Shown here: piece after piece, positions 1 through 64,000 of the stretch
Position numbering within the stretch: the stretch's first letter is position 1
Layout: each line of letters begins with the position of its first letter
From: Octopus sinensis
Taxonomy: Eukaryota
Assembly (NCBI RefSeq): GCF_006345805.1
Contig: NC_043007.1
Span: 25,234,001-25,298,000, forward strand
Length of the DNA stretch: 64,000 nt
Reading direction: 5' to 3'
The notes under the pieces: model-generated
Seen by the model: the letters and a program-made list of their open reading frames with translations, nothing else
The model's database searches: none
Told to the model about the DNA's origin: nothing
Program-made: the position numbers and the translations under genes

Positions 1-99
1 TGTCAACTCATTGAACTGTGGTTCCCTTCAATGATTTTTATGGTATTTCCATAAATTTCAATTTCTTATCATTTCCCCCATACCCCAACCGTCATCCTC

Positions 100-530
100 T
101 TGACATTTTCAACATCATCAGCATCATCATTATCATTGTCGTCATCGCCATCATCGTCATCATCGTTGCCATTGTCATCATTATCATCATCATCATCATT
201 GTCATCATCATCATCATTATCAACATCTTCGTCATCAACATGATTATTATCATCATCATCATAATTATCTATTATCATCATCATCGACATTGCCATCATT
301 ATCATCATCATCATCATTATCAACATCTTCGTCATCAACATGATTATTATCATCATCATCATAATTATCTATCATCATCATCATCATCATCATCATTGTC
401 ATCATCATCATCATTATCAACATCTTCGTCATCAACATGATTATTATCATCATCATCATAATTATCTATCATCATCATCATCATTGACATTGTCATCATT
501 ATCATCATCATCATCATCATCATTATAATT
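100..530. repeat. Degenerate (CAT)n with a 97-100 bp higher-order unit
   Basis: caacatcttcgtcatcaacatg recurs at 221, 321 and 418. Confidence 0.9.
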
Positions 531-1095
531 ATACATGAGTTACTTCCTCTCCCTGGTTTTTATACTGTGTCCATGACCAAGACTACTACTTATCAACAGT
601 ACTGTTTACCTTGCTATAAGTTGGCACCACTATTTACCAACAGCAGCAGCAGCAGCAGCAGCAATACCTTTGGCAAGGCATAATATAAGAACCACCCAAC
701 TGAGGGCAACAACCATTTAACCCTCACCTCTTCCATTGAAAGCTTCCTAATAGACATCACAACAGAATGAATGTGACTATCTCAGGTGTACCACCACCAT
801 CACCACCGCCACTACCAATATCACCACTAATATCATCATCATCATCATTGTCGTCATCATCATCATCATCATCAGATTATGGTGAGTTTAAAAATTACTC
901 GTCCGGTTAATAGACACACACACACACACACACATACATAAAAAAAAAATCCACCAACCACATCATCAGAGCCACCCAGCCATCCATACGTAATCATTAA
1001 AAAAAAACTGGATTAAGGGTGGAGTTAATCTCATTGAAATAATCCTCTTAAAACTGTTGTTCTTCTTGTTTGCGTTCTTCTCTCCCCCTCTCTCT

Positions 1096-1143
<48 letters not shown>

Positions 1144-1206
1144 GTATATATATACACATACTACATATATACATACATACATATACATATATATCTATAC
1201 ATACAT

Positions 1207-1280
<74 letters not shown>

Positions 1281-1291
1281 TATATATATAT

Positions 1292-1354
<63 letters not shown>

Positions 1355-1640
1355 TACACACACACACACACACACATATATATGTGTGTTTGTGTGTGTG
1401 CATATATGTGTTATAATGAGGTTGACCTGTTATACACTCACACTGACATGTGTAAATATATTTCTAGATAGACAGCTTAGTGTGTGTGTGTGTGCATATA
1501 TCATTTTTGCCATGTAAAAAAGCATATATCTGTCAATCATATAACATGTTACGTTTCTGTTCATGGTCTGACACTTGACTGTACATATACAAAATGCCAT
1601 GATCCTGCATGGCATTTAACTGAGAAGAGACATTTATGTT

Positions 1641-1982
1641 GTTGGCAAATCTCAGGAAGCATGGAAGTTTTGAAAGATGCAGTGCTCCGACAACTAACAA
1701 CTGATGCCGGCAGTTTGTTCCATGCTTCAGCAACTCTTAGCACGAAATGCTTCACGCTAAGAGTTGCTGAAGTATGGAACAAACTACCGGCATCAGTTGT
1801 TAGTTGTTGGAGCACTGCATCCTTCAAAACTTCCATGCTTCCTGAGATTCGCCAACACTACACCTGATTTTCTCCCTTCCATACACACCCAAGACACACC
1901 CAAGACATTTGTACATTACTGCATATGCTTTATTCGCACTTTTGACAAGTTGTGGTGCATCTGAGCACTGTATACAATAATT

Positions 1983-1985
<3 letters not shown>
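1641..1985 (+). mobile_element. CR1-like LINE 3' end with a snap-back inverted duplication; other copies near 9995-10175, 22485-22727 plus 23190-23230, 51170-51345 (-), 53915-54300 (-)
   Basis: FTLRVAE(V/A)WNKLPASVVSC.STASFK is the CR1 RT C-terminal motif; (ATT)n tail. Confidence 0.8.
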
Positions 1986-2017
<32 letters not shown>

Positions 2018-2038
2018 TTATTATTATTATTATTATTA

Positions 2039-2078
<40 letters not shown>

Positions 2079-3820
2079 GTTACAGTAAAAGCTTCAGATC
2101 ATCTGCTAGGCTAAAAAGTCATCATTTTATTGCTCTTTAGCAACCATAGAGTATTGTCCATCTTGTTGTCCACAGGATGGCCAACAGCAGACTTCCTAGA
2201 CAAATTCTTTACTCCCAACTTCTCTGTGTGTTGTGAATGTTTGGAGAAGTTGTGTGGCACTCCAAGTGTTTCAGTTTCTCCTGTGTGAGAGGTATGTTTT
2301 TGTTGTTGAATATGATGGTTAGCTGTATTTCATGTTCACTGATGATGATGCATCATCATCATCGTTTAACGTTCGTTTTCCATGCTAGCATGGGTTGGAC
2401 AGTTTTACAGGGGTCTGGGAAGCCAGGAGGCTGTGCCAGGCTCTAGTCTGATCTGGCAGTGTTTCTACAGCTGGATGCCCTTCCTAACACCAACCACTCC
2501 ATGAGTGTTGTGGGTGCTTTTTATGTGCCACCAGCACAGGGGCCAGAGGAGGCTGGCAATGGCCATGATCGGTTGGTGCTTTTTACATGCCACCAGCGCT
2601 GGCATCGGCTATGTTCAGATGGTGCTTTTTATGTGCCACTGGCTCGGGTATCACAACTACAATTTCCATTTGATTTTAATTTTGATGTTGATGTACTGGA
2701 CTCAGTAGGTCTCCTCATGCACAACAGGTTGCCCTACGATCCAAGGTAAGCATAGCAGGCCATCCTACGAACCATGAACTCACTTCATTTGTTGGGTCTT
2801 CACAGTCACAGCACACCACCACCACCACCACCACCACCACCACCACCACTACCACTACTACTACTACTACTACTACGTGACAGAAGATTTAGAAAATCCA
2901 TTTTTAACCCTTTTACATTTGTATTACTCTCCCAATCGTCACCATCATCAATTAGTGTCTGCTTTCCATGGGTTAGACATGCTACATAAATATATACACA
3001 TGTAGACTATTGACACCATATACATCATTCATCATCAATTAGTGTCTGCTTTCCATGGATTAGACGGTTTGACTGAAACTAGTAAGCTGAAGAGTTACAC
3101 CAGGTTCCAATCTAACTTGACATAGTTTATATGGCTGGATGCCAACCACTCCAAGAGTGTAATGGGTGCTTTTTTACATGCCACCGGCATGGGTGCCAAT
3201 TATGTGACACCAGCATTGGCCACAACAATGATTTCACTTGGTTTGATGAGTTTTCTCAAGCATGGCATAATGCCAAAGGTCTTGGTCACTCATCACTTCT
3301 GTGAGGCCCAATATTTGAAGGTTTCTTTTTATGTACCACCAGCACAGGTGCCTGTTATGTGACACTAGCATCAGCCATGACTACGGTTCCACTTGGCTTG
3401 ATGGGTCTTCTCAAGCACTGCATATCACCCACATTGTTTTGAATTTATGAAGCGTATTCGAGAATTCAACGATGCAATTGTTTATCTTCAAAATGACATT
3501 GTAGGGTAGGTGAAAGAGGTCAGATCTGGCCAGTTTGAACCTAAAACAAGTAGCATATTTGACCCAGATATGACAAGTTTAAATGCTAAAAAGTTAAATC
3601 TGCTACAGTGGAGCCAGGCTCCTCAGTGACTTGTTTTGTGTCCAGCATGGAGAATGAACATTTGACTATGGTGATGGTGATGGTGCTGGTGGTGGCAGCT
3701 GCAACAGTAGCAGTGGTGGTAGTGGTCATGGCATCAGAGGTGAAGTAGTAGTAGTAGTAGTGGTGGTGGTGGTGGTGGTGGTGGTGGTGGTGGTGATGGT
3801 GGTGGTGGTGGTGGTGGTGA

Positions 3821-3878
<58 letters not shown>

Positions 3879-4227
3879 TGCGCAACACTGCCTTAAGTAT
3901 GGCAGAAAAATGTGAGCGTGATGTCATCTGTATATGCTTTGCAACAATAGGGACAATGCAAAAAGTGTCAAATATATATTGTTTGAAAAGCGGGGGTGAG
4001 ATGTACTCCTGTGGCAGACCATTCACGAAACTGCAAGTTCTGGGAGTTTTGTATTTTGTATAACTGTACAGGCTTGGCAATCTTACAAGCAGTTTGCTAG
4101 TCAGCATTTCATTTTGTTATTTTGATGAGTAACCTTGGTAGGGGTGGTCAAAGAGGAATGGAAGCAAAAAACTTAGCATATGTTTTGGAATTATTGTTTA
4201 TGTTCTATGCCTTACTATGTGTTTCAG

Positions 4228-4453
4228 GTCATTCTTGGAGCATTCTTCCATGACTTTGGACATTTCCTGCAAATGGAAGGGAAGCAGAATCTAATGATTG
4301 TTGATGGTGTTGTCTTGGGGACATCAAATCATGAAAAAATTGCAGCAGAGTATCTGGAAGCCAGGAATTTCTCTCCCATCATTTGCAACATTGCCAGACA
4401 CCATGTGAATGCCAAGAGATATCTTGTTTTCAAGAATAAATCCTATTATGAGT
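4228..4453 (+). CDS. HD-domain diiron dioxygenase, PhnZ/TmpB-like (2-amino-1-hydroxyethylphosphonate dioxygenase-like), penultimate coding exon
   Basis: Acceptor tttcag|GTC, donor GAG T|gtgagt (phase 0 in, phase 1 out). Encodes VILGAFFHDFGHFL...NHEKIAAEYL...RHHVNAKRYLVFKNKSYYE, containing the HDxGH, second His and HVxAKRY motifs of the PhnZ subfamily. Confidence 0.88.
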
Positions 4454-4774
4454 GTGAGTAGCTTCTAATGTGATCTTTCTGTTTAAAATGATCTTTTATG
4501 AGTCGATGAGGTAGAATGTACATAGCCACTCAACCTGCTAGAAATACCAGCTAAATTTCTCATAACTTGCACCTTGCCATCTTAAGTAATATATCGAATG
4601 GACCAATGAAGGAGTCTTTAATGGTCATTTTGGTCTCTGAGAAATAGCTACCAAATCTCCCTCTGAATACATTCTGCCACCTTAGAAAAGAACACTTGGT
4701 TCTAAGCATACTGTGCCTAGCAGAAAGGTAGAATAATCAAGGTTGGAATGTCTCTGATCAAAGGTGTGAATATT

Positions 4775-4813
<39 letters not shown>

Positions 4814-5833
4814 TGTATGTATGTATGTATGTATGTATGTATGTATGTATGTATGTATGTATGTATGTATGTATGTATGTATGTATGTATGTATGTATGT
4901 ATGTATGTATGTATGTATGTATGTATGTATTATGTAGGCAAGTATGTGGCCATGCTGGAGCACCTCTTTAAAAAGTTTTAGTCAAAGAAATCAACCCCAG
5001 TACTTATTCCTTGCAAGTCTGGTACTTTATTCTATGGACCTCTTTTGCCAAACTGCTAAGTTACTGGGACAGAAACACACCAGAATCAGTTGTCAAGTGA
5101 TGGCAGAAGGGACAAACTCAGACACACACACACACACACCACACACACATAAACACACACACACACACACACACAACTATATATATGATGAGCTTCTTTC
5201 AGTTTCTCTCTAACCAATCCACTCACAAGGCTTTGGTTGGCCTGAGTCTATAGTAAAGATACTTGCCCAAGTTACCACTCAGTGGGGCTGAACATGGAAT
5301 CATATGGTTGAGAAGCAAGCCACATGGCCACAGTGTTTAGGTGATGAAGATACGATTTTAAAATGATGACTTTTGTTTTGCTTAACCCTTTAACATTCAA
5401 TCCAGCCAAAATATATTCTACCTATTTGCTTACCAACCATATGGTTCTGGGTTTAGTCCCACTGCGTGACATCTTGGGCAAGTGTCTTCTGCTATAGCCT
5501 CGGGCCGACCAATGCCTTGTGAGTGAATTTGGTAGACGGAAACTGAAAGAAGCCTGTCGTATATATGTATATATATATGTATGCGTGTGTATGTGTTTGT
5601 GTGTCTGTGTTTGACCCCTAGCATTGCTTGACAATTGATGCTGGTGTGTTTACGTCCCCATCACTTAGCGGTTCAGCAAAAAGAGACCGATAGAATAAGT
5701 ACTGGGCTTACAAAGAATAAGTCCCGGGGTCGATTTGCTTGACTAAAGGTGGTGCTCCGGCATGGCCGCAGTCAAATGACTGAAACAAGTAAAAGAGTAA
5801 AAGAGAGAGAGTTATGTTCAATCGAACAAGACC

Positions 5834-5993
5834 GGATTACCAAAGATTCATTCAGTCACACATTGGTTCACAGACATGCTAACCATTCTATCTCTCATTT
5901 TTGCAATTACAACTGTGTCATTTATTCCTCTGGTTTACCAAACCAAACTGTTCTCCGCTCTCTCCACCTCATGCTAAGCCATTGTGCTGTCAC
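5834..5993 (+). repeat. 160-bp direct repeat; second copy at 7799-7958
   Basis: ggattaccaaagattcattcag...gctgtcac in both places, highly similar. Confidence 0.85.
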
Positions 5994-6070
5994 ATTTAGC
6001 CTACAGTGCCATTCTAGAAATAACAATTATATCATCAGAAACTCAAAGGTACAAGACAATGCATGATTAA

Positions 6071-6280
6071 CCCTTTTGTTACCATACTTCTGTTGAGATG
6101 CTCTGTGTTTCTTTCAATTACTTTAAATATAACAAAGAATTTAGTAAAATAACTTAGTTATTATTCAGCTAGTATTAGGAACATAAATTGTGTGGAAGAT
6201 TTTTATTCAAAACTTCTGAAAACAAGGCATTTGTACTCAGAGCCAGAGCCAGTTTCAGAGCCAGGTTTGTAACAAAAGGG
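6071..6280. mobile_element. piggyBac-type MITE (about 210 bp); further copies at 7488-7708, 26942-27158, 47533-47752, 51980-52180
   Basis: ttaa|CCCTTT(T/C)GTTAC ... GTAAC(A/G)AAAGGG|ttaa termini with a shared internal sequence. Confidence 0.8.
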
Positions 6281-6699
6281 TTAATTCAAAATGATGTGAA
6301 TAAATAGGCATTACATTTGAGAGGGTAACCTGAATACTTAAGGGTTAAGGGACATATAAGTGCAGAATTGGAAATGAACGAAAATTAAACTTGAAATGTA
6401 TAAAAATAAACTTGGCTTTCCTGAGTAAATGAAAGGAATTATGTGGTCATTGACCTGTTGGAAATAGCAGTCAAATTTTCCCTAAATCATATGCTAGCAT
6501 CTTTGAAGATGAAGAGATATACTGGATAAATATACAGTAGTCTCTGTCACTCTATGTCTGATAAAAAGTTAGGATGGTCATGTTTGAATGAGGTCCAACT
6601 GGGGCCCAGTGGGATAAACTGGTATTACTGCTGTTATTACTGTTTCTGCTGCTGCTACTACTACTACTACCACTGCTGTTGCTGCTGCTGCAGCTGCTG

Positions 6700-6734
<35 letters not shown>

Positions 6735-6735
6735 G

Positions 6736-6771
<36 letters not shown>

Positions 6772-6836
6772 ATCCATTTGTATCAGCTGAATTGTAATTT
6801 CCACACCTTTTGTTCTTTTTTTTTTTAATTTCCCAG

Positions 6837-7039
6837 CTTTGACTGAGGCTAGTAAACAGACTCTGCAACTGCAAGGCGGCGTTATGTCAGAAGAAGAAGC
6901 TGGGGAATTTGAACGGCAGCCAATGTTCGACCTGATAATCCAAGCCAGGAAGTGGGATGAAGAAGGAAAAGATCCTAACAAGGTTCTTAAACCAATCAAA
7001 TATTATCGAAATATGTGTGCAGACATTCTCAAGAAATGA
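6837..7039 (+). CDS. PhnZ-like HD-domain dioxygenase, terminal coding exon
   Basis: Poly-T tract and tcccag|CT complete TCT in phase with the previous exon. Encodes LTEASKQTLQLQGGVMSEEEAGEFE...ARKWDEEGKDP...ILKK, stop TGA at 7037-7039. Has the SxxTLxxQGG and RxWD motifs. Confidence 0.88.
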
Positions 7040-7086
7040 ATTGGAGACATTTGGAATTTGGACAGTTTCTGGAATTTGTGTGTGTG

Positions 7087-7124
<38 letters not shown>

Positions 7125-8795
7125 AAACAGTGCTGCCACATACACAAACACCTCAGACTTCATCCTGAAAATTCAGCTTCCTGTTTATAGCCAGGAAACA
7201 TTTCAGCCCTGATAAGTTGTTGAACCTGTCAATTCTTAAGTAAGGTCCATATTAAAGAAGCAGTGCCCTTATTTTATCTGCTACAGTATCACTGTTGCAC
7301 ACATAAATACATACCTTAGGCTGTTATTACCCTTTAGCATTTAAACTGTCCAAATCTGGCCTTCCTCACCTACTCTACAAAGTCATTTCACATTGTCAAA
7401 TTCATATCGTCAAATTCACATTGTCAAATTCACATCGCCAAATTCACTTCGTCAGATTCTTGAAGCTGCAAGATAATGCTTGAGTAACCCTTTCGTTACT
7501 GTATTTATTTTGAGATGCCCTGTGTTTCTTTCAATTATTTTAAATATAAGAAAAAATGTAGTAAAATAACTTAGTTATCATTAAGCTAGTGTTAGGAACA
7601 TAAATTGTGACTAAAGTTTGGTGGAAGATTTTAATGCAAAACTTATGGAAACAAGACATTTGTACTACAGAGCCAGAGCCAGTTTTGGCCAGGTTGGTAA
7701 CAAAAGGGTTAATTGAAAACAATGTGTTCAAATAAGCATTACATTTGACAGAATAAGCTGAATGCTAAAGGGTTGAAAAATATACCGATTCTTTGACTGG
7801 ATTACCAAAGATTCATTCAGTTACACATTGGTTCACAGACATGCTAACCATTCTGTCTCTCATTTTTGCAATTGCAATTGTGTCATTTATTCCTCTGGTT
7901 TACCAAACCAAACTGTTCTGTGCTCTCTCCACCTCATGCTAAGCCATTGCGCTGTCACGTCCTTCTTTCATCATTTCTTATCTCTTTATTGCCCACAAGG
8001 GGCTAAACATAGAGGGGACAAACAAGGACGGACAAACGGATTAAGTCGATTATATCGACCCCAGTGTGTAACTGGTACTTAATGTATCGACCCCGAAAGG
8101 ATGAATGGCAAAGTCAACCTTGGCGGAATTTGAACTCAGAACGGAGAGGCAGACGAAATACTGCTAAGCATTTCGCCCGGCATGCTAACGATTCTGCCAG
8201 CTCTTTCATCATTTCTACTGCATCACATTCACTTTACCAAACATATTTCTTCATCTTTTTCCAGAAATGTGTGCTTTGCAGTTCCAAACAGCAACAAAAT
8301 TCGAAGAATATAGTATATTCCTAAACACTATCATAGACAAGGGAAACATTTACTGATTAAAATCAAAATAGATTTACAGTAATTGTATAAATCAATGCAA
8401 TATTTTGGAAATAAAGAAATTGCATTCTTTTTATCTTTTATCTTTTACTTATTTCAGTCATTGGACTGCAGCCATGCTGGAGCAAAACCATCAACTCTGG
8501 GGGTGGTTTTGTTGCAAGTTGACAAGAGTTGCAACAAAAGTTGAAGGGACATATAACTCTTAACTTAATCACCTGCTTGATTCGTTTCATCTTTTTCACA
8601 GCAACCATAAGCCGGATGTGTTTATTCACCTCCAACAATAGAGAGCAGTTGTCATACTTCATTCCATAATGGTTACCTCTGAAGAGCGCAAGGTTACATA
8701 ATCTGACTGTTACCTAACACTCTGTATAACCCCTGGTGCGAAACTGATTGGTAAGATCAGCTGTAATGGTTATATAATACTGTACACTTCGATTA

Positions 8796-8846
<51 letters not shown>

Positions 8847-11199
8847 GAAACAACAACAACAGATGAACATTGATAGTTAGTCCATCAGTGCCTGATGATG
8901 ATAAAGTCTGTGTTCTCAGCAATGAGAGCGTATGTGATTCTGCAGTCCAAAGCTGGAAACACACAGGTGCCTACAAATGCCACAGTGATAGTCTGTTGAC
9001 TGGATTGAAGTGGATGCTGCCCTGTGGTGTCTTTCTCTTGCAGCATTGAGATGTTATTATTATTATTATTATCATTACTGTTGTTGTTGTTGTTATTATT
9101 ATTAATATTATTATTATTATTATTATTATTATTGAGTGAGAGAGCAATGCATGCCATCAAAGTGACACTAGGGTACAGATATACAAAGCCCAATATACCC
9201 ATCATGACTACCCGTCTGATAAGGGTACACCAGACACATGCATCATAATCATATGTGTGCAACATGGTAATCTCACATATCAAGATAAACAGTGCATGCG
9301 CTTGCAGGTGGGGCCCAGTGAGAATTTCTTTCAGCTCTAGTAGCCGATCCCGCTCAAAAGGTCCCCGAATAAGCGTTGTTTAAAGAAGCTGAATGAAACA
9401 TGCATGTTTCCAGAGGTAAGTTATTCAAACCCCAAAGAATTCCTCTCAGCACATGGTTATGATGCCACCCTCCACTACTTCTGCTCATGATCAGAAATGC
9501 ACATATCGTCAGCCACCAAGAGATATGCTCAACTGGTTAAAGTCAAGCAAATCTGTGGCTTTGAGCAGAATATTTGCTGTAGCCCATCTTTTACACAAAG
9601 ACAAAACGACTACATGATGACACTTCCAATCAGTAAAGATCAGAAGCCATGAGAGCGGGCGAAATGCTTAGCGGTATTTCGTCTGCGTTACGTTGTGAGT
9701 TCAAATTCCGCCAAGGTCAACTTTGCCTTTCATCCTTTCGGGGTCGATAAATTAAGTACCAGTTACACACTGGGGTCGATGTAATCGACTTAATACCTAT
9801 GTCTGTCCTTGTTTGTCCCCTCTGTGTTTAGCCCCTTGTGGGTAATAAAGAAATAGGTATTTATTATTGTTGTTGTTATTATTATTATTATTATTATTAT
9901 TTTATGTGAAAAATAACGTCTTGAATGGCACAACAATATAGAGTGGACTATAATAACATTTATAATTTAATTATTCATAGTCTGATATAACACACCTGAG
10001 ATTCACCAACACTACACCTGATTTTCTCCCCTCCATACATGCGCAGGCATGTATCTGACTCATACACTGTTCACTTTCCAGACATTTGTTCATTACTGCA
10101 TATGTTTTTATACGCACTTTTGACAAGTTGTGGTGCACCTGAGCACTGTATACAATAATTTCATTATTATTATTATTATATTTCAGAATATAAAAATTCC
10201 TTCTTCAGACATAACTAAGAATTGATTGAGTCACTGCTATAATCGGTTTTCCAATGGTTACTGAAATTTTTTTTTCAGAAGCGTCTCTGAAGTGGTTTTA
10301 TGAAGCTCCTTCTGGAATTCCTCATGAGAAGTGCGTGAGGGTGGCCATGTCTCAGGCTCGTGTGTGTTGGCATATCCGCAGCGCTGCTTCTAAGTTATGT
10401 ATTATATGTACAGTTTTTTGGGGGTGAGGGATTTTTTTTTTTGTGAAACTTGATCATGTTACCAGAAATGAATTTACATGCATCCATGTATACTGAATAA
10501 TTATATTTTATATAATAGCGTGAGTTCATGGCTGTTTCCTGCACCAGCATCACATAGAAGCCCCAGCCCATCCAAAGTACCTTGGATCGCAGGACGGCCT
10601 GCTGTGCTTACCTTGGATTGTAGGGCGACCTGCTGTGCTTGAGGAGACCTATTGAGTCAAGTACACAACATCAAAAAATCAAATGGAAATTGTAGTTGTG
10701 ATACCTGTGCCGGTGGCACGTAAAAAGCACCATCCGAATGTGGCTGATGCCAGTGCCACCTTGACTGGCTTCTGTGCCGGTGGCACATAAAAAGCACCAA
10801 CTGATCATGGCCATTGCCAGCCTCCCCTGGCACCTGTGCCGGTGGCACATAAAAAGCACCCACTACACTCACGGAGTGGTTGGCGTTAGGAAGGGCATCC
10901 AGCTGTAGAAACACTGCCAGATCAGACTGGAGCCTGGTGCAGCCTTCGGGCTTCACAGACCCCAGTCGAACCGTCCAACCCATGCTAGCATGGAAAACAG
11001 ACGTTAAACGATGATGATGATGATGATTATGATATATGTATATCCATCTATACCTATACATGTGTATATCCTTCATCTTTTACTTGTTTCAGTCATTAGA
11101 CTGTGAACACGCCTGGGCACCGCCTTGAAGAATTTTTTAGTTGAATGAATCGCACTTCAGTACTTATTATTTGTTTTAAGCCTGGTACTAATTCTATCA

Positions 11200-11214
11200 G
11201 TCTCTCTCTCTCTC

Positions 11215-11263
<49 letters not shown>

Positions 11264-11384
11264 ATATATATATATGTGTATGTATGTATGTATATATATA
11301 TATGTGTATGTATGTATATATATATATATATGTATGTATATATATATATATGTGTATGTATGTATGTATATATATATATGTGTG

Positions 11385-11427
<43 letters not shown>

Positions 11428-11525
11428 GTATGTATATATATATATGTATGTATATATATATATGTATATATATGTATGTATATGTATATGTATGTATGTA
11501 TGCATATATATATATATATATGTAC
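11200..11525. repeat. Compound (TA)/(TATG) microsatellite; similar tracts at 1080-1400, 4773-4930, 16100-16520, 43050-43210
   Basis: Seen directly in the sequence. Confidence 0.95.
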
Positions 11526-11699
11526 CTATAAAATGTAAACATATAGGAAAAGAGACATATAAGTACACACATATCCGCACACACACAGATTCGTTGTACC
11601 CTATTTACATAATCATTATGATAACAAAAAACCTATAAGCTGCTCAGTGTTTCACACCTTTAATCTACTTGATTTGTATTTACCTTCTCGTTAATTATT

Positions 11700-12230
11700 A
11701 TTGTTCCAGTAGTGGTGGTCATCATGGTGTAAGGGGTGATGGTGAAAATGGTGACGGTGGAGGTGGAACTAATTGTAGAGGTGGTATTGGTGCTAGTAGA
11801 ATGGTGGTAATTATGATGAAGGTATTGATATTAATATTAGTGATGGTGGTAGTTGTGGTGGCTGTGGTAGTAGTGGTGATAGTGATGGTGGTTGTGGTGG
11901 CAGTGGTAGTAGTGATTGTGTGGTGGTGGTGGTTGTGGTGGCATTGGTAGTAGTGGTGATGGTGATGGTAGTGATGGTGGTTGTTGTGGTGGCAGTGGTA
12001 GTAGTAGTGGTAGTGGTAGTAGTGGTGGTGGTGGCAGTGGTAGTAGTGGTGATGGTGGTGGCAGTGGTAGTAGTGGTGATGGTGGCAGTGGTAGTAGTGG
12101 TGATGGTGGTGGCTGTGGTAGTAGTGGTGGTGGTTGTGGTGGCAGTTGTAATAGTGGTGATGGTGATGGTAGTGATGGTGATGGTTGTGGTGGCAGTGGT
12201 AGTAGTGGTGATGTTGGTGGTACAAGATAG
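11700..12230. repeat. (GGT/AGT/GAT) low-complexity minisatellite
   Basis: ggtggcagtggtagtagtggtgat units; open in several frames on both strands. Confidence 0.9.
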
Positions 12231-13542
12231 CAGCGTAAGTGAATAGAAAAATAGAATCTTCAGCCATGTAACAGTAGCAGTAGTAGTAGTAGCAGCAGCA
12301 GCAGAGGTTGTGATGGTGATGGTAACAACTCTTTTTGATTTTTTACCCTAGGCCAACAGTTTTAAGGGGACAGGGAAGCTCAACTCTGGTGCTCAGCTGG
12401 TAATTATTTTATCAACCCCTAAATGATGAAAGTTAAAGTTGATCTCATCGACATTTGAACTCGGAACATAAAGCACTGGAACAAAGGCCACGAAGTATTT
12501 TTAATCATTTTGTCAATCCATTGCCCTTTGGTAATAATTTTGATGATGATGATAATGATGGTGATTCTTTCTACAATAGGTACAATGTCTGAAAGTTTGG
12601 AAGAGTGGGCTAGTCAATAATAATAATAATAATAATATTAATAAAATGCCCTGATGCAGTTCCAGGCAGTGGCTCTTGTAGTTTCTAATCTTAACTGATT
12701 GGAAGTGTTATCATGTACATTGTTTTGTCTTGGTATAAAAGATGGGCTACAGCAAATATTCTGCTCAATACCACAGATTTGCTTGTCAGTTGTTTGACCT
12801 TAACCACTTGACCATGTCCTTTAGTGGCTGACGATATGAGCATCTCTGATCATGAGAATATGTAGTAGGGGAGCATCATAGCCATGTGTTGAGAGGGATT
12901 TCTTGGGGTTTGAATAATTCACCTCTGGAAACATGGGTGTTTCGTTCAACATCCTTAAACAATCCTTATTCAGGGACCTTTTGAGCAGGATGGGTTACTC
13001 GACCAGAAGAGCATTCTAACTGGGCCCCACCTGCAAGGTCATGTGCTGTTTATCTTGATATGAGATCACCATGTCACGCACATATGGTTGTGGTGCATGT
13101 GCCTGGTATACCCTTATCAGATGGGTAGTCATGATGGGTATACTGGTCTTCGTATATTTTACCCCAGTGTCACTTTGATGGCATGCGCTGCTCTCTCACT
13201 CAATAATAATAATAATAATAATAATCCTTTCTGCTATAGGCACAAGGCCTGAAATTTTGGGGGAGGGGTCTAGTCGATTAAATCGATCCCAATGTGTAAC
13301 TGGTACTTATTGCATCGACCCAATAAGATTAAAGGCAAAGTCAACCTAGGTGGAATCTGAACTCAGAACATAAGGACAGATGAAATGCCACTAAGCATTT
13401 TGCCCAGTATGCTAATGGTTCTGCCAGCCTGCTACCTAGAATAATAATAATCTTTTCTACTGTAAGCACAAAGCCTGAAATTTGGTGGGGGAAGGGATAT
13501 ATCGATTACATTGACCCCAGTGCATAACTGGTACTTATTTCA

Positions 13543-13930
13543 GTGGAGGCGCAATGGCCCAGTGGTTAGGGCAGCGGACTCGCGGTCATAGGAACGCGGT
13601 TTCGATTCCCAGACCGGGCGTTGTGAGTGTTTATTGAGCGAAAACACCTAAAGCTCCACGAGGCTCCGGCAGGGGATGGTGGTGATCCCTGCTGTACTCT
13701 TTCACCACAACTTTCTGTCAGTCTTACTTCCTGTTTCTGTTGTACCTGTATTTCAAAGGGCCGGCCTTGTCACTCTCTGTGTCACGCTGAATATCCCCGA
13801 GAACAATGTTAAGGGTACACGTGTCTGTGGAGTGCTCAGCCACTTACACGTTAATTTCACGAGCAGGCTCTTCTGTTGATTCGGATCAACCGGAACCCTC
13901 GTCGTCGTAACCGACGGATGTGCTTCCCCA
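13543..13930 (+). mobile_element. Young tRNA-derived SINE; other copies at 33078-33464 (-), 37954-38341 (-), 40816-41201 (-), diverged 50627-50930 (+)
   Basis: A-box tggcccagtgg and B-box gtttcgattcc; TSDs cttatttca (9 bp), ttctgctagttact (14 bp), acacacaaacacatc (15 bp). Confidence 0.88.
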
Positions 13931-14629
13931 CTTATTTCATTGACCCTGATAGGATAAAAGACAAAGTTGATCTTGGCAGAATTTGAACTCAGAACATGAA
14001 GCTGGACAAAGTACTGCTAAGCATTTTGCCCAGCGTGTAAAAATAGGAAAGCTTAGAGAGTGTTTGTGGACAGTTGAGTGAATCTGATGTTGCTCAAAGA
14101 GGTACAGAACCAGCATGGGGGTAACTCCGCTGCTGATATTGAGGGTTGCGTTCTATGCCTTGACCCGAGCATAGAATGGGGCTTGCCACTTTGAGCTGGA
14201 AAAGAATGGAATGCCTGGTATGGTCTTGTTGTGGCTACCCACTCCTTAAAAAATGGGGAATAGGCCCAGGTATATAATCGTCGTTTAACGTCCGTTCTCC
14301 ATGCTAGCATGGGTTGGACGGTTCGACCGGGGTTCTGGGAAGCCAGAAGGCTGCACCAGGCTCCAGTCTAATCTGGCAATGTTTCTACAGCTGGATGCCC
14401 TTCCTAACGCCAACCACTCCGTGAGTGTAGTGGGTGCTTTTTACGTGCCACCTGCACAGGTGCCAGGCGGGGCTGGCAATAATAATAATAATAATAATTC
14501 TTTCTACTATTTTAGAATGTCTAATGGAATTTAAAATTATTTTTATGCATTTGTGTACATTTAAACTAATTAAATATTATTTTACAGAATTATAGAATTA
14601 AAATTTCTTTGATTAAAACCCTTTCTAAC

Positions 14630-15657
14630 ATGGAAGTATCCAAAGAACACTTGAGGCACATAATGCTTTATGAGTACAAAAAAGGAAACTCTGCAGCTGA
14701 AGCGACTTGAAACATACACTCAGTTTATGGGAAAGAATGCTTGAATGAAAGAACTTGCAGAAGATGGTTTGCAAAATTCAGAAGTGGAGATTTCAGCCTT
14801 GAAGATGAAGATCGAACAGGACGTCCAGTTGAATTTGATGATAAGCTCCCTGAGGCATTACTTGAAGAAAATCCTGCATTATCAGTTGAAGAATTGGTAA
14901 TAAAGCTTAGTTGAAACCATACAACTGTTCATCATCATCTTCAACAACTTGGAAATGTTCCTAAACTTGGAAAATGGGTGCCTCATGAATTGTCCGAAAG
15001 CAACCGCAAATCCCAAGTTGACATCTGCTCTTCTCTCCATTCTCGTGAACTCATTTCACCCTTTTTGGATAGACTTATGACTGATGATGAAAAATGGCTC
15101 TTCTATTGAAATGTTAAATGTTGTAAACAGTGGCTTGATAAAAGGGAGAAAGCTCAACCACAACCAAGAGGGGAACTTCATGGGAAAAAGGTTCTTCTCT
15201 CTATCTGGTGGGATTGCAAAGGAGTAATTCACTCTGAATTGTTACCACCTAATGCAACAATCAATGTTCAAGTCTACTGTCAGCAATAAGAGCATTTGAA
15301 CCAAGTTTTGAAGAAAAAAAGACCCACTTTAGTGAATCGAAAAGGCGTGATGTTTCATCAGGACAATGCGTGACTCCACACTGCAAAGATCACATCACAG
15401 AAGATTGAAGAGCTTGGTTGCAAAAAAATTCTCATCCACCTTATTCTCCCAACCTTGCTCCTTCAGACTACCATTTGTTTCATAGTTTACAGAATCATTT
15501 GGGGGACATAACTTTCGCAAGCCAGGAGGAGGTCAAAACTGACATTTCAGAGTTCTTCGCTTTGAAACCAAAAGAGTTTTACATTAATGGGATTAAAAAG
15601 CTTGTAAATAGATGGAAAGATGTCATAGATAATCAGGGAAAGTACATTGATGATTAA
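14630..15657 (+). pseudogene. Full-length decayed mariner (DD34D) transposase
   Basis: MEVSKEHLRHIMLYEYKKG...WVPHEL...TDDEKW...HQDNA...YSPNLAPSDY...GKYIDD-TAA; five in-frame stops and a frameshift near 15420; no intact TIR seen. Confidence 0.92.
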
Positions 15658-15704
15658 ATTTCATTTAAATACAACATTTGATCACTTGATTTCTTTATTC
15701 AAAA

Positions 15705-16081
15705 TTCGGTGAATGATGCCACTGCTACAAACAATTGGCCTCTTAGCTCTTTCAGTTAAACCCCCTGGACCACTATATCCAGGGCATTGTTGAAAGGGTG
15801 ACGTTGCAATACCAAGTACCAAGGACTTGTTAATGTCTGCTGTTGGCAAAATTATGGCCAACATAAATAAAGATCACCTGGTCAATGTATTTAGCTGTTT
15901 CAGAAACTGTATTGAGTCAGTAATAGAAGCTGACAGTAGTTTTTATTGAATGATGCTTTGCTATGTGTATGTAAGAATATGTGTAACAAATTCCATAAAA
16001 AATATATTGGTTTTTCTAATAAATATTTTTGTTTTCCTCAAATCGAAATTTCGCTCTCAAATAGCTGACACACCTTATGTA
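15705..16081 (+). mobile_element. Tc1-like transposon 3' remnant abutting the mariner
   Basis: Frameshifted WP...LNPLDHYI.GIVER...IMANINKDHLV...IESVIEAD, followed by a TIR-like end ...ctgacacaccttatgta. Confidence 0.65.
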
Positions 16082-16267
16082 TTTGAAATGTGGACATATC
16101 ATATACACACACACATCATATATATATAATATATATATATATATATTATATATATATATATACACATGTATGTGTGTGTATATGTATATATACACATATA
16201 TATATGTGTGTGCCTCTCTCTCTCTCTTTATATATATATATATATATACAGGCATATATATATGTAC

Positions 16268-16346
<79 letters not shown>

Positions 16347-16441
16347 ACATGTACATATATATATCATGTGTGCATTTGTATATATACATACATACATACA
16401 TATATATATATATACACACACACACACATACATATATATAT

Positions 16442-16473
<32 letters not shown>

Positions 16474-17744
16474 GCATGTATATATGTATATATCATATAT
16501 ATATGTGTGTGTGTGTGTGTGCGCATATGTGTATAGTGTCTATGCGTGTATCTGCACTCACCTACATACACATCTTCTCTATTTCTTTATTTCTTCTCAT
16601 CACCAACTGACTTTCACCTGCTATCAACCCCACCACCACCACCACCACCACCACCACCACCATCAAAACAGAGACAGTAGTCACTACTCCCATCAAGTCT
16701 CTCTCTCTCTCCCTCCCCCACTCTCTCTTTCAATCTATCTCTTATTCAACCATCTTTATCCTCTTAAATGTTACATTGGCTTTAAACTCTTCAAATTAGC
16801 CTTCTAATGTCATAATCCTTTTTTAGTCTTCTCTACACACTTTTCCTTCTCATTTTCTCTCTCTCTATCTCTCCTCTTCACCAATCTCACTCTCTTCTCT
16901 CTCTGTTCCTTCTTCACTCTCTCAGACTCACTCTGTCTTTTCTCTCCTAGCTCTCCCCCTCTCTCTCTCTCACACACACATACACCTTCTCCTCAAGGGC
17001 AGTGGTTTACCAAGTTAATCCTACTCATTATATGAAGGTCGTTACCTGGGAGAGGAAAAACAAAAATACAAACAAAATACAGAAAAATTTATACCAAAAT
17101 AAATTATTAATATAAATAAAGCAACAAAAATGCAAAAAAATAAAATAAAATAAAATAAAATAAGTAAATTCGTTAAATTACTTGTAATTATTTCAAGCAT
17201 AGACACAATGATGGTAATTTGCAAGAGTGAAATTTGTAGTTTATACCATCAACCCCAGTACGTGACTGGTACTTATTTTATTGAACTAAGGTAGCGAGCT
17301 GGCAGAAATGTTAGCACGCTGGGCGAAATGCTTAGCGGTATTATGTCTGCCATTATATTCTGAGTTCATATTCTGCCGAGGTCAACTTTGCCTTTCATCC
17401 TTTCAGGGTCAATAAATTAAGTACCATTTGCATACTGTGGTCGATCTAATCAACTGGCCCCTTCCCCCAAAAATTTCAGGCCTTGTGCCTAGAGTAGAAA
17501 AGATTATTTTATTGAACTTGAGGAGAGGGGGAAGAAAGGCAAAGTTGACCTTGGTGGGATCTGAACACAGAGCATAAATGACGGGACCAAATACTGCAAG
17601 GCATTTTATGCAACACCCTAACAATTTTGCTAACCCACTGGTTTGTCCACATTACTCTGTAAGGAGCATAGGGCTAGTTTCTTGGTTTTCCTTGCATATA
17701 TATTCATTCCTGGACGGGATTCTGGTCTGTCTTAAGATTACTCA

Positions 17745-18410
17745 TTTTTGCCAGCTGAGTGGACTGGAGCAACGTGAAATGAAGTGTTTTGCTCAAGAAC
17801 ACAACGCATTGCTTGCTCCAGGAATTGAAACCCCAATCTTACGATCACGAGTCCAACACCCTGACCACTAAACCCTGCACCTCCACTTGAGCAGACTAGT
17901 GCAATGTGAAATAAAGTGGTGTGCTCAAGAACACAATGCGTCGACTGGGCCAGGAATTGAAACCACAATCTTCCAATCATGAGTCCAACACACTGACCAC
18001 TAAACCATGCACCTCTACTTGAGCAGACTAGTGCAATGTGAAATAAAGTGGTTTGCTCAAGAACACAATGCGTCGCCTGGGATAGGAATTGAAACCACAA
18101 TCTTCCAATCAGGAGTCCAACACACTGACCACTAAGCCATGCACCTCTACTTGAGCAGACTAGTGCAATGTGAAATAAAGTGGTTTGCTCAAGAACACAA
18201 TGCGTCGCCTGGGATAGGAATTGAAACCACAATCTTCCAATCATGAGTCCAACACACTGACCACTAAGCCATGCACCTCTACTTGAGCAGACTAGTGCAA
18301 TGTGAAATAAAGTGGTTTGCTCAAGAACACAATGCGTCGCCTGGGATAGGAATTGAAACCACAATCTTCCAATCAGGAGTCCAGCACTCTGACGACTAAG
18401 TCATGTGCCT
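17745..18410 (-). repeat. 132-bp tandem array (about 5 units) of a SINE head
   Basis: gagcagactag recurs at 17889, 18021, 18153 and 18285; each unit carries tggcttagtgg-like and ggtttcaattcc boxes on the - strand. Confidence 0.92.
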
Positions 18411-19381
18411 CCCTCTGCCCTTGTTAAGTCGCTACTACCATATTTAATTGTATATATGTTGCACTACGTTATAATTGATTTCAGCTGGGGTGTGACTTAT
18501 ACACAGTTAACTGGACACATGATATTCTGCAATGTGGAACATACATATAGCTGACTGTAGTATTGTCATGTCTCTTGCCTAGCCCTCATCATGACCTGAA
18601 CTGACCAAGGGAGACCAAAATATTCTCACCTAAAACCCATTTATAAACTCCTTTTATACTCTTCTTCTCTCCATGTCAGTACATCGGAAGGTGTAGGCCC
18701 ATTCCTGGGCCTATGAAACTGAATAATGTGGAGCTGAGTCAACCTGTTATTCTTTTCTACTCAAGGCTCAAGGCCCGAAATTTTGGGGGCAGGTGCCAGT
18801 TGAATAGATTGACACATAGATGTGTGTCTGTCTGTATTCTTTGATTTGCTTCAATCATGTGACTGTGGCTATGCTGGAGCACTGCCTTTAGTCGAACAAA
18901 TCGACCCCTGGATTTATTCTTTGTAAGCCTAATACTTATCCTATCAGTCTCTTTTACCAAACTGCTAGGTTACAGGGACGTAAACACACCAGTATTGGTT
19001 GTCAAGCAATGTTGGGGGGACACAGTCACTCAAACATATATACGATGGGCTTCTTTCAGTTTCCATCTACCAAACATCGCTTGTCAAGCATGGTGGGAGT
19101 GGGGGACAAACACAGACACACACACATATAGGACAGGCTTCTTTCAGTTTCCGTCTACCAAATCCACTCACCAAACTTTGGTCAGCCTGAGGCTATAGGA
19201 GAAGACACTTGCCCAAGGTGCCATGCAGTGGGACTGAACCCGGAATCATATAGTTGGGAAGCAAGCGACTTACCACACAGCCACCACTATATTTACACGA
19301 AAGGCTTCTTTCAGCTTCAGTCAACCAAATCCACCCACAAGGCTTTGGATGCAGTCAAATGACTGAAGCAAATAAAAAAAT

Positions 19382-19413
<32 letters not shown>

Positions 19414-21299
19414 CTGTGTATTTGTTCCCTACCGCTGCTTGACAACAAGTATTAGTGTATTTATGTCCCTGTAACTCAGCAGTTTGACAAAAGAGACTGA
19501 TAGAATAAGTAGGCAAACACTTGCCCAAGGTGCCACACAGTGAGACTGAACCTGGAACCATGTGATTGGAAAGCCAGCTTGTCACCACACAGACACACCT
19601 GCACACACACACATATTATGTCTGTATGTGGCTTAAATGCCTCAGAAACTGGGATAAATTCTGTCCTAATAAGCCTGTAAGCTCTAGACAAAATTTTTAA
19701 TACATTAAACATACAACCATGAACTGAGCTGTTTATCTTTTATCACATACTTATTTCTTCTCAGCTTAATATTCCATGTATTAAATCCGCTAACACTAAC
19801 ATACCCATTTACCTGTCTGAGTATTGCATCTCTAAACTTATTTCTAGTTAGCTTTTTTGTATTAAATACACTAAAAGTGGAATATATTTTATCCTCATAA
19901 TGCAAAATTTATTCCACTGTTCTGGCCATTTGTATTACTAATTGTAGACAGAGCGTATCACTAGTGTCCTCCAGGTTTTTCAGTTTTATTATCAATGCTA
20001 AGCTAACTGTATATCTGTCTTACAACATTTTTCTCTCTTTCTCTTTTACTTGTTTCAGTCATTTGACTGCGGCCATGCTGGAGCACCGCCTTTAGTCGAG
20101 CAAATCGACCCCGGGACTTATTCTATCGGTCTCTTTTGCCGAACTGCTAAGTGACGGGGACATAAACACACCAGCATCGGTTGTCAAGCAATGCTAGGGA
20201 GACAAACACAGACACACAAACACACACATACATATATATATATATATACATATATGCGACAGGCTTCTTTCAGTTTCCGTCTACCAAATCCACTCACAAG
20301 GCATTGGTCGGCCCGGGGCTATAGCAGAAGACACTTGCCCAAGATGCCACGCAGTGGGACTGAACCCGGAACAATGTGGTTGGTTAGCAAGCTACTTACC
20401 ACACAGCCACTCCTGCGCCTATATATAATTCTAGTGAGATTTTTACATATATATAATTCTAGTGAGATTTTTAATGCTTATATATACAACCATGCCTGTG
20501 GGTGTTGTAATATTAACACTAATATTGCGAAGCTGAAAAAGGATGCTTTCAGCTCCCAGAAGGGTCAGGGGCTATGAAAATTCAAAGGGATTGTGGATAT
20601 TTCTAGTGAGATTTTTAATGCTTATCTATCTTCAAATATTGTAATGTTAACACAAATATTGCAAAACTGGAAAAAAATGCTTTCAGTTCCCCGAAGGGTC
20701 AGGGGCTACTAGCTTGCCACTTTAGATATTGTAATATTAACACAAATATTACAAAATTGAAAAAGAATGCTGTTATGTTCTGAGTTCAAATTCTGAGATA
20801 GACTTTGCCTTTCATCCTTTCGGGGTTAATAAATTAAGTACCAGTTAAGCACTGGGGTCGATGTAATCGGCTTAATCCGTTTGTCTGTTCTTGTTTGTTT
20901 CCTCTGTGTTTAGCCCCTTGTGGGCAGTAAAGAAATGGGTAAACAAAGGATAATTCATTCATCCATATATATATATATATAATTTGTGTGACTGAAAGAA
21001 CATGCAAATCTTAGAGATATTTAAAGCAGATTTTGTTTTCTTTTTCTGGAAAGTTGCTACAAATGAAATTTTATTTCAAAGATAAAGAAAGACAGAAGGA
21101 AAATGGTAAAAAATACAAAAATATGGTTAGAGAGAGAGAGAGAAAGTAAGTCTAATAGAACATGAAGATCTAATGTTATACTTTTACTTTTTTTTTTTAT
21201 TTAAATACTTTTTTGTAGATGTTTTATGTGAATTGATAATAAACTAATTTTTGGGACTCCTCACAAAACAATTACCAAACTAGTAATGTTTAACCAGTC

Positions 21300-21343
<44 letters not shown>

Positions 21344-21416
21344 TATATAATATGAATATTTATATCACACAGTGAGTCTGTCTATATATAGACTATGCAA
21401 TGATCTGGCATCAATA

Positions 21417-21581
21417 TCACCGAATCTGTTTTTTCTCATTATCTGAATCTGAATCAGAACTGTCTGAAGATGTAGAACCATCAGAGGAGCTGGAACCACC
21501 ATCACTGCTACTACTCGAGTCACTAGTGTCACTTGTTGTGTCAGCAGCCTGAGATGAAACGGCCTGGCTTTGTTGTTTATT
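21417..21581 (-). CDS. LRPPRC: LRPPRC terminal exon (Ser/Asp-rich tail)
   Basis: ttccacag|NKQQSQAVSSQAADTTSDTSDSSSSSDGGSSSSDGSTSSDSSDSDSDNEKKQIR-TGA; phase 0 continues the previous exon. Confidence 0.75.
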   Translation of the reverse strand, partial: NKQQSQAVSSQAADTTSDTSDSSSSSDGGSSSSDGSTSSDSSDSDSDNEKKQIR

Positions 21582-21911
21582 CTGTGGAACAAAATGAAAA
21601 AATGTCTGTTATATATATATATATATATATGTTTCTTTACTACCCACAAGGGGCTAAACATAGAGGGGACAAACAAGGACAGACAAATGGATTAAGTCGA
21701 TTACATCGACCCCAGTGCGTAACTGGTACTTAATTTATCAACCCTGAAAGGATGAAAGGCAAAGTCGACCTCGGCGGAATTTGAACCCAGAATGTAATGG
21801 CAGACGAAATACAGCTACACATTTCGCCCAGTGTGCTAACCTTTCTGCCATTTCAAATATTTTTTAAATTAAAAAAATTTTTTTTAATTTTAATGTCTAT
21901 TATATATACAT

Positions 21912-22365
21912 ATCATCATCATCATCATCATCATCATTTAATGTCCGTTTTCCATGCTGGCATTGGTTGGATGGGTTAACAGGAGCTGACAAGCTGAAGG
22001 GACATTCAGGCTCCCTGTCAGTTTTGGTAGGTTTTTATGGCGGGATACCTAACACCAACATCTTTACAGAGTGTAATGGGTGCTCATACACAGCACTGGC
22101 ACAGGTGCATTTTACATGGCACCAGCACCTATGAGCCTGCAAGATTAGGAATGCTCAGTTGGGGAAGGCAGCAGGGGGCAAGGACAACCACACATTTGCT
22201 TAGCTTGACACGTATTTTCAAGCACAGCAAACTGCCAAGGGTCTTGGTCCCCTGCCATCCCCCCTGTGAGTCCCAACAACTGTAGATCCTTTTTTACCAC
22301 TTTATCCCACATCTTCCTGGGTGTACCCCTGCCACATGTTCCCGTAACAATTAGAGATTGACATA
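21912..22365 (-). mobile_element. RTE LINE C-terminus joined to the abundant (GAT)n-tailed repeat
   Basis: GRGTPRKMWDKVVKKDLQLLGLT...DQDPWQFAVLE upstream of the ...gcatggaaaacggacattaaatgatgat end. Confidence 0.7.
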
Positions 22366-22420
22366 TCTTGATATAACTGTCTTCAGTCATTCGCATACAT
22401 AGGCATATATAGACATATAA

Positions 22421-22453
<33 letters not shown>

Positions 22454-22980
22454 ACTAAATCAAGATATATTGTACACATATATTTTTCACGCTAAGAGTT
22501 GCTGAAGCATGGAACAAACTGCCGGCATCAGTTGTTAGTTGTCGGAACACTGCATCCTTCAAAACTTCCATGCTTTCTGAGATTCGCCAACACTACACCC
22601 GATTTTCTCCCCTCCATACACACACAAGCATGTATCTGACTCATACATTGTTCGCTTTCCAGACATTTCTACATTACTGCATGTACTTTATACGCACTTT
22701 TGACAAGTTGTGGTGCACCTGAGCACTCTCTTTACTCTCTTTTACTTGTTTCAGTCATTTTGACTGCGGCCATGCTGGAGTACCGCCTTTAGTCGAACAA
22801 ATCGACCCCGGGACTTATTCTTTGTAAGCTTAGTACTTATTCTATCGGTCTCTTTTGCCGAACCGCTAAGTGACGGGGACGTAAACACACCAGCATCGGT
22901 TGTCAAGCAATGCTAGGGGGACAAACACACACCAGCATCGGTTGTCAAGCAATGCTAGGGGGACAAACACAGACACACAA

Positions 22981-23023
<43 letters not shown>

Positions 23024-23367
23024 TACGACAGGCTTCTTTCAGTTTCCGTCTACCAAATCCACTCACGAGGCATTGGTCGGCCCGGGGCTATAGCAGAAGA
23101 CACTTGCCCAAGATGCCACGCAGTGGGACTGAACCCGGAACCATGTGGTTGGTTAGCAAGCTACTTACCACACAGCCACTCCTGCGCCTATATACAATAG
23201 GCACTGTATACAATAATTTCATTATTATACAATAAACTCTTTACCACACCAACAATGATGACGTGAATGACCCCTACCAGTTCATGCTTACAATGGTATC
23301 AAATAACATGCACAAGATCCCCTTAGAGAGGAACAGTAGAAAATTTAAGTATTTCACATGTACTTAC

Positions 23368-23510
23368 CTTCCATGGTATAGGGATTTGCTTTCTCTTCAA
23401 TAGGGCTTCAAGCTGAGCCACAGAATTTTGATTTAGACCCGTTGCAGGAATTCCCTTTTCTTCAGCGGTTTTGATGATAGCCAAACTACCTTCCACATCA
23501 CCTTGTGAAA
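23368..23510 (-). CDS. LRPPRC: LRPPRC exon
   Basis: tgtatag|(V)SQGDVEGSLAIIKTAEEKGIPATGLNQNSVAQLEALLKRKQIPIPWK|gtaagt; aligns to human YVSEKDVTSA...LLKYAGEPVPF as recalled. Confidence 0.85.
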
Positions 23511-24955
23511 CTATACAAAAAGATAATTATATATATATAATCAATGAAATTCCAATTTAGTCTGATTTTCACATTTTATTAATTTTTTACTTGTTTCAGT
23601 CATTTGACTGTGGCCATGCTGGAGCACCGCCTTTAGTCGAGCAAATCGTCCCCAGGACTTATTCTTTGTAAGCCTACAACTTATTCTATCAGTCTCTTTT
23701 GCCGAACCACTAAGTTACGGGGACGTAAACATACCATCATCGGTTGTCAACAAACACAGACACACAAACGTACACACACACACATACATATATACATATA
23801 CACGACGTGCTTCTTTCAGTTTTCGTTTACCAAATCCACTCACAAGGCTTTGGTCAGCCTGAGGCTATAGTGGAAGACACTTGCCCAAGGTGCCACGCTG
23901 TATGTTGTGTTCTTGAGCAAGACACTTTATTTCAGATTGCATCAGTTCACTCAGCTGTAGAAACGAGTTGCAACGTCACAGGTGCCAAACTGTATCAACC
24001 TTTGCCTTTCCCTCGGACAACATCAGTGGCGTGGAGAGGAGAGGCTGGTATGCATGGGCGACTGCTGGTCTTCCATAAACAACCTTACCCAGACTTGTGC
24101 CTCAGAAGTTAACTTTCTAGGCACAATCCGATGGTCATTCATGACCAAAGAGGGTCTTTACCCTTTTTATCTACTTCATTGAACTAACATGACTAAAACA
24201 CTACTCACAGTCCAGCAACAAACTAAGATTGAACCAGAGTCTCAATGTTCATATATCTTACAACATATATCATCATCATCACCATTATTATTATTGCGAG
24301 AACAGTGCATGCCATCAAAGTGACACTGGGCTAAAATATACAAAGACCAGTATACCCATCATGACTACCCGTCTGATAAGGGTATACTAGGCACATGCAT
24401 CACAACCATATGTGCGCGACATGGTGATCTCATATCAAGATAAACAGCGCATCACCTTGGAGGTGGGGCCCAGTTAGGATTTTCTTCTGGTCGAGTAGCC
24501 CATCCCGCTCAAACGGTCCCTGAATAAGGGTTGTTTAAGGATGTTAAACGAAACACCCATGTTTCCCGAGGTGAAATATTCAAACCCCAAAGAATTCCTC
24601 TCAACACATGGCTATGATGCTCTCCCACTACTTCTGCTCGTGATCAGAGATGCACATATCGTCAGCCACTAAGGGACATGCTCAACTGGTAAAGGTCAAA
24701 CAACTGACAAGCAAATCTGTGGTATTGAGCAGAATATTTGCTGTAGCCCATCTTTTATACCAAGACAAAACAATGTACATGATAACACTTCCAATCAGTT
24801 AAGATCAGAAGTCATGAGAGCCACTGTCTGGTACTGCATGAGGGCATTTATTATTATTATTATTATCATTATTATTATTATTAGTGTTGTTAGTTTGTTA
24901 GTGTTTTTTTTTTCACTATTTCTTATTCCTTTTCTTATTGTCAATGCAAACTTAC

Positions 24956-25040
24956 CAGGAATGAACAAATGTTGACCATAGATGAACCTCAAAGTTGGGA
25001 GTTGTGTAAATATGGTTGGCAACACCTTAAAGACATCTTC
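24956..25040 (-). CDS. LRPPRC: LRPPRC exon
   Basis: tctacag|EDVFKVLPTIFTQLPTLRFIYGQHLFIP+g|gtaagt; phase 0 to 1. Confidence 0.78.
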
Positions 25041-26545
25041 CTGTAGACGGGAATAAAAAAAAAAGATATAGCATCACCATTATCACCAACATAGTTACTA
25101 ATCATCATCATCAGTATGACTAACATCATCGCACCAATCATCATCATCATCTACCAATAAATCTATTTTGTAGATTCTGCTCTGGTTGACTTTTGCCTTT
25201 CATTTTCTCGGGGTCGATAAATTAAGTATCAGTTGCATACTGGGGTAGATCTAATCGACTGGCCCCTTCCGCAAAACTTTCGGGTCTTGTACCTAGAGTA
25301 GAAATGAATATATCTACTTTGTAATAATACTTTCTACTAAAGGCACAATGCCTGAAGTTTTGGGGGAAAGGACTAGTCAATTACATCCCACCCCCACTCT
25401 CCACTGGTACTTCATTTATCAACCCCAAAAGGATGAAAGGCAAAGTTGACCTCAGCGGAATTTGAACTCAGAACAGAGTGGCAGACGAAATGCCACTAAG
25501 TATTTTGCCAGGTGTGTTAACAATTCTGCCAGCTTGCCACCTTCTCTACTTTGTAATAATAATAATAATAATAATTGTTTCTCACATGGGCACATGGACT
25601 GAAATTTGGCAGATGGAGGTTAATCAATTAAATCAACCATGGAGAGATGAAAATCAAAATTGATTACAGTGGTATTTGAACTCAAAATGCAATGAGCTAG
25701 TTACAAATACAACAAAGCATGTTTTTTTCTGACACTCTAACTATTCTGCCAACTTGCCCCATGAGAAAACATGGAGTAGGTGGAAAAGGGGCAGGATGAT
25801 GACTGGCAATCTGGAGAGCTGCACCAAACTCCAGTTGTCAGCCTTGGCATGGATTCTATGGCTGAATGCCCTTCCTAATGCCAACCACTTGAAAAAGTGT
25901 ACTGGATGCATTTTACATGACAACAGAAGAGGTGTTTTTTAATGTGGCACCAGCACAGGTACTTTAAAATGGTGCTGAAAATTTTCTAAGGAACAAACCT
26001 AGTCCTGTAAGGATTTCTTAACAGAACAGATATAAACAATAAAGAGTGACATTAAAATTTTCTTCTAAGTTCCTTACATCATCATCATCGTTTAATGTCC
26101 ACTTTCCATGCTAGCATGGGTTGGATGGTTCATCTGGGGTCTGGGAAGCCAGAAGGCTGCACCAGGCCCAGTCTGATCTGGCAATGTTTCTACGGCTGGA
26201 TGCCCTTCCTAACGCCAACCACTCCATGAGTGTAGTGGATGCTTTTTACACGCCACCAGCACAGGTGCCAGACGAGGCTGGCAAGCAACCACGATCGGAT
26301 GGTGCTCTTTACGTGCCACCGCATGGAGGCCAGTTGGGGCGGCGCTGGCAACGGCCACGTTCGGATGGTTCTCTTATGTGCCACTGGCACTGATATCACA
26401 GCTACAATTTCCATTGATGTTGATCGATTTTGATTTCCTTACATCCTTCAAAATAAATATAAATAACGTTGTACAAAATTCCTCAGATATTGTGCGTTTT
26501 AGGACTAACTCATTGATGTAGTTACATGATATGATAGTGTGTCAT

Positions 26546-26782
26546 AAGGTGGCGAACTGGCAGAAACGTTAGCACGCCGGGCGAAATGCTTAGCGGTTTT
26601 TTGTCTGCCGTTACGTTCTGAGTTCAAATTCCGCCGAGGTCAACTTTGCCTTTCATCCTTTCAGGGTCAATTAAATAAGTACCAGTTACGCACTGGGGTC
26701 GATATAATCAACTTAATCCATTTGTCTGTCCTTGTTTGTTCCCTCTGTGTTTAGCCCCTTGTGGGTAGTAAAGAAATAGGTA
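26546..26782 (+). mobile_element. SINE, third family (central domain resembling MetaSINE as recalled); copies at 7965-8195 (-), 9655-9860, 21625-21850 (-), 31015-31450, 36470-36880 (-), 38880-39280, 56320-56555 (-), 60120-60345 (-)
   Basis: aaggcggcgagctggcagaa...gagttcaaattcc...gcctttcatcctttcggggtcgataaattaagtaccag shared among copies. Confidence 0.8.
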
Positions 26783-27481
26783 TGATACTGTGTCATAAAT
26801 GAAGTTAAGAGTTTCAAGTTTGGTGGACCTACTTCCAAGGGAGACAACCTAGTGTTTTAGTCCATATACTTGTAACCATATGAACTGTATCAAAGACACC
26901 TTAGGAGGCAGTGACAATAGTTGACCCAGGCAGCTTGTTAACCCTTTCGTTACCGTATTTATTTTGAGGTGCTCTGTGTTTCTTTCAATTAATTTTAAAT
27001 ATAACAAAGAATTTAGTAAAAGAACTTAGTTATCATTAAGCTAGTGTTAGGAACATTAATTGTGACTAAGGTTTGGTGGAAGATTTTAATTCAAAATTTA
27101 TGAAAACAAGACATTTGTAGAGCCAGAGCCGGTTTCAGCCAGGTTGGTAACGAAAGCATTAACAGCTAGGTCGGTCATGGGCAACTTTTTCCAAGGAGCA
27201 GGCAGCATGAGACATGCATACCCATAACATAGTTTTCAGGGAAATTCAGCATGACAAAGAGTGTGATAAAGCTGACCCTTTGAATTAAAAAGTACAACTT
27301 ATTTTTGCCAGCTGAGTGGACTGGAGCAACATGAAATAAAGTAATTTGCCCAAGGACACAAAGCATCACCAGGAATCTAATTACATGTGCCTTCACTTAC
27401 AGGAGATAGCCTCTATGCAGTCACTCCCACTGAGAGAAATGGCAATTAAGTCTTCAACAAATTACAACTTGAAAAAAATTA

Positions 27482-27960
27482 CCATAAATCCTCGAGTATA
27501 ATCCGCATTTTTTCCCAAAATTTAAAGGTCAAAATCCCAAGTGAATACTATATACGAGGTTAAAAATGAAAAATATTTTCTAAGCAATGTCCGAATCTCT
27601 ATTTGCTGTCCGGCAATGTTTATTCAGATGCATTTTGTGATGTCGGGTGCGAAAATACATTAAATCATCCATAACTTGCAGTTAGCAACATTTATTACAC
27701 GTTACTACAGTTATTTCTTTATTTTCTGCAAACAAAATGCACAAAAAAGCTACATGTTTGCATTATGTTATATATACAATAATAATAAAGGACGTTACCG
27801 TATACATTTTTACAAACCAAGGATGTTATACAGACCTCCTTGACTCAAGTTAGAGAAGGAGTGCGTATTATACACAAGGTTTAGGTTTTTCGGAAGTACA
27901 GCCCCCTAAAAATCCCCTGTGTATTATACTCAAGGGCAGACTATACTCGAGGATTTACGT
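27482..27960. mobile_element. TA-flanked MITE (Tc1/mariner-pogo type)
   Basis: TIRs ta|ccataaatcctcgagtata ... tatactcgaggatttacgt|ta; no ORF. Confidence 0.75.
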
Positions 27961-28297
27961 TACACATTGACTAATGTGATCCTGGATGCACAATGACAGG
28001 AGAAAGTTGATATGGTCATTGCTTAAATGCTTTTGATTGTAGATTTGCTGTATCAGAACCAACCTACCCAGGGCTAAACAAAAGCTACATCTACATTCAA
28101 AGTAATGAAACATGGTAGGAAGCTACTACATGGCCACTGAACTTGCTAGTAATAGCAAGTAAATCTTGTGTCAGATCACAGATGGGACATTAAATAATGT
28201 AGTCCTATCTAGTCCTAAAAAGGTAGCTGGAGTTAAGCTGGGTTTCAACAACAGTAGTAACAGCTGGAAAGAGAAGGTATTGAAAGGAATCACTTAC

Positions 28298-28366
28298 TCG
28301 CTTTTCTTGGACTGCTTTCCGGCACAGACCTAAGATACTGGAATTTTGGAGTAAATCAGAATTTCT
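28298..28366 (-). CDS. LRPPRC: LRPPRC exon
   Basis: gtttcag|RNSDLLQNSSILGLCRKAVQEKR|gtaagt; phase 0 to 0. Confidence 0.8.
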
Positions 28367-28924
28367 CTGAAACAAGAAACAAAGAAAAAATTTTAAGAAA
28401 ACAAAAACATTATTACTTCTGCCTTAGCAAAGGCAGAGGTATTGTTTTCAGTCGTGTTGGTTTGTTTGTCCGTGGACAAGATATCGCAAGAACCGCTGGA
28501 TGGATTTGGATGAGATTTTCAGGGATGTTTGGCCTCATGACTGGCATGAACTGACTAGGTTTGAGGATCGATCCAGCACCGGACATGGATTCTGGATTAT
28601 TTTTCCAGTTTTTTTTACTTAATCTTTGAGAGTGGTCGGGTTCATTTTTAGTATTCTCGTTTGTGAGAGCAGTCAAGTTTATTTCAGATATTCTCATTTT
28701 AAAAATCATCTCCAGCTAATCATTGAGAGGATGTTGGTGCTGCCTTAGCGGAGGTTTGCGCTCTCTGAGGGCTCTTGTTATTATTATTGCTGGATGCTAC
28801 TACTACAAAAAATTTGATATTATTATTATTGGTAAGGCAGTGAGCTGGCAGAATCATTAGTGTACCAGACGAAATGCTGAGCAGCATCTCGCATTTCATC
28901 CATCCTCATGTTCTAAGTTCATGT

Positions 28925-29270
28925 GAAGGCGCGTGGCTCTGTGGTTAGAGCGTCGAGCTTACGATCGTGAGGTTCTGAGCTCGAATCCCGGACCGGGCTG
29001 CGTGTTGTGTTCTTGAGCAAGACACTTTATTTCACGTTGCTCCAGTCCACTCAGCTGTAGAAATGAGTTGCGACGTCACAGGTGCCAAGCTGTATCGGCC
29101 CTTGCCTTTCCCTTGGACAACACTGGTGGCGTGGAGAGGGGAGGCCGATATGCATGGGCGACTGCTGGTCTTCCATAAAAAAAAACAACCTTGCCCAGAC
29201 TTGTGCCTCAGAGGGTAACTCTCAAGGTGCAAACCCATGGTCAGTGTCTGACCGAAGGGGGTCACCAGTT
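28925..29270 (+). mobile_element. tRNA-derived SINE, fourth family; partial copy at 23895-24165
   Basis: A-box tggctctgtgg, B-box gctcgaatccc, then tgtgttcttgagcaagacactttatttc core. Confidence 0.75.
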
Positions 29271-29539
29271 CTAAGTTCAAATTCTACTGAATTGTAGCGA
29301 ATAGTAGACTAAATTAACCCCTTTGTTGACTGGTATTTTATGTTATTAAGGTCAGCTTTGCCTTTCATCCTTTCAGGGTTGATAAAATAAGTACCACTTG
29401 ATCACCAATCACTGGGGTCAATGTAATCAATTTAACACCTCTCCCACAATTTCTGGGCTTGTGCAAAAATTTGAATTTAACAGAAAGCTGACTCAGGGCT
29501 GAACAGCAAAACTCCTTCAGGACACATCAACGATGATGA

Positions 29540-29615
29540 TGTGTCTGCCAAATAATCCAAAGGATTAGCTTTTGGCTCTTGGTTTGCATCTGTAAGCAAG
29601 TCAGGTAGAATAAAA
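29540..29615 (-). pseudogene. Decayed tandem duplicate of LRPPRC exon 29774-29889
   Basis: CTTGCTTACAGATGCAAACCAAGA...TTTGGATTATTTGGCAGACAC versus the real exon CTTGCTTATAGATGTGAGCCAAGA...TTTGGAATATTTGGCAGACAC; 1-nt deletion, in-frame TAA, acceptor position reads ttctac instead of ttctag. Confidence 0.8.
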
Positions 29616-29773
29616 ATATTTCTTTTTCTGGTGACTTGTAGCATAAAACCAAAACTTTAAAAATCAATTTGTCTGGACCTAATCATCATTTCACAAGTCT
29701 CTAATCCAACTCTTAGAGTAAAAAAAAAAAAAAAAGCTAGAATCCTTTGTATCTTAATGTAGCAAGAACTTAC

Positions 29774-29889
29774 CTCTAAAATAACTGATGCAGAAGAACT
29801 ATAAGGATTTTCCAAGAAATGTGTCTGCCAAATATTCCAAAGAATTGATTTTTTTGTTCTTGGCTCACATCTATAAGCAAGTTCTTCAA
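29774..29889 (-). CDS. LRPPRC: LRPPRC exon
   Basis: ttttctag|(L)EELAYRCEPRTKKSILWNIWQTHFLENPYSSSASVILE|gtaagt; phase 1 to 0. Confidence 0.82.
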
Positions 29890-31732
29890 CTAGAAAAGAA
29901 AAAAGAAAAGAGAGAGAATTTAGCATGCGAAGTGGTTGAATGTTCTTTTAAAGTGACTTAATCCTTTAGTTTTCAGATTATTTAGTCATTACTATCCGAC
30001 TCGTGGCCGATGCCAGCGCCGCCTCGATTGGCTTCCGTGCCAGTGGCACGTAAAATACACCAATCCAACCGTGGCCGTTGCCAGCCTCGCCTGGCACCTG
30101 TGCAGGTGGCACGTAAAAAGCACCCACTACGCTCACGGAGTGGTTGGCGTTAGGAAGGGCATCCAGCTGTAGAAACATTGCCAGATAAGACTGGAGCCTG
30201 GTGCAGCCTTCTGGCTTCCCAGATCCCCGGTCGAACCGTCCAACCCATGCTAGCATGGAAAACGGACATTAAACGATGATGATGATGATGTATGCTTATT
30301 TATTCACATTATTTTGAATTTATCAGACATTATCTCGTAGCTTTGAAATTTCAATGATGTGATTGACACTGAAGGGTAGGTGTGAGAGGTCTGATCTAGT
30401 CAGTTTGAATATAAAACAGGTAGAATATTTGGGCCTGGTATGACCAGTGTGAAAACTAAAGGGTTAAAATTAAAATTTCTAATTAAAATTGAATTTTAAT
30501 TTATGTTCTAAACATCAGCTTAATGAGGACAAAATTATTTTTACTATAATTTTTCATTAATTTCAAAATTAAGGGTGAGTATTTCAGCAGGAAAATGGTA
30601 ACAAAATGGTAAATCATGCATTATTTTGTAGCTTCAAAACTGGGATGATGTGAAACTGACCCTATGCTCCTTATGGAGTAATGTGGGCTAACCAATAACT
30701 ATATTTGACTAGGAATGATAACAGATGGAACATGCTGGATCAAAGCTTTGTTGAAAGAGGACCAACCTGGTGTTCAACAAGATAATATAGTCCTCGATAC
30801 ACCAGCACATGGCTTAGTGGTTAGGGTATTTGGCTTATGATCATAGAATCGTGAGTTCAATTCCCGGCAACATATTGTGTCCTTGAGCACGTCCTTTTAT
30901 ATTTGGCATTCCTCCAGTCCACTCAGCAGCCAAAAACGAGTTGTACCTGTAACTCAAAGGACCAACTTTGTCAAGCTGAATCTCCCTGAGAACTATGTCA
31001 AGGGTATGTGTTTGTGGGCGGCAAGCTGGCAGAAACGTTAACATGCCGGGCGAAATGCGTAGCCATATTTCGTCTGCCGTTACGTTCTGAGTTCAAATTC
31101 CGCCGAGGTCGACTTTACCTTTCATCCTTTCGGGGTCGATTAAATAAGTACCAGTTACACACTGGGGTCGATATAATCGACTTAATCCGTTTGTCTGTCC
31201 TTGTTTGTCCACTCTGTGTTTAGCCCCTTCATCATCATCATCATCGTTTAACGTCTGTTTTCCGCGCTAGCACGGGTTGGACGGTTCGACCGGGGTCTGG
31301 GGAGCCAGGGGCTGCCCCAGGCTCCAGTCTGATCTGGCAGTGTTTCTACAGCTGGATGCCCTTCCTAAGGCCAACCACTCCGCGAGTGTAGTGGGTGCTT
31401 TTTACGTGCCACCTGCACAGGCCCCTTGTAGATAGTAAAGAAATAGGTATGTGTTTGTGAAGTGCTCAGCCACTTGCATGTTAATTTCATGAGCAGGCTG
31501 TTCTGTTGGTCAGATCAACTGGTACACACATCACCGTAACCAACGAAGTACCATATAACACTATAACTGACGAAAGCAGGAATATTCACAGCTAGAATGT
31601 GTTTTGGGGATTAAACCTGTTGGATCAAGACTGCCCTTTAGGCTCAACAACTTTGTATATTCACATAAAACACAAAAAAAGAGAGTTAGCAGAAGAAAAT
31701 GATGAATCAAGCAAGAAGGAAAATTAACTCAC

Positions 31733-31851
31733 GTTTCACTAGTTTTTCTGGGTCTTTCTCTTTTAGGTGTGCCATGCCTTTTACAGAAATAAAACTGTTG
31801 ATCATATCAGGGTTTTTCCCCAGAAACTCCAATAGTTCATCGGAACGGTCA
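31733..31851 (-). CDS. LRPPRC: LRPPRC exon
   Basis: ttcacag|(S)DRSDELLEFLGKNPDMINSFISVKGMAHLKEKDPEKLVK+c|gtgagt; phase 2 to 1. Confidence 0.82.
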
Positions 31852-31978
31852 CTGTGAAATAATAGTAAAACAGGTCAGATCAAAGGTTTACACTACAACA
31901 ACAAGAGAAAGTACCAACTTTCTCACATTTTTCACTCTAGAAATTTATCATCATCATCATCATCATTATTATTATTAT

Positions 31979-32534
31979 TGAGTGAGAGAGCAGTGCATGC
32001 CATCAAAGTGACACTGGGGTAAAATATACGAAGCCCAGTATACCCATCATGACTACCCGTCTGATAAGGGTACACTAGGCACATGCATCACAACTATATG
32101 TGCGGGACATGGTGATCTCATATGAAGATAAACAGCACATGACCTTGCAGGTGGGGCCCAGTTAGAATTTTCTTCTGGTCGAGTAGCCCATCCCACTCAA
32201 AAGGTCCTTGAATAAGAGTTATTTAAGGATGTTAAATGAAACACCCATGTTTCCAGAGGTGAATTATTTAAACCCCAAAGAATCCCTCTCAACACATGGC
32301 TATGATGCTCCCCCACTACTTCTGCTCGTGATCAGAGATGCACATATCGTCAGCCACTAAGGGACATGCTCAACTGGTTACGGTCAAACAACTGACAAGC
32401 AAATCTGTGGTATTGAGCAGAATATTTGCTGTAGCCCATCTTTTATACCAAGACAAAACAATGTACATGATAACACTTCCAATCAGTTAAGATCAGAAGC
32501 CATGAGAGCCACTGCCTGGTACTGCATCAGGGCA
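31979..32534 (+). mobile_element. 556-bp unclassified element with TG...CA ends embedded in (ATT)n; copies at 9133-9655, 12647-13202 (-), 24295-24846
   Basis: Four copies with shared termini tgagtgagagagc ... atcagggca; no ORF, TIR or Pol III box seen. Confidence 0.75.
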
Positions 32535-32547
32535 TTTATTATTATTA

Positions 32548-32578
<31 letters not shown>

Positions 32579-33672
32579 TATTCTGCTTGTTCCTGCAGCC
32601 TGGTTGTTTTGTCCATGTATTACATCAAGGAATGTAATAACTTGAATGAAGATATATATATATCACCTTACTGGTACTTGTGCCCCGTGCTAGTAGGGTG
32701 CTAAGAGCACCATCCAAGCATGATCGTTGCCAGAGCGGCTAACTGGCTTCAGTGCCAGTGGCATGTAAAAGGCACCATTCGAGCGTGATTGTTACCAGCA
32801 TCGCCTTACTGGCACCTGTGCCGGTGGCATGTGTAAAAAGATTCGAGCAAGGTCGTTGCCAGTACCGCTTGACTGGCCCTTGTGCCGGTGGCATGTAAAA
32901 GCACTCACTACACTCTCGGAGTGGTTGGCGTTAGGAAGGGCATCCAGCTGTTGAAACTCTGCCAGATCGGATTGGAGTCTGGTGCAGCCATCTGGTTCAC
33001 CAGACCTCAGTCAAATCGTCCAACCCATGCTAGCATAGAAAGCAGATGTTAAACAATGATGATGATGATGATATATGTGGGAAGCTCTCCGTCGGTTACG
33101 ACGATGAGGGTTCCGGTTGATCCGAATCAACGGAACAGCCTGCTCGTGAAATTAACGTGTAAGTGGCTGAGCACTCCACAGACACGTGCACCCTTAACGT
33201 AGTTCTCGGGGATATTCAGCGTGACACAGAGAGTGACAAGGCCGGCCCCTTGAAATACAGGTACAACAGAAACAGGAAGTAAGAGTGAGAGAAAGTTGTG
33301 GTGAAAGAGTACAGCAGGGATCACCACCATCCCCTGCCGGAGCCTCGTGGAGCTTTTAGGTATTTTCGCTCAATAAACACTCACAACGCCCGGTCTGGGA
33401 ATCGAAACCGCGATCCTATGACCGCGAGTCCGCTGCCCTAACCACTGGGCCATTGCGCCTCCACATATATATACAGAGGGAAAGAGGAGAAGAGAAGACA
33501 ATGAAAGAAACAGAAATAGTGGAATCTGAAAAAATAGAAAGAGAAAACACTGCATGGTATCATGGGCAAGTGTTTACTACTATAGCCCCAGGCCAAACAA
33601 TGATTTGTGAGGGGATCTGGTGGACAGGAACTGATAAAGCCCATCGTGTGTGTGTGTGTCTTTGTCATTATG

Positions 33673-34000
33673 AGAGCTCAAAACCTCTCGTGGAAGCGCC
33701 ATCCTACCAAAATGCAAATATATGGGAAATTACCACCTGTGTCATCTCTTGTGAAAGGTAGGAGAGTCCAGTTTGCTGGACATTGTTGTAGAGCTGAAAA
33801 CGAGGTAATTTCTACTCTTCTCCTCTAGAAGCCATCTACTCGCAATACCAGAGGGCGCACACTCTCCTACCCTGATGTAATCTCCAGGGATACAGGCATC
33901 CAGCAACAGGACCTCTGTAATGCCATGATGGACCGTGAAGTCTGGCGTAGCATGGTAAATTCCATTGCCTCGACCACGGTCGAACAATGATGATGATGAT
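33673..34000 (+). mobile_element. RTE-type LINE 3' fragment
   Basis: RAQNLSWKRHPTK.QIYGKLPPVS...RRVQFAGHC.R...MMDREVWR with a (GAT)n tail. Confidence 0.8.
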
Positions 34001-34234
34001 GTGTGTCTTTGTGTTTCTGTCTGTCCTCCCAACCGCATGACAACCAGTGTTAATTTGTTTACATCCCCATAACTTAGTAGTTCAGCAAATGGGAAAGACA
34101 GAATAAGAGCCAGGCTTAAAAAAAAAAAAAAAAAAAAAGGTACAGGGGTCAATTTCTTTGACTACAACCCTTCAAGGAGCTTGGCTGCAGTCAAATGACT
34201 GAAACAAGTAAAATAAAGATGACAGAAAGCTTAC

Positions 34235-34364
34235 CTGACTACATAGGCTGAGAAGACGTTCTTGCTGACAATGTCATTTCCTGTGTCGATACCTTTTGAT
34301 TTCAGCAGCAGCAGATTTTCAACAGAGCCACGGCTTCCTAACTCTTGTAAAACCCAACCGAGAT
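34235..34364 (-). CDS. LRPPRC: LRPPRC exon
   Basis: gctcag|(D)LGWVLQELGSRGSVENLLLLKSKGIDTGNDIVSKNVFSAYVV+ag|gtaagc; phase 1 to 2. Confidence 0.82.
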
Positions 34365-34524
34365 CTGAGCAAATATAAGACACACAGATATAAAAGTTTA
34401 TTGTTCAAACTGGCCAGATCTGGCCTCTCATACCTACCCTACAATGTCATTCTAAAAATAAACAACCAGATCATCGAAATCTTAAAGCTATAAGATAATG
34501 CTATATTCATCATCATAATAAATT

Positions 34525-35855
34525 GTGGCCGATGCCAGCACCGCCTCGACTGGCTTCCGTGTCGGTGGCACGTAAAAAGCACCATCCGAATCGTAGCCGA
34601 AGCCAGTGCCACCTCGACTGGCTTCCATAAAATGCACCAATCCGACCGTGGCCGATGCCAGCCTCGCCTGGCACCAGTGCAGGTGGCACGTAAAAAGCAC
34701 CCACTACACTCACGGAGAGTGGTTGGCGTTAGGAAGGGCATCCAGCTGTAGAAACGTTGCCAGATAAGACCGGAGCCTGGTGCAGCCTTCTGGCTTCCCA
34801 GATCCCCGGTCGAACCGTCCAACCCATGCTAGCATGGAGAACGGACGTTAAACGATGATGATGATGATGATGATCACCAGCATCATTTAACATCAGTTTT
34901 CCATGCTGGCATGGGTTGGACGGTTTGACTGAAAACTGGTAAGCTGGGGAACTGCACCGGGTTTCAATCTGATTTGGCATGGTTTCTATGGCTGGATGTC
35001 CTTCCTAATGCCAACCACTCCAAGAGTGTAGTGGGTGCTTTTTTATGTGCCACTGGCACCAGTTACGTAACACCGTCACTGGCTACAACTATGATCTCAT
35101 GTGGTTTGATGAGTCTTCTCAAGCATGGTATATTATCAAAGGTCTCGGTCACTTGTCACTGCCTCCATGAGGCCCAACATTCGAATGGTGTTTTTTACAA
35201 GCTATCGGTACGTGTGCCTGTTACACGACACTAGTATCAGCCACAACTACAATTTCACTTGGCTTGACAAGTCTTCTCAATATGAATTTGAATTCAAAAT
35301 TGAATCAAATTCGACGACTGGCACCCATGCCAACCTTCCTTCATTGGACACCAAACTCTGCTTGTGCAGACCTGTTGGGGCAAGTGAAATCGAAATTGAA
35401 CCAAATTCGATGACTGGCACCCGTGCCAGTGGAGCGCTAACAGCTCCATCCAAGCGGGATCACTGCCAGAGCAGCTGTCTGGCTTCCATGCTGGTGGCAC
35501 GTAAAAAGCACCATTTGAGCGTGATCGTTGCCAGTGTCGCCTTACTGGCACATTAACAAAACATTCGAGCGGGGTTATTGCCTGTGCCGCTGGACTGACT
35601 CCTGTGCAGGTGGGACATAAAAAACACCATTTTGAGTGTGGCCGTTGCCAGTACCGCCAGACTGGCCCTCGTGCCGGTGGCACATAAAAGCACCCACTAC
35701 ACTCTTGGAGTGGTTGGCATTAGGAAGGGCATCCAGCAGTAGAAACTCTGCCAGATCAGATTGGAGCCTGGTGTAGCCATCTGGTTTGCCAGACCACAGT
35801 CAAATCGGCCAACCCAGGCTAGCATGGAAAGTGGATGTTAAATGATGATGATGAA
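34525..35855. mobile_element. Cluster of the most abundant repeat (RTE-tail-like, internal ggtgctttttacgtgccaccggcac subrepeats). More than 25 copies in the window, e.g. 2351-2780, 10560-11025, 14278-14480, 26077-26430, 29995-30290, 32665-33070, 39740-40425, 45750-46692, 57610-57975, 63005-63353
   Basis: Shared core gaagggcatccagctgtagaaac...catgctagcatggaaaacggacgttaaacgatgatgat in both orientations; many ORFs in the track are translations of it. Confidence 0.85.
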
Positions 35856-35925
35856 GCTTTATATTTGACAGAGGAATATGTATGTTAAAGGATTAAATAG
35901 AAATATGGCTAATAAATTTTCTTAC

Positions 35926-36008
35926 CTGTTTTTCTGTTGACTCTGAAGAGGAATTCTGCCATGAGCATCAATAACTCTTCACTCACTTTATCACCACTTG
36001 ATTCAAAT
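35926..36008 (-). CDS. LRPPRC: LRPPRC exon
   Basis: attccag|(R)FESSGDKVSEELLMLMAEFLFRVNRKT+g|gtaaga; phase 2 to 1. Confidence 0.8.
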
Positions 36009-38402
36009 CTGGAATTGGAAAAATTAATTTGTAATCTTTTTGCTTCCGTGTGTGTTCTTGCTCCACTCACTCCATTTGTAATTTGTAATTAACTAAAGAA
36101 AGATAAACATTTTCATCATTTGGACTAAATACTGAAGGACAACATCAGAATGCTGAACCTTTCAGGCAAGATGACAAAGGACCGAGATATCTGCCACCTT
36201 GCTGCATTCAAAAAGACCCGTCCTCAACCGCAGAAGTGTTAAGGCTCTCCCTCTGGTGAGGAAGGTTGGCCTGCAAGAGTCCTCATGCTGGTGTCACACA
36301 TAAGCGCTCATACAGTACCATGATAAGAGCACCCAGCACACATTGTAAAGTGGTTGGCATTAGGAAGGGCATCTAGCCATAGAAACCAAGCCAAATTAGA
36401 CTGGAACCCGGTGCAGCTCTCCAGCTTGTCTGGTGTGCTAATGACTGCCAGCTTCCTGCCTTAATAATAATAATAATAATCCTTTCTACTAAAGGCACAA
36501 GGCCTCAGATTTGGTGTGAGGGGACTAGTCGATTACATTGACCCCAGTTTTTCACTGGTATTTAATTTAACGACTCCAAAAGGATGAAAAGCAAAGTTGA
36601 CCTCAGCGGAATTTGAACTCAGAATGTAGTGACAGGCGAAATACTTATTTCTTTACTACCCACAAGGGGCTAAACACAGAAGGGACATACAAGGACAGAT
36701 AAACGAATTAAGTTGATTATATTGAACCCAGTGCGTAACTGGTACTTATTTAATTGACCACGAAAGGATGAAAGGCAAAGTCGACCTCGGCAGAATTTGA
36801 ACTCTGAACGTAGCAACAAACGAAATACCGCTAAGCATTTTACCTGGCATGCTAATAACTCTGCCAGCTTGCCACCTTAATAATAATAATAACAAGAGCA
36901 CTCTGAGAGTGCAAGCCTCAGCCAAGGCAACACCAACGTCCTCTCAATGATTAGCCAGAGATGATTTTTAAAATGAGAATATCTGGAAAAAAAACTTGAC
37001 TGCTCTCACAAACAAGAATACTAAATATGAATCCAACCGCTCTCAAACATTAAGTAAAAAAAAAAACAGGTAAAATAATCCAGAATCCTTGTTTGGTACT
37101 AGATCGATCCCAAAAACTAATCAGTTTGTGCCAGTCACGGGGCCAAACATCCCTGAAAATTTCATCTGAATCCATCCAGTGGTTCTTGAGATATCTTGTC
37201 CCACAGACAAACACACAAACAAACAAACACAACTGAAAACAATACCTCTGCCTTTGCTAAGGTGGAGGTAATGATAATAATAATAATAATCATCATCATA
37301 GGTGCAGGAGTGGATGTGTGGTAAGTAGCTTGCTAACCAACCACATGGTTCCGGGTTCAGTCCCACTGCGTGGCATCTTGAGCAAGTGTCTTCTGCTATA
37401 GCCCCGGGCCGACCAATGCCTTGTGAGTGGATTTGGTAGACGGAAACTGAAAGAAGCCTGTCGTATATATGTTTATATATATGTGTGTGTGTGTGTGTTT
37501 GTCCCCCAAGCATTGCTTGACAACCGATGCTGGTGTGTTTATGTCCCCGTCACTTAGCGGTTCGGCAAAATAGACCGATAAGTACTGGGCTTACAAAAAG
37601 AATAAGTCCCAGGGTCGAGTTGCTCGATTAAAAGCGGTGCTCCAGCATGGCCACAGTCAACTGACTGAAAAAAGTAAAAGAGTATCATCATCATCATCAC
37701 AGCTGCCACCATCTTTACCACTATTATCATCATCACCATTATCATTTCCCGATTAGGAATTAGGCCATAAATTTTGAGAGAGGTAACAGTCAATGAAGTC
37801 AACTGCAGTTTTCCACTGGTACTTATTTAGTCAGCTCTGAAATGATGACAGGCAAATATCAGCCTTAGAGGGATTTGAACTCAGATCATAAAGAGGTATA
37901 ACAAATTACTGTAAAACATCTTGTCCACTGCTCTACTGATTCTGCTAGTTACTGGATGGAAGCACTCCGTCGGTTACGACGACGAGGGTTCTGGTTGATC
38001 CGATCAACGGAACAGCCTGCTCGTGAAATTAACGTGTAAGTGGCTGAGCACTCCACAGACACGTGTACCCTTAACGTAGTTCTCGGGGATATTCAGCGTG
38101 ACACAAGAGAGTGACAAGGCCGGCCCTTTGAAATACAGGTACAACAGAAACAGGAAGTAAGAGTGAGAGAAAGTTGTGGTTAAAGAGTACAGCAGGGATC
38201 ACCACCATCCCCTGCCAGAGCCTCGTGGAGCTTTAGGTGTTTTCGCTCAATAAACACTCACAACGCCCGGTCTGGGAATCGAAACCGCGATCCTATGACC
38301 GCGAGTCCGCTGCCCTAACCACTGGGCCATTGCACCTCCACTTCTGCTAGTTACTATGCCAACAAGAATAGCAAAAACAAAGAGAGCAGGATCTGAACTT
38401 AC

Positions 38403-38494
38403 CTTCTGATCATCTCTTTGGCAGTTTTCATGCGATTCTCTTTGACGTGGCGTAAAATATCATCTTCCAAGATGGTGGATTGTTTCGCTTTATC
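38403..38494 (-). CDS. LRPPRC: LRPPRC exon
   Basis: cattcag|DKAKQSTILEDDILRHVKENRMKTAKEMIR+ag|gtaagt; phase 0 to 2. Confidence 0.82.
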
Positions 38495-39519
38495 CTGAAT
38501 GAAGAAACATGTTAATAAGGAGACGGTCAATGACGAGAGGCAGCTAATGAGGAAAGTCAGAGTTAACGAGGAAAGACTGGGCTAATGAGAAAACAGAGCT
38601 AATTAGAGAGAGTCTGAGCCAAGATCCAAGCAAGGAGTAACAAAGCAGAGGAAGAGAAAGTTAATGAGGAGAGTCAGAGGTAAACAAGGAGAGAGAACTA
38701 AATGAGAAGAGACAGAGCTAATGAGAAACAGAACTAAATTAGGAGACATAAACGAAGAGGGACAGAGCTAAGAATGAGAGATAGAGCGAACAAGGAGAGA
38801 CAGAACTAATGAAGAGAGCCAGAGGTAAACAAGGAGAGAGAACTAAATGAGACAGAGCTAATGAGAGATAGAACTAAACTAAGGCGGCGAGCTGGCAGAA
38901 TCGTTAGCACGCCAGGCGAAATGCTTAGCGGTATTTCGCCAGCCGTTACATTCTGAGTTCAAATTCCGCCACGGTCAACTTTGTCCTTCATCATTTCGGG
39001 GTCAATTAAATAAGTACCAGTTACGCACTGGGGTCGATATAATCGACTTAATCCGCTTGTCTGTCCCCTGTGTATAGCCCCTTGTGGGTAGTAAAGAAAT
39101 AGATATTTCGTCTGCCGTTACGTTCTGAGTTCAAATTCCACTGAGGTCAACTTTGCCTTTCATCCTTTCAGGGGTCAATAAATTAAGTATCAGTTACGCA
39201 CTGGGCTCAATGTAATTGACTTAATCCCTTTGTCTGTCCCCTCTATGTTTAGCCCCTTGTGGGCAATAAAGAAATAAGAACTAAACTAAGAGAGACACCT
39301 AAAGGAGACAGAGTGAATGAGGAGAATCAACCATATAGAGAGAATAGGTAAGAAAGAAGAATGAGGGTAATAGAGGAGAGGAGGAGAAAGAATAGGTAAG
39401 AGAGAAGAATGGGAGTTATAGAGGGGAGGAGGAGAGAGAAAGAGTAGATATATTAGACATAGGGTCATGGCCAAGATGAAGGTGAAGAGACAAAAACTAA
39501 TAAATTCTTTATTACTCAC

Positions 39520-39671
39520 ATCAACAACAGTTGGTACAGTGAAGTCGACGCTGTCTCCGATATTCTCCAGTACATTAGCCAGGTAACGTAAAGTACGGCC
39601 TGATGGTGAAATTCCTTCTTCTTCGAAGAATGTCAATACATTCTTAGCTTTCTTGTAGTCGTGAATTCTTA
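39520..39671 (-). CDS. LRPPRC: LRPPRC exon
   Basis: ttttcag|(V)RIHDYKKAKNVLTFFEEEGISPSGRTLRYLANVLENIGDSVDFTVPTVVD|gtgagt; matches human [30 protein letters not shown] as recalled. Confidence 0.92.
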
Positions 39672-40664
39672 CTGAAAAAGACGGAAGAAAACGAATGGAA
39701 AGATAAGGAAGGAGAACCAATAAACGTGCACATGCATCACCATTTAACGTCTGCTTTGCCGATGCCAGCGCCGCTCCGACTGGCTTCTGTGCCGGTGGCA
39801 CATAAAAAGCACCATCCGAACGTTGCCAGCGCCGCCTTGGCTGGCTTCCGTGTCGCTGGCACGTTAAAAGCTCCAACCGATCGTGGCCGATGCCGGACCC
39901 CCCCCCCCCGGCACCTGTGCAGGTGGCACGTAAAAAGCACCCACTACACTTGCGGAGTGGTTGGCGTTAGGAAGGGCATCCAGCCATAGAAACTCTGCCA
40001 GATCAGACCCTGGCTTCCCAGACCCCGGTCGAACCGTCCAACCCGTGCTAGCGCGGAAAACGGACGTAGAACAATGATGATGATGATTTCCAAGCCGCAG
40101 TATGGCGAGGGATTACTGTATATGACGATAGACAACCATGTAGAAGATATCTTCATTGGCATCAAATTTGTAGGCATGTAAAAAGCACCAACCGATCGTG
40201 GCCGTTGCCAGCCTCCCCTGACACCTGTGCCGGTGGCACGTAAAAAGCACCCACTACACTCGCGGAGTGGTTGGCATTAGGAAGGGCATCCAGCTGTAGA
40301 AACACTGCCAGATCAGACTGGAGCCTGGTGCAGCCTCCTGGCTTCCCAGACCCCGGTCAAACCGTCCAACCCATGCTAGCATGGAAAGTGGACGTTAAAC
40401 GATGATGATGATGATGATGATGATGAGTTTCTTTTTTTTAGCCACGAGCCAATTTGACCACAGATAGCAGAGAGAGAGTCTGTTATGATATCATGGCTAT
40501 GTTTTTCAGATCAGCCACATGCTGTGTGTGTGTGTGTGTGTAAGAGAGAGTGAGTGAGTGAGTGAGTGAGTGAGTGAGAGAGAGAGGGAGAGAGAGAAAG
40601 AGAGAGAGAGAGAAAGAGGCAGACAGACAGAGACAGAGAGAGATCAATAGTAAATATCACTCAC

Positions 40665-40755
40665 CATATCCTCTGATTAACTGGAACAGCATCTCATCCC
40701 TATCAACACCAAATAAATTCTTAGTCATCTCCACAAGTTGTTCCAGTTCAGAAAT
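40665..40755 (-). CDS. LRPPRC: LRPPRC exon
   Basis: gtttaag|ISELEQLVEMTKNLFGVDRDEMLFQLIRGY+g|gtgagt; matches human [27 protein letters not shown] as recalled. Confidence 0.92.
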
Positions 40756-41689
40756 CTTAAACAAGAAAAAAAAAAATTTTTTGAATATCAAAAAGCAAAA
40801 ACACACAAACACATCTGGATGGAAGCACTCCGTCGGTTACGACGATGAGAGTTCCGGTTGATCCGAATCAACGGAATGCCTGCTCGTGAAATTAACGTGT
40901 AAGTGGCTGAGCACTCCACAGACACGTGTACCCTTAACGTAGTTCTCGGGGATATTCAGTGTGACACAGGGAGTGACAAGGCCAGCCCTTTGAAATACAG
41001 GTACAACAGAAACAGGAAGTAAGACTGACAGAAAGTTGTGGTGAAAGAGTACAGCAGGGATCACCACCATCCCCTGCCGGAGCCTCGTGGAGCTTTAGGT
41101 GTTTTCGCTCAATAAACACTCACAACGCCCAGTCTGGGAATCGAAACCGCGATCCTATGACCGCGAGTCCACTGCCCTAACCACTGGGCCATTGCGCCTC
41201 CACACACAAACACATCACAAGTATTACTACAAGTCAATACACTGCTCATCACTCATCAATTTCAAGGAGCTACCACTGATAACAGCAGTGAACTTGGCCA
41301 TCCTGTGGCACCTACTTGTAGCTAGATGGACTGGACCACTGACAGTTGTCTTAGTTCTAGACTTAAGACAATCCGACAGTGTGGTATACTTTAATACCTA
41401 CTGTTAGGTGGACTAGGCTGTTGGTAGTTGTCTTGGTTATGTACACAGATGACTATACCACATTGTGGTATCTATTTACAGCTAGGTAGACTGGACTGTT
41501 GACTATGGACACAGTATAGTGACAGGATATGAAGTGTTGACCTTTAGGCTGGGTCTGTTACTGTGTGGACCCCAAAGTGTTTTGATCTAAATGACTTGAG
41601 GTAGTTTGTAGATGTGGAGGAGGACGGAGAGGTAGAAGGTGTATGGAGAAGTGGGGAAGAAGTATGGAAAGTCGGAGAGGGAAGCATGG

Positions 41690-42030
41690 ATGGGCAGAGA
41701 GGAAAGGATGAAGGGGTGAGAGGAAAGGATGCAGGAGCAGAGGGGAAAGTATGGAGGGGCAGAGGGGAAAGTATGGAAGAGCAGGGGGAAAGTATGGAAA
41801 GGCAGGGGAGAAAGTATGGAAAGGCAGAGGGGAAAGCATGGAAGGGCAGAGGGGAAAGTATGGAAGGGCAGAGGGGAGAGTATGGAAGGGCAGAGGGGAG
41901 AGTATGGAAGGGGAGAGGGAAAGTATGGAAGGGGAGAGGGAAAAGTATGGAAGGGCAGAGGGGAAAGTATGGAAGGGGAGAGGATAAGTACGGAAAGGCA
42001 GAGGGGAAAGTATGGAGAGACGGAAGAGTA
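41690..42030 (+). repeat. Purine-rich 22-bp minisatellite (GGAAGGGCAGAGGGGAAAGTAT)n
   Basis: More than 10 degenerate copies; source of the ORFs at 41558-42102. Confidence 0.9.
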
Positions 42031-42177
42031 TATATATATATATATGGAGAGGTGGGAAGAGTATGGAGAGGTAATAGAATAGGGAGAAGTGGAATAGTTT
42101 AGAGAGGCGGGAGAATATATGGAGGTGGTAGGAGTGTGTAGTGGTGTTTTGGCAGGCCTTCAGAAAATGTGACTTAC

Positions 42178-42246
42178 CTTTTCTTTACTAATTAAGGTCT
42201 CACATCCTATCTTGAGACGTATCATAGCAGCCCGTATACCTGGGGT
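42178..42246 (-). CDS. LRPPRC: LRPPRC exon
   Basis: tttccag|TPGIRAAMIRLKIGCETLISKEK|gtaagt; contains the LRPPRC hallmark TPGIRA. Confidence 0.92.
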
Positions 42247-42418
42247 CTGGAAAACATTTAGAAAGAGAAATTTACTATAAGCAAGCCAGTATGCATTGGT
42301 TTGTTCATTTTTACATCCATTTTTTCCATACCAGCATGGGTTAGATGCAATATATCATCAATACAATGTTTTGCAATCAGGTATCCTTCTTGTTGCTAAC
42401 CCATGCTTGCTTTTCAAG

Positions 42419-42470
<52 letters not shown>

Positions 42471-43111
42471 ATATATATATAAAACAATTTAGATTCAAAT
42501 GAATATGGTACTTAACTTAGATGCACCAGAATTTTTTTATGGTATTACCTATATAATTATGTGGGGTGATTATAACCAAAAAATAAGCAACAAGAATGGA
42601 TCGGTAGCTTAGTACAATTGTTTCATACTATAACAATTTATTAAAGCTGCAAATATTACAGCAAATATAATGTTAAGTAATCTTCAGCTAAATTTCATAT
42701 AGGTTTTCCAAACATCTTAGGGAGTGTAAATATACTTATAAAGTTATAGATGTGAGCTCCAAGAGCTTGAAGCAAGATTCAAAGCAGACCATATGTGCTT
42801 TCCAACAATACAAAGTTCTTAAATTAATTAGTGACATCCCAGAGAAGGTAAATATACTCATAAAGATGTGAATATAAATTTCAGGAAACATGAAGAAAGA
42901 TGCCAATCAGACCACGATTAAGTTCGCATCTATCTGTTGGAAACAAATTTCTATAGTAGTAGGAATGATAGCGGGGTAGGTCAAGGAAGCTGACTAGCTA
43001 GAGAAAAGAACAGAAGGAGAAAAAAATATATATAATATTTGCAGCTTTGGTTATATATATATATATATATATGTATAGGTATGTATATATATAAGTAGGC
43101 ATGTATATATA

Positions 43112-43160
<49 letters not shown>

Positions 43161-43176
43161 GGATATATATGTATGG

Positions 43177-43208
<32 letters not shown>

Positions 43209-43897
43209 GCGGTAGTACATTACTGATTCCTACTACTGATACAGGAACAGAGAATCTCATGATAATCATAAACCTTATATGATTTCATAACACCCTCTAT
43301 GTGAACACCCCTGTCTGTATATCCATGCCTGAACCTTCTCTTATCCCATGCACCTGGGTATTCGAAAGCCTTGAGATTAAATTTGGTTTATGGTAACTGA
43401 AAGAATCCCATCATGTATGTGTGTGTGTGTGTATTTATATTTGTCTTCTGTAAAAATCTCTCATTACAAATAGTGTTTATCATTTCTTCAGTCAATAAAT
43501 TGTTTTCTCAGTTCATGTCTTCAAAGATGTGAAATGAGAGGTCCTTTACTTGAAAAGCAAGCATGGGTTAGCAACAAGAAGGATAAAATTCTTTCAGTTT
43601 CTACCAACCATATACACTCACAAGGCTTTGGTTGGCCTGAGAAAATAATAGAAGACACTTACCCAAGGTACCTTGCACTTAGACTGAACCTAGAACCATG
43701 TGGTTGGGAAGCAAACTTTTTACCCCACCACCATACCTGCACCTATATTATATATATATTAAAGCATTTATGTATAGTAATGCCCTTAATATAAGTAAAT
43801 ATATTTAAGAGGAATAATTGATGGATTTTTCCCTTATGAGGCTTTTCACGCTAACTACTTGATAAATTCTTATGAAGATTTTATCCTATTTTTCAAT

Positions 43898-44320
43898 TAG
43901 GCGCAGGAGTGGCTGATAGGCGCAGGAGTGGCTGTGTGGTAAGTAGCTTGCTAACCAACCACATGGTTCCGGGTTCAGTCCCACTGCGTGGCATCTTGGG
44001 CAAGTGTCTTCTGCTATAGCCCCGGGCCGACCAATGCCTTGTGAGTGGATTTGGTAGACGGAAACTGAAAGAAGCCTGTCGTATATATGTATATATATAT
44101 ATGTATGTGTGTGTGTTTGTGTGTCTGTGTTTGTTCCCCTAGCATTGCTTGACAACCGATGCTGGTGTGTTTACGTCCCCGTCACTTAGCGGTTCGGCAA
44201 AAGAGACCGATAGAATAAGTACTGGGCTTACAAAGAATAAGTCCCGGGGTCGATTTGCTCGACTAAAGGCGGTGCTCCAGCATGGCCGCAGTCAAATGAC
44301 TGAAACAAGTAAAAGAGTAA
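43898..44320 (+). mobile_element. tRNA-derived SINE, second family; copies at 5420-5810, 20040-20421 (-), 22728-23189 (-), 37300-37683, 46800-47210, 58555-58918, 62245-62637 (-), 63650-63888
   Basis: aggcgcaggagtggctgtgtggtaag...ggttcagtccc head, internal (TA)/(TG) tract and aaagagt tail; near-identical copies. Confidence 0.88.
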
Positions 44321-44524
44321 TATATGTGTGTGTGTATGTATAAAACAAATTTATTGAATGGTGTTAGTTTGTAATATTCATCTTTCAAAACTGAAACTGC
44401 ATATCCTATTTCTAGTCAGTACAGCTTGGCACAGCTACATTGATTTACTGAGCAGCATTGAATATGAGTGAAACCATTTTAACTGCTATGTTGTGTCTTT
44501 GTTTATTTAATTAGGTTAACATAC

Positions 44525-44631
44525 CTCCAAGATCTTCTTGGCTTTCTTATAATGTCCACATTCAACGAGGTTGACCATCAGTTGGTGCAGTACATTTAAC
44601 TCACCATGAATCGGTGTCACTCGATCAATAG
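44525..44631 (-). CDS. LRPPRC: LRPPRC exon
   Basis: gtttcag|(A)IDRVTPIHGELNVLHQLMVNLVECGHYKKAKKILE|gtatgt; matches human AMDFVSQEQGEMVMLYDL...GNYKEAKKIIE as recalled. Confidence 0.9.
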
Positions 44632-44708
44632 CTGAAACAAGAAAACAAACAGTTCAAGTCTTTAACAATTGGCATTATCACAGATAATGATGATGATGAT
44701 GATGTTTG

Positions 44709-44742
<34 letters not shown>

Positions 44743-45394
44743 GATAGTGATAGTGGTGAAGGACCAAATTCAGCACTGGTCAGTTACACAATCACCCTCC
44801 ATCCCACCCAATCCCTGATCAAATCCTGACAACTCTCGGTCACCTGGCCAAGCTAGAACTCTCACAGAATATAAAATAAAGAAACTAACACAATAAATTA
44901 ATCAAATGCCAGTGGGAGGACATGGTATTGCTACTAAAGGATGATGATGCTGATAATGATAATCAAGGTGATAATAAAGGTGATGATGATAATGACAGCT
45001 ATGTTAAACAGGTGGAACCAGTTATATGAGAATGTTGATCTTCCGGCTGAATGAAAGACTTTACGTTTCTATTACTAACTACCTAATACTATCTGTTGGC
45101 TGCAATTCTTAGCAGAAGCATCACCGTTTTTTGGTGAAAGGGCAGGATTTGAACTCAGAACGTACAGATCTAGAACAGATCTTTCTTGTCTTGTCTTGTC
45201 TTGAGACAGCATTCACCCGGGGCGGGTTGAGCTGGCTCTAGAACAGATACTGCAAGGTCTCCCTTCAAATGATGATGATGATGATGACTGTGATGATGCT
45301 GGTGATGGTTACAAGAAAAATAGCACAACAATAACAACAACAACACTAATAACATTGTGTAAAGGGCAAACAACAGTGATGAAGGATGTCTAAC

Positions 45395-45519
45395 CTTTCT
45401 GCAATTTCTCAGGATCTTCCTTTGTAATAAACAACTGTAGTATACTGTCAACAGAAGGGGCTCGACTATATTCTGTGATGAGCCAGTCCAGAGCTTCCAG
45501 TACCTGCTCACCGTCCTCC
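45395..45519 (-). CDS. LRPPRC: LRPPRC exon
   Basis: ttttcag|(R)EDGEQVLEALDWLITEYSRAPSVDSILQLFITKEDPEKLQK+g|gttaga; phase 2 to 1. Confidence 0.85.
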
Positions 45520-46966
45520 CTGAAAAGGATCAATCAACACATCAGTCATCTGTCATAGCTTACACATTTTTATATCAGTCATACATCACACATTATACAC
45601 GGCTGTTCATCTGTCATCAATCTCAGTTTGTACACCTGTTCATGTATTACCTGCATTAGATGAATGAGTGTACATACCGGCATTGATGTAGCAACATTTG
45701 AAATTTTATCTAGGTGAATCTAGCCGAAGAGAACTAATCAAATTTACATGACCGTTGCCAGAGCCGCCCTGACTGGCCTCGTGCCGGTGGCACGTAAAAG
45801 CACCATCCGATCATGGCCGTTTGCCAGCCTCGCCTGGCCCCCGTGCTGGTGGCACGTAAAAGCACCATCCGTTTGTGGCCGTTTGCCAGCTCAGTCTGGC
45901 ACCTGTGCGAGTGGCACGTAAAAAGCACCCACTACACTCACGGAGTGGTTGGCGTTAGGAAGGGCATCCAGCCGTAGAAATTCTGCCAGATCAGACTGGG
46001 CCTGATGCAGCCTTCTGGCTTCACAGACCCCAGTTGAACCGTCCAACCCATGCTAGCATGGAAAGCGGACGCTAAATGATGATGATGATTAACAAACATA
46101 ATTGGGAAAGTTCGAAACCAAGGTCCTAGATGATCCACATATGGGTTGTAGATTTATCTAATGTTCTTCCTATAGGTAAGATGAAATTTTTTGTGTCTGC
46201 TGCAGTCATGGAAATTGTAGTTGTGATACCGGTGCCGGTGGCATGTATAAAGCACCATCCAAACGTGGCCGATGCCAGCGCCACTTTGACTGGCTTGTGC
46301 CGGTGGCACATGACCTGCTGTGCTTGAGGAGACCTATTGAGTCAAGTACATCAACATCAAAATAAATATCAAATGGAAAGTGTAGCTGTAATACCTGTGC
46401 TGGTGGCACGTAAAAAGCACACGTCTGAACGTGGCCGATGCCAGCGCCGCCTTGACTGGCTCCTGTGCCGGTGGCACATAAAAAGCACCAATCGATCGTG
46501 GCCACTGCCAGCCTCCCCTGGCACATAAAAAGCACCCACTACACTCACGGAGTGGTTGGCGTTAGGAAGGGCATCCAGCTGTAGAAACATTGCCAGATCA
46601 GACTGGAGCCTGGTGCAGCCTCCTGGCTTACCAGACCCCAGTCGAACCGTCCAACCCATGCTTAGATGGAAAACGGATGCTAAACGATGATGAACTTCTT
46701 AGCCACATAACTGAACTTGCTTCTCTGTTGCAGATAAAAAAACAAGCACAAACAAAAACAGAGGACCCAACACAAAACAATTGATATAGAAAGAAACAAT
46801 TGGAGCAGCTGTGTGGTAAGTAGCTTGCTTATGAACCACATGGCTCCTGGTTCAGTCCCACTGTGTGGCACCTTGGGCAAGTGTCTTCTACTATAGTCTC
46901 GGGTCAACCAAAGCCTTTTGAGTGGATTTGGTAGACGGAAACTGAAAGAAGCCCGTCGTATATATG

Positions 46967-47002
<36 letters not shown>

Positions 47003-47234
47003 TGTGTGTTTGTGTGTCTGTGTTTGTCCCCCCAGCATCACTTGACAACCGATGCTGGTGTGTTTACATCCCCATAACTTAGCAGTTCGGCAAAACAGAC
47101 TGATAGAATAAGTACTAGGCTTACAAAGAATAAGTCCCGAGGTCGATTTGCTCGACAGTGCTCCACCATGGCCGCAGTCAAATGACTGAAACAAGTAAAA
47201 GAGTAAAGAGTAATTGTAATGAAGAAATCAGTAC

Positions 47235-47469
47235 CTTTCAATATAACCCTTCATCATGGATTCCAACAGTTCATATGTGGCTGGTTTAATGTAACCCAAT
47301 TTAAAGAGTGTAGTGAGAACATTCTTGGTTGCAGAAAGGTCTTGAGTTTTGGCACAGTCGAATACAACAGTGCAACAGTCTCTCTCAAAGGCATAACCAG
47401 AAGACATCTGTGCATTAGTCATATACTTGCCGTGTTTCTCAGCATATTTCTCAAGTAATGCCAAAGCAT
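47235..47469 (-). CDS. LRPPRC: LRPPRC exon
   Basis: tttcag|(D)ALALLEKYAEKHGKY...DLSATKNVLTTLFKLGYIKPATYELLESMMKGYIE+ag|gtactg; phase 1 to 2. Confidence 0.85.
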
Positions 47470-48032
47470 CTGAAATTTAAACAAAGACCAAAGAGTTCTT
47501 TAAAGAAGCTGTTAGTTTGATTTTCTTTTCAACCCTTTCGTTACTGTATTTATTTTGAAATGCTCTGTGTTTCTTTCAATTACTTTAAATATTACAAAGA
47601 ATTTAGTAAAATAACTTGGTTATCATTAAACTAGTGTTAGGAACATAAATTGTGACTGAGGTTTGGTGGAAGATTTTAATTCAAAACTTATGGAAACAAG
47701 ACATTTGTACTGAGAGCCAGAGCCAGTTTCAGCTGGGTTGGTAACGAAAGGGTTAAATATGATGATCATGGGAATGATGATTTAGGATTTTTTCAGCGTT
47801 AGGAAGGGCATCCAGCCGTAGAAACACTGCCAGATCAGACTGGGCCTGGTGCAGCCTTCTGGCTTCCCAGACCCCAGTTGAACTGTCCAACCCATGCTAG
47901 CATGGAAAGCGGACGTTAAACAATGATGATGACGATGAAAGTAGAGAAGCTAGTGTAGAGGGACTAATGCAGAAGGGATAACAAAGAGAGGATAACATAG
48001 AGGGGATAATGTAGAAAAGATAATGTACAAAC

Positions 48033-48118
48033 CTGAAACTTTTCCCTCGTTTATCATCAAAGCAGCAACATTCAGAAGAGCTCTGGTGTAATCTGTATAG
48101 TCGGGAAATTGGTCTTCT
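48033..48118 (-). CDS. LRPPRC: LRPPRC exon
   Basis: attcag|(I)EDQFPDYTDYTRALLNVAALMINEGKVS+g|gtttgt; phase 2 to 1. Confidence 0.8.
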
Positions 48119-48868
48119 CTGAATAATGAACAAGTTAATTTGTATTACACTGCTACAACAGCCTACAGAAGAGTTTTTTCCCTCCACTCTGCAGCACCTT
48201 TTCGTAACTAAGTGGTGTGGACCTTATAAAAGTTAAGTACCTAAGCCAGTGGTAAAATACAACCTACTCACATTTTAGGTAATTGCTTCACATTCTCTTC
48301 ATTTGGCAGTTATCTGCTCTTCCATGCAGGTAAAATGACTATTATATTAAATATCCAGACCAAGACAGACAACCTCACCCCATTTCCTACCATAATGCCA
48401 AACTTGTACAAGACATAACTCCCCTCTAATTCCATAATACTAAACTATCCAAAACATACCCTACTTCCCCTAGTTTCACACCAGCAACCACTGGGACCCG
48501 CTTCTAGCCTTATACTGCTAAACCCCAGCCCAAACCACCAATATTATAAGTGTTCACATCTTTAAGTTAAAATCTTGTTATTACATCAACAATGAGACAA
48601 CTTAGTCAGGCAGGAGTTCCACCAGTTTTATAAAGGACATTATGCTAAAAAAAATGTGTTTCAAACATCAGTTTGATGTAACAGTTTGCAGTAAACGTCA
48701 TGTTGTGGCCTAAATGCCTGGGGCTTATTTTGTAGTATATTCCAGAACCTTTTAAATTTCAAAAAAATATATTGGAATTATATTTTGACCCAAAGGTTGT
48801 AAACCTGACATATAGACTCTCCCTTGTCTGCAGAAGGTCAAAGGTTTTAAAAAAGGGGCAATACTTAC

Positions 48869-49011
48869 ATCAGAGTGAGATATTTCAGAGCTTCCTTCAA
48901 ATCCTTCTTGTACATAGCATTTAAGAAGATCAACTGGCGTAGTACCAGAGGGGGATAAAAGAATCCTTCTTTATCCAGAGATGCCTTCAGTTTTTCAGCA
49001 TGAGGAACATC
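48869..49011 (-). CDS. LRPPRC: LRPPRC exon
   Basis: ttctcag|DVPHAEKLKASLDKEGFFYPPLVLRQLIFLNAMYKKDLKEALKYLTL+at|gtaagt; phase 0 to 2. Confidence 0.82.
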
Positions 49012-49712
49012 CTGAGAATTAGGAAAATATAAAGATTTTACATATCAGCAAGAAGACAACAAATGGCAACATACAAGCAGCAAATAACTGAAAAAGTGTA
49101 TTAGTATATATCTTTAACATTATCATTTTAAGTTCATTTTTCTATAGTGGCATGGATCGAAAAGGTCTGCTCTAATAAACCACTTTTCACTGATGATTGG
49201 GTCTTTATCAGCTGAAACACACTACAGAGGGAACCACTGATAATACACACATACACACATGTGCATGTACGAGTGCTAATCTTTATATATAAAGAGTATG
49301 ATAGAAATAGAGAGTATGGTAGAAGAAGGCTTGCTCTTCATTCCCTAGAAGAAAAAATTCAAATCGGATCAAGTTAACGCCAAAAATTATTTACATCAAA
49401 AAGGTCCTTTTTTTCTATGAAAATACCTATTTTTTACGATTTTTTGACTGCTGTGTCACCATTTTTCGGTGTATTTCAACCAGAAAAATGTTCACTTAAA
49501 GAGAATAACAAGCTACATAATGCAGAATTTTTACTTTTCAAAAATTCCAATTCTAAAGGGTCGAAACAAACCCGAGCAACACCTAGCGATACTGCTAGTT
49601 AAAGATAAAATTACGTTTTAGTTTGAGCTCTGTCATCAAGGATTTTTGCCATTTCTTTCTTAGTTTAGTTTGAAACAATATCATTCCTAAAATCCAAACA
49701 TTAAATACTCAC

Positions 49713-49816
49713 CCCAGTGGCACAGTAGCGTACAAGAAGCAATTTCTTAGCTGTGTTGTTATTTGTTTTCGTCACATAGTCTTGAAGTTGGCTGGTGTAT
49801 AATTGGAAAGTGGGTT
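49713..49816 (-). CDS. LRPPRC: LRPPRC exon
   Basis: atttcag|(x)PTFQLYTSQLQDYVTKTNNNTAKKLLLVRYCATG|gtgagt; phase 1 to 0; resembles the human QLTSSELE...LKQLILVLC segment as recalled. Confidence 0.72.
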
Positions 49817-50333
49817 CTGAAATAAGATTAAAAAATATGTATGTACACACTGAGTTATTGTAGTGGTGGTGGTGATGGCAGTATGATGGAAATGGTGGTG
49901 GTGGTAGTGATTTGGCTCTTGAATTAATCAACATAACACTGAGCAATGCATGTGATAATGGTGATAATGATGGTGGTGGTGGTGGTGGTGGAGATGGTAA
50001 TGATAGAAATTAATGAATGTATTGTATGCAGTGTACAGGTGCACCACAAATCATCAGAAAAAGTATTCAAAAGTGCATGAACAGTACATAGAATAGGATA
50101 ATGCACAGAAACTAGCTCCCCAACCACATGGTTCCAGGTTCAGTCCCACTGCATGGCACCTTGAACAAGTATCTTTCACTATAGCCTTGAGCAGACCAAA
50201 GACTTGTGAGTGGATTTGGCAGATGGAAACTAAAAGAAGCCCTGCCTGGTGCAGCCTTCTGGCTTCCCAGAACCCCGGCCGAACCGTCCAATCCATGCTA
50301 GCATGGAGAACGGACATTAAACGATGATGATGA

Positions 50334-50376
<43 letters not shown>

Positions 50377-50438
50377 TAAAACGGTAAGATAACAAAAGAA
50401 AGAAAGAGACCTCAATATTATGTAAATAGAGGAAATTT

Positions 50439-50598
50439 ATCTATACAATAATATGTTACATTACTCGATAGTCAAGATAAAATTCTGAGTTTCAGATGCC
50501 GAAGCGGAAATCCACAACACCATCTCTTCGGTTATCTGGTTATCTGAAACTCAGGGTTTTATCTTGACAATCGAGTAATGTAACATATTATTGTATAG

Positions 50599-50600
<2 letters not shown>
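50439..50600. repeat. 59-bp inverted repeat (hairpin or foldback element) inside (TA)n
   Basis: Arms 50439-50497 and 50542-50600 with 3 mismatches; inner ccgaag/cttcgg stem in the loop. Confidence 0.9.
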
Positions 50601-50629
<29 letters not shown>

Positions 50630-50926
50630 GAGACGCAATGGGCCAGTGGTTAGGGCAGCGGACTCACAGTCGTAGGATCGCAGTTTTGATTCCTAGACCG
50701 GGCGTTGTGAGTATTTATTGAGCGAAAACACCTAAAGCTCCACTAGGCTCTAGCAAGGGGATCGTGGAAATCCCTGCTGTACTCTTTCGCCACAACTTTC
50801 TCTCACTCTTTCTTCTGTTGGCCTGCTCACTTAGCCAATGGGGTGACACCATTTGAAGTCTAAAACAATGCGAAGCGCATTGTGACCAGCGATGTGTAGC
50901 AACATCTGATAGCCTGGTTGGTTACG

Positions 50927-50961
<35 letters not shown>

Positions 50962-51823
50962 TGTGTCTTTGTGACTGTGTTTGTCCCCCCATCACTGTTT
51001 AGCAACTGGTGTTGGTGTGTTTACATCCCCATAACTTAGCAGTTTGACAAAAGAACCTGACAGAAGAAATACCAGGCTTTAAAAAATAGTCAAATGACTG
51101 AAACAAATAAAAGAATAAAAGAGTGAATGAGCAGTTTTAAAAACAGAGAAGTGGTGGTGGGGGGGGGGGGGCATCAGGTGTACTGTTGGTGAATTTCCTG
51201 AAGCATGGAAGTTCTGAAGAATATAGTGTCTCAACAGCTAACAACTGATGTGGGTAGTTTATTTTATGCTTCAGCAATTTTGAGCACGAAAAATAATGTT
51301 TCCGAAAGTCATGGGTGCTGTGTTGTTTTATGATTGTGTAAGCATATCCAAGAGTGTTAGAAATGGAAAATTAGTGTTTGTCTCCGTTTTGGATTAAAAC
51401 ACACAAACACACATATATACATATACACACACACACACTCACTCACTCACTCTCACACACGTGCATACATGCAAACATATACATACAATGGGCTTCCACA
51501 CAGTTTCCATCTACCAAATTCACTCAAAGGCATAAGTTAACCTGGGGCTATAGGAGACACTTACTCAAGGTGTTGTGCAGCGGGACTGAACCCAAACACA
51601 CATGGTTGCAGAGTGAGCTTCTTAACCACATAGCCCTGCCTGTGCCAAACCGAAACAAGAAAAGTGTAGGTAATGCTGACTAACACATGAACCCAAAAAT
51701 CTGCTTGATTTAAGCCATCAAAGGATTATATGAAAACAAAATTTTTTTTTTTTCTTTTTGTACCAAAATAAAACCGAAGATTTTTTTTTATTTGTTTTCA
51801 AAAATAAGAGAGGATCGACTCAC

Positions 51824-51874
51824 TCTATCAAATGATGATGATGATTCTTCAGACTGAACAATATCGTCAAATTT
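51824..51874 (-). CDS. LRPPRC: LRPPRC exon (51 nt)
   Basis: ctttccag|KFDDIVQSEESSSSFDR|gtgagt; strong splice sites, phase 0 to 0, but phase does not match the next exon (see findings). Confidence 0.6.
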
Positions 51875-53901
51875 CTGGAAAGAAAAAGAGGAAGAAATTA
51901 AAATCTTAAACAATTAGAACATGGTAGAGTCATGATTAATCATTTAAAACACACATGCACTGTTATTTTTTATCTTTAACCCTTTCGTTACTGTATTTAT
52001 TTTGAGATGCTCTGTGTTTCTTTCAATTACTTTAAATATAACAAAGAATTTAGTAAAATAACTTAGTTATCATTAAGCTAGTGCTAGGAACATGAATTGT
52101 GTCTAAGGTTTGGTGGAAGATTTTAATTTAAAACTTATTTGTAGCCAGAGCCGGTTTCAGCCGGGTTGTTAACGAAAGGGTTAACTTGTTTCAGTCACTG
52201 AACTGCGACCATGTTGGGGCATAGCCTTGAAGGATTTAGCAGAAAGGGAAAAAAAATGACCCCAGTTTAAGTCTGGTCCATCAATCTCTTTTGCCAAACT
52301 GCTAAGTTATGAGGATGTAAACAAACCAATGCTGGTTGTCAAATTGTGGTGATGATGGGGACTGAAACACAAACACACACACACATGTGTGACAGACTTC
52401 CACTCAGTCTTCATCTACGAAATTCACAAGATGTATCTGTGCCGGTGGCACATAAAAAACACGCACTACACTCTTGGAGTGGTTGGCGTTAGGAAGGGCA
52501 TCCAGCTGTAGAAACACTGCCAGATCAGACTGGAGCTTGGTGTAGTCTCCTGGCTTCCCAGACCCTGGTCGAACCATCCAACCCATGCTAGCATGGAAAA
52601 CAGATGTTAAACGATGATGATGATGTATCATTAAGCATCAAAGTCTTGTAATAAATCTACACCATACAGCATCTCTTACACAGATACATAACACAGTGTC
52701 CCACAAACTGTCCACACAACAAAATATTCTACTGGCTTTTCATCAGTTATGGTGACAAGTATTCCAGCTGATCCATTCAATGGAACAGCCTGCTCATGAA
52801 ATTAATGTGCAAGTGGTTGAGTACTCCACAGACAAGCGTACCCTTAACCCTTTAGCACTCAGATTTTTCTGTCAAAAACAATGCTTATTCATTTACATTA
52901 TTTTGTATGTGGCTGTTGCCAGTACCGCCAGACTGGCCACCGTGCCGGTGGCACTTTAAAAGCACCCACTACACTCTCGGAGTGGTTGGCGTTAGGAAGG
53001 GCATCCAGCTGTTGAAACTCTGCCAGATCAGACTGGAGCCTGGCTCAGCCATCTGGTTCGCCAGTCCTGTCAAATCGTCCAACCCATGCTAGCATGGAAA
53101 GCAGACGTTAAACAATGATGATGTGCATTGTCGTGAAGCTTCAAGATTTCAATGTTGTGAATGTTTATTTTTAAAATAACATTGTGGGATATGTGTGAGA
53201 GGCCTGATCTGGCCAGTTTGAACATGAAACAAGTAGAATATTTGTGCTGGATATGGCTGGTTTAAATGCCAAAAGGTTAAAGTAGTTCTCAGGGAGATTC
53301 AGTGTGACACAGAACGTGACAAGGCTGGCCCTTTGAGATACATTGAACTGGAGCAATGAGAAATAAAGTGTCTTGCTCAAGGACACAATCGGCCACTGGG
53401 TGTTGAACTAACTTTATGATTATGAGCCTAACACCCTAACCATTAAGCCTTGCACCTTCCAACAAAATAGCCTGAAATTTGGGGGGAGGGGCCCAGTCGG
53501 TTAGATCGACCCCAGTATGCAACTGGTACTTAATTTATTGACCTCAAAAGGATGAAAGGCAAAGTTGACCTCGGTGGAATTTGAACTCTGAACATAAAGA
53601 CAGATGACATACTGCTAAGCTTTTCGTCCGGCGTGCCAATGTTTCTACCAGCTTGCCACCCTCTTCCAGCAAACAGCAAACACTAAATGAATGCCACAAA
53701 AGCTTCTTTGTTTCTCAACAGGTGGAACTGAGTCCCAGGTATGAAATGTTTTGGTGCTGCCCATTTGACATTACTGACTCGATGCTGACTTATTTGACAT
53801 CGGACATTTTTAATGTTCTCTGTCTATGTGTATGAACATCTAGTTATGTTTGTATGTATGTGTAATGTCTCTCTCCCTCTATCTGTATCTATCTGTCAAT
53901 C

Positions 53902-53934
<33 letters not shown>

Positions 53935-54972
53935 GAAATTATTGTATGCAGTGCTCAGGTGCACCACAACTTGTCAGAAAGTGCATATAAAGTACATGCA
54001 GTAATGTAGAAATGTCTGGAAAGCGAACAATGTATGAGTCAGATACATGCTTGTGTGCGTATGGAGGGGAGAAAATCAGGTGTAGTGTTGGCGAATCTCA
54101 GGAAGCATGGAAGTTTTGAAGGATGCAGTGCTCCGACAACTAACAACCGATGCCGGCAGTTTGTTCCATGCTTCAGCAACTCTTAGCGTGAAAAAATGTT
54201 TCGTGAAGTCATGGGAGCTGTGCTGTTTTCTTACTTTGTAAATATGTCCACGGGTGTTAGATGGGTGGAGTTTGAAGAGGTGCTCAGAGTTATTGTTTGT
54301 GCGATGGTTGATAATTTTATATCTTTTATCTTTTACTCGTTTCAGTCATTAGGCTGCAACCATGCTGAGAAACTGCACTCAAAAGTTTTTTGTCAAATGT
54401 ATCGACCCCAGTACTTATTTTTTAAAAGCCTGGTACATATTCTATCATTCTGTTTTACTGAACCACTAAGGTACAGGGACATAGACACACCAGGACCAGT
54501 TGTCCAGCAGTGGTGGGGGGGGACAAACAGACACAAACACAGATATAGATATATGTATATACATATATACGGCAGGCTTCTTTCAGTTTCCATCTATCAG
54601 ATTCATTCACAAGGCTTTGATCAGCTCAATGCTGTAGTTGAGGACACTTGCCCAAGATGCCATGCAGTGGGACTGAACCTGGAACTATGTGGTTGGGAAA
54701 TAAGCTTCTTATCACACAGCCACGCCTAGATATATATTTATGCAGATGCAATGAGTTGAGTGTATGTTTGCCTCCAGCGCCAAAATATATTGTCACCGAA
54801 ACGATCTGAACACACATCCAGTCAGCATCCAAACAGCTGCACCCAACTGTCTGATTCCACAATGACTCAGAGAAGAAGACCACAAGTCTTTGAGACTCGA
54901 GTGGAAGAAGAAGGAGAGAAGACAACGATGACGAAGACTAAGAACTAGAACAGAGAGATAGAGTATACTTAC

Positions 54973-55038
54973 AGCTTGTAAAGCTTCGGGAACACTCTGA
55001 ATATTCACATTGAAGAACTCAGAGTCAAGACTGAAATT
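54973..55038 (-). CDS. LRPPRC: LRPPRC exon
   Basis: Long pyrimidine tract, ttctag|NFSLDSEFFNVNIQSVPEALQA|gtaagt; phase 0 to 0. Confidence 0.75.
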
Positions 55039-55395
55039 CTAGAAAATAAAACAAAACAGAAAAAGAATTATTAAACTGTCTTTAGTTTGGATATAAGTCG
55101 AATCGCAATGGGATGCTGGAGAGGGGCAATGTAGTAGCATTCATGCCTTTTCATTTCTCAATGATATCATAGTTACCCTCTCTCTCTCTTTCGGAGAGGC
55201 ACAAGCACCTACACGCACATATACACACACGGCAGTAACTTCCGCCTGCCGAATTCAATCACAAAGCTTCGGTCGGCTCGGGGCTATAGCAGAAGACACC
55301 TGCCCAAAGTGTCACGCAGTGGGACTGAACCCGAAACCATAGTTGAATATTATTATTATTATTGACGACGACAACGACGATAATAATAATAAAAA

Positions 55396-55438
<43 letters not shown>

Positions 55439-56823
55439 CCTTTCTACTAAAGGCACAAGGCCTGAAATTTTGGGGGAGGGGACTAGTCATTGCATCAACC
55501 CCAGTGTTTCACTGGTACTTAATTTATCGACCCCGAAAGGATGAAAGCCAAAGCTGACCTCAACGGAATTTGAACTCAGAATACTGCTAAGCATTTTTCC
55601 TGGCATGGTAATGATTCTACCAGCTCGCTGCCTTAATAATAATAAAAAACAAATACTTAATAATTCAAAATTTTGGCACAAGGCCAGCAATTTTAGAGAG
55701 ATGGAGTTAATTAATTCCATTGACCCCGCCCAACTTATCAGGCACTTTATTTTATCAACCTCAAAAGAATGAAAAGTTAAGTTGACCTGGGCATGTCTGG
55801 CATGCCAATGATTCTGCCAGCTTGCTACGTTCTTAAAATCAATATTAATAATTCTTTTAACTACGGGCACAAGGCCTGAAATTTTGGGGGAGGAGACTAG
55901 TTGATTACATTGACTCCAGTCCTCAACTCATAGTTATTTTATTGACTGAGAAGAAATGAAAGGCAAAGTCAACCTCGGTGGAATTTGAATTCAGAACATA
56001 AACAGCTGGAGTAAAAACCACTAAGCATTTTGTCTGATATGCTAAGGATTCTGCCAGATTATAGCCTTAATGATGGTTTCAAAGTCTGGCACAAGGCCAG
56101 TAATTTTAGGAGGTGGGGATTAACCAATTACATCACCCATAATACATGGCTTGTACTTAATTTCGTCAACCCTGGAGAGATGAAAGGTGAAGTTGACCTT
56201 GGCATGATTTGAACCTAGAACCTAATGTACCAGAACAATGCTACAAGGCATTTCCCCCCTATGCTCTAATGATTCTGCCAGCTTGCCATCTTTTTTGATG
56301 AGATTTGAGGAGTCAATACCTATTTCTTTACTACCCACAAGGGGCTAAACACAGAGAGAACAAACAAGGACAGACAAACGGATTAAGTCAATTATATCGA
56401 CCCAGTGCGTAACTTGTACTTATTTAATCGACCCCCGAAAGGAAGAAAGGCAAAGCTGACCTTGGCAAAATTTGAACTCAGAACGTAGCAGCAGACAAAA
56501 TACTGGTAAGCATTTCGCCCGACATGCTAACGTTTCTGCCAGCTCTCCGCCTAAGGAGTCAATACCATTAACCCTAGTACTTGACTGTCACTTTTTTATC
56601 AGCCCTGAGGAATAAAAGGCCAAGTTGATTTGAACAGAATGTAAAGCACTGCATGAAGGCATTCAAGGTTCTAGAGAAAATTGTTAATGGCTGTTTCCTT
56701 CCACTTTGAGATGTCTGAAGTGAATGTGACATAGACGAATAGTTGGCAGGGTCAGAGGAGTTGCTCCTCTTACAAATGGGATGCATTGTAGGTAAATGGC
56801 AGGAAGACTGGGATATAACATAC

Positions 56824-56958
56824 CTGTAACTTCATTTCATCAAGAATTGCTTCCAGAGACTTCCAGTTTTTCGCTCTGACCACCAATATTATCCAACTGT
56901 TGATCATTTCAGTCAGGGGTTTCGTGGGTGCCATCATTTCCTTACACAATCTTATAAT
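56824..56958 (-). CDS. LRPPRC: LRPPRC exon
   Basis: tctcag|IIRLCKEMMAPTKPLTEMINSWIILVVRAKNWKSLEAILDEMKLQ|gtatgt; phase 0 to 0; PPR-like helix pair. Confidence 0.8.
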
Positions 56959-59055
56959 CTGAGAGGCAAAGAAGAGAATAATGAAAGGTAACAATGGAGA
57001 CCATGTTGGTAAAAAGGCAATGATGAGACCAACAGCAACATATGTACACTACTGTATACAAACAAGTATTTTAAAAATTTACAAATATACATACATAGGT
57101 ATTCTTATTAATATGTGTTAGGAAGGGCATCGAGTTGTAGAAACTCTGCCAGATCAAAATTGGAATCTGGTGCAGCCATCTGGTTCACCAGTCCTCAGTC
57201 AAATCGTCCAACCCATGGAAAGCAGACGTTAAACGAGGATGATGATGATGACTTAATGTAATTGCATCTTTGTGTTTACATCTTTAATGTAATCCAACCT
57301 GTTTCAGTCATTTGACTGTCGGCGTGTTGGGGCACAGCCTTGAAGGGTTTTGGTCTAACAAATTGACCCTAGGACTTATTATTTTAAGCCTGGTACTTAT
57401 TATATCAGTCTCTTTTGCTGAACTGCTAGTTACAGTTACAAGTTACAGCTTGTTTCAGATCATGTACCCTTGAATGGCTAACAAGACCAGCTTCAAATGG
57501 GACAAAGTCAATTACAAATGAAACATTTGAAAGGATTCTTGATAACTCCTTACAAATTATTTCAATTTTGTGTGTTTAATGTGATTCACTGATAAACGCA
57601 AGTACTTACATCATCATCATCTAACGTCCATTCTCCATGCTAGCATGGGTTGGACGGTTCGACCGGGGATCTGGGAAGCCAGAAGGCTGCACCAGGCTCC
57701 GGTCTTATCTGGCAATGTTTCTACAGCTGGATGCCCTTCCTAACGCCAACCACTCCGTGAGTGTGGTGGGTGCTTTTTACGCGCCACCTGCACAGGTGCC
57801 AGACGAGGCTGGCAATGGCCACGGTCGGATTGGTGCATTTTACGTGCCACTGGCACAGAAGCCAGTCGAGGCGGCACTGGCATCGGCCACGAGTCGGATA
57901 GTGCTTTTTACGTACCACCAGTCCAGGGGTCCTGGCATCTGCGGGTGCCAGTCATAGGATTGGTTCAATTCGATTTCGATTTCACAAGCGTGTATAAATC
58001 CAGTGTCATAACAGACATTCGCATATCCATATGTATGTTTATGTGGGTTGGTGATACAAACAAGAAAACTCAAATAGAACTCCCTTTCCCTAATCTTTTT
58101 ATTTTATTTTGGCTTAGCTTATCCATTTATTTATTCATTTACTGAACAGTTTAACAGGCAAATATTTGAAGAAAAAAAACATGCATTTTTCACATGACCT
58201 TGTAATTGTTTTCATAATTTATTCTAGAAGAATTCAAAAGAAATTATATTTAACATTTTAGTTCATCAGCATTGTTTAGCATCCATTTGTCCATGGATAT
58301 GGCGGTTTGAACAGGGCTGGTAAGCTGAGGGACTGCACCAGACTCCAGTCTGATTTGGCATAGTTTCTACAGCTGGATGTCCTTCCTAATGCCACTCCAA
58401 GAGTGTAATTGGGTGCTTTTATATGCCACCGGCATGGGTGCCAGTTGCATGACACCAGTATCTGCCACAACTATGATTCCACTTGCCTTGATGGATCTTC
58501 ATTTTCAAGCACAGCATATTACCAAAGGTCTCAGTCATCTATATAAATATAATGCTCATGGCTGTGTGGTAAGTAGCTTGCTGACCAACCACATGTTTCC
58601 AGGTTCAGTCCCACTGCGTGGCACCCTGGGCAAGTGTCTTCTACTATAGCCTCAGGCCGACCAAAGCTTTGTGAGTGGATTTGGTAGAGGGAAACTGAAA
58701 GAAGCCTGTCGTATATGTATGTGTGTGTGTGTGTGTGTTTGTCCTCCCAACATCGCTTGACAATTGATGCTGGTGTGTTTACGTCCCTGCAAAAAGAGAC
58801 CGATAGAATAAGTACTAGGCTTACAAAGAATAAGTCTTGGGGTCGATTTGCTCAACTAAAGGTGGTGCTCCAGCATGGCCACTGTCAGATGACTGAAACA
58901 AGTAAAAGAGTAAAAGAGAATCTGAAGCCAGGTTGATAAGTGCCAATGCATGAACCTCTTGGCCTTAGAGTCACCATGTAATCTCCACTGATTAACGAAA
59001 GAAAAAAAAGCATGCATTTTATATAAATATTTTAGATATATATGCTTCTACATAC

Positions 59056-59150
59056 CTTCAGAAAAGACTTCCAGTCAGCAGTTTTCTTGAACTGTTTAAG
59101 TGCATATGGTTTAATTGCACCAATAACTGGGATAAATGTTTTATTCTCAA
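59056..59150 (-). CDS. LRPPRC: LRPPRC exon
   Basis: gtttag|(V)ENKTFIPVIGAIKPYALKQFKKTADWKSFLK|gtatgt; phase 1 to 0. Confidence 0.78.
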
Positions 59151-60775
59151 CTAAACAGGTAAAAAGAAATAAATTATAAAAATTTAGTTTTCTTAACTTT
59201 ATCAGTTGAGAAACGTTTAGTGATCAGAAATATTATGGAATCTTTTGACACTCTAAAATATATACTACTGCTATAATTTTTGAGGTTATGTCTGGACCCA
59301 TGCCCACGTGGAAAATAAATGTTAAAGGATGATGACGATGATGTATGTATGAGTATGTGTGTATATATAATGTATCATCATCATCGTTTAATGTCCGTTT
59401 ACCATGCTAACATGGGTTGGACGGTTCAACCGGGATCTGAGAAGCCAGAAGGCTGCACCAGGCTCCAGTCAGTCTGATCTGGCAGTGTTTCTACAGCTGG
59501 ATGCCCTTCCTAACGCCAACCACTCCATGAGTGTAGTGGATACTTTTTACATGCCACCGGCACAGGTGCCAGGCGAGGCTGGCAATGGCCACGATCGGAT
59601 TGATGCTTTTTACATGCCACCGGCACGGAAGCCAGTCAAGGCGGCTCTGTATGTATGTATGTATATATGTGAGGACACATGGCTTAGTGGTTAGGGTGTT
59701 GCACTCACAACTGCATGATTGTGGTTTCAATTCCTAGACAATGTGGTGTGTTGTGTTCTTGAGCAAAGCACTTCTGCTCTGCAATCACTTCATCACCTGA
59801 CATGTGGTACATTGTGCACCTGTCCAGGTAATGCTGATTTAATGGAAGGAGTGGGCTGATGTATAGCACATGCATTTCATCATCATCATCATTTAACGTC
59901 CGCTCTCCATGTTAGCATGGGTTGGACGGTTTTGACTGAGGGCTGGCAACCAGATGGCTGCACCAGGCTCCAGTCTTGATCTGGCAGAGTTTCTACAGCT
60001 GGATGCCCTTCCTAACGCCTACCACTCCGAGAGTGTAGTGGGCGCTTAGACTTTTTGGTAAAAGCTGAACACATATACGTCGTTTTCAATAGGAGAGTCC
60101 ATCACACACACAACAGGCTTCTTTCAGTTTCTTATTTCTTTATTACCCTCAAGGGGACAAACAAGCACAGACAAAGGATTAAGTCGATTACATCGACCCC
60201 AGTGCGTAACTGGCACTTAATTTATCGACCTGAAAGGATGAAAGGCAAAGTCAACCTCGGCGGAATTTGAACTCAGAACGTAACGGCAGACGAAACACAG
60301 CTAAGCATTTTGCCCGGCGTGCTAACGTTTCTGCCAGCTCGCCGCCTTATAGTTTCTATGTACCAAAGCCACTCACAAGTCAGTGGTCAGTGTGGGACTA
60401 TAGTAGAAGATACTTGCCCAAGGTGCCATGCAGTGGGACTGAACCTGAAACCATGTGGTTCTGAAGCAAACTTCTTAACCACACAGCTACACCGGCTCAT
60501 GGGGCCGGTTTCTGTGGCGTATGTGTTCCCCCCAGCTGGACGGGATGCCAGTCCATCACAGTTACTTCAATACACATGCCCATAATATATTTTTAAATGT
60601 TTTCTTCTTTCTTTTAGCTATCTCAATATTTCAATGTAATACCTCTGTCTCAAAGAATGAATGATTTTTTTTTTCATATTCACTGAGCCCTCGGCTAAAA
60701 TCACTTTACAAAAAAGAACTTCTTCATTATATATTTGTTATTAATATGTACACAAAGATGATAAAACATACTAAC

Positions 60776-60863
60776 CAAATGCAATAGCTGTTTCAAAAGT
60801 GGTGTGTTCCAGTAAATATGAGAAATAGTAGCAGTTGAAGTCACTGTCGGTGATTCCCAACTC
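60776..60863 (-). CDS. LRPPRC: LRPPRC exon
   Basis: gcttag|ELGITDSDFNCYYFSYLLEHTTFETAIAF+g|gttagt; phase 0 to 1. Confidence 0.75.
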
Positions 60864-61012
60864 CTAAGCAACAGAAACAGAGACAAATAGCAGAAAAGAA
60901 GGTCATACATAACTGAATTTACAGCTAAAAATATTGAGTGCATAAGTAGAAACTGAAAGGAAAGACGAATAGGGAAAGCTTCTGACAAAGCAGTAAGTTT
61001 TTAAAACCTTTA

Positions 61013-61767
61013 TACGGGGTGTCCCAAAAGTCACTGATGGGTTTCAATTTTTAATAACTTCCTTAACTTTACAAATAAATGCATGAAATTTTGATACAAT
61101 ATAAAGAACATAATGGAAATTAATATGCAGAAGTCAAATTTTGCAATACAACATCTATCTATCTATCTATCTATCCGCTCAGTCGAAGTCGACTCTCAGT
61201 CACTCGTTTGATCAGTGTCCTCCAGTCAGTTCTATCTTGGGCCGCTTCTTTCAGATTGGCTATGTCCATTCCGGTATCCCTCTTGATGGTGTCAAGCCAG
61301 CGGGTTCTTGGTCGGCCTCTTCCTCTCTTGCCACTGATCATTTCGAGCATGATGTCCTTCTCCAGGGATTTTCTCCACATAATAATACCACATCACATAT
61401 GAAAAATGACATCACTTAAATGGCAGCCATTTTTGCTTCACACACCCATGATCTTTCCAAAACATGCCCCATAACACCCATAAAATTTCGTAACAGCTCT
61501 GATTTCTCTATTGATGTTCCCCTTCAGTTGCACCAGGGTCTCTGGTTTGTTGACGTAAACCCTCTTTCAGGTATCCTTACAAGAAAAAATCTGAGCTAGC
61601 CAAGTCTGGGGAACATGAAGGCCATTCAAAGTAAACCTCACACATGGTTCCAACAAGATGGGGAAACTGCTCATACCACAAGAGAAACAATGCAGTTGTT
61701 ATGACAGTGCTTTGGGGAGACAATAATCTCTACGGCAATGTCAACTGGACTTCACGTTCCCTAGATT
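61013..61767. mobile_element. Tc1/mariner-superfamily remnant with an RTE insertion and an oppositely oriented catalytic fragment
   Basis: TIR-like tatacggggtgtcccaaaa near 61013; minus-strand EWPSCSPDL...GYLKE..YVNKPETL...HLSDVIFHM at about 61400-61627; plus-strand WFQQDGETAHTTRETMQLL at 61645 onward. Confidence 0.75.
61157..61383 (-). mobile_element. RTE/BovB-like LINE 3' fragment
   Basis: KSLEKDIMLEMISGKRGRGRPRTRWLD...QDRTDWR; (ATAG)n tail; flanking aatac(a/c)acatc target-site duplication. Confidence 0.85.
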
Positions 61768-62788
61768 TGTGTTTGTCTCCATTTTAGATTAAAACAAACA
61801 CACATTCACTCACTCTCACACACATGCATACATGTAAACATATACATACAATGGGCTTCCACACAGTTTCCATCTACCAAATTCACTCAAAGGCACTGGT
61901 CAACCTGGGGCTATAGGAGACACTTACTCAATGTCAACCACTCTGAAAGTGTAGTGGGTGCTTTTTACGTGCCACCGGCATGGAAGCCAGTCACTGAATA
62001 AAGTAGCAAAACTGAACAATTTACACTTAGTTTCCTTTTAGAGATGGTTGTTGTTTGTCTTTTCATGGACTATTTTGAAAAGGAAGAACAACACTAGGAT
62101 TATGATTTTTTTTTTTGCATGGCTTCCAAGACAGGAAGAGGAACAAAGAAACACATCAAGTGAACTTTCTTAAGCACACAGCCATTGCCAGTGCTTCCAT
62201 GTACCTTGCAACAAAATTAATCACAGACCAGCAAACTGCAAGACTCTCTTTTACTCTTTAACTTGTTTCAGTCATTTTGACTGCGGCCATGCTAGAGCAC
62301 CGCCTTTAGTCGAGCAAATCGACCCCAGGATTTATTCTTTGTAAGCCTAGTACTTATTCTAGTGGGCTCTTTTGCCGAACCGCTAACTTACAGGAACGTA
62401 AACAAACCAGCATCACTTCTCAAGTGATTTGGGGGGGGACGACAAACAGACACACAAATATATATATACATATATACGACGGGCTTCTTTCAGTTTCCGT
62501 CTACCAAATCCACTCACAAGGCTTTGGTCAGCCTGAGACTATAGTAGAAGACACTTGCCCAAGGTGCCACACAGTGGGACTGAACCCAGAACCATGTGGT
62601 TGGTAAGCAAGCTACTTACCACACAGCCACTCCTGCATCTATGAAACAAATTTTTTGGCCACAAAACTATACATGTACACTGTATGTTGCACTACAAAAA
62701 TAATATATTTAGAAATCCCTTTAAAATATGGGTTAATCCAAATTTAAACTGGCATGAAATCAGAGAAAGGAACAGAATCAATAATTAC

Positions 62789-62922
62789 ATTAAATGCCTG
62801 TTGCATTTCATCAACTGTGAATCCAAGCTGGACCATTCCAGGAATAATGTATTCATGCATCACAGCTGTGTCTTTTTCACTTTCAAACATATCTAACATC
62901 GTTTTGAAAGCTTTTAAGAAAC
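62789..62922 (-). CDS. LRPPRC: LRPPRC exon
   Basis: ttttcag|(G)FLKAFKTMLDMFESEKDTAVMHEYIIPGMVQLGFTVDEMQQAFN|gtaatt; phase 1 to 0. Confidence 0.75.
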
Positions 62923-63352
62923 CTGAAAATACAAACAGAAAATAAGTTCAGATAATTAAATTGCAAAAAGAAAAGCGTAATAACCAAAGAAAATTACTTT
63001 AAAACCACCAACAGATCGTGGTCGTTGCCATCCTCCCCTGGCACATGTAAAAAACACCATCCATACGTGGTCGATGCCAGCGCCACCTTGACTGGCTTCC
63101 GTGCCAGTGGCACATAAAAAGCACCAACCGATCGTGGCTGTTGCCAGCCTCCCCTGGCATCTGTGCCGGTGGCACGTAAAAAGCACCCACTACACTCACA
63201 GAGTGGTTGGCGTTAGGAAGGGCATCCAGCTGTAGAAACACTGCTGCCAGATCAGACTGGAGCATGGTGCAGCCTCCTGGCTTCCCAGACCCCGGTCGAA
63301 CCGTCCAACCCATGCTAGCATGGAAAACGGACGTTAAACGATGATGATGATG

Positions 63353-63580
63353 ATTGGGTTGTCTGGAAAGTTCGTGCTGATTTATAGCAGCTTACCTTTC
63401 GACTTATTTTAGAACATGGTTGAGTCCATAAAATAGGATTTGACTACACCTCCATTTAGAGCACAGTTTAAGCTATCTTTTCATGGAAGAAGGTTTATGT
63501 TCCAATAACCTGTGTTAATTCTGTAACCCTTTAAAATGGAAGATAAGAAAGTTCATTTTCGGCACTTGATGCTTTGGGAA
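63353..63580 (+). mobile_element. Mariner 5' end (TIR and truncated transposase start)
   Basis: attgggttgtctggaaagttc TIR-like start; ATG at 63536 gives MEDKKVHFRHLMLWE, then homology stops. Confidence 0.75.
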
Positions 63581-63650
63581 TCAGACAAAAATTGCTGTAG
63601 CTCGGCTAGGATGTGTTACTCCACCCTCCATATTTACCAGATACTGCTCC

Positions 63651-63685
<35 letters not shown>

Positions 63686-63980
63686 CTGTGTTTGTCCGCC
63701 CAATATCGCTTGACAACCGATGCTGGTGTGTTTACGTCCCCGTAACTTACCGGTTCGGCAAAAGAGACCGATAGAATAAGTACTAGGCTTACAAAGAATA
63801 AGTCCTGGGATCGATTTGCTCGACTAAAGGCGGTGCTCCAGCATGGCCACAGTCAAATGACTGAAGCAAGTAAAAAGAGTAAAGAGTAATCTGCATGCAT
63901 GTATGTATGTATGGATGGCTGGCTGGATGGTGTAATATACATACAACAAAAAACAAATTATGCTTAGCTAAACACCTTAC

Positions 63981-64000
63981 CTTCCTTATTGTTACTTTCT
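63981..64000 (-). CDS. LRPPRC: LRPPRC exon, partial (runs off the window)
   Basis: ESNNKE+g|gtaagg donor; phase 1 matches the next exon. Confidence 0.6.

What the first reader, a model, noticed from the sequence alone, without database searches (positions are those of the whole stretch)
4228..7039. Intron-containing animal gene for a PhnZ-type C-P bond-cleaving dioxygenase with a complete active site
Seen: two exons splice in phase into an HD-domain protein with HDFGH, a His followed 24 residues later by HVNAK, then S-x-x-T-x-x-x-Q 22 residues after that His, and R-x-x-D 29 residues after the Thr. Established (numbering from memory): bacterial PhnZ uses H58/D59/H80/H104/D161 as diiron ligands and H62/K108/S126/T129/Q133/R158 around the substrate, with these same spacings. 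PhnZ converts 2-amino-1-hydroxyethylphosphonate to glycine and phosphate after PhnY* hydroxylation, and molluscs are rich in ceramide-aminoethylphosphonate. Inference: this animal may have its own oxidative phosphonate-recycling route (PhnY/Z- or TmpA/B-like) that frees phosphate from its phosphonolipids. Spliceosomal introns and host repeats in the intron argue against bacterial contamination. Homologs are probably annotated in other invertebrates, but I know of no functional work on an animal enzyme.
Basis: partly seen in the sequence, partly recalled or inferred. Interest (0 to 1): 0.82.

Follow-up and report, generated by a model that had tools for sequence, protein, structure and literature searches.

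The report
Octopus PhnZ-like phosphonate-cleaving oxygenase gene
The window holds the last two of three exons of a real octopus gene for a PhnZ-type iron enzyme that probably breaks the carbon-phosphorus bond of a hydroxylated aminoethylphosphonate; public databases already name it that way by homology, many invertebrates share it, and nobody has tested it.

Summary
Exons at 4228-4453 and 6837-7039 (+) join GT..AG in phase 1. They encode residues 52-193 of a 193-aa HD-domain protein. The window is 100% identical to Octopus sinensis chromosome CM016869.1, and the product equals RefSeq XP_029642310.1, already named [quoted passage not shown]. Exon 1 lies about 4.3 kb before the window and carries the first metal His and the YxxE loop. 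With it, all 14 PhnZ metal and substrate residues are present.

An AlphaFold model (pLDDT 93) matches only PhnZ and TmpB strongly (TM 0.83-0.94). MIOX and HD phosphohydrolases are far off. The gene is under purifying selection (dN/dS 0.06-0.11).

It is neither contamination nor a recent transfer. Homologues occur in jellyfish, a flatworm, a shrimp, a crinoid, a hemichordate and tunicates. Both intron positions and phases are shared with a hemichordate and a tunicate.

Not shown: enzyme activity, transcription and the hydroxylase partner. No PhnY*-like gene lies near six animal loci, and no animal appeared in the listed results of two profile searches.

Verdict: a new, untested animal member of a known enzyme family, already named by automatic annotation. 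Interest is moderate.

The parts
1..4227 (+). 3' part of intron 1. The whole intron is 8,506 bp; exon 1 lies 4,280-4,432 bases upstream of window base 1 and is not in the window.
   Evidence: The window is 100% identical to O. sinensis CM016869.1 (L012 14433-31471 = window 1-17039). Exon 1 is at L012 10001-10153 with donor AAAGAG|GTGAGT and acceptor tgtttcag|GTCATT at L012 18660 = window 4228. No exon-1 match exists in the window.
4228..4453 (+). Exon 2 (226 nt, residues 52-126 plus the first base of codon 127). It encodes H59-D60, H63, H86, H110 and K114, which correspond to PhnZ H58, D59, H62, H80, H104 and K108.
   Evidence: The same exon boundaries are found in O. vulgaris, Argonauta, Ptychodera and Styela.
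4454..6836 (+). Intron 2 (2,383 bp, GT..AG, phase 1), filled with host repeats.
   Evidence: Donor GAGT|GTGAGT and acceptor ttcccag|CT. It contains (TATG)43, (AC)27 and (CTA)n arrays. Dispersed repeat copies lie at 4945-5323 and 5426-5808, and a second element at 6032-6346; each is repeated elsewhere in the window.
6837..7039 (+). Exon 3 coding part (residues 127-193 and the stop TGA). It encodes S132, T135, Q139, R164 and D167, which correspond to PhnZ S126, T129, Q133, R158 and D161.
7040..7256 (+). Presumed 3' UTR, up to the first polyadenylation-like hexamer (ATTAAA at 7251). This is inferred only.
   Evidence: A pattern search after the stop codon. No transcript data were available.

Best explanation
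Window 4228-7039 holds exons 2 and 3 of the three-exon Octopus sinensis gene LOC115216972 (protein XP_029642310.1, 193 aa). The product is a small, probably cytosolic HD-domain enzyme of the PhnZ/TmpB clade. Six residues (H35, H59, D60, H86, H110, D167) would hold a diiron centre. By analogy with PhnZ, this centre works in the mixed-valent Fe(II)/Fe(III) state. A 1-hydroxyalkylphosphonate would bind one iron through its hydroxyl and phosphonate oxygens, held by K114, S132, T135, Q139, R164 and H63. The YxxE loop (Y25/E28) would swing so that the Glu grips the substrate's amino group and the Tyr leaves the second iron free for O2. The resulting superoxo species would abstract the C1 hydrogen, and the C-P bond would be cleaved to phosphate plus a carboxylic acid. 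The most likely substrate is (R)-1-hydroxy-2-aminoethylphosphonate, possibly also its N-methyl form, giving glycine (or sarcosine) and phosphate. This would let the animal recover phosphorus from the aminoethylphosphonate head groups of its own or its prey's CAEP lipids. The gene is an old animal gene inherited vertically at least since the bilaterian ancestor, not a bacterial contaminant or a recent transfer. Shown here: gene structure, residue conservation, fold, selection, distribution and shared introns. Inferred: metal, chemistry, substrate and physiological role. Unknown: which enzyme makes the 1-hydroxy substrate.
For: Identity: the spliced product is identical to residues 52-193 of XP_029642310.1, and the window is 100% identical to the O. 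sinensis chromosome.

Family: the best NCBIfam model is TIGR03276, phosphonate degradation HD-domain oxygenase (E = 4.6e-53 for the full protein). The only PDB sequence matches are TmpB (3.6e-33) and PhnZ (8e-32). All 14 residues listed for PhnZ (Y24, E27, H34, H58, D59, H62, H80, H104, K108, S126, T129, Q133, R158, D161) are identical in octopus, Argonauta, jellyfish, shrimp, tunicates and a flatworm. The H..HD..H..H..D motif and the YxxE loop are the published hallmarks of these oxygenases (PMC8177086).

Fold: the AF2 model has pLDDT 93.2 and pTM 0.89. The ten Foldseek hits with E <= 1e-10 are all PhnZ or TmpB chains, with TM 0.83-0.94. The next hits have E >= 0.1: PgpH, and MIOX at TM 0.55 and 11% identity.

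Functional gene: dN/dS is 0.106 against O. vulgaris and 0.056 against Argonauta, and the frame is intact in all three full-length cephalopod models (O. sinensis, O. vulgaris, Argonauta); the O. bimaculoides model is cut short at intron 2.

Animal origin: the gene lies on chromosome-scale scaffolds of 77-100 Mb. The same LRPPRC-like neighbour is kept in Argonauta. Intron 1 (phase 0) and intron 2 (phase 1) sit at the same alignment columns in O. sinensis, Argonauta, Ptychodera and Styela. A bilaterian-specific loop insertion is present. Named homologues occur in Cnidaria, Platyhelminthes, Crustacea, Echinodermata, Hemichordata and Tunicata.

Substrate context: O. vulgaris muscle holds 29 CAEP and 6 N-methyl-CAEP species (PMC12335516). 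The closest non-animal relative (50% identity) sits next to a PhyH-family gene that is 55% identical to the original PhnY*, and next to a DUF5690 gene, a family that recurs beside the Mucilaginibacter relative.
Against: No assay, no metal analysis and no transcript evidence were available. The full protein scores 179.4 bits on TIGR03276, below NCBI's cut-off of 214.6, so it is a divergent member. It is as similar to TmpB as to PhnZ. No PhnY*- or TmpA-type hydroxylase was found in the window or within 6-10 kb of six animal homologues. Neither PhnY* profile search listed an animal protein, although only the best 120 of 2,897 and of 809 hits are shown, so absence is not proven. The NJ tree that groups the animal sequences has weak bootstrap support. 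Jellyfish copies are intronless.
Confidence: 0.7

Rival explanations
1. Same enzyme class but TmpB-like specificity: it cleaves (R)-1-hydroxy-2-(trimethylammonio)ethylphosphonate, or the mono- or dimethyl forms, to glycine betaine (or its less methylated forms) and phosphate, working with a BBOX/TauD-type hydroxylase such as TmpA.
For: TmpB is the top PDB sequence hit by a small margin (118.1 against 113.7 bits), and its structural similarity is equal (TM 0.84-0.90). In the NJ tree TmpB falls in the 33-member clade that also holds the animal sequences. Octopus has N-methyl-CAEP.
Against: The TmpB equivalog model scores 155 bits against a cut-off of 300, lower than the generic PhnZ model. Position 129 is Thr as in PhnZ, whereas TmpB has Ser. 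The nearest bacterial relative is paired with a PhyH-type PhnY*, not a TauD-type TmpA. Tree support is weak.
Confidence: 0.12
2. A diiron HD oxygenase of this clade with another substrate. Examples are hydroxymethylphosphonate (as for GmPhnZ1), 1-hydroxy-3-aminopropylphosphonate (as for PhoF), or preformed environmental or dietary 1-hydroxy-AEP with no dedicated hydroxylase partner at all ('orphan' PhnZ).
For: No partner was found near any animal locus. Close Bacteroidota relatives (Mucilaginibacter, Emticicia) also lack an adjacent PhyH gene and sit with SusC/D uptake, DUF5690, HAD, FAD-oxidase and phosphodiesterase genes. The family is known to vary in substrate (PMC10574752). The Ptychodera homologue has changed pocket residues, E27S and T129H.
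Against: The octopus protein keeps the Glu of the YxxE loop that binds the substrate amino group, and all the phosphonate-binding residues. The GmPhnZ1 model scores only 115 of 300 bits. Unlinked genes are normal in animals, so the lack of a neighbour says little.
Confidence: 0.13
3. An ordinary HD-domain phosphohydrolase (HDDC-like), not an oxygenase.
For: Pfam sees only the generic HD domain. Several sources name relatives 'phosphohydrolase'.
Against: The protein has the six-ligand H..HD..H..H..D set plus the YxxE loop, which are hallmarks of the oxygenases. No phosphohydrolase structure matches better than E = 0.1 and TM 0.41, whereas PhnZ/TmpB reach TM 0.83-0.94. PhnZ itself was long misnamed 'predicted HD phosphohydrolase'.
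Confidence: 0.03
4. Bacterial contamination of the assembly, or a recent bacterium-to-cephalopod gene transfer.
For: Non-animal relatives reach 50-51% identity, as high as other animals do. Jellyfish copies have no introns.
Against: The gene has two spliceosomal introns filled with octopus repeats. It lies on 77-100 Mb chromosomes in two Octopus species, with collinear flanks. Synteny with Argonauta is kept. Intron positions and phases are identical in a hemichordate and a tunicate. Homologues occur in seven animal phyla.
Confidence: 0.02

Closest known systems
PhnZ of uncultured marine bacterium HF130_AEPn_1 (PDB 4MLM, 4MLN, 4N6W, 4N71): (R)-2-amino-1-hydroxyethylphosphonate dioxygenase, glycine-forming
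   Same: It has the same size, about 190 aa. It has the same six metal ligands, YxxE loop, catalytic His and five phosphonate-binding residues, with the same spacings from H80 onward. The fold matches at TM 0.83-0.94 and rmsd 1.9-2.7 A.
   Different: Identity is only 32-35%. The octopus protein has a 5-residue insertion (MIVDGVVLGT) between H62 and H80 that it shares with other bilaterians. The octopus gene is split by two introns and has no adjacent PhnY* gene. Its TIGR03276 score is below the curated cut-off.
TmpB of Leisingera caerulea (PDB 6NPA): (R)-1-hydroxy-2-trimethylaminoethylphosphonate oxygenase
   Same: Sequence and fold similarity are equal to those for PhnZ (E = 3.6e-33; TM 0.84-0.90). 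It has the same ligand set and YxxE loop.
   Different: TmpB has Ser where PhnZ and the octopus protein have Thr129. The TmpB-specific model gives 155 of the 300 bits required. TmpB's partner, TmpA, belongs to a different family from the PhyH-type partner of the octopus protein's nearest bacterial relative.
PhoF of the fungus Fonsecaea multimorphosa: fused PhnY-PhnZ enzyme, the characterised eukaryotic case (PMC10574752)
   Same: It is a eukaryotic PhnZ-type domain. Many PhnZ-PhyH fusions of 430-510 aa turned up among relatives of the octopus protein.
   Different: The octopus protein is a stand-alone 193-aa PhnZ domain with no hydroxylase domain. I did not have the PhoF sequence, so no direct comparison was made.
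myo-Inositol oxygenase (MIOX), the only characterised animal HD-domain diiron oxygenase (PDB 2HUO, 2IBN)
   Same: It has an HD fold, the H..HD..H..H..D diiron motif and mixed-valent oxygenase chemistry (PMC8177086).
   Different: It is distant: 11% identity, TM 0.54-0.55, E = 0.15-0.25. It has no YxxE loop and cleaves a C-C bond, not a C-P bond.
GmPhnZ1 of Gimesia maris: hydroxymethylphosphonate dioxygenase (NCBIfam NF052439)
   Same: It belongs to the same clade of HD oxygenases.
   Different: It is the weakest of the three specific models: 115 of 300 bits.

Membership tests
[quoted passage not shown] | Six-ligand diiron motif H...HD...H...H...D | tested here: met
   H35, H59-D60, H86, H110 and D167 align with PhnZ H34, H58-D59, H80, H104 and D161. 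Five of them are encoded in the window. H35 is in exon 1, 4.3 kb upstream on the same chromosome.
[quoted passage not shown] | Mobile YxxE loop, which distinguishes PhnZ/TmpB from MIOX (PMC8177086) | tested here: met
   E-Y25-F-G-E28 aligns with PhnZ Y24/E27 and TmpB Y30/E33. It is encoded by exon 1, outside the window.
[quoted passage not shown] | Phosphonate- and substrate-binding residues H62, K108, S126, T129, Q133, R158 | tested here: met
   All are identical in the window-encoded part: H63, K114, S132, T135, Q139, R164.
[quoted passage not shown] | Fold closer to PhnZ/TmpB than to any other HD protein | tested here: met
   The AF2 model has pLDDT 93.2. The ten best PDB matches are all PhnZ or TmpB (TM 0.83-0.94, E <= 1e-10). 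The next match has E = 0.1.
[quoted passage not shown] | Fe(II)/Fe(III) cofactor and O2-dependent C-P cleavage of a 1-hydroxyphosphonate | not testable with these tools
   This needs recombinant protein, EPR or Moessbauer spectroscopy, and 31P-NMR or phosphate assays.
[quoted passage not shown] | A Fe/2-oxoglutarate hydroxylase partner (PhnY* of the PhyH family, or TmpA of the TauD/BBOX family) that makes the 1-hydroxy substrate | tested here: inconclusive
   No PhyH-like sequence occurs in the window or in the flanks of the O. vulgaris, Argonauta, Ptychodera, Styela, jellyfish and L008 loci. No animal appeared among the 120 listed hits of either PhnY* profile search. The octopus genome as a whole could not be searched, and TmpA-type genes were not searched for.
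NCBIfam TIGR03276 (Phn-HD, hypothetical equivalog) | Whole-protein score at or above the curated cut-off of 214.6 bits | tested here: not met
   O. vulgaris scores 179.4 bits and Argonauta 177.9. Jellyfish score 189. Bacterial relatives score 217-229 and pass. This is still the best-scoring model, so the animal proteins are divergent relatives, not equivalogs by NCBI's rule.
NCBIfam NF049941 (TmpB equivalog) | Score at or above 300 bits | tested here: not met
   155.3 bits.
NCBIfam NF052439 (hydroxymethylphosphonate dioxygenase PhnZ1 equivalog) | Score at or above 300 bits | tested here: not met
   114.9 bits.

The most novel reading that the evidence does not exclude
Animals from jellyfish to tunicates, but with patchy retention, carry a vertically inherited C-P bond-cleaving oxygenase. 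This would give metazoans an endogenous way to break down aminoethylphosphonate from their own or their prey's phosphonolipids. That step is so far credited only to microbes and one fungus. The enzyme may work without a dedicated PhnY* partner, either on preformed 1-hydroxy-AEP or with a hydroxylase of a family not yet linked to phosphonates.
Probability: 0.35. Interest if true: 0.7.

Novelty: new member of a known kind. Interest (0 to 1): 0.42.

Why it matters
Aminoethylphosphonate lipids are abundant in molluscs, cnidarians and other marine invertebrates, and octopus muscle alone holds dozens of CAEP species. How animals turn them over is not known. Reviews treat C-P bond cleavage as a microbial trait, with one fungal exception, and call phosphonates in eukaryotes 'cryptic' (PMC10574752). 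A conserved, selected, intron-bearing PhnZ-type gene across seven animal phyla makes the question directly testable with one small soluble protein and known substrates. If the protein is active, phosphonate recycling would join animal phosphorus metabolism and marine phosphorus budgets. The missing hydroxylase would then become a defined search target. The claim is limited: the identification itself is not new, because NCBI's pipeline already names this gene after PhnZ.

Tried and rejected
- Exon 1 in the window: tblastn with the O. vulgaris protein found only exons 2 and 3. Exon 1 was later located upstream of the window in the O. sinensis record.
- Partner gene nearby: I ran tblastn with one PhnY* sequence and then with eight. 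I also ran an HMM of eight PhnY*-type domains with filters off against six-frame ORFs of the window and six animal loci. Nothing scored above noise. One 32-aa tblastn hit in the jellyfish locus (E = 0.023) was not reproduced by the HMM.
- Partner gene in databases: two profile searches were run, one mixed bacterial and fusion-protein profile and one of four fusion-protein PhyH domains. They returned bacteria, marine protists and Mucoromycota fungi in the 120 rows shown, and no animal. This does not show absence.
- Tree: NJ with 50 bootstraps groups octopus with jellyfish and other animals, but support is low (at most 11 of 50). I therefore relied on intron positions, not the tree.
- Papers: the PhnZ structure paper and the TmpA/B paper are not held, so pocket differences between PhnZ and TmpB beyond position 129 could not be checked. 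One broad literature search was uninformative.
- Rejected readings: contamination, cephalopod-specific transfer, pseudogene, and HD phosphohydrolase. Reasons are given under the rival explanations.
Full report
**What is in the window.** Reading 3000-9000 and translating it shows two coding segments on the + strand.
- Exon 2 is 4228-4453. It is preceded by tgtttcag and followed by GTGAGT.
- Exon 3 is 6837-7039. It is preceded by ttcccag and ends in TGA.
- The join is phase 1: codon T|CT gives Ser.
- The joined product is 142 aa, from VILGAFFHDFGH to CADILKK.

Pfam sees only a generic HD domain. NCBIfam's best model is TIGR03276, 'phosphonate degradation HD-domain oxygenase' (E = 2.5e-37). The only solved structures with sequence similarity are PhnZ and TmpB (E = 1e-21 and 5e-19).

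**Which gene it is.** A protein search found a 193-aa Octopus vulgaris protein (98% identity) and a 194-aa Argonauta hians protein (80%).
- The cluster look-up shows that the same cluster holds O. sinensis XP_029642310.1, named by RefSeq '2-amino-1-hydroxyethylphosphonate dioxygenase (glycine-forming)-like'. It also holds a 128-aa O. bimaculoides model with the PhnZ name.
- Residues 52-193 of the O. sinensis protein are identical to the window product.
- The window is 100% identical over 17,039 bases to O. sinensis chromosome CM016869.1.

The window therefore starts inside intron 1.
- Exon 1 (residues 1-51) lies 4,280-4,432 bases upstream of base 1, with donor AAAGAG|GTGAGT.
- Intron 1 is 8,506 bp long.
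- A tblastn of the window confirms that exon 1 is not in it.

**Active site and fold.** A MAFFT alignment of references and animal homologues shows that all 14 positions are identical in both Octopus species, Argonauta, two jellyfish, a shrimp, two tunicates and a flatworm.
- Loop residues: Y24 and E27.
- Metal ligands: H34, H58, D59, H80, H104 and D161.
- Catalytic His: H62.
- Phosphonate-binding residues: K108, S126, T129, Q133 and R158.

The window encodes 11 of the 14. Y25, E28 and H35 come from exon 1. The H..HD..H..H..D motif and the YxxE loop are the published hallmarks of these oxygenases; the loop sets PhnZ and TmpB apart from MIOX (PMC8177086).

An AlphaFold2 model built on a 12-sequence alignment has mean pLDDT 93.2 and pTM 0.89. 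Foldseek against the PDB gives ten hits with E <= 1e-10. All are PhnZ or TmpB chains, with TM 0.83-0.94. The next hits are at E >= 0.1: PgpH, then MIOX at TM 0.55 and 11% identity. The protein therefore groups with PhnZ/TmpB, not with HD phosphohydrolases.

It is nonetheless a divergent member. The full protein scores 179 bits on TIGR03276 against a curated cut-off of 214.6. It scores 155 and 115 bits on the TmpB and GmPhnZ1 equivalog models, whose cut-offs are 300.

**A working animal gene, not contamination or recent transfer.**
- The gene sits on chromosome-scale records of 77.5 Mb (O. sinensis) and 100 Mb (O. vulgaris). The flanks are collinear at about 93% identity.
- Intron 2 carries microsatellites. 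It also holds two inverted copies of a ~380-bp dispersed repeat that has at least ten more copies in the window.
- Argonauta has the same three-exon structure and the same downstream neighbour, a PPR (LRPPRC-like) gene on the opposite strand. That gene's conserved exons lie at window 23350-29891.
- Nei-Gojobori dN/dS over exons 2-3 is 0.106 against O. vulgaris and 0.056 against Argonauta. Synonymous sites are saturated in the second comparison, so that ratio is rough, but it is clearly far below 1.

**Distribution.** An exhaustive HMMER search of 1.84 billion cluster representatives found 2,851 relatives. Name look-ups of the best hits show these animals:
- Halocaridina rubra (shrimp)
- Ciona savignyi and Styela clava (tunicates)
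- Macrostomum lignano (flatworm)
- Anneissia japonica (crinoid)
- Ptychodera flava (hemichordate)
- Sanderia and an Aurelia-type jellyfish

Several of these already carry the RefSeq PhnZ-like name. An NJ tree puts them in one 12-member clade with the cephalopods, but bootstrap support is weak.

Gene structure gives stronger evidence. Intron 1 (phase 0, between ..SKE and VILGAFFHD) and intron 2 (phase 1, in the codon after ..YYE) sit at the same alignment columns, with the same phases, in O. sinensis, Argonauta, Ptychodera and Styela. A 3-5 residue loop insertion (M-I/V-x-D/N-G-x-x-x-G-T) is shared by the mollusc, crustacean, flatworm, echinoderm and hemichordate proteins. It is absent from bacteria and jellyfish. 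The gene was therefore present, with these introns, in the bilaterian ancestor.

The jellyfish copy is intronless, so the deeper history remains open. It could be ancient eukaryotic retention or an early transfer.

**Relatives outside animals and the partner question.** The closest non-animal protein (50% identity) is bacterial. It lies beside a PhyH-family gene and a DUF5690 gene, a family that recurs beside the Mucilaginibacter relative. That PhyH protein is 55% identical to the original PhnY* of HF130_AEPn_1. Many relatives are PhnZ-PhyH fusions of 430-510 aa. Some are named as bacterial and some come from marine protist collections (MMETSP, Tara). They are like the characterised fungal fusion PhoF (PMC10574752).

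In animals no partner turned up.
- No PhyH-like sequence occurs in the window or within 6-10 kb of six animal loci.
- Two profile searches listed no animal among their best 120 hits.
- Those lists are truncated, and the octopus genome could not be searched as a whole, so this result is inconclusive.
- Close Bacteroidota relatives also lack an adjacent PhnY*. Their neighbours are SusC/D uptake, DUF5690, HAD, FAD-oxidase and phosphodiesterase genes. A PhnZ without a linked hydroxylase therefore has precedent.

**Likely function.** By homology, the protein should bind two irons and cleave the C-P bond of a 1-hydroxy-2-aminoalkylphosphonate with O2. The conserved Glu of the YxxE loop, Thr129 (Ser in TmpB) and the PhyH-type partner of the nearest bacterial relative favour (R)-1-hydroxy-2-aminoethylphosphonate, giving glycine and phosphate. 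N-methylated substrates remain possible. The precursor head groups are present in the animal: O. vulgaris arm muscle holds 29 CAEP and 6 N-methyl-CAEP species (PMC12335516). The acidic N-terminus without an obvious presequence, and the C-terminus ..ILKK, suggest a cytosolic enzyme. This is my inference from the sequence and was not tested.

**Novelty.** In the held library, no paper mentions PhnZ in an animal genome or any of the octopus gene identifiers. Eukaryotic PhnY/Z is discussed only for a fungus and for phytoplankton transcripts. The identification is nevertheless already in RefSeq by automatic naming. This is a new, uncharacterised animal member of a known enzyme family, not a new kind of system.

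**Scores.**
- PhnZ/TmpB-type C-P-cleaving oxygenase encoded by a vertically inherited animal gene: confidence 0.7.
- Interest: 0.42.
- Most novel reading not excluded (endogenous metazoan phosphonate catabolism, possibly without a classical partner): probability 0.35, interest if true 0.7.

Noticed in passing
window 23350-23527, 24951-25043, 28283-28375, 29759-29891 (- strand): Conserved coding exons of a PPR-repeat (LRPPRC-like) gene lie downstream on the opposite strand. The same neighbour, with a 1,322-aa product, follows the PhnZ-like gene in Argonauta hians, so local synteny is kept across octopods.
   Followed up: partly
window 4454-4461 (start of intron 2); protein P0375: The O. bimaculoides RefSeq/UniProt model of this gene (XP_052827485.1, 128 aa) ends in ...YYECE*. 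That is the read-through of exon 2 into intron 2, so the model lacks exon 3 and with it S126, T129, Q133, R158 and D161.
   Followed up: partly
window 4945-5323 and 5426-5808, with further copies at about 18864, 20032, 22726, 37325, 43943, 46820, 54297, 58573, 62244 and 63657: A ~380-bp dispersed repeat is present as two inverted copies inside intron 2 and at least ten more times in the window (68-94% identity). A second element at 6032-6346 recurs at 7449-7774, 26938, 47531 and 51976. Neither was classified.
   Followed up: no
window 3760-3878, 4776-4947, 6655-6770: Long microsatellites flank and fill the gene: (GTG)20 next to (TAG)19 in intron 1, (TATG)43 in intron 2, and a (CTA)n array just before exon 3.
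   Followed up: no
L009 (Ptychodera flava), protein P0036: The hemichordate homologue keeps the metal ligands but has Ser for the loop Glu (E27), His for T129, and HDIDH instead of HDxGH. This hints at a changed substrate in that lineage.
   Followed up: no
L011 10001-10579 (jellyfish, ENA contig of 5.4 Mb): The scyphozoan homologue is a single uninterrupted exon, unlike the bilaterian genes with 3-5 exons. The cause could be intron loss, retroposition or a separate origin; this is unresolved.
   Followed up: partly
L013 (Mucilaginibacter conchicola) and L014 (Emticicia agri): These Bacteroidota relatives (41-51% identical to the octopus protein) have no adjacent PhnY*-type gene. Their neighbours are SusC/SusD, DUF5690, HAD hydrolase, FAD oxidase and a phosphodiesterase. 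This looks like a different, uncharacterised phosphonate-use locus.
   Followed up: no
proteins P0100 and P0129: Some relatives are PhnZ domains fused to a HAD-family hydrolase instead of a PhyH hydroxylase. I have not seen this architecture described.
   Followed up: no
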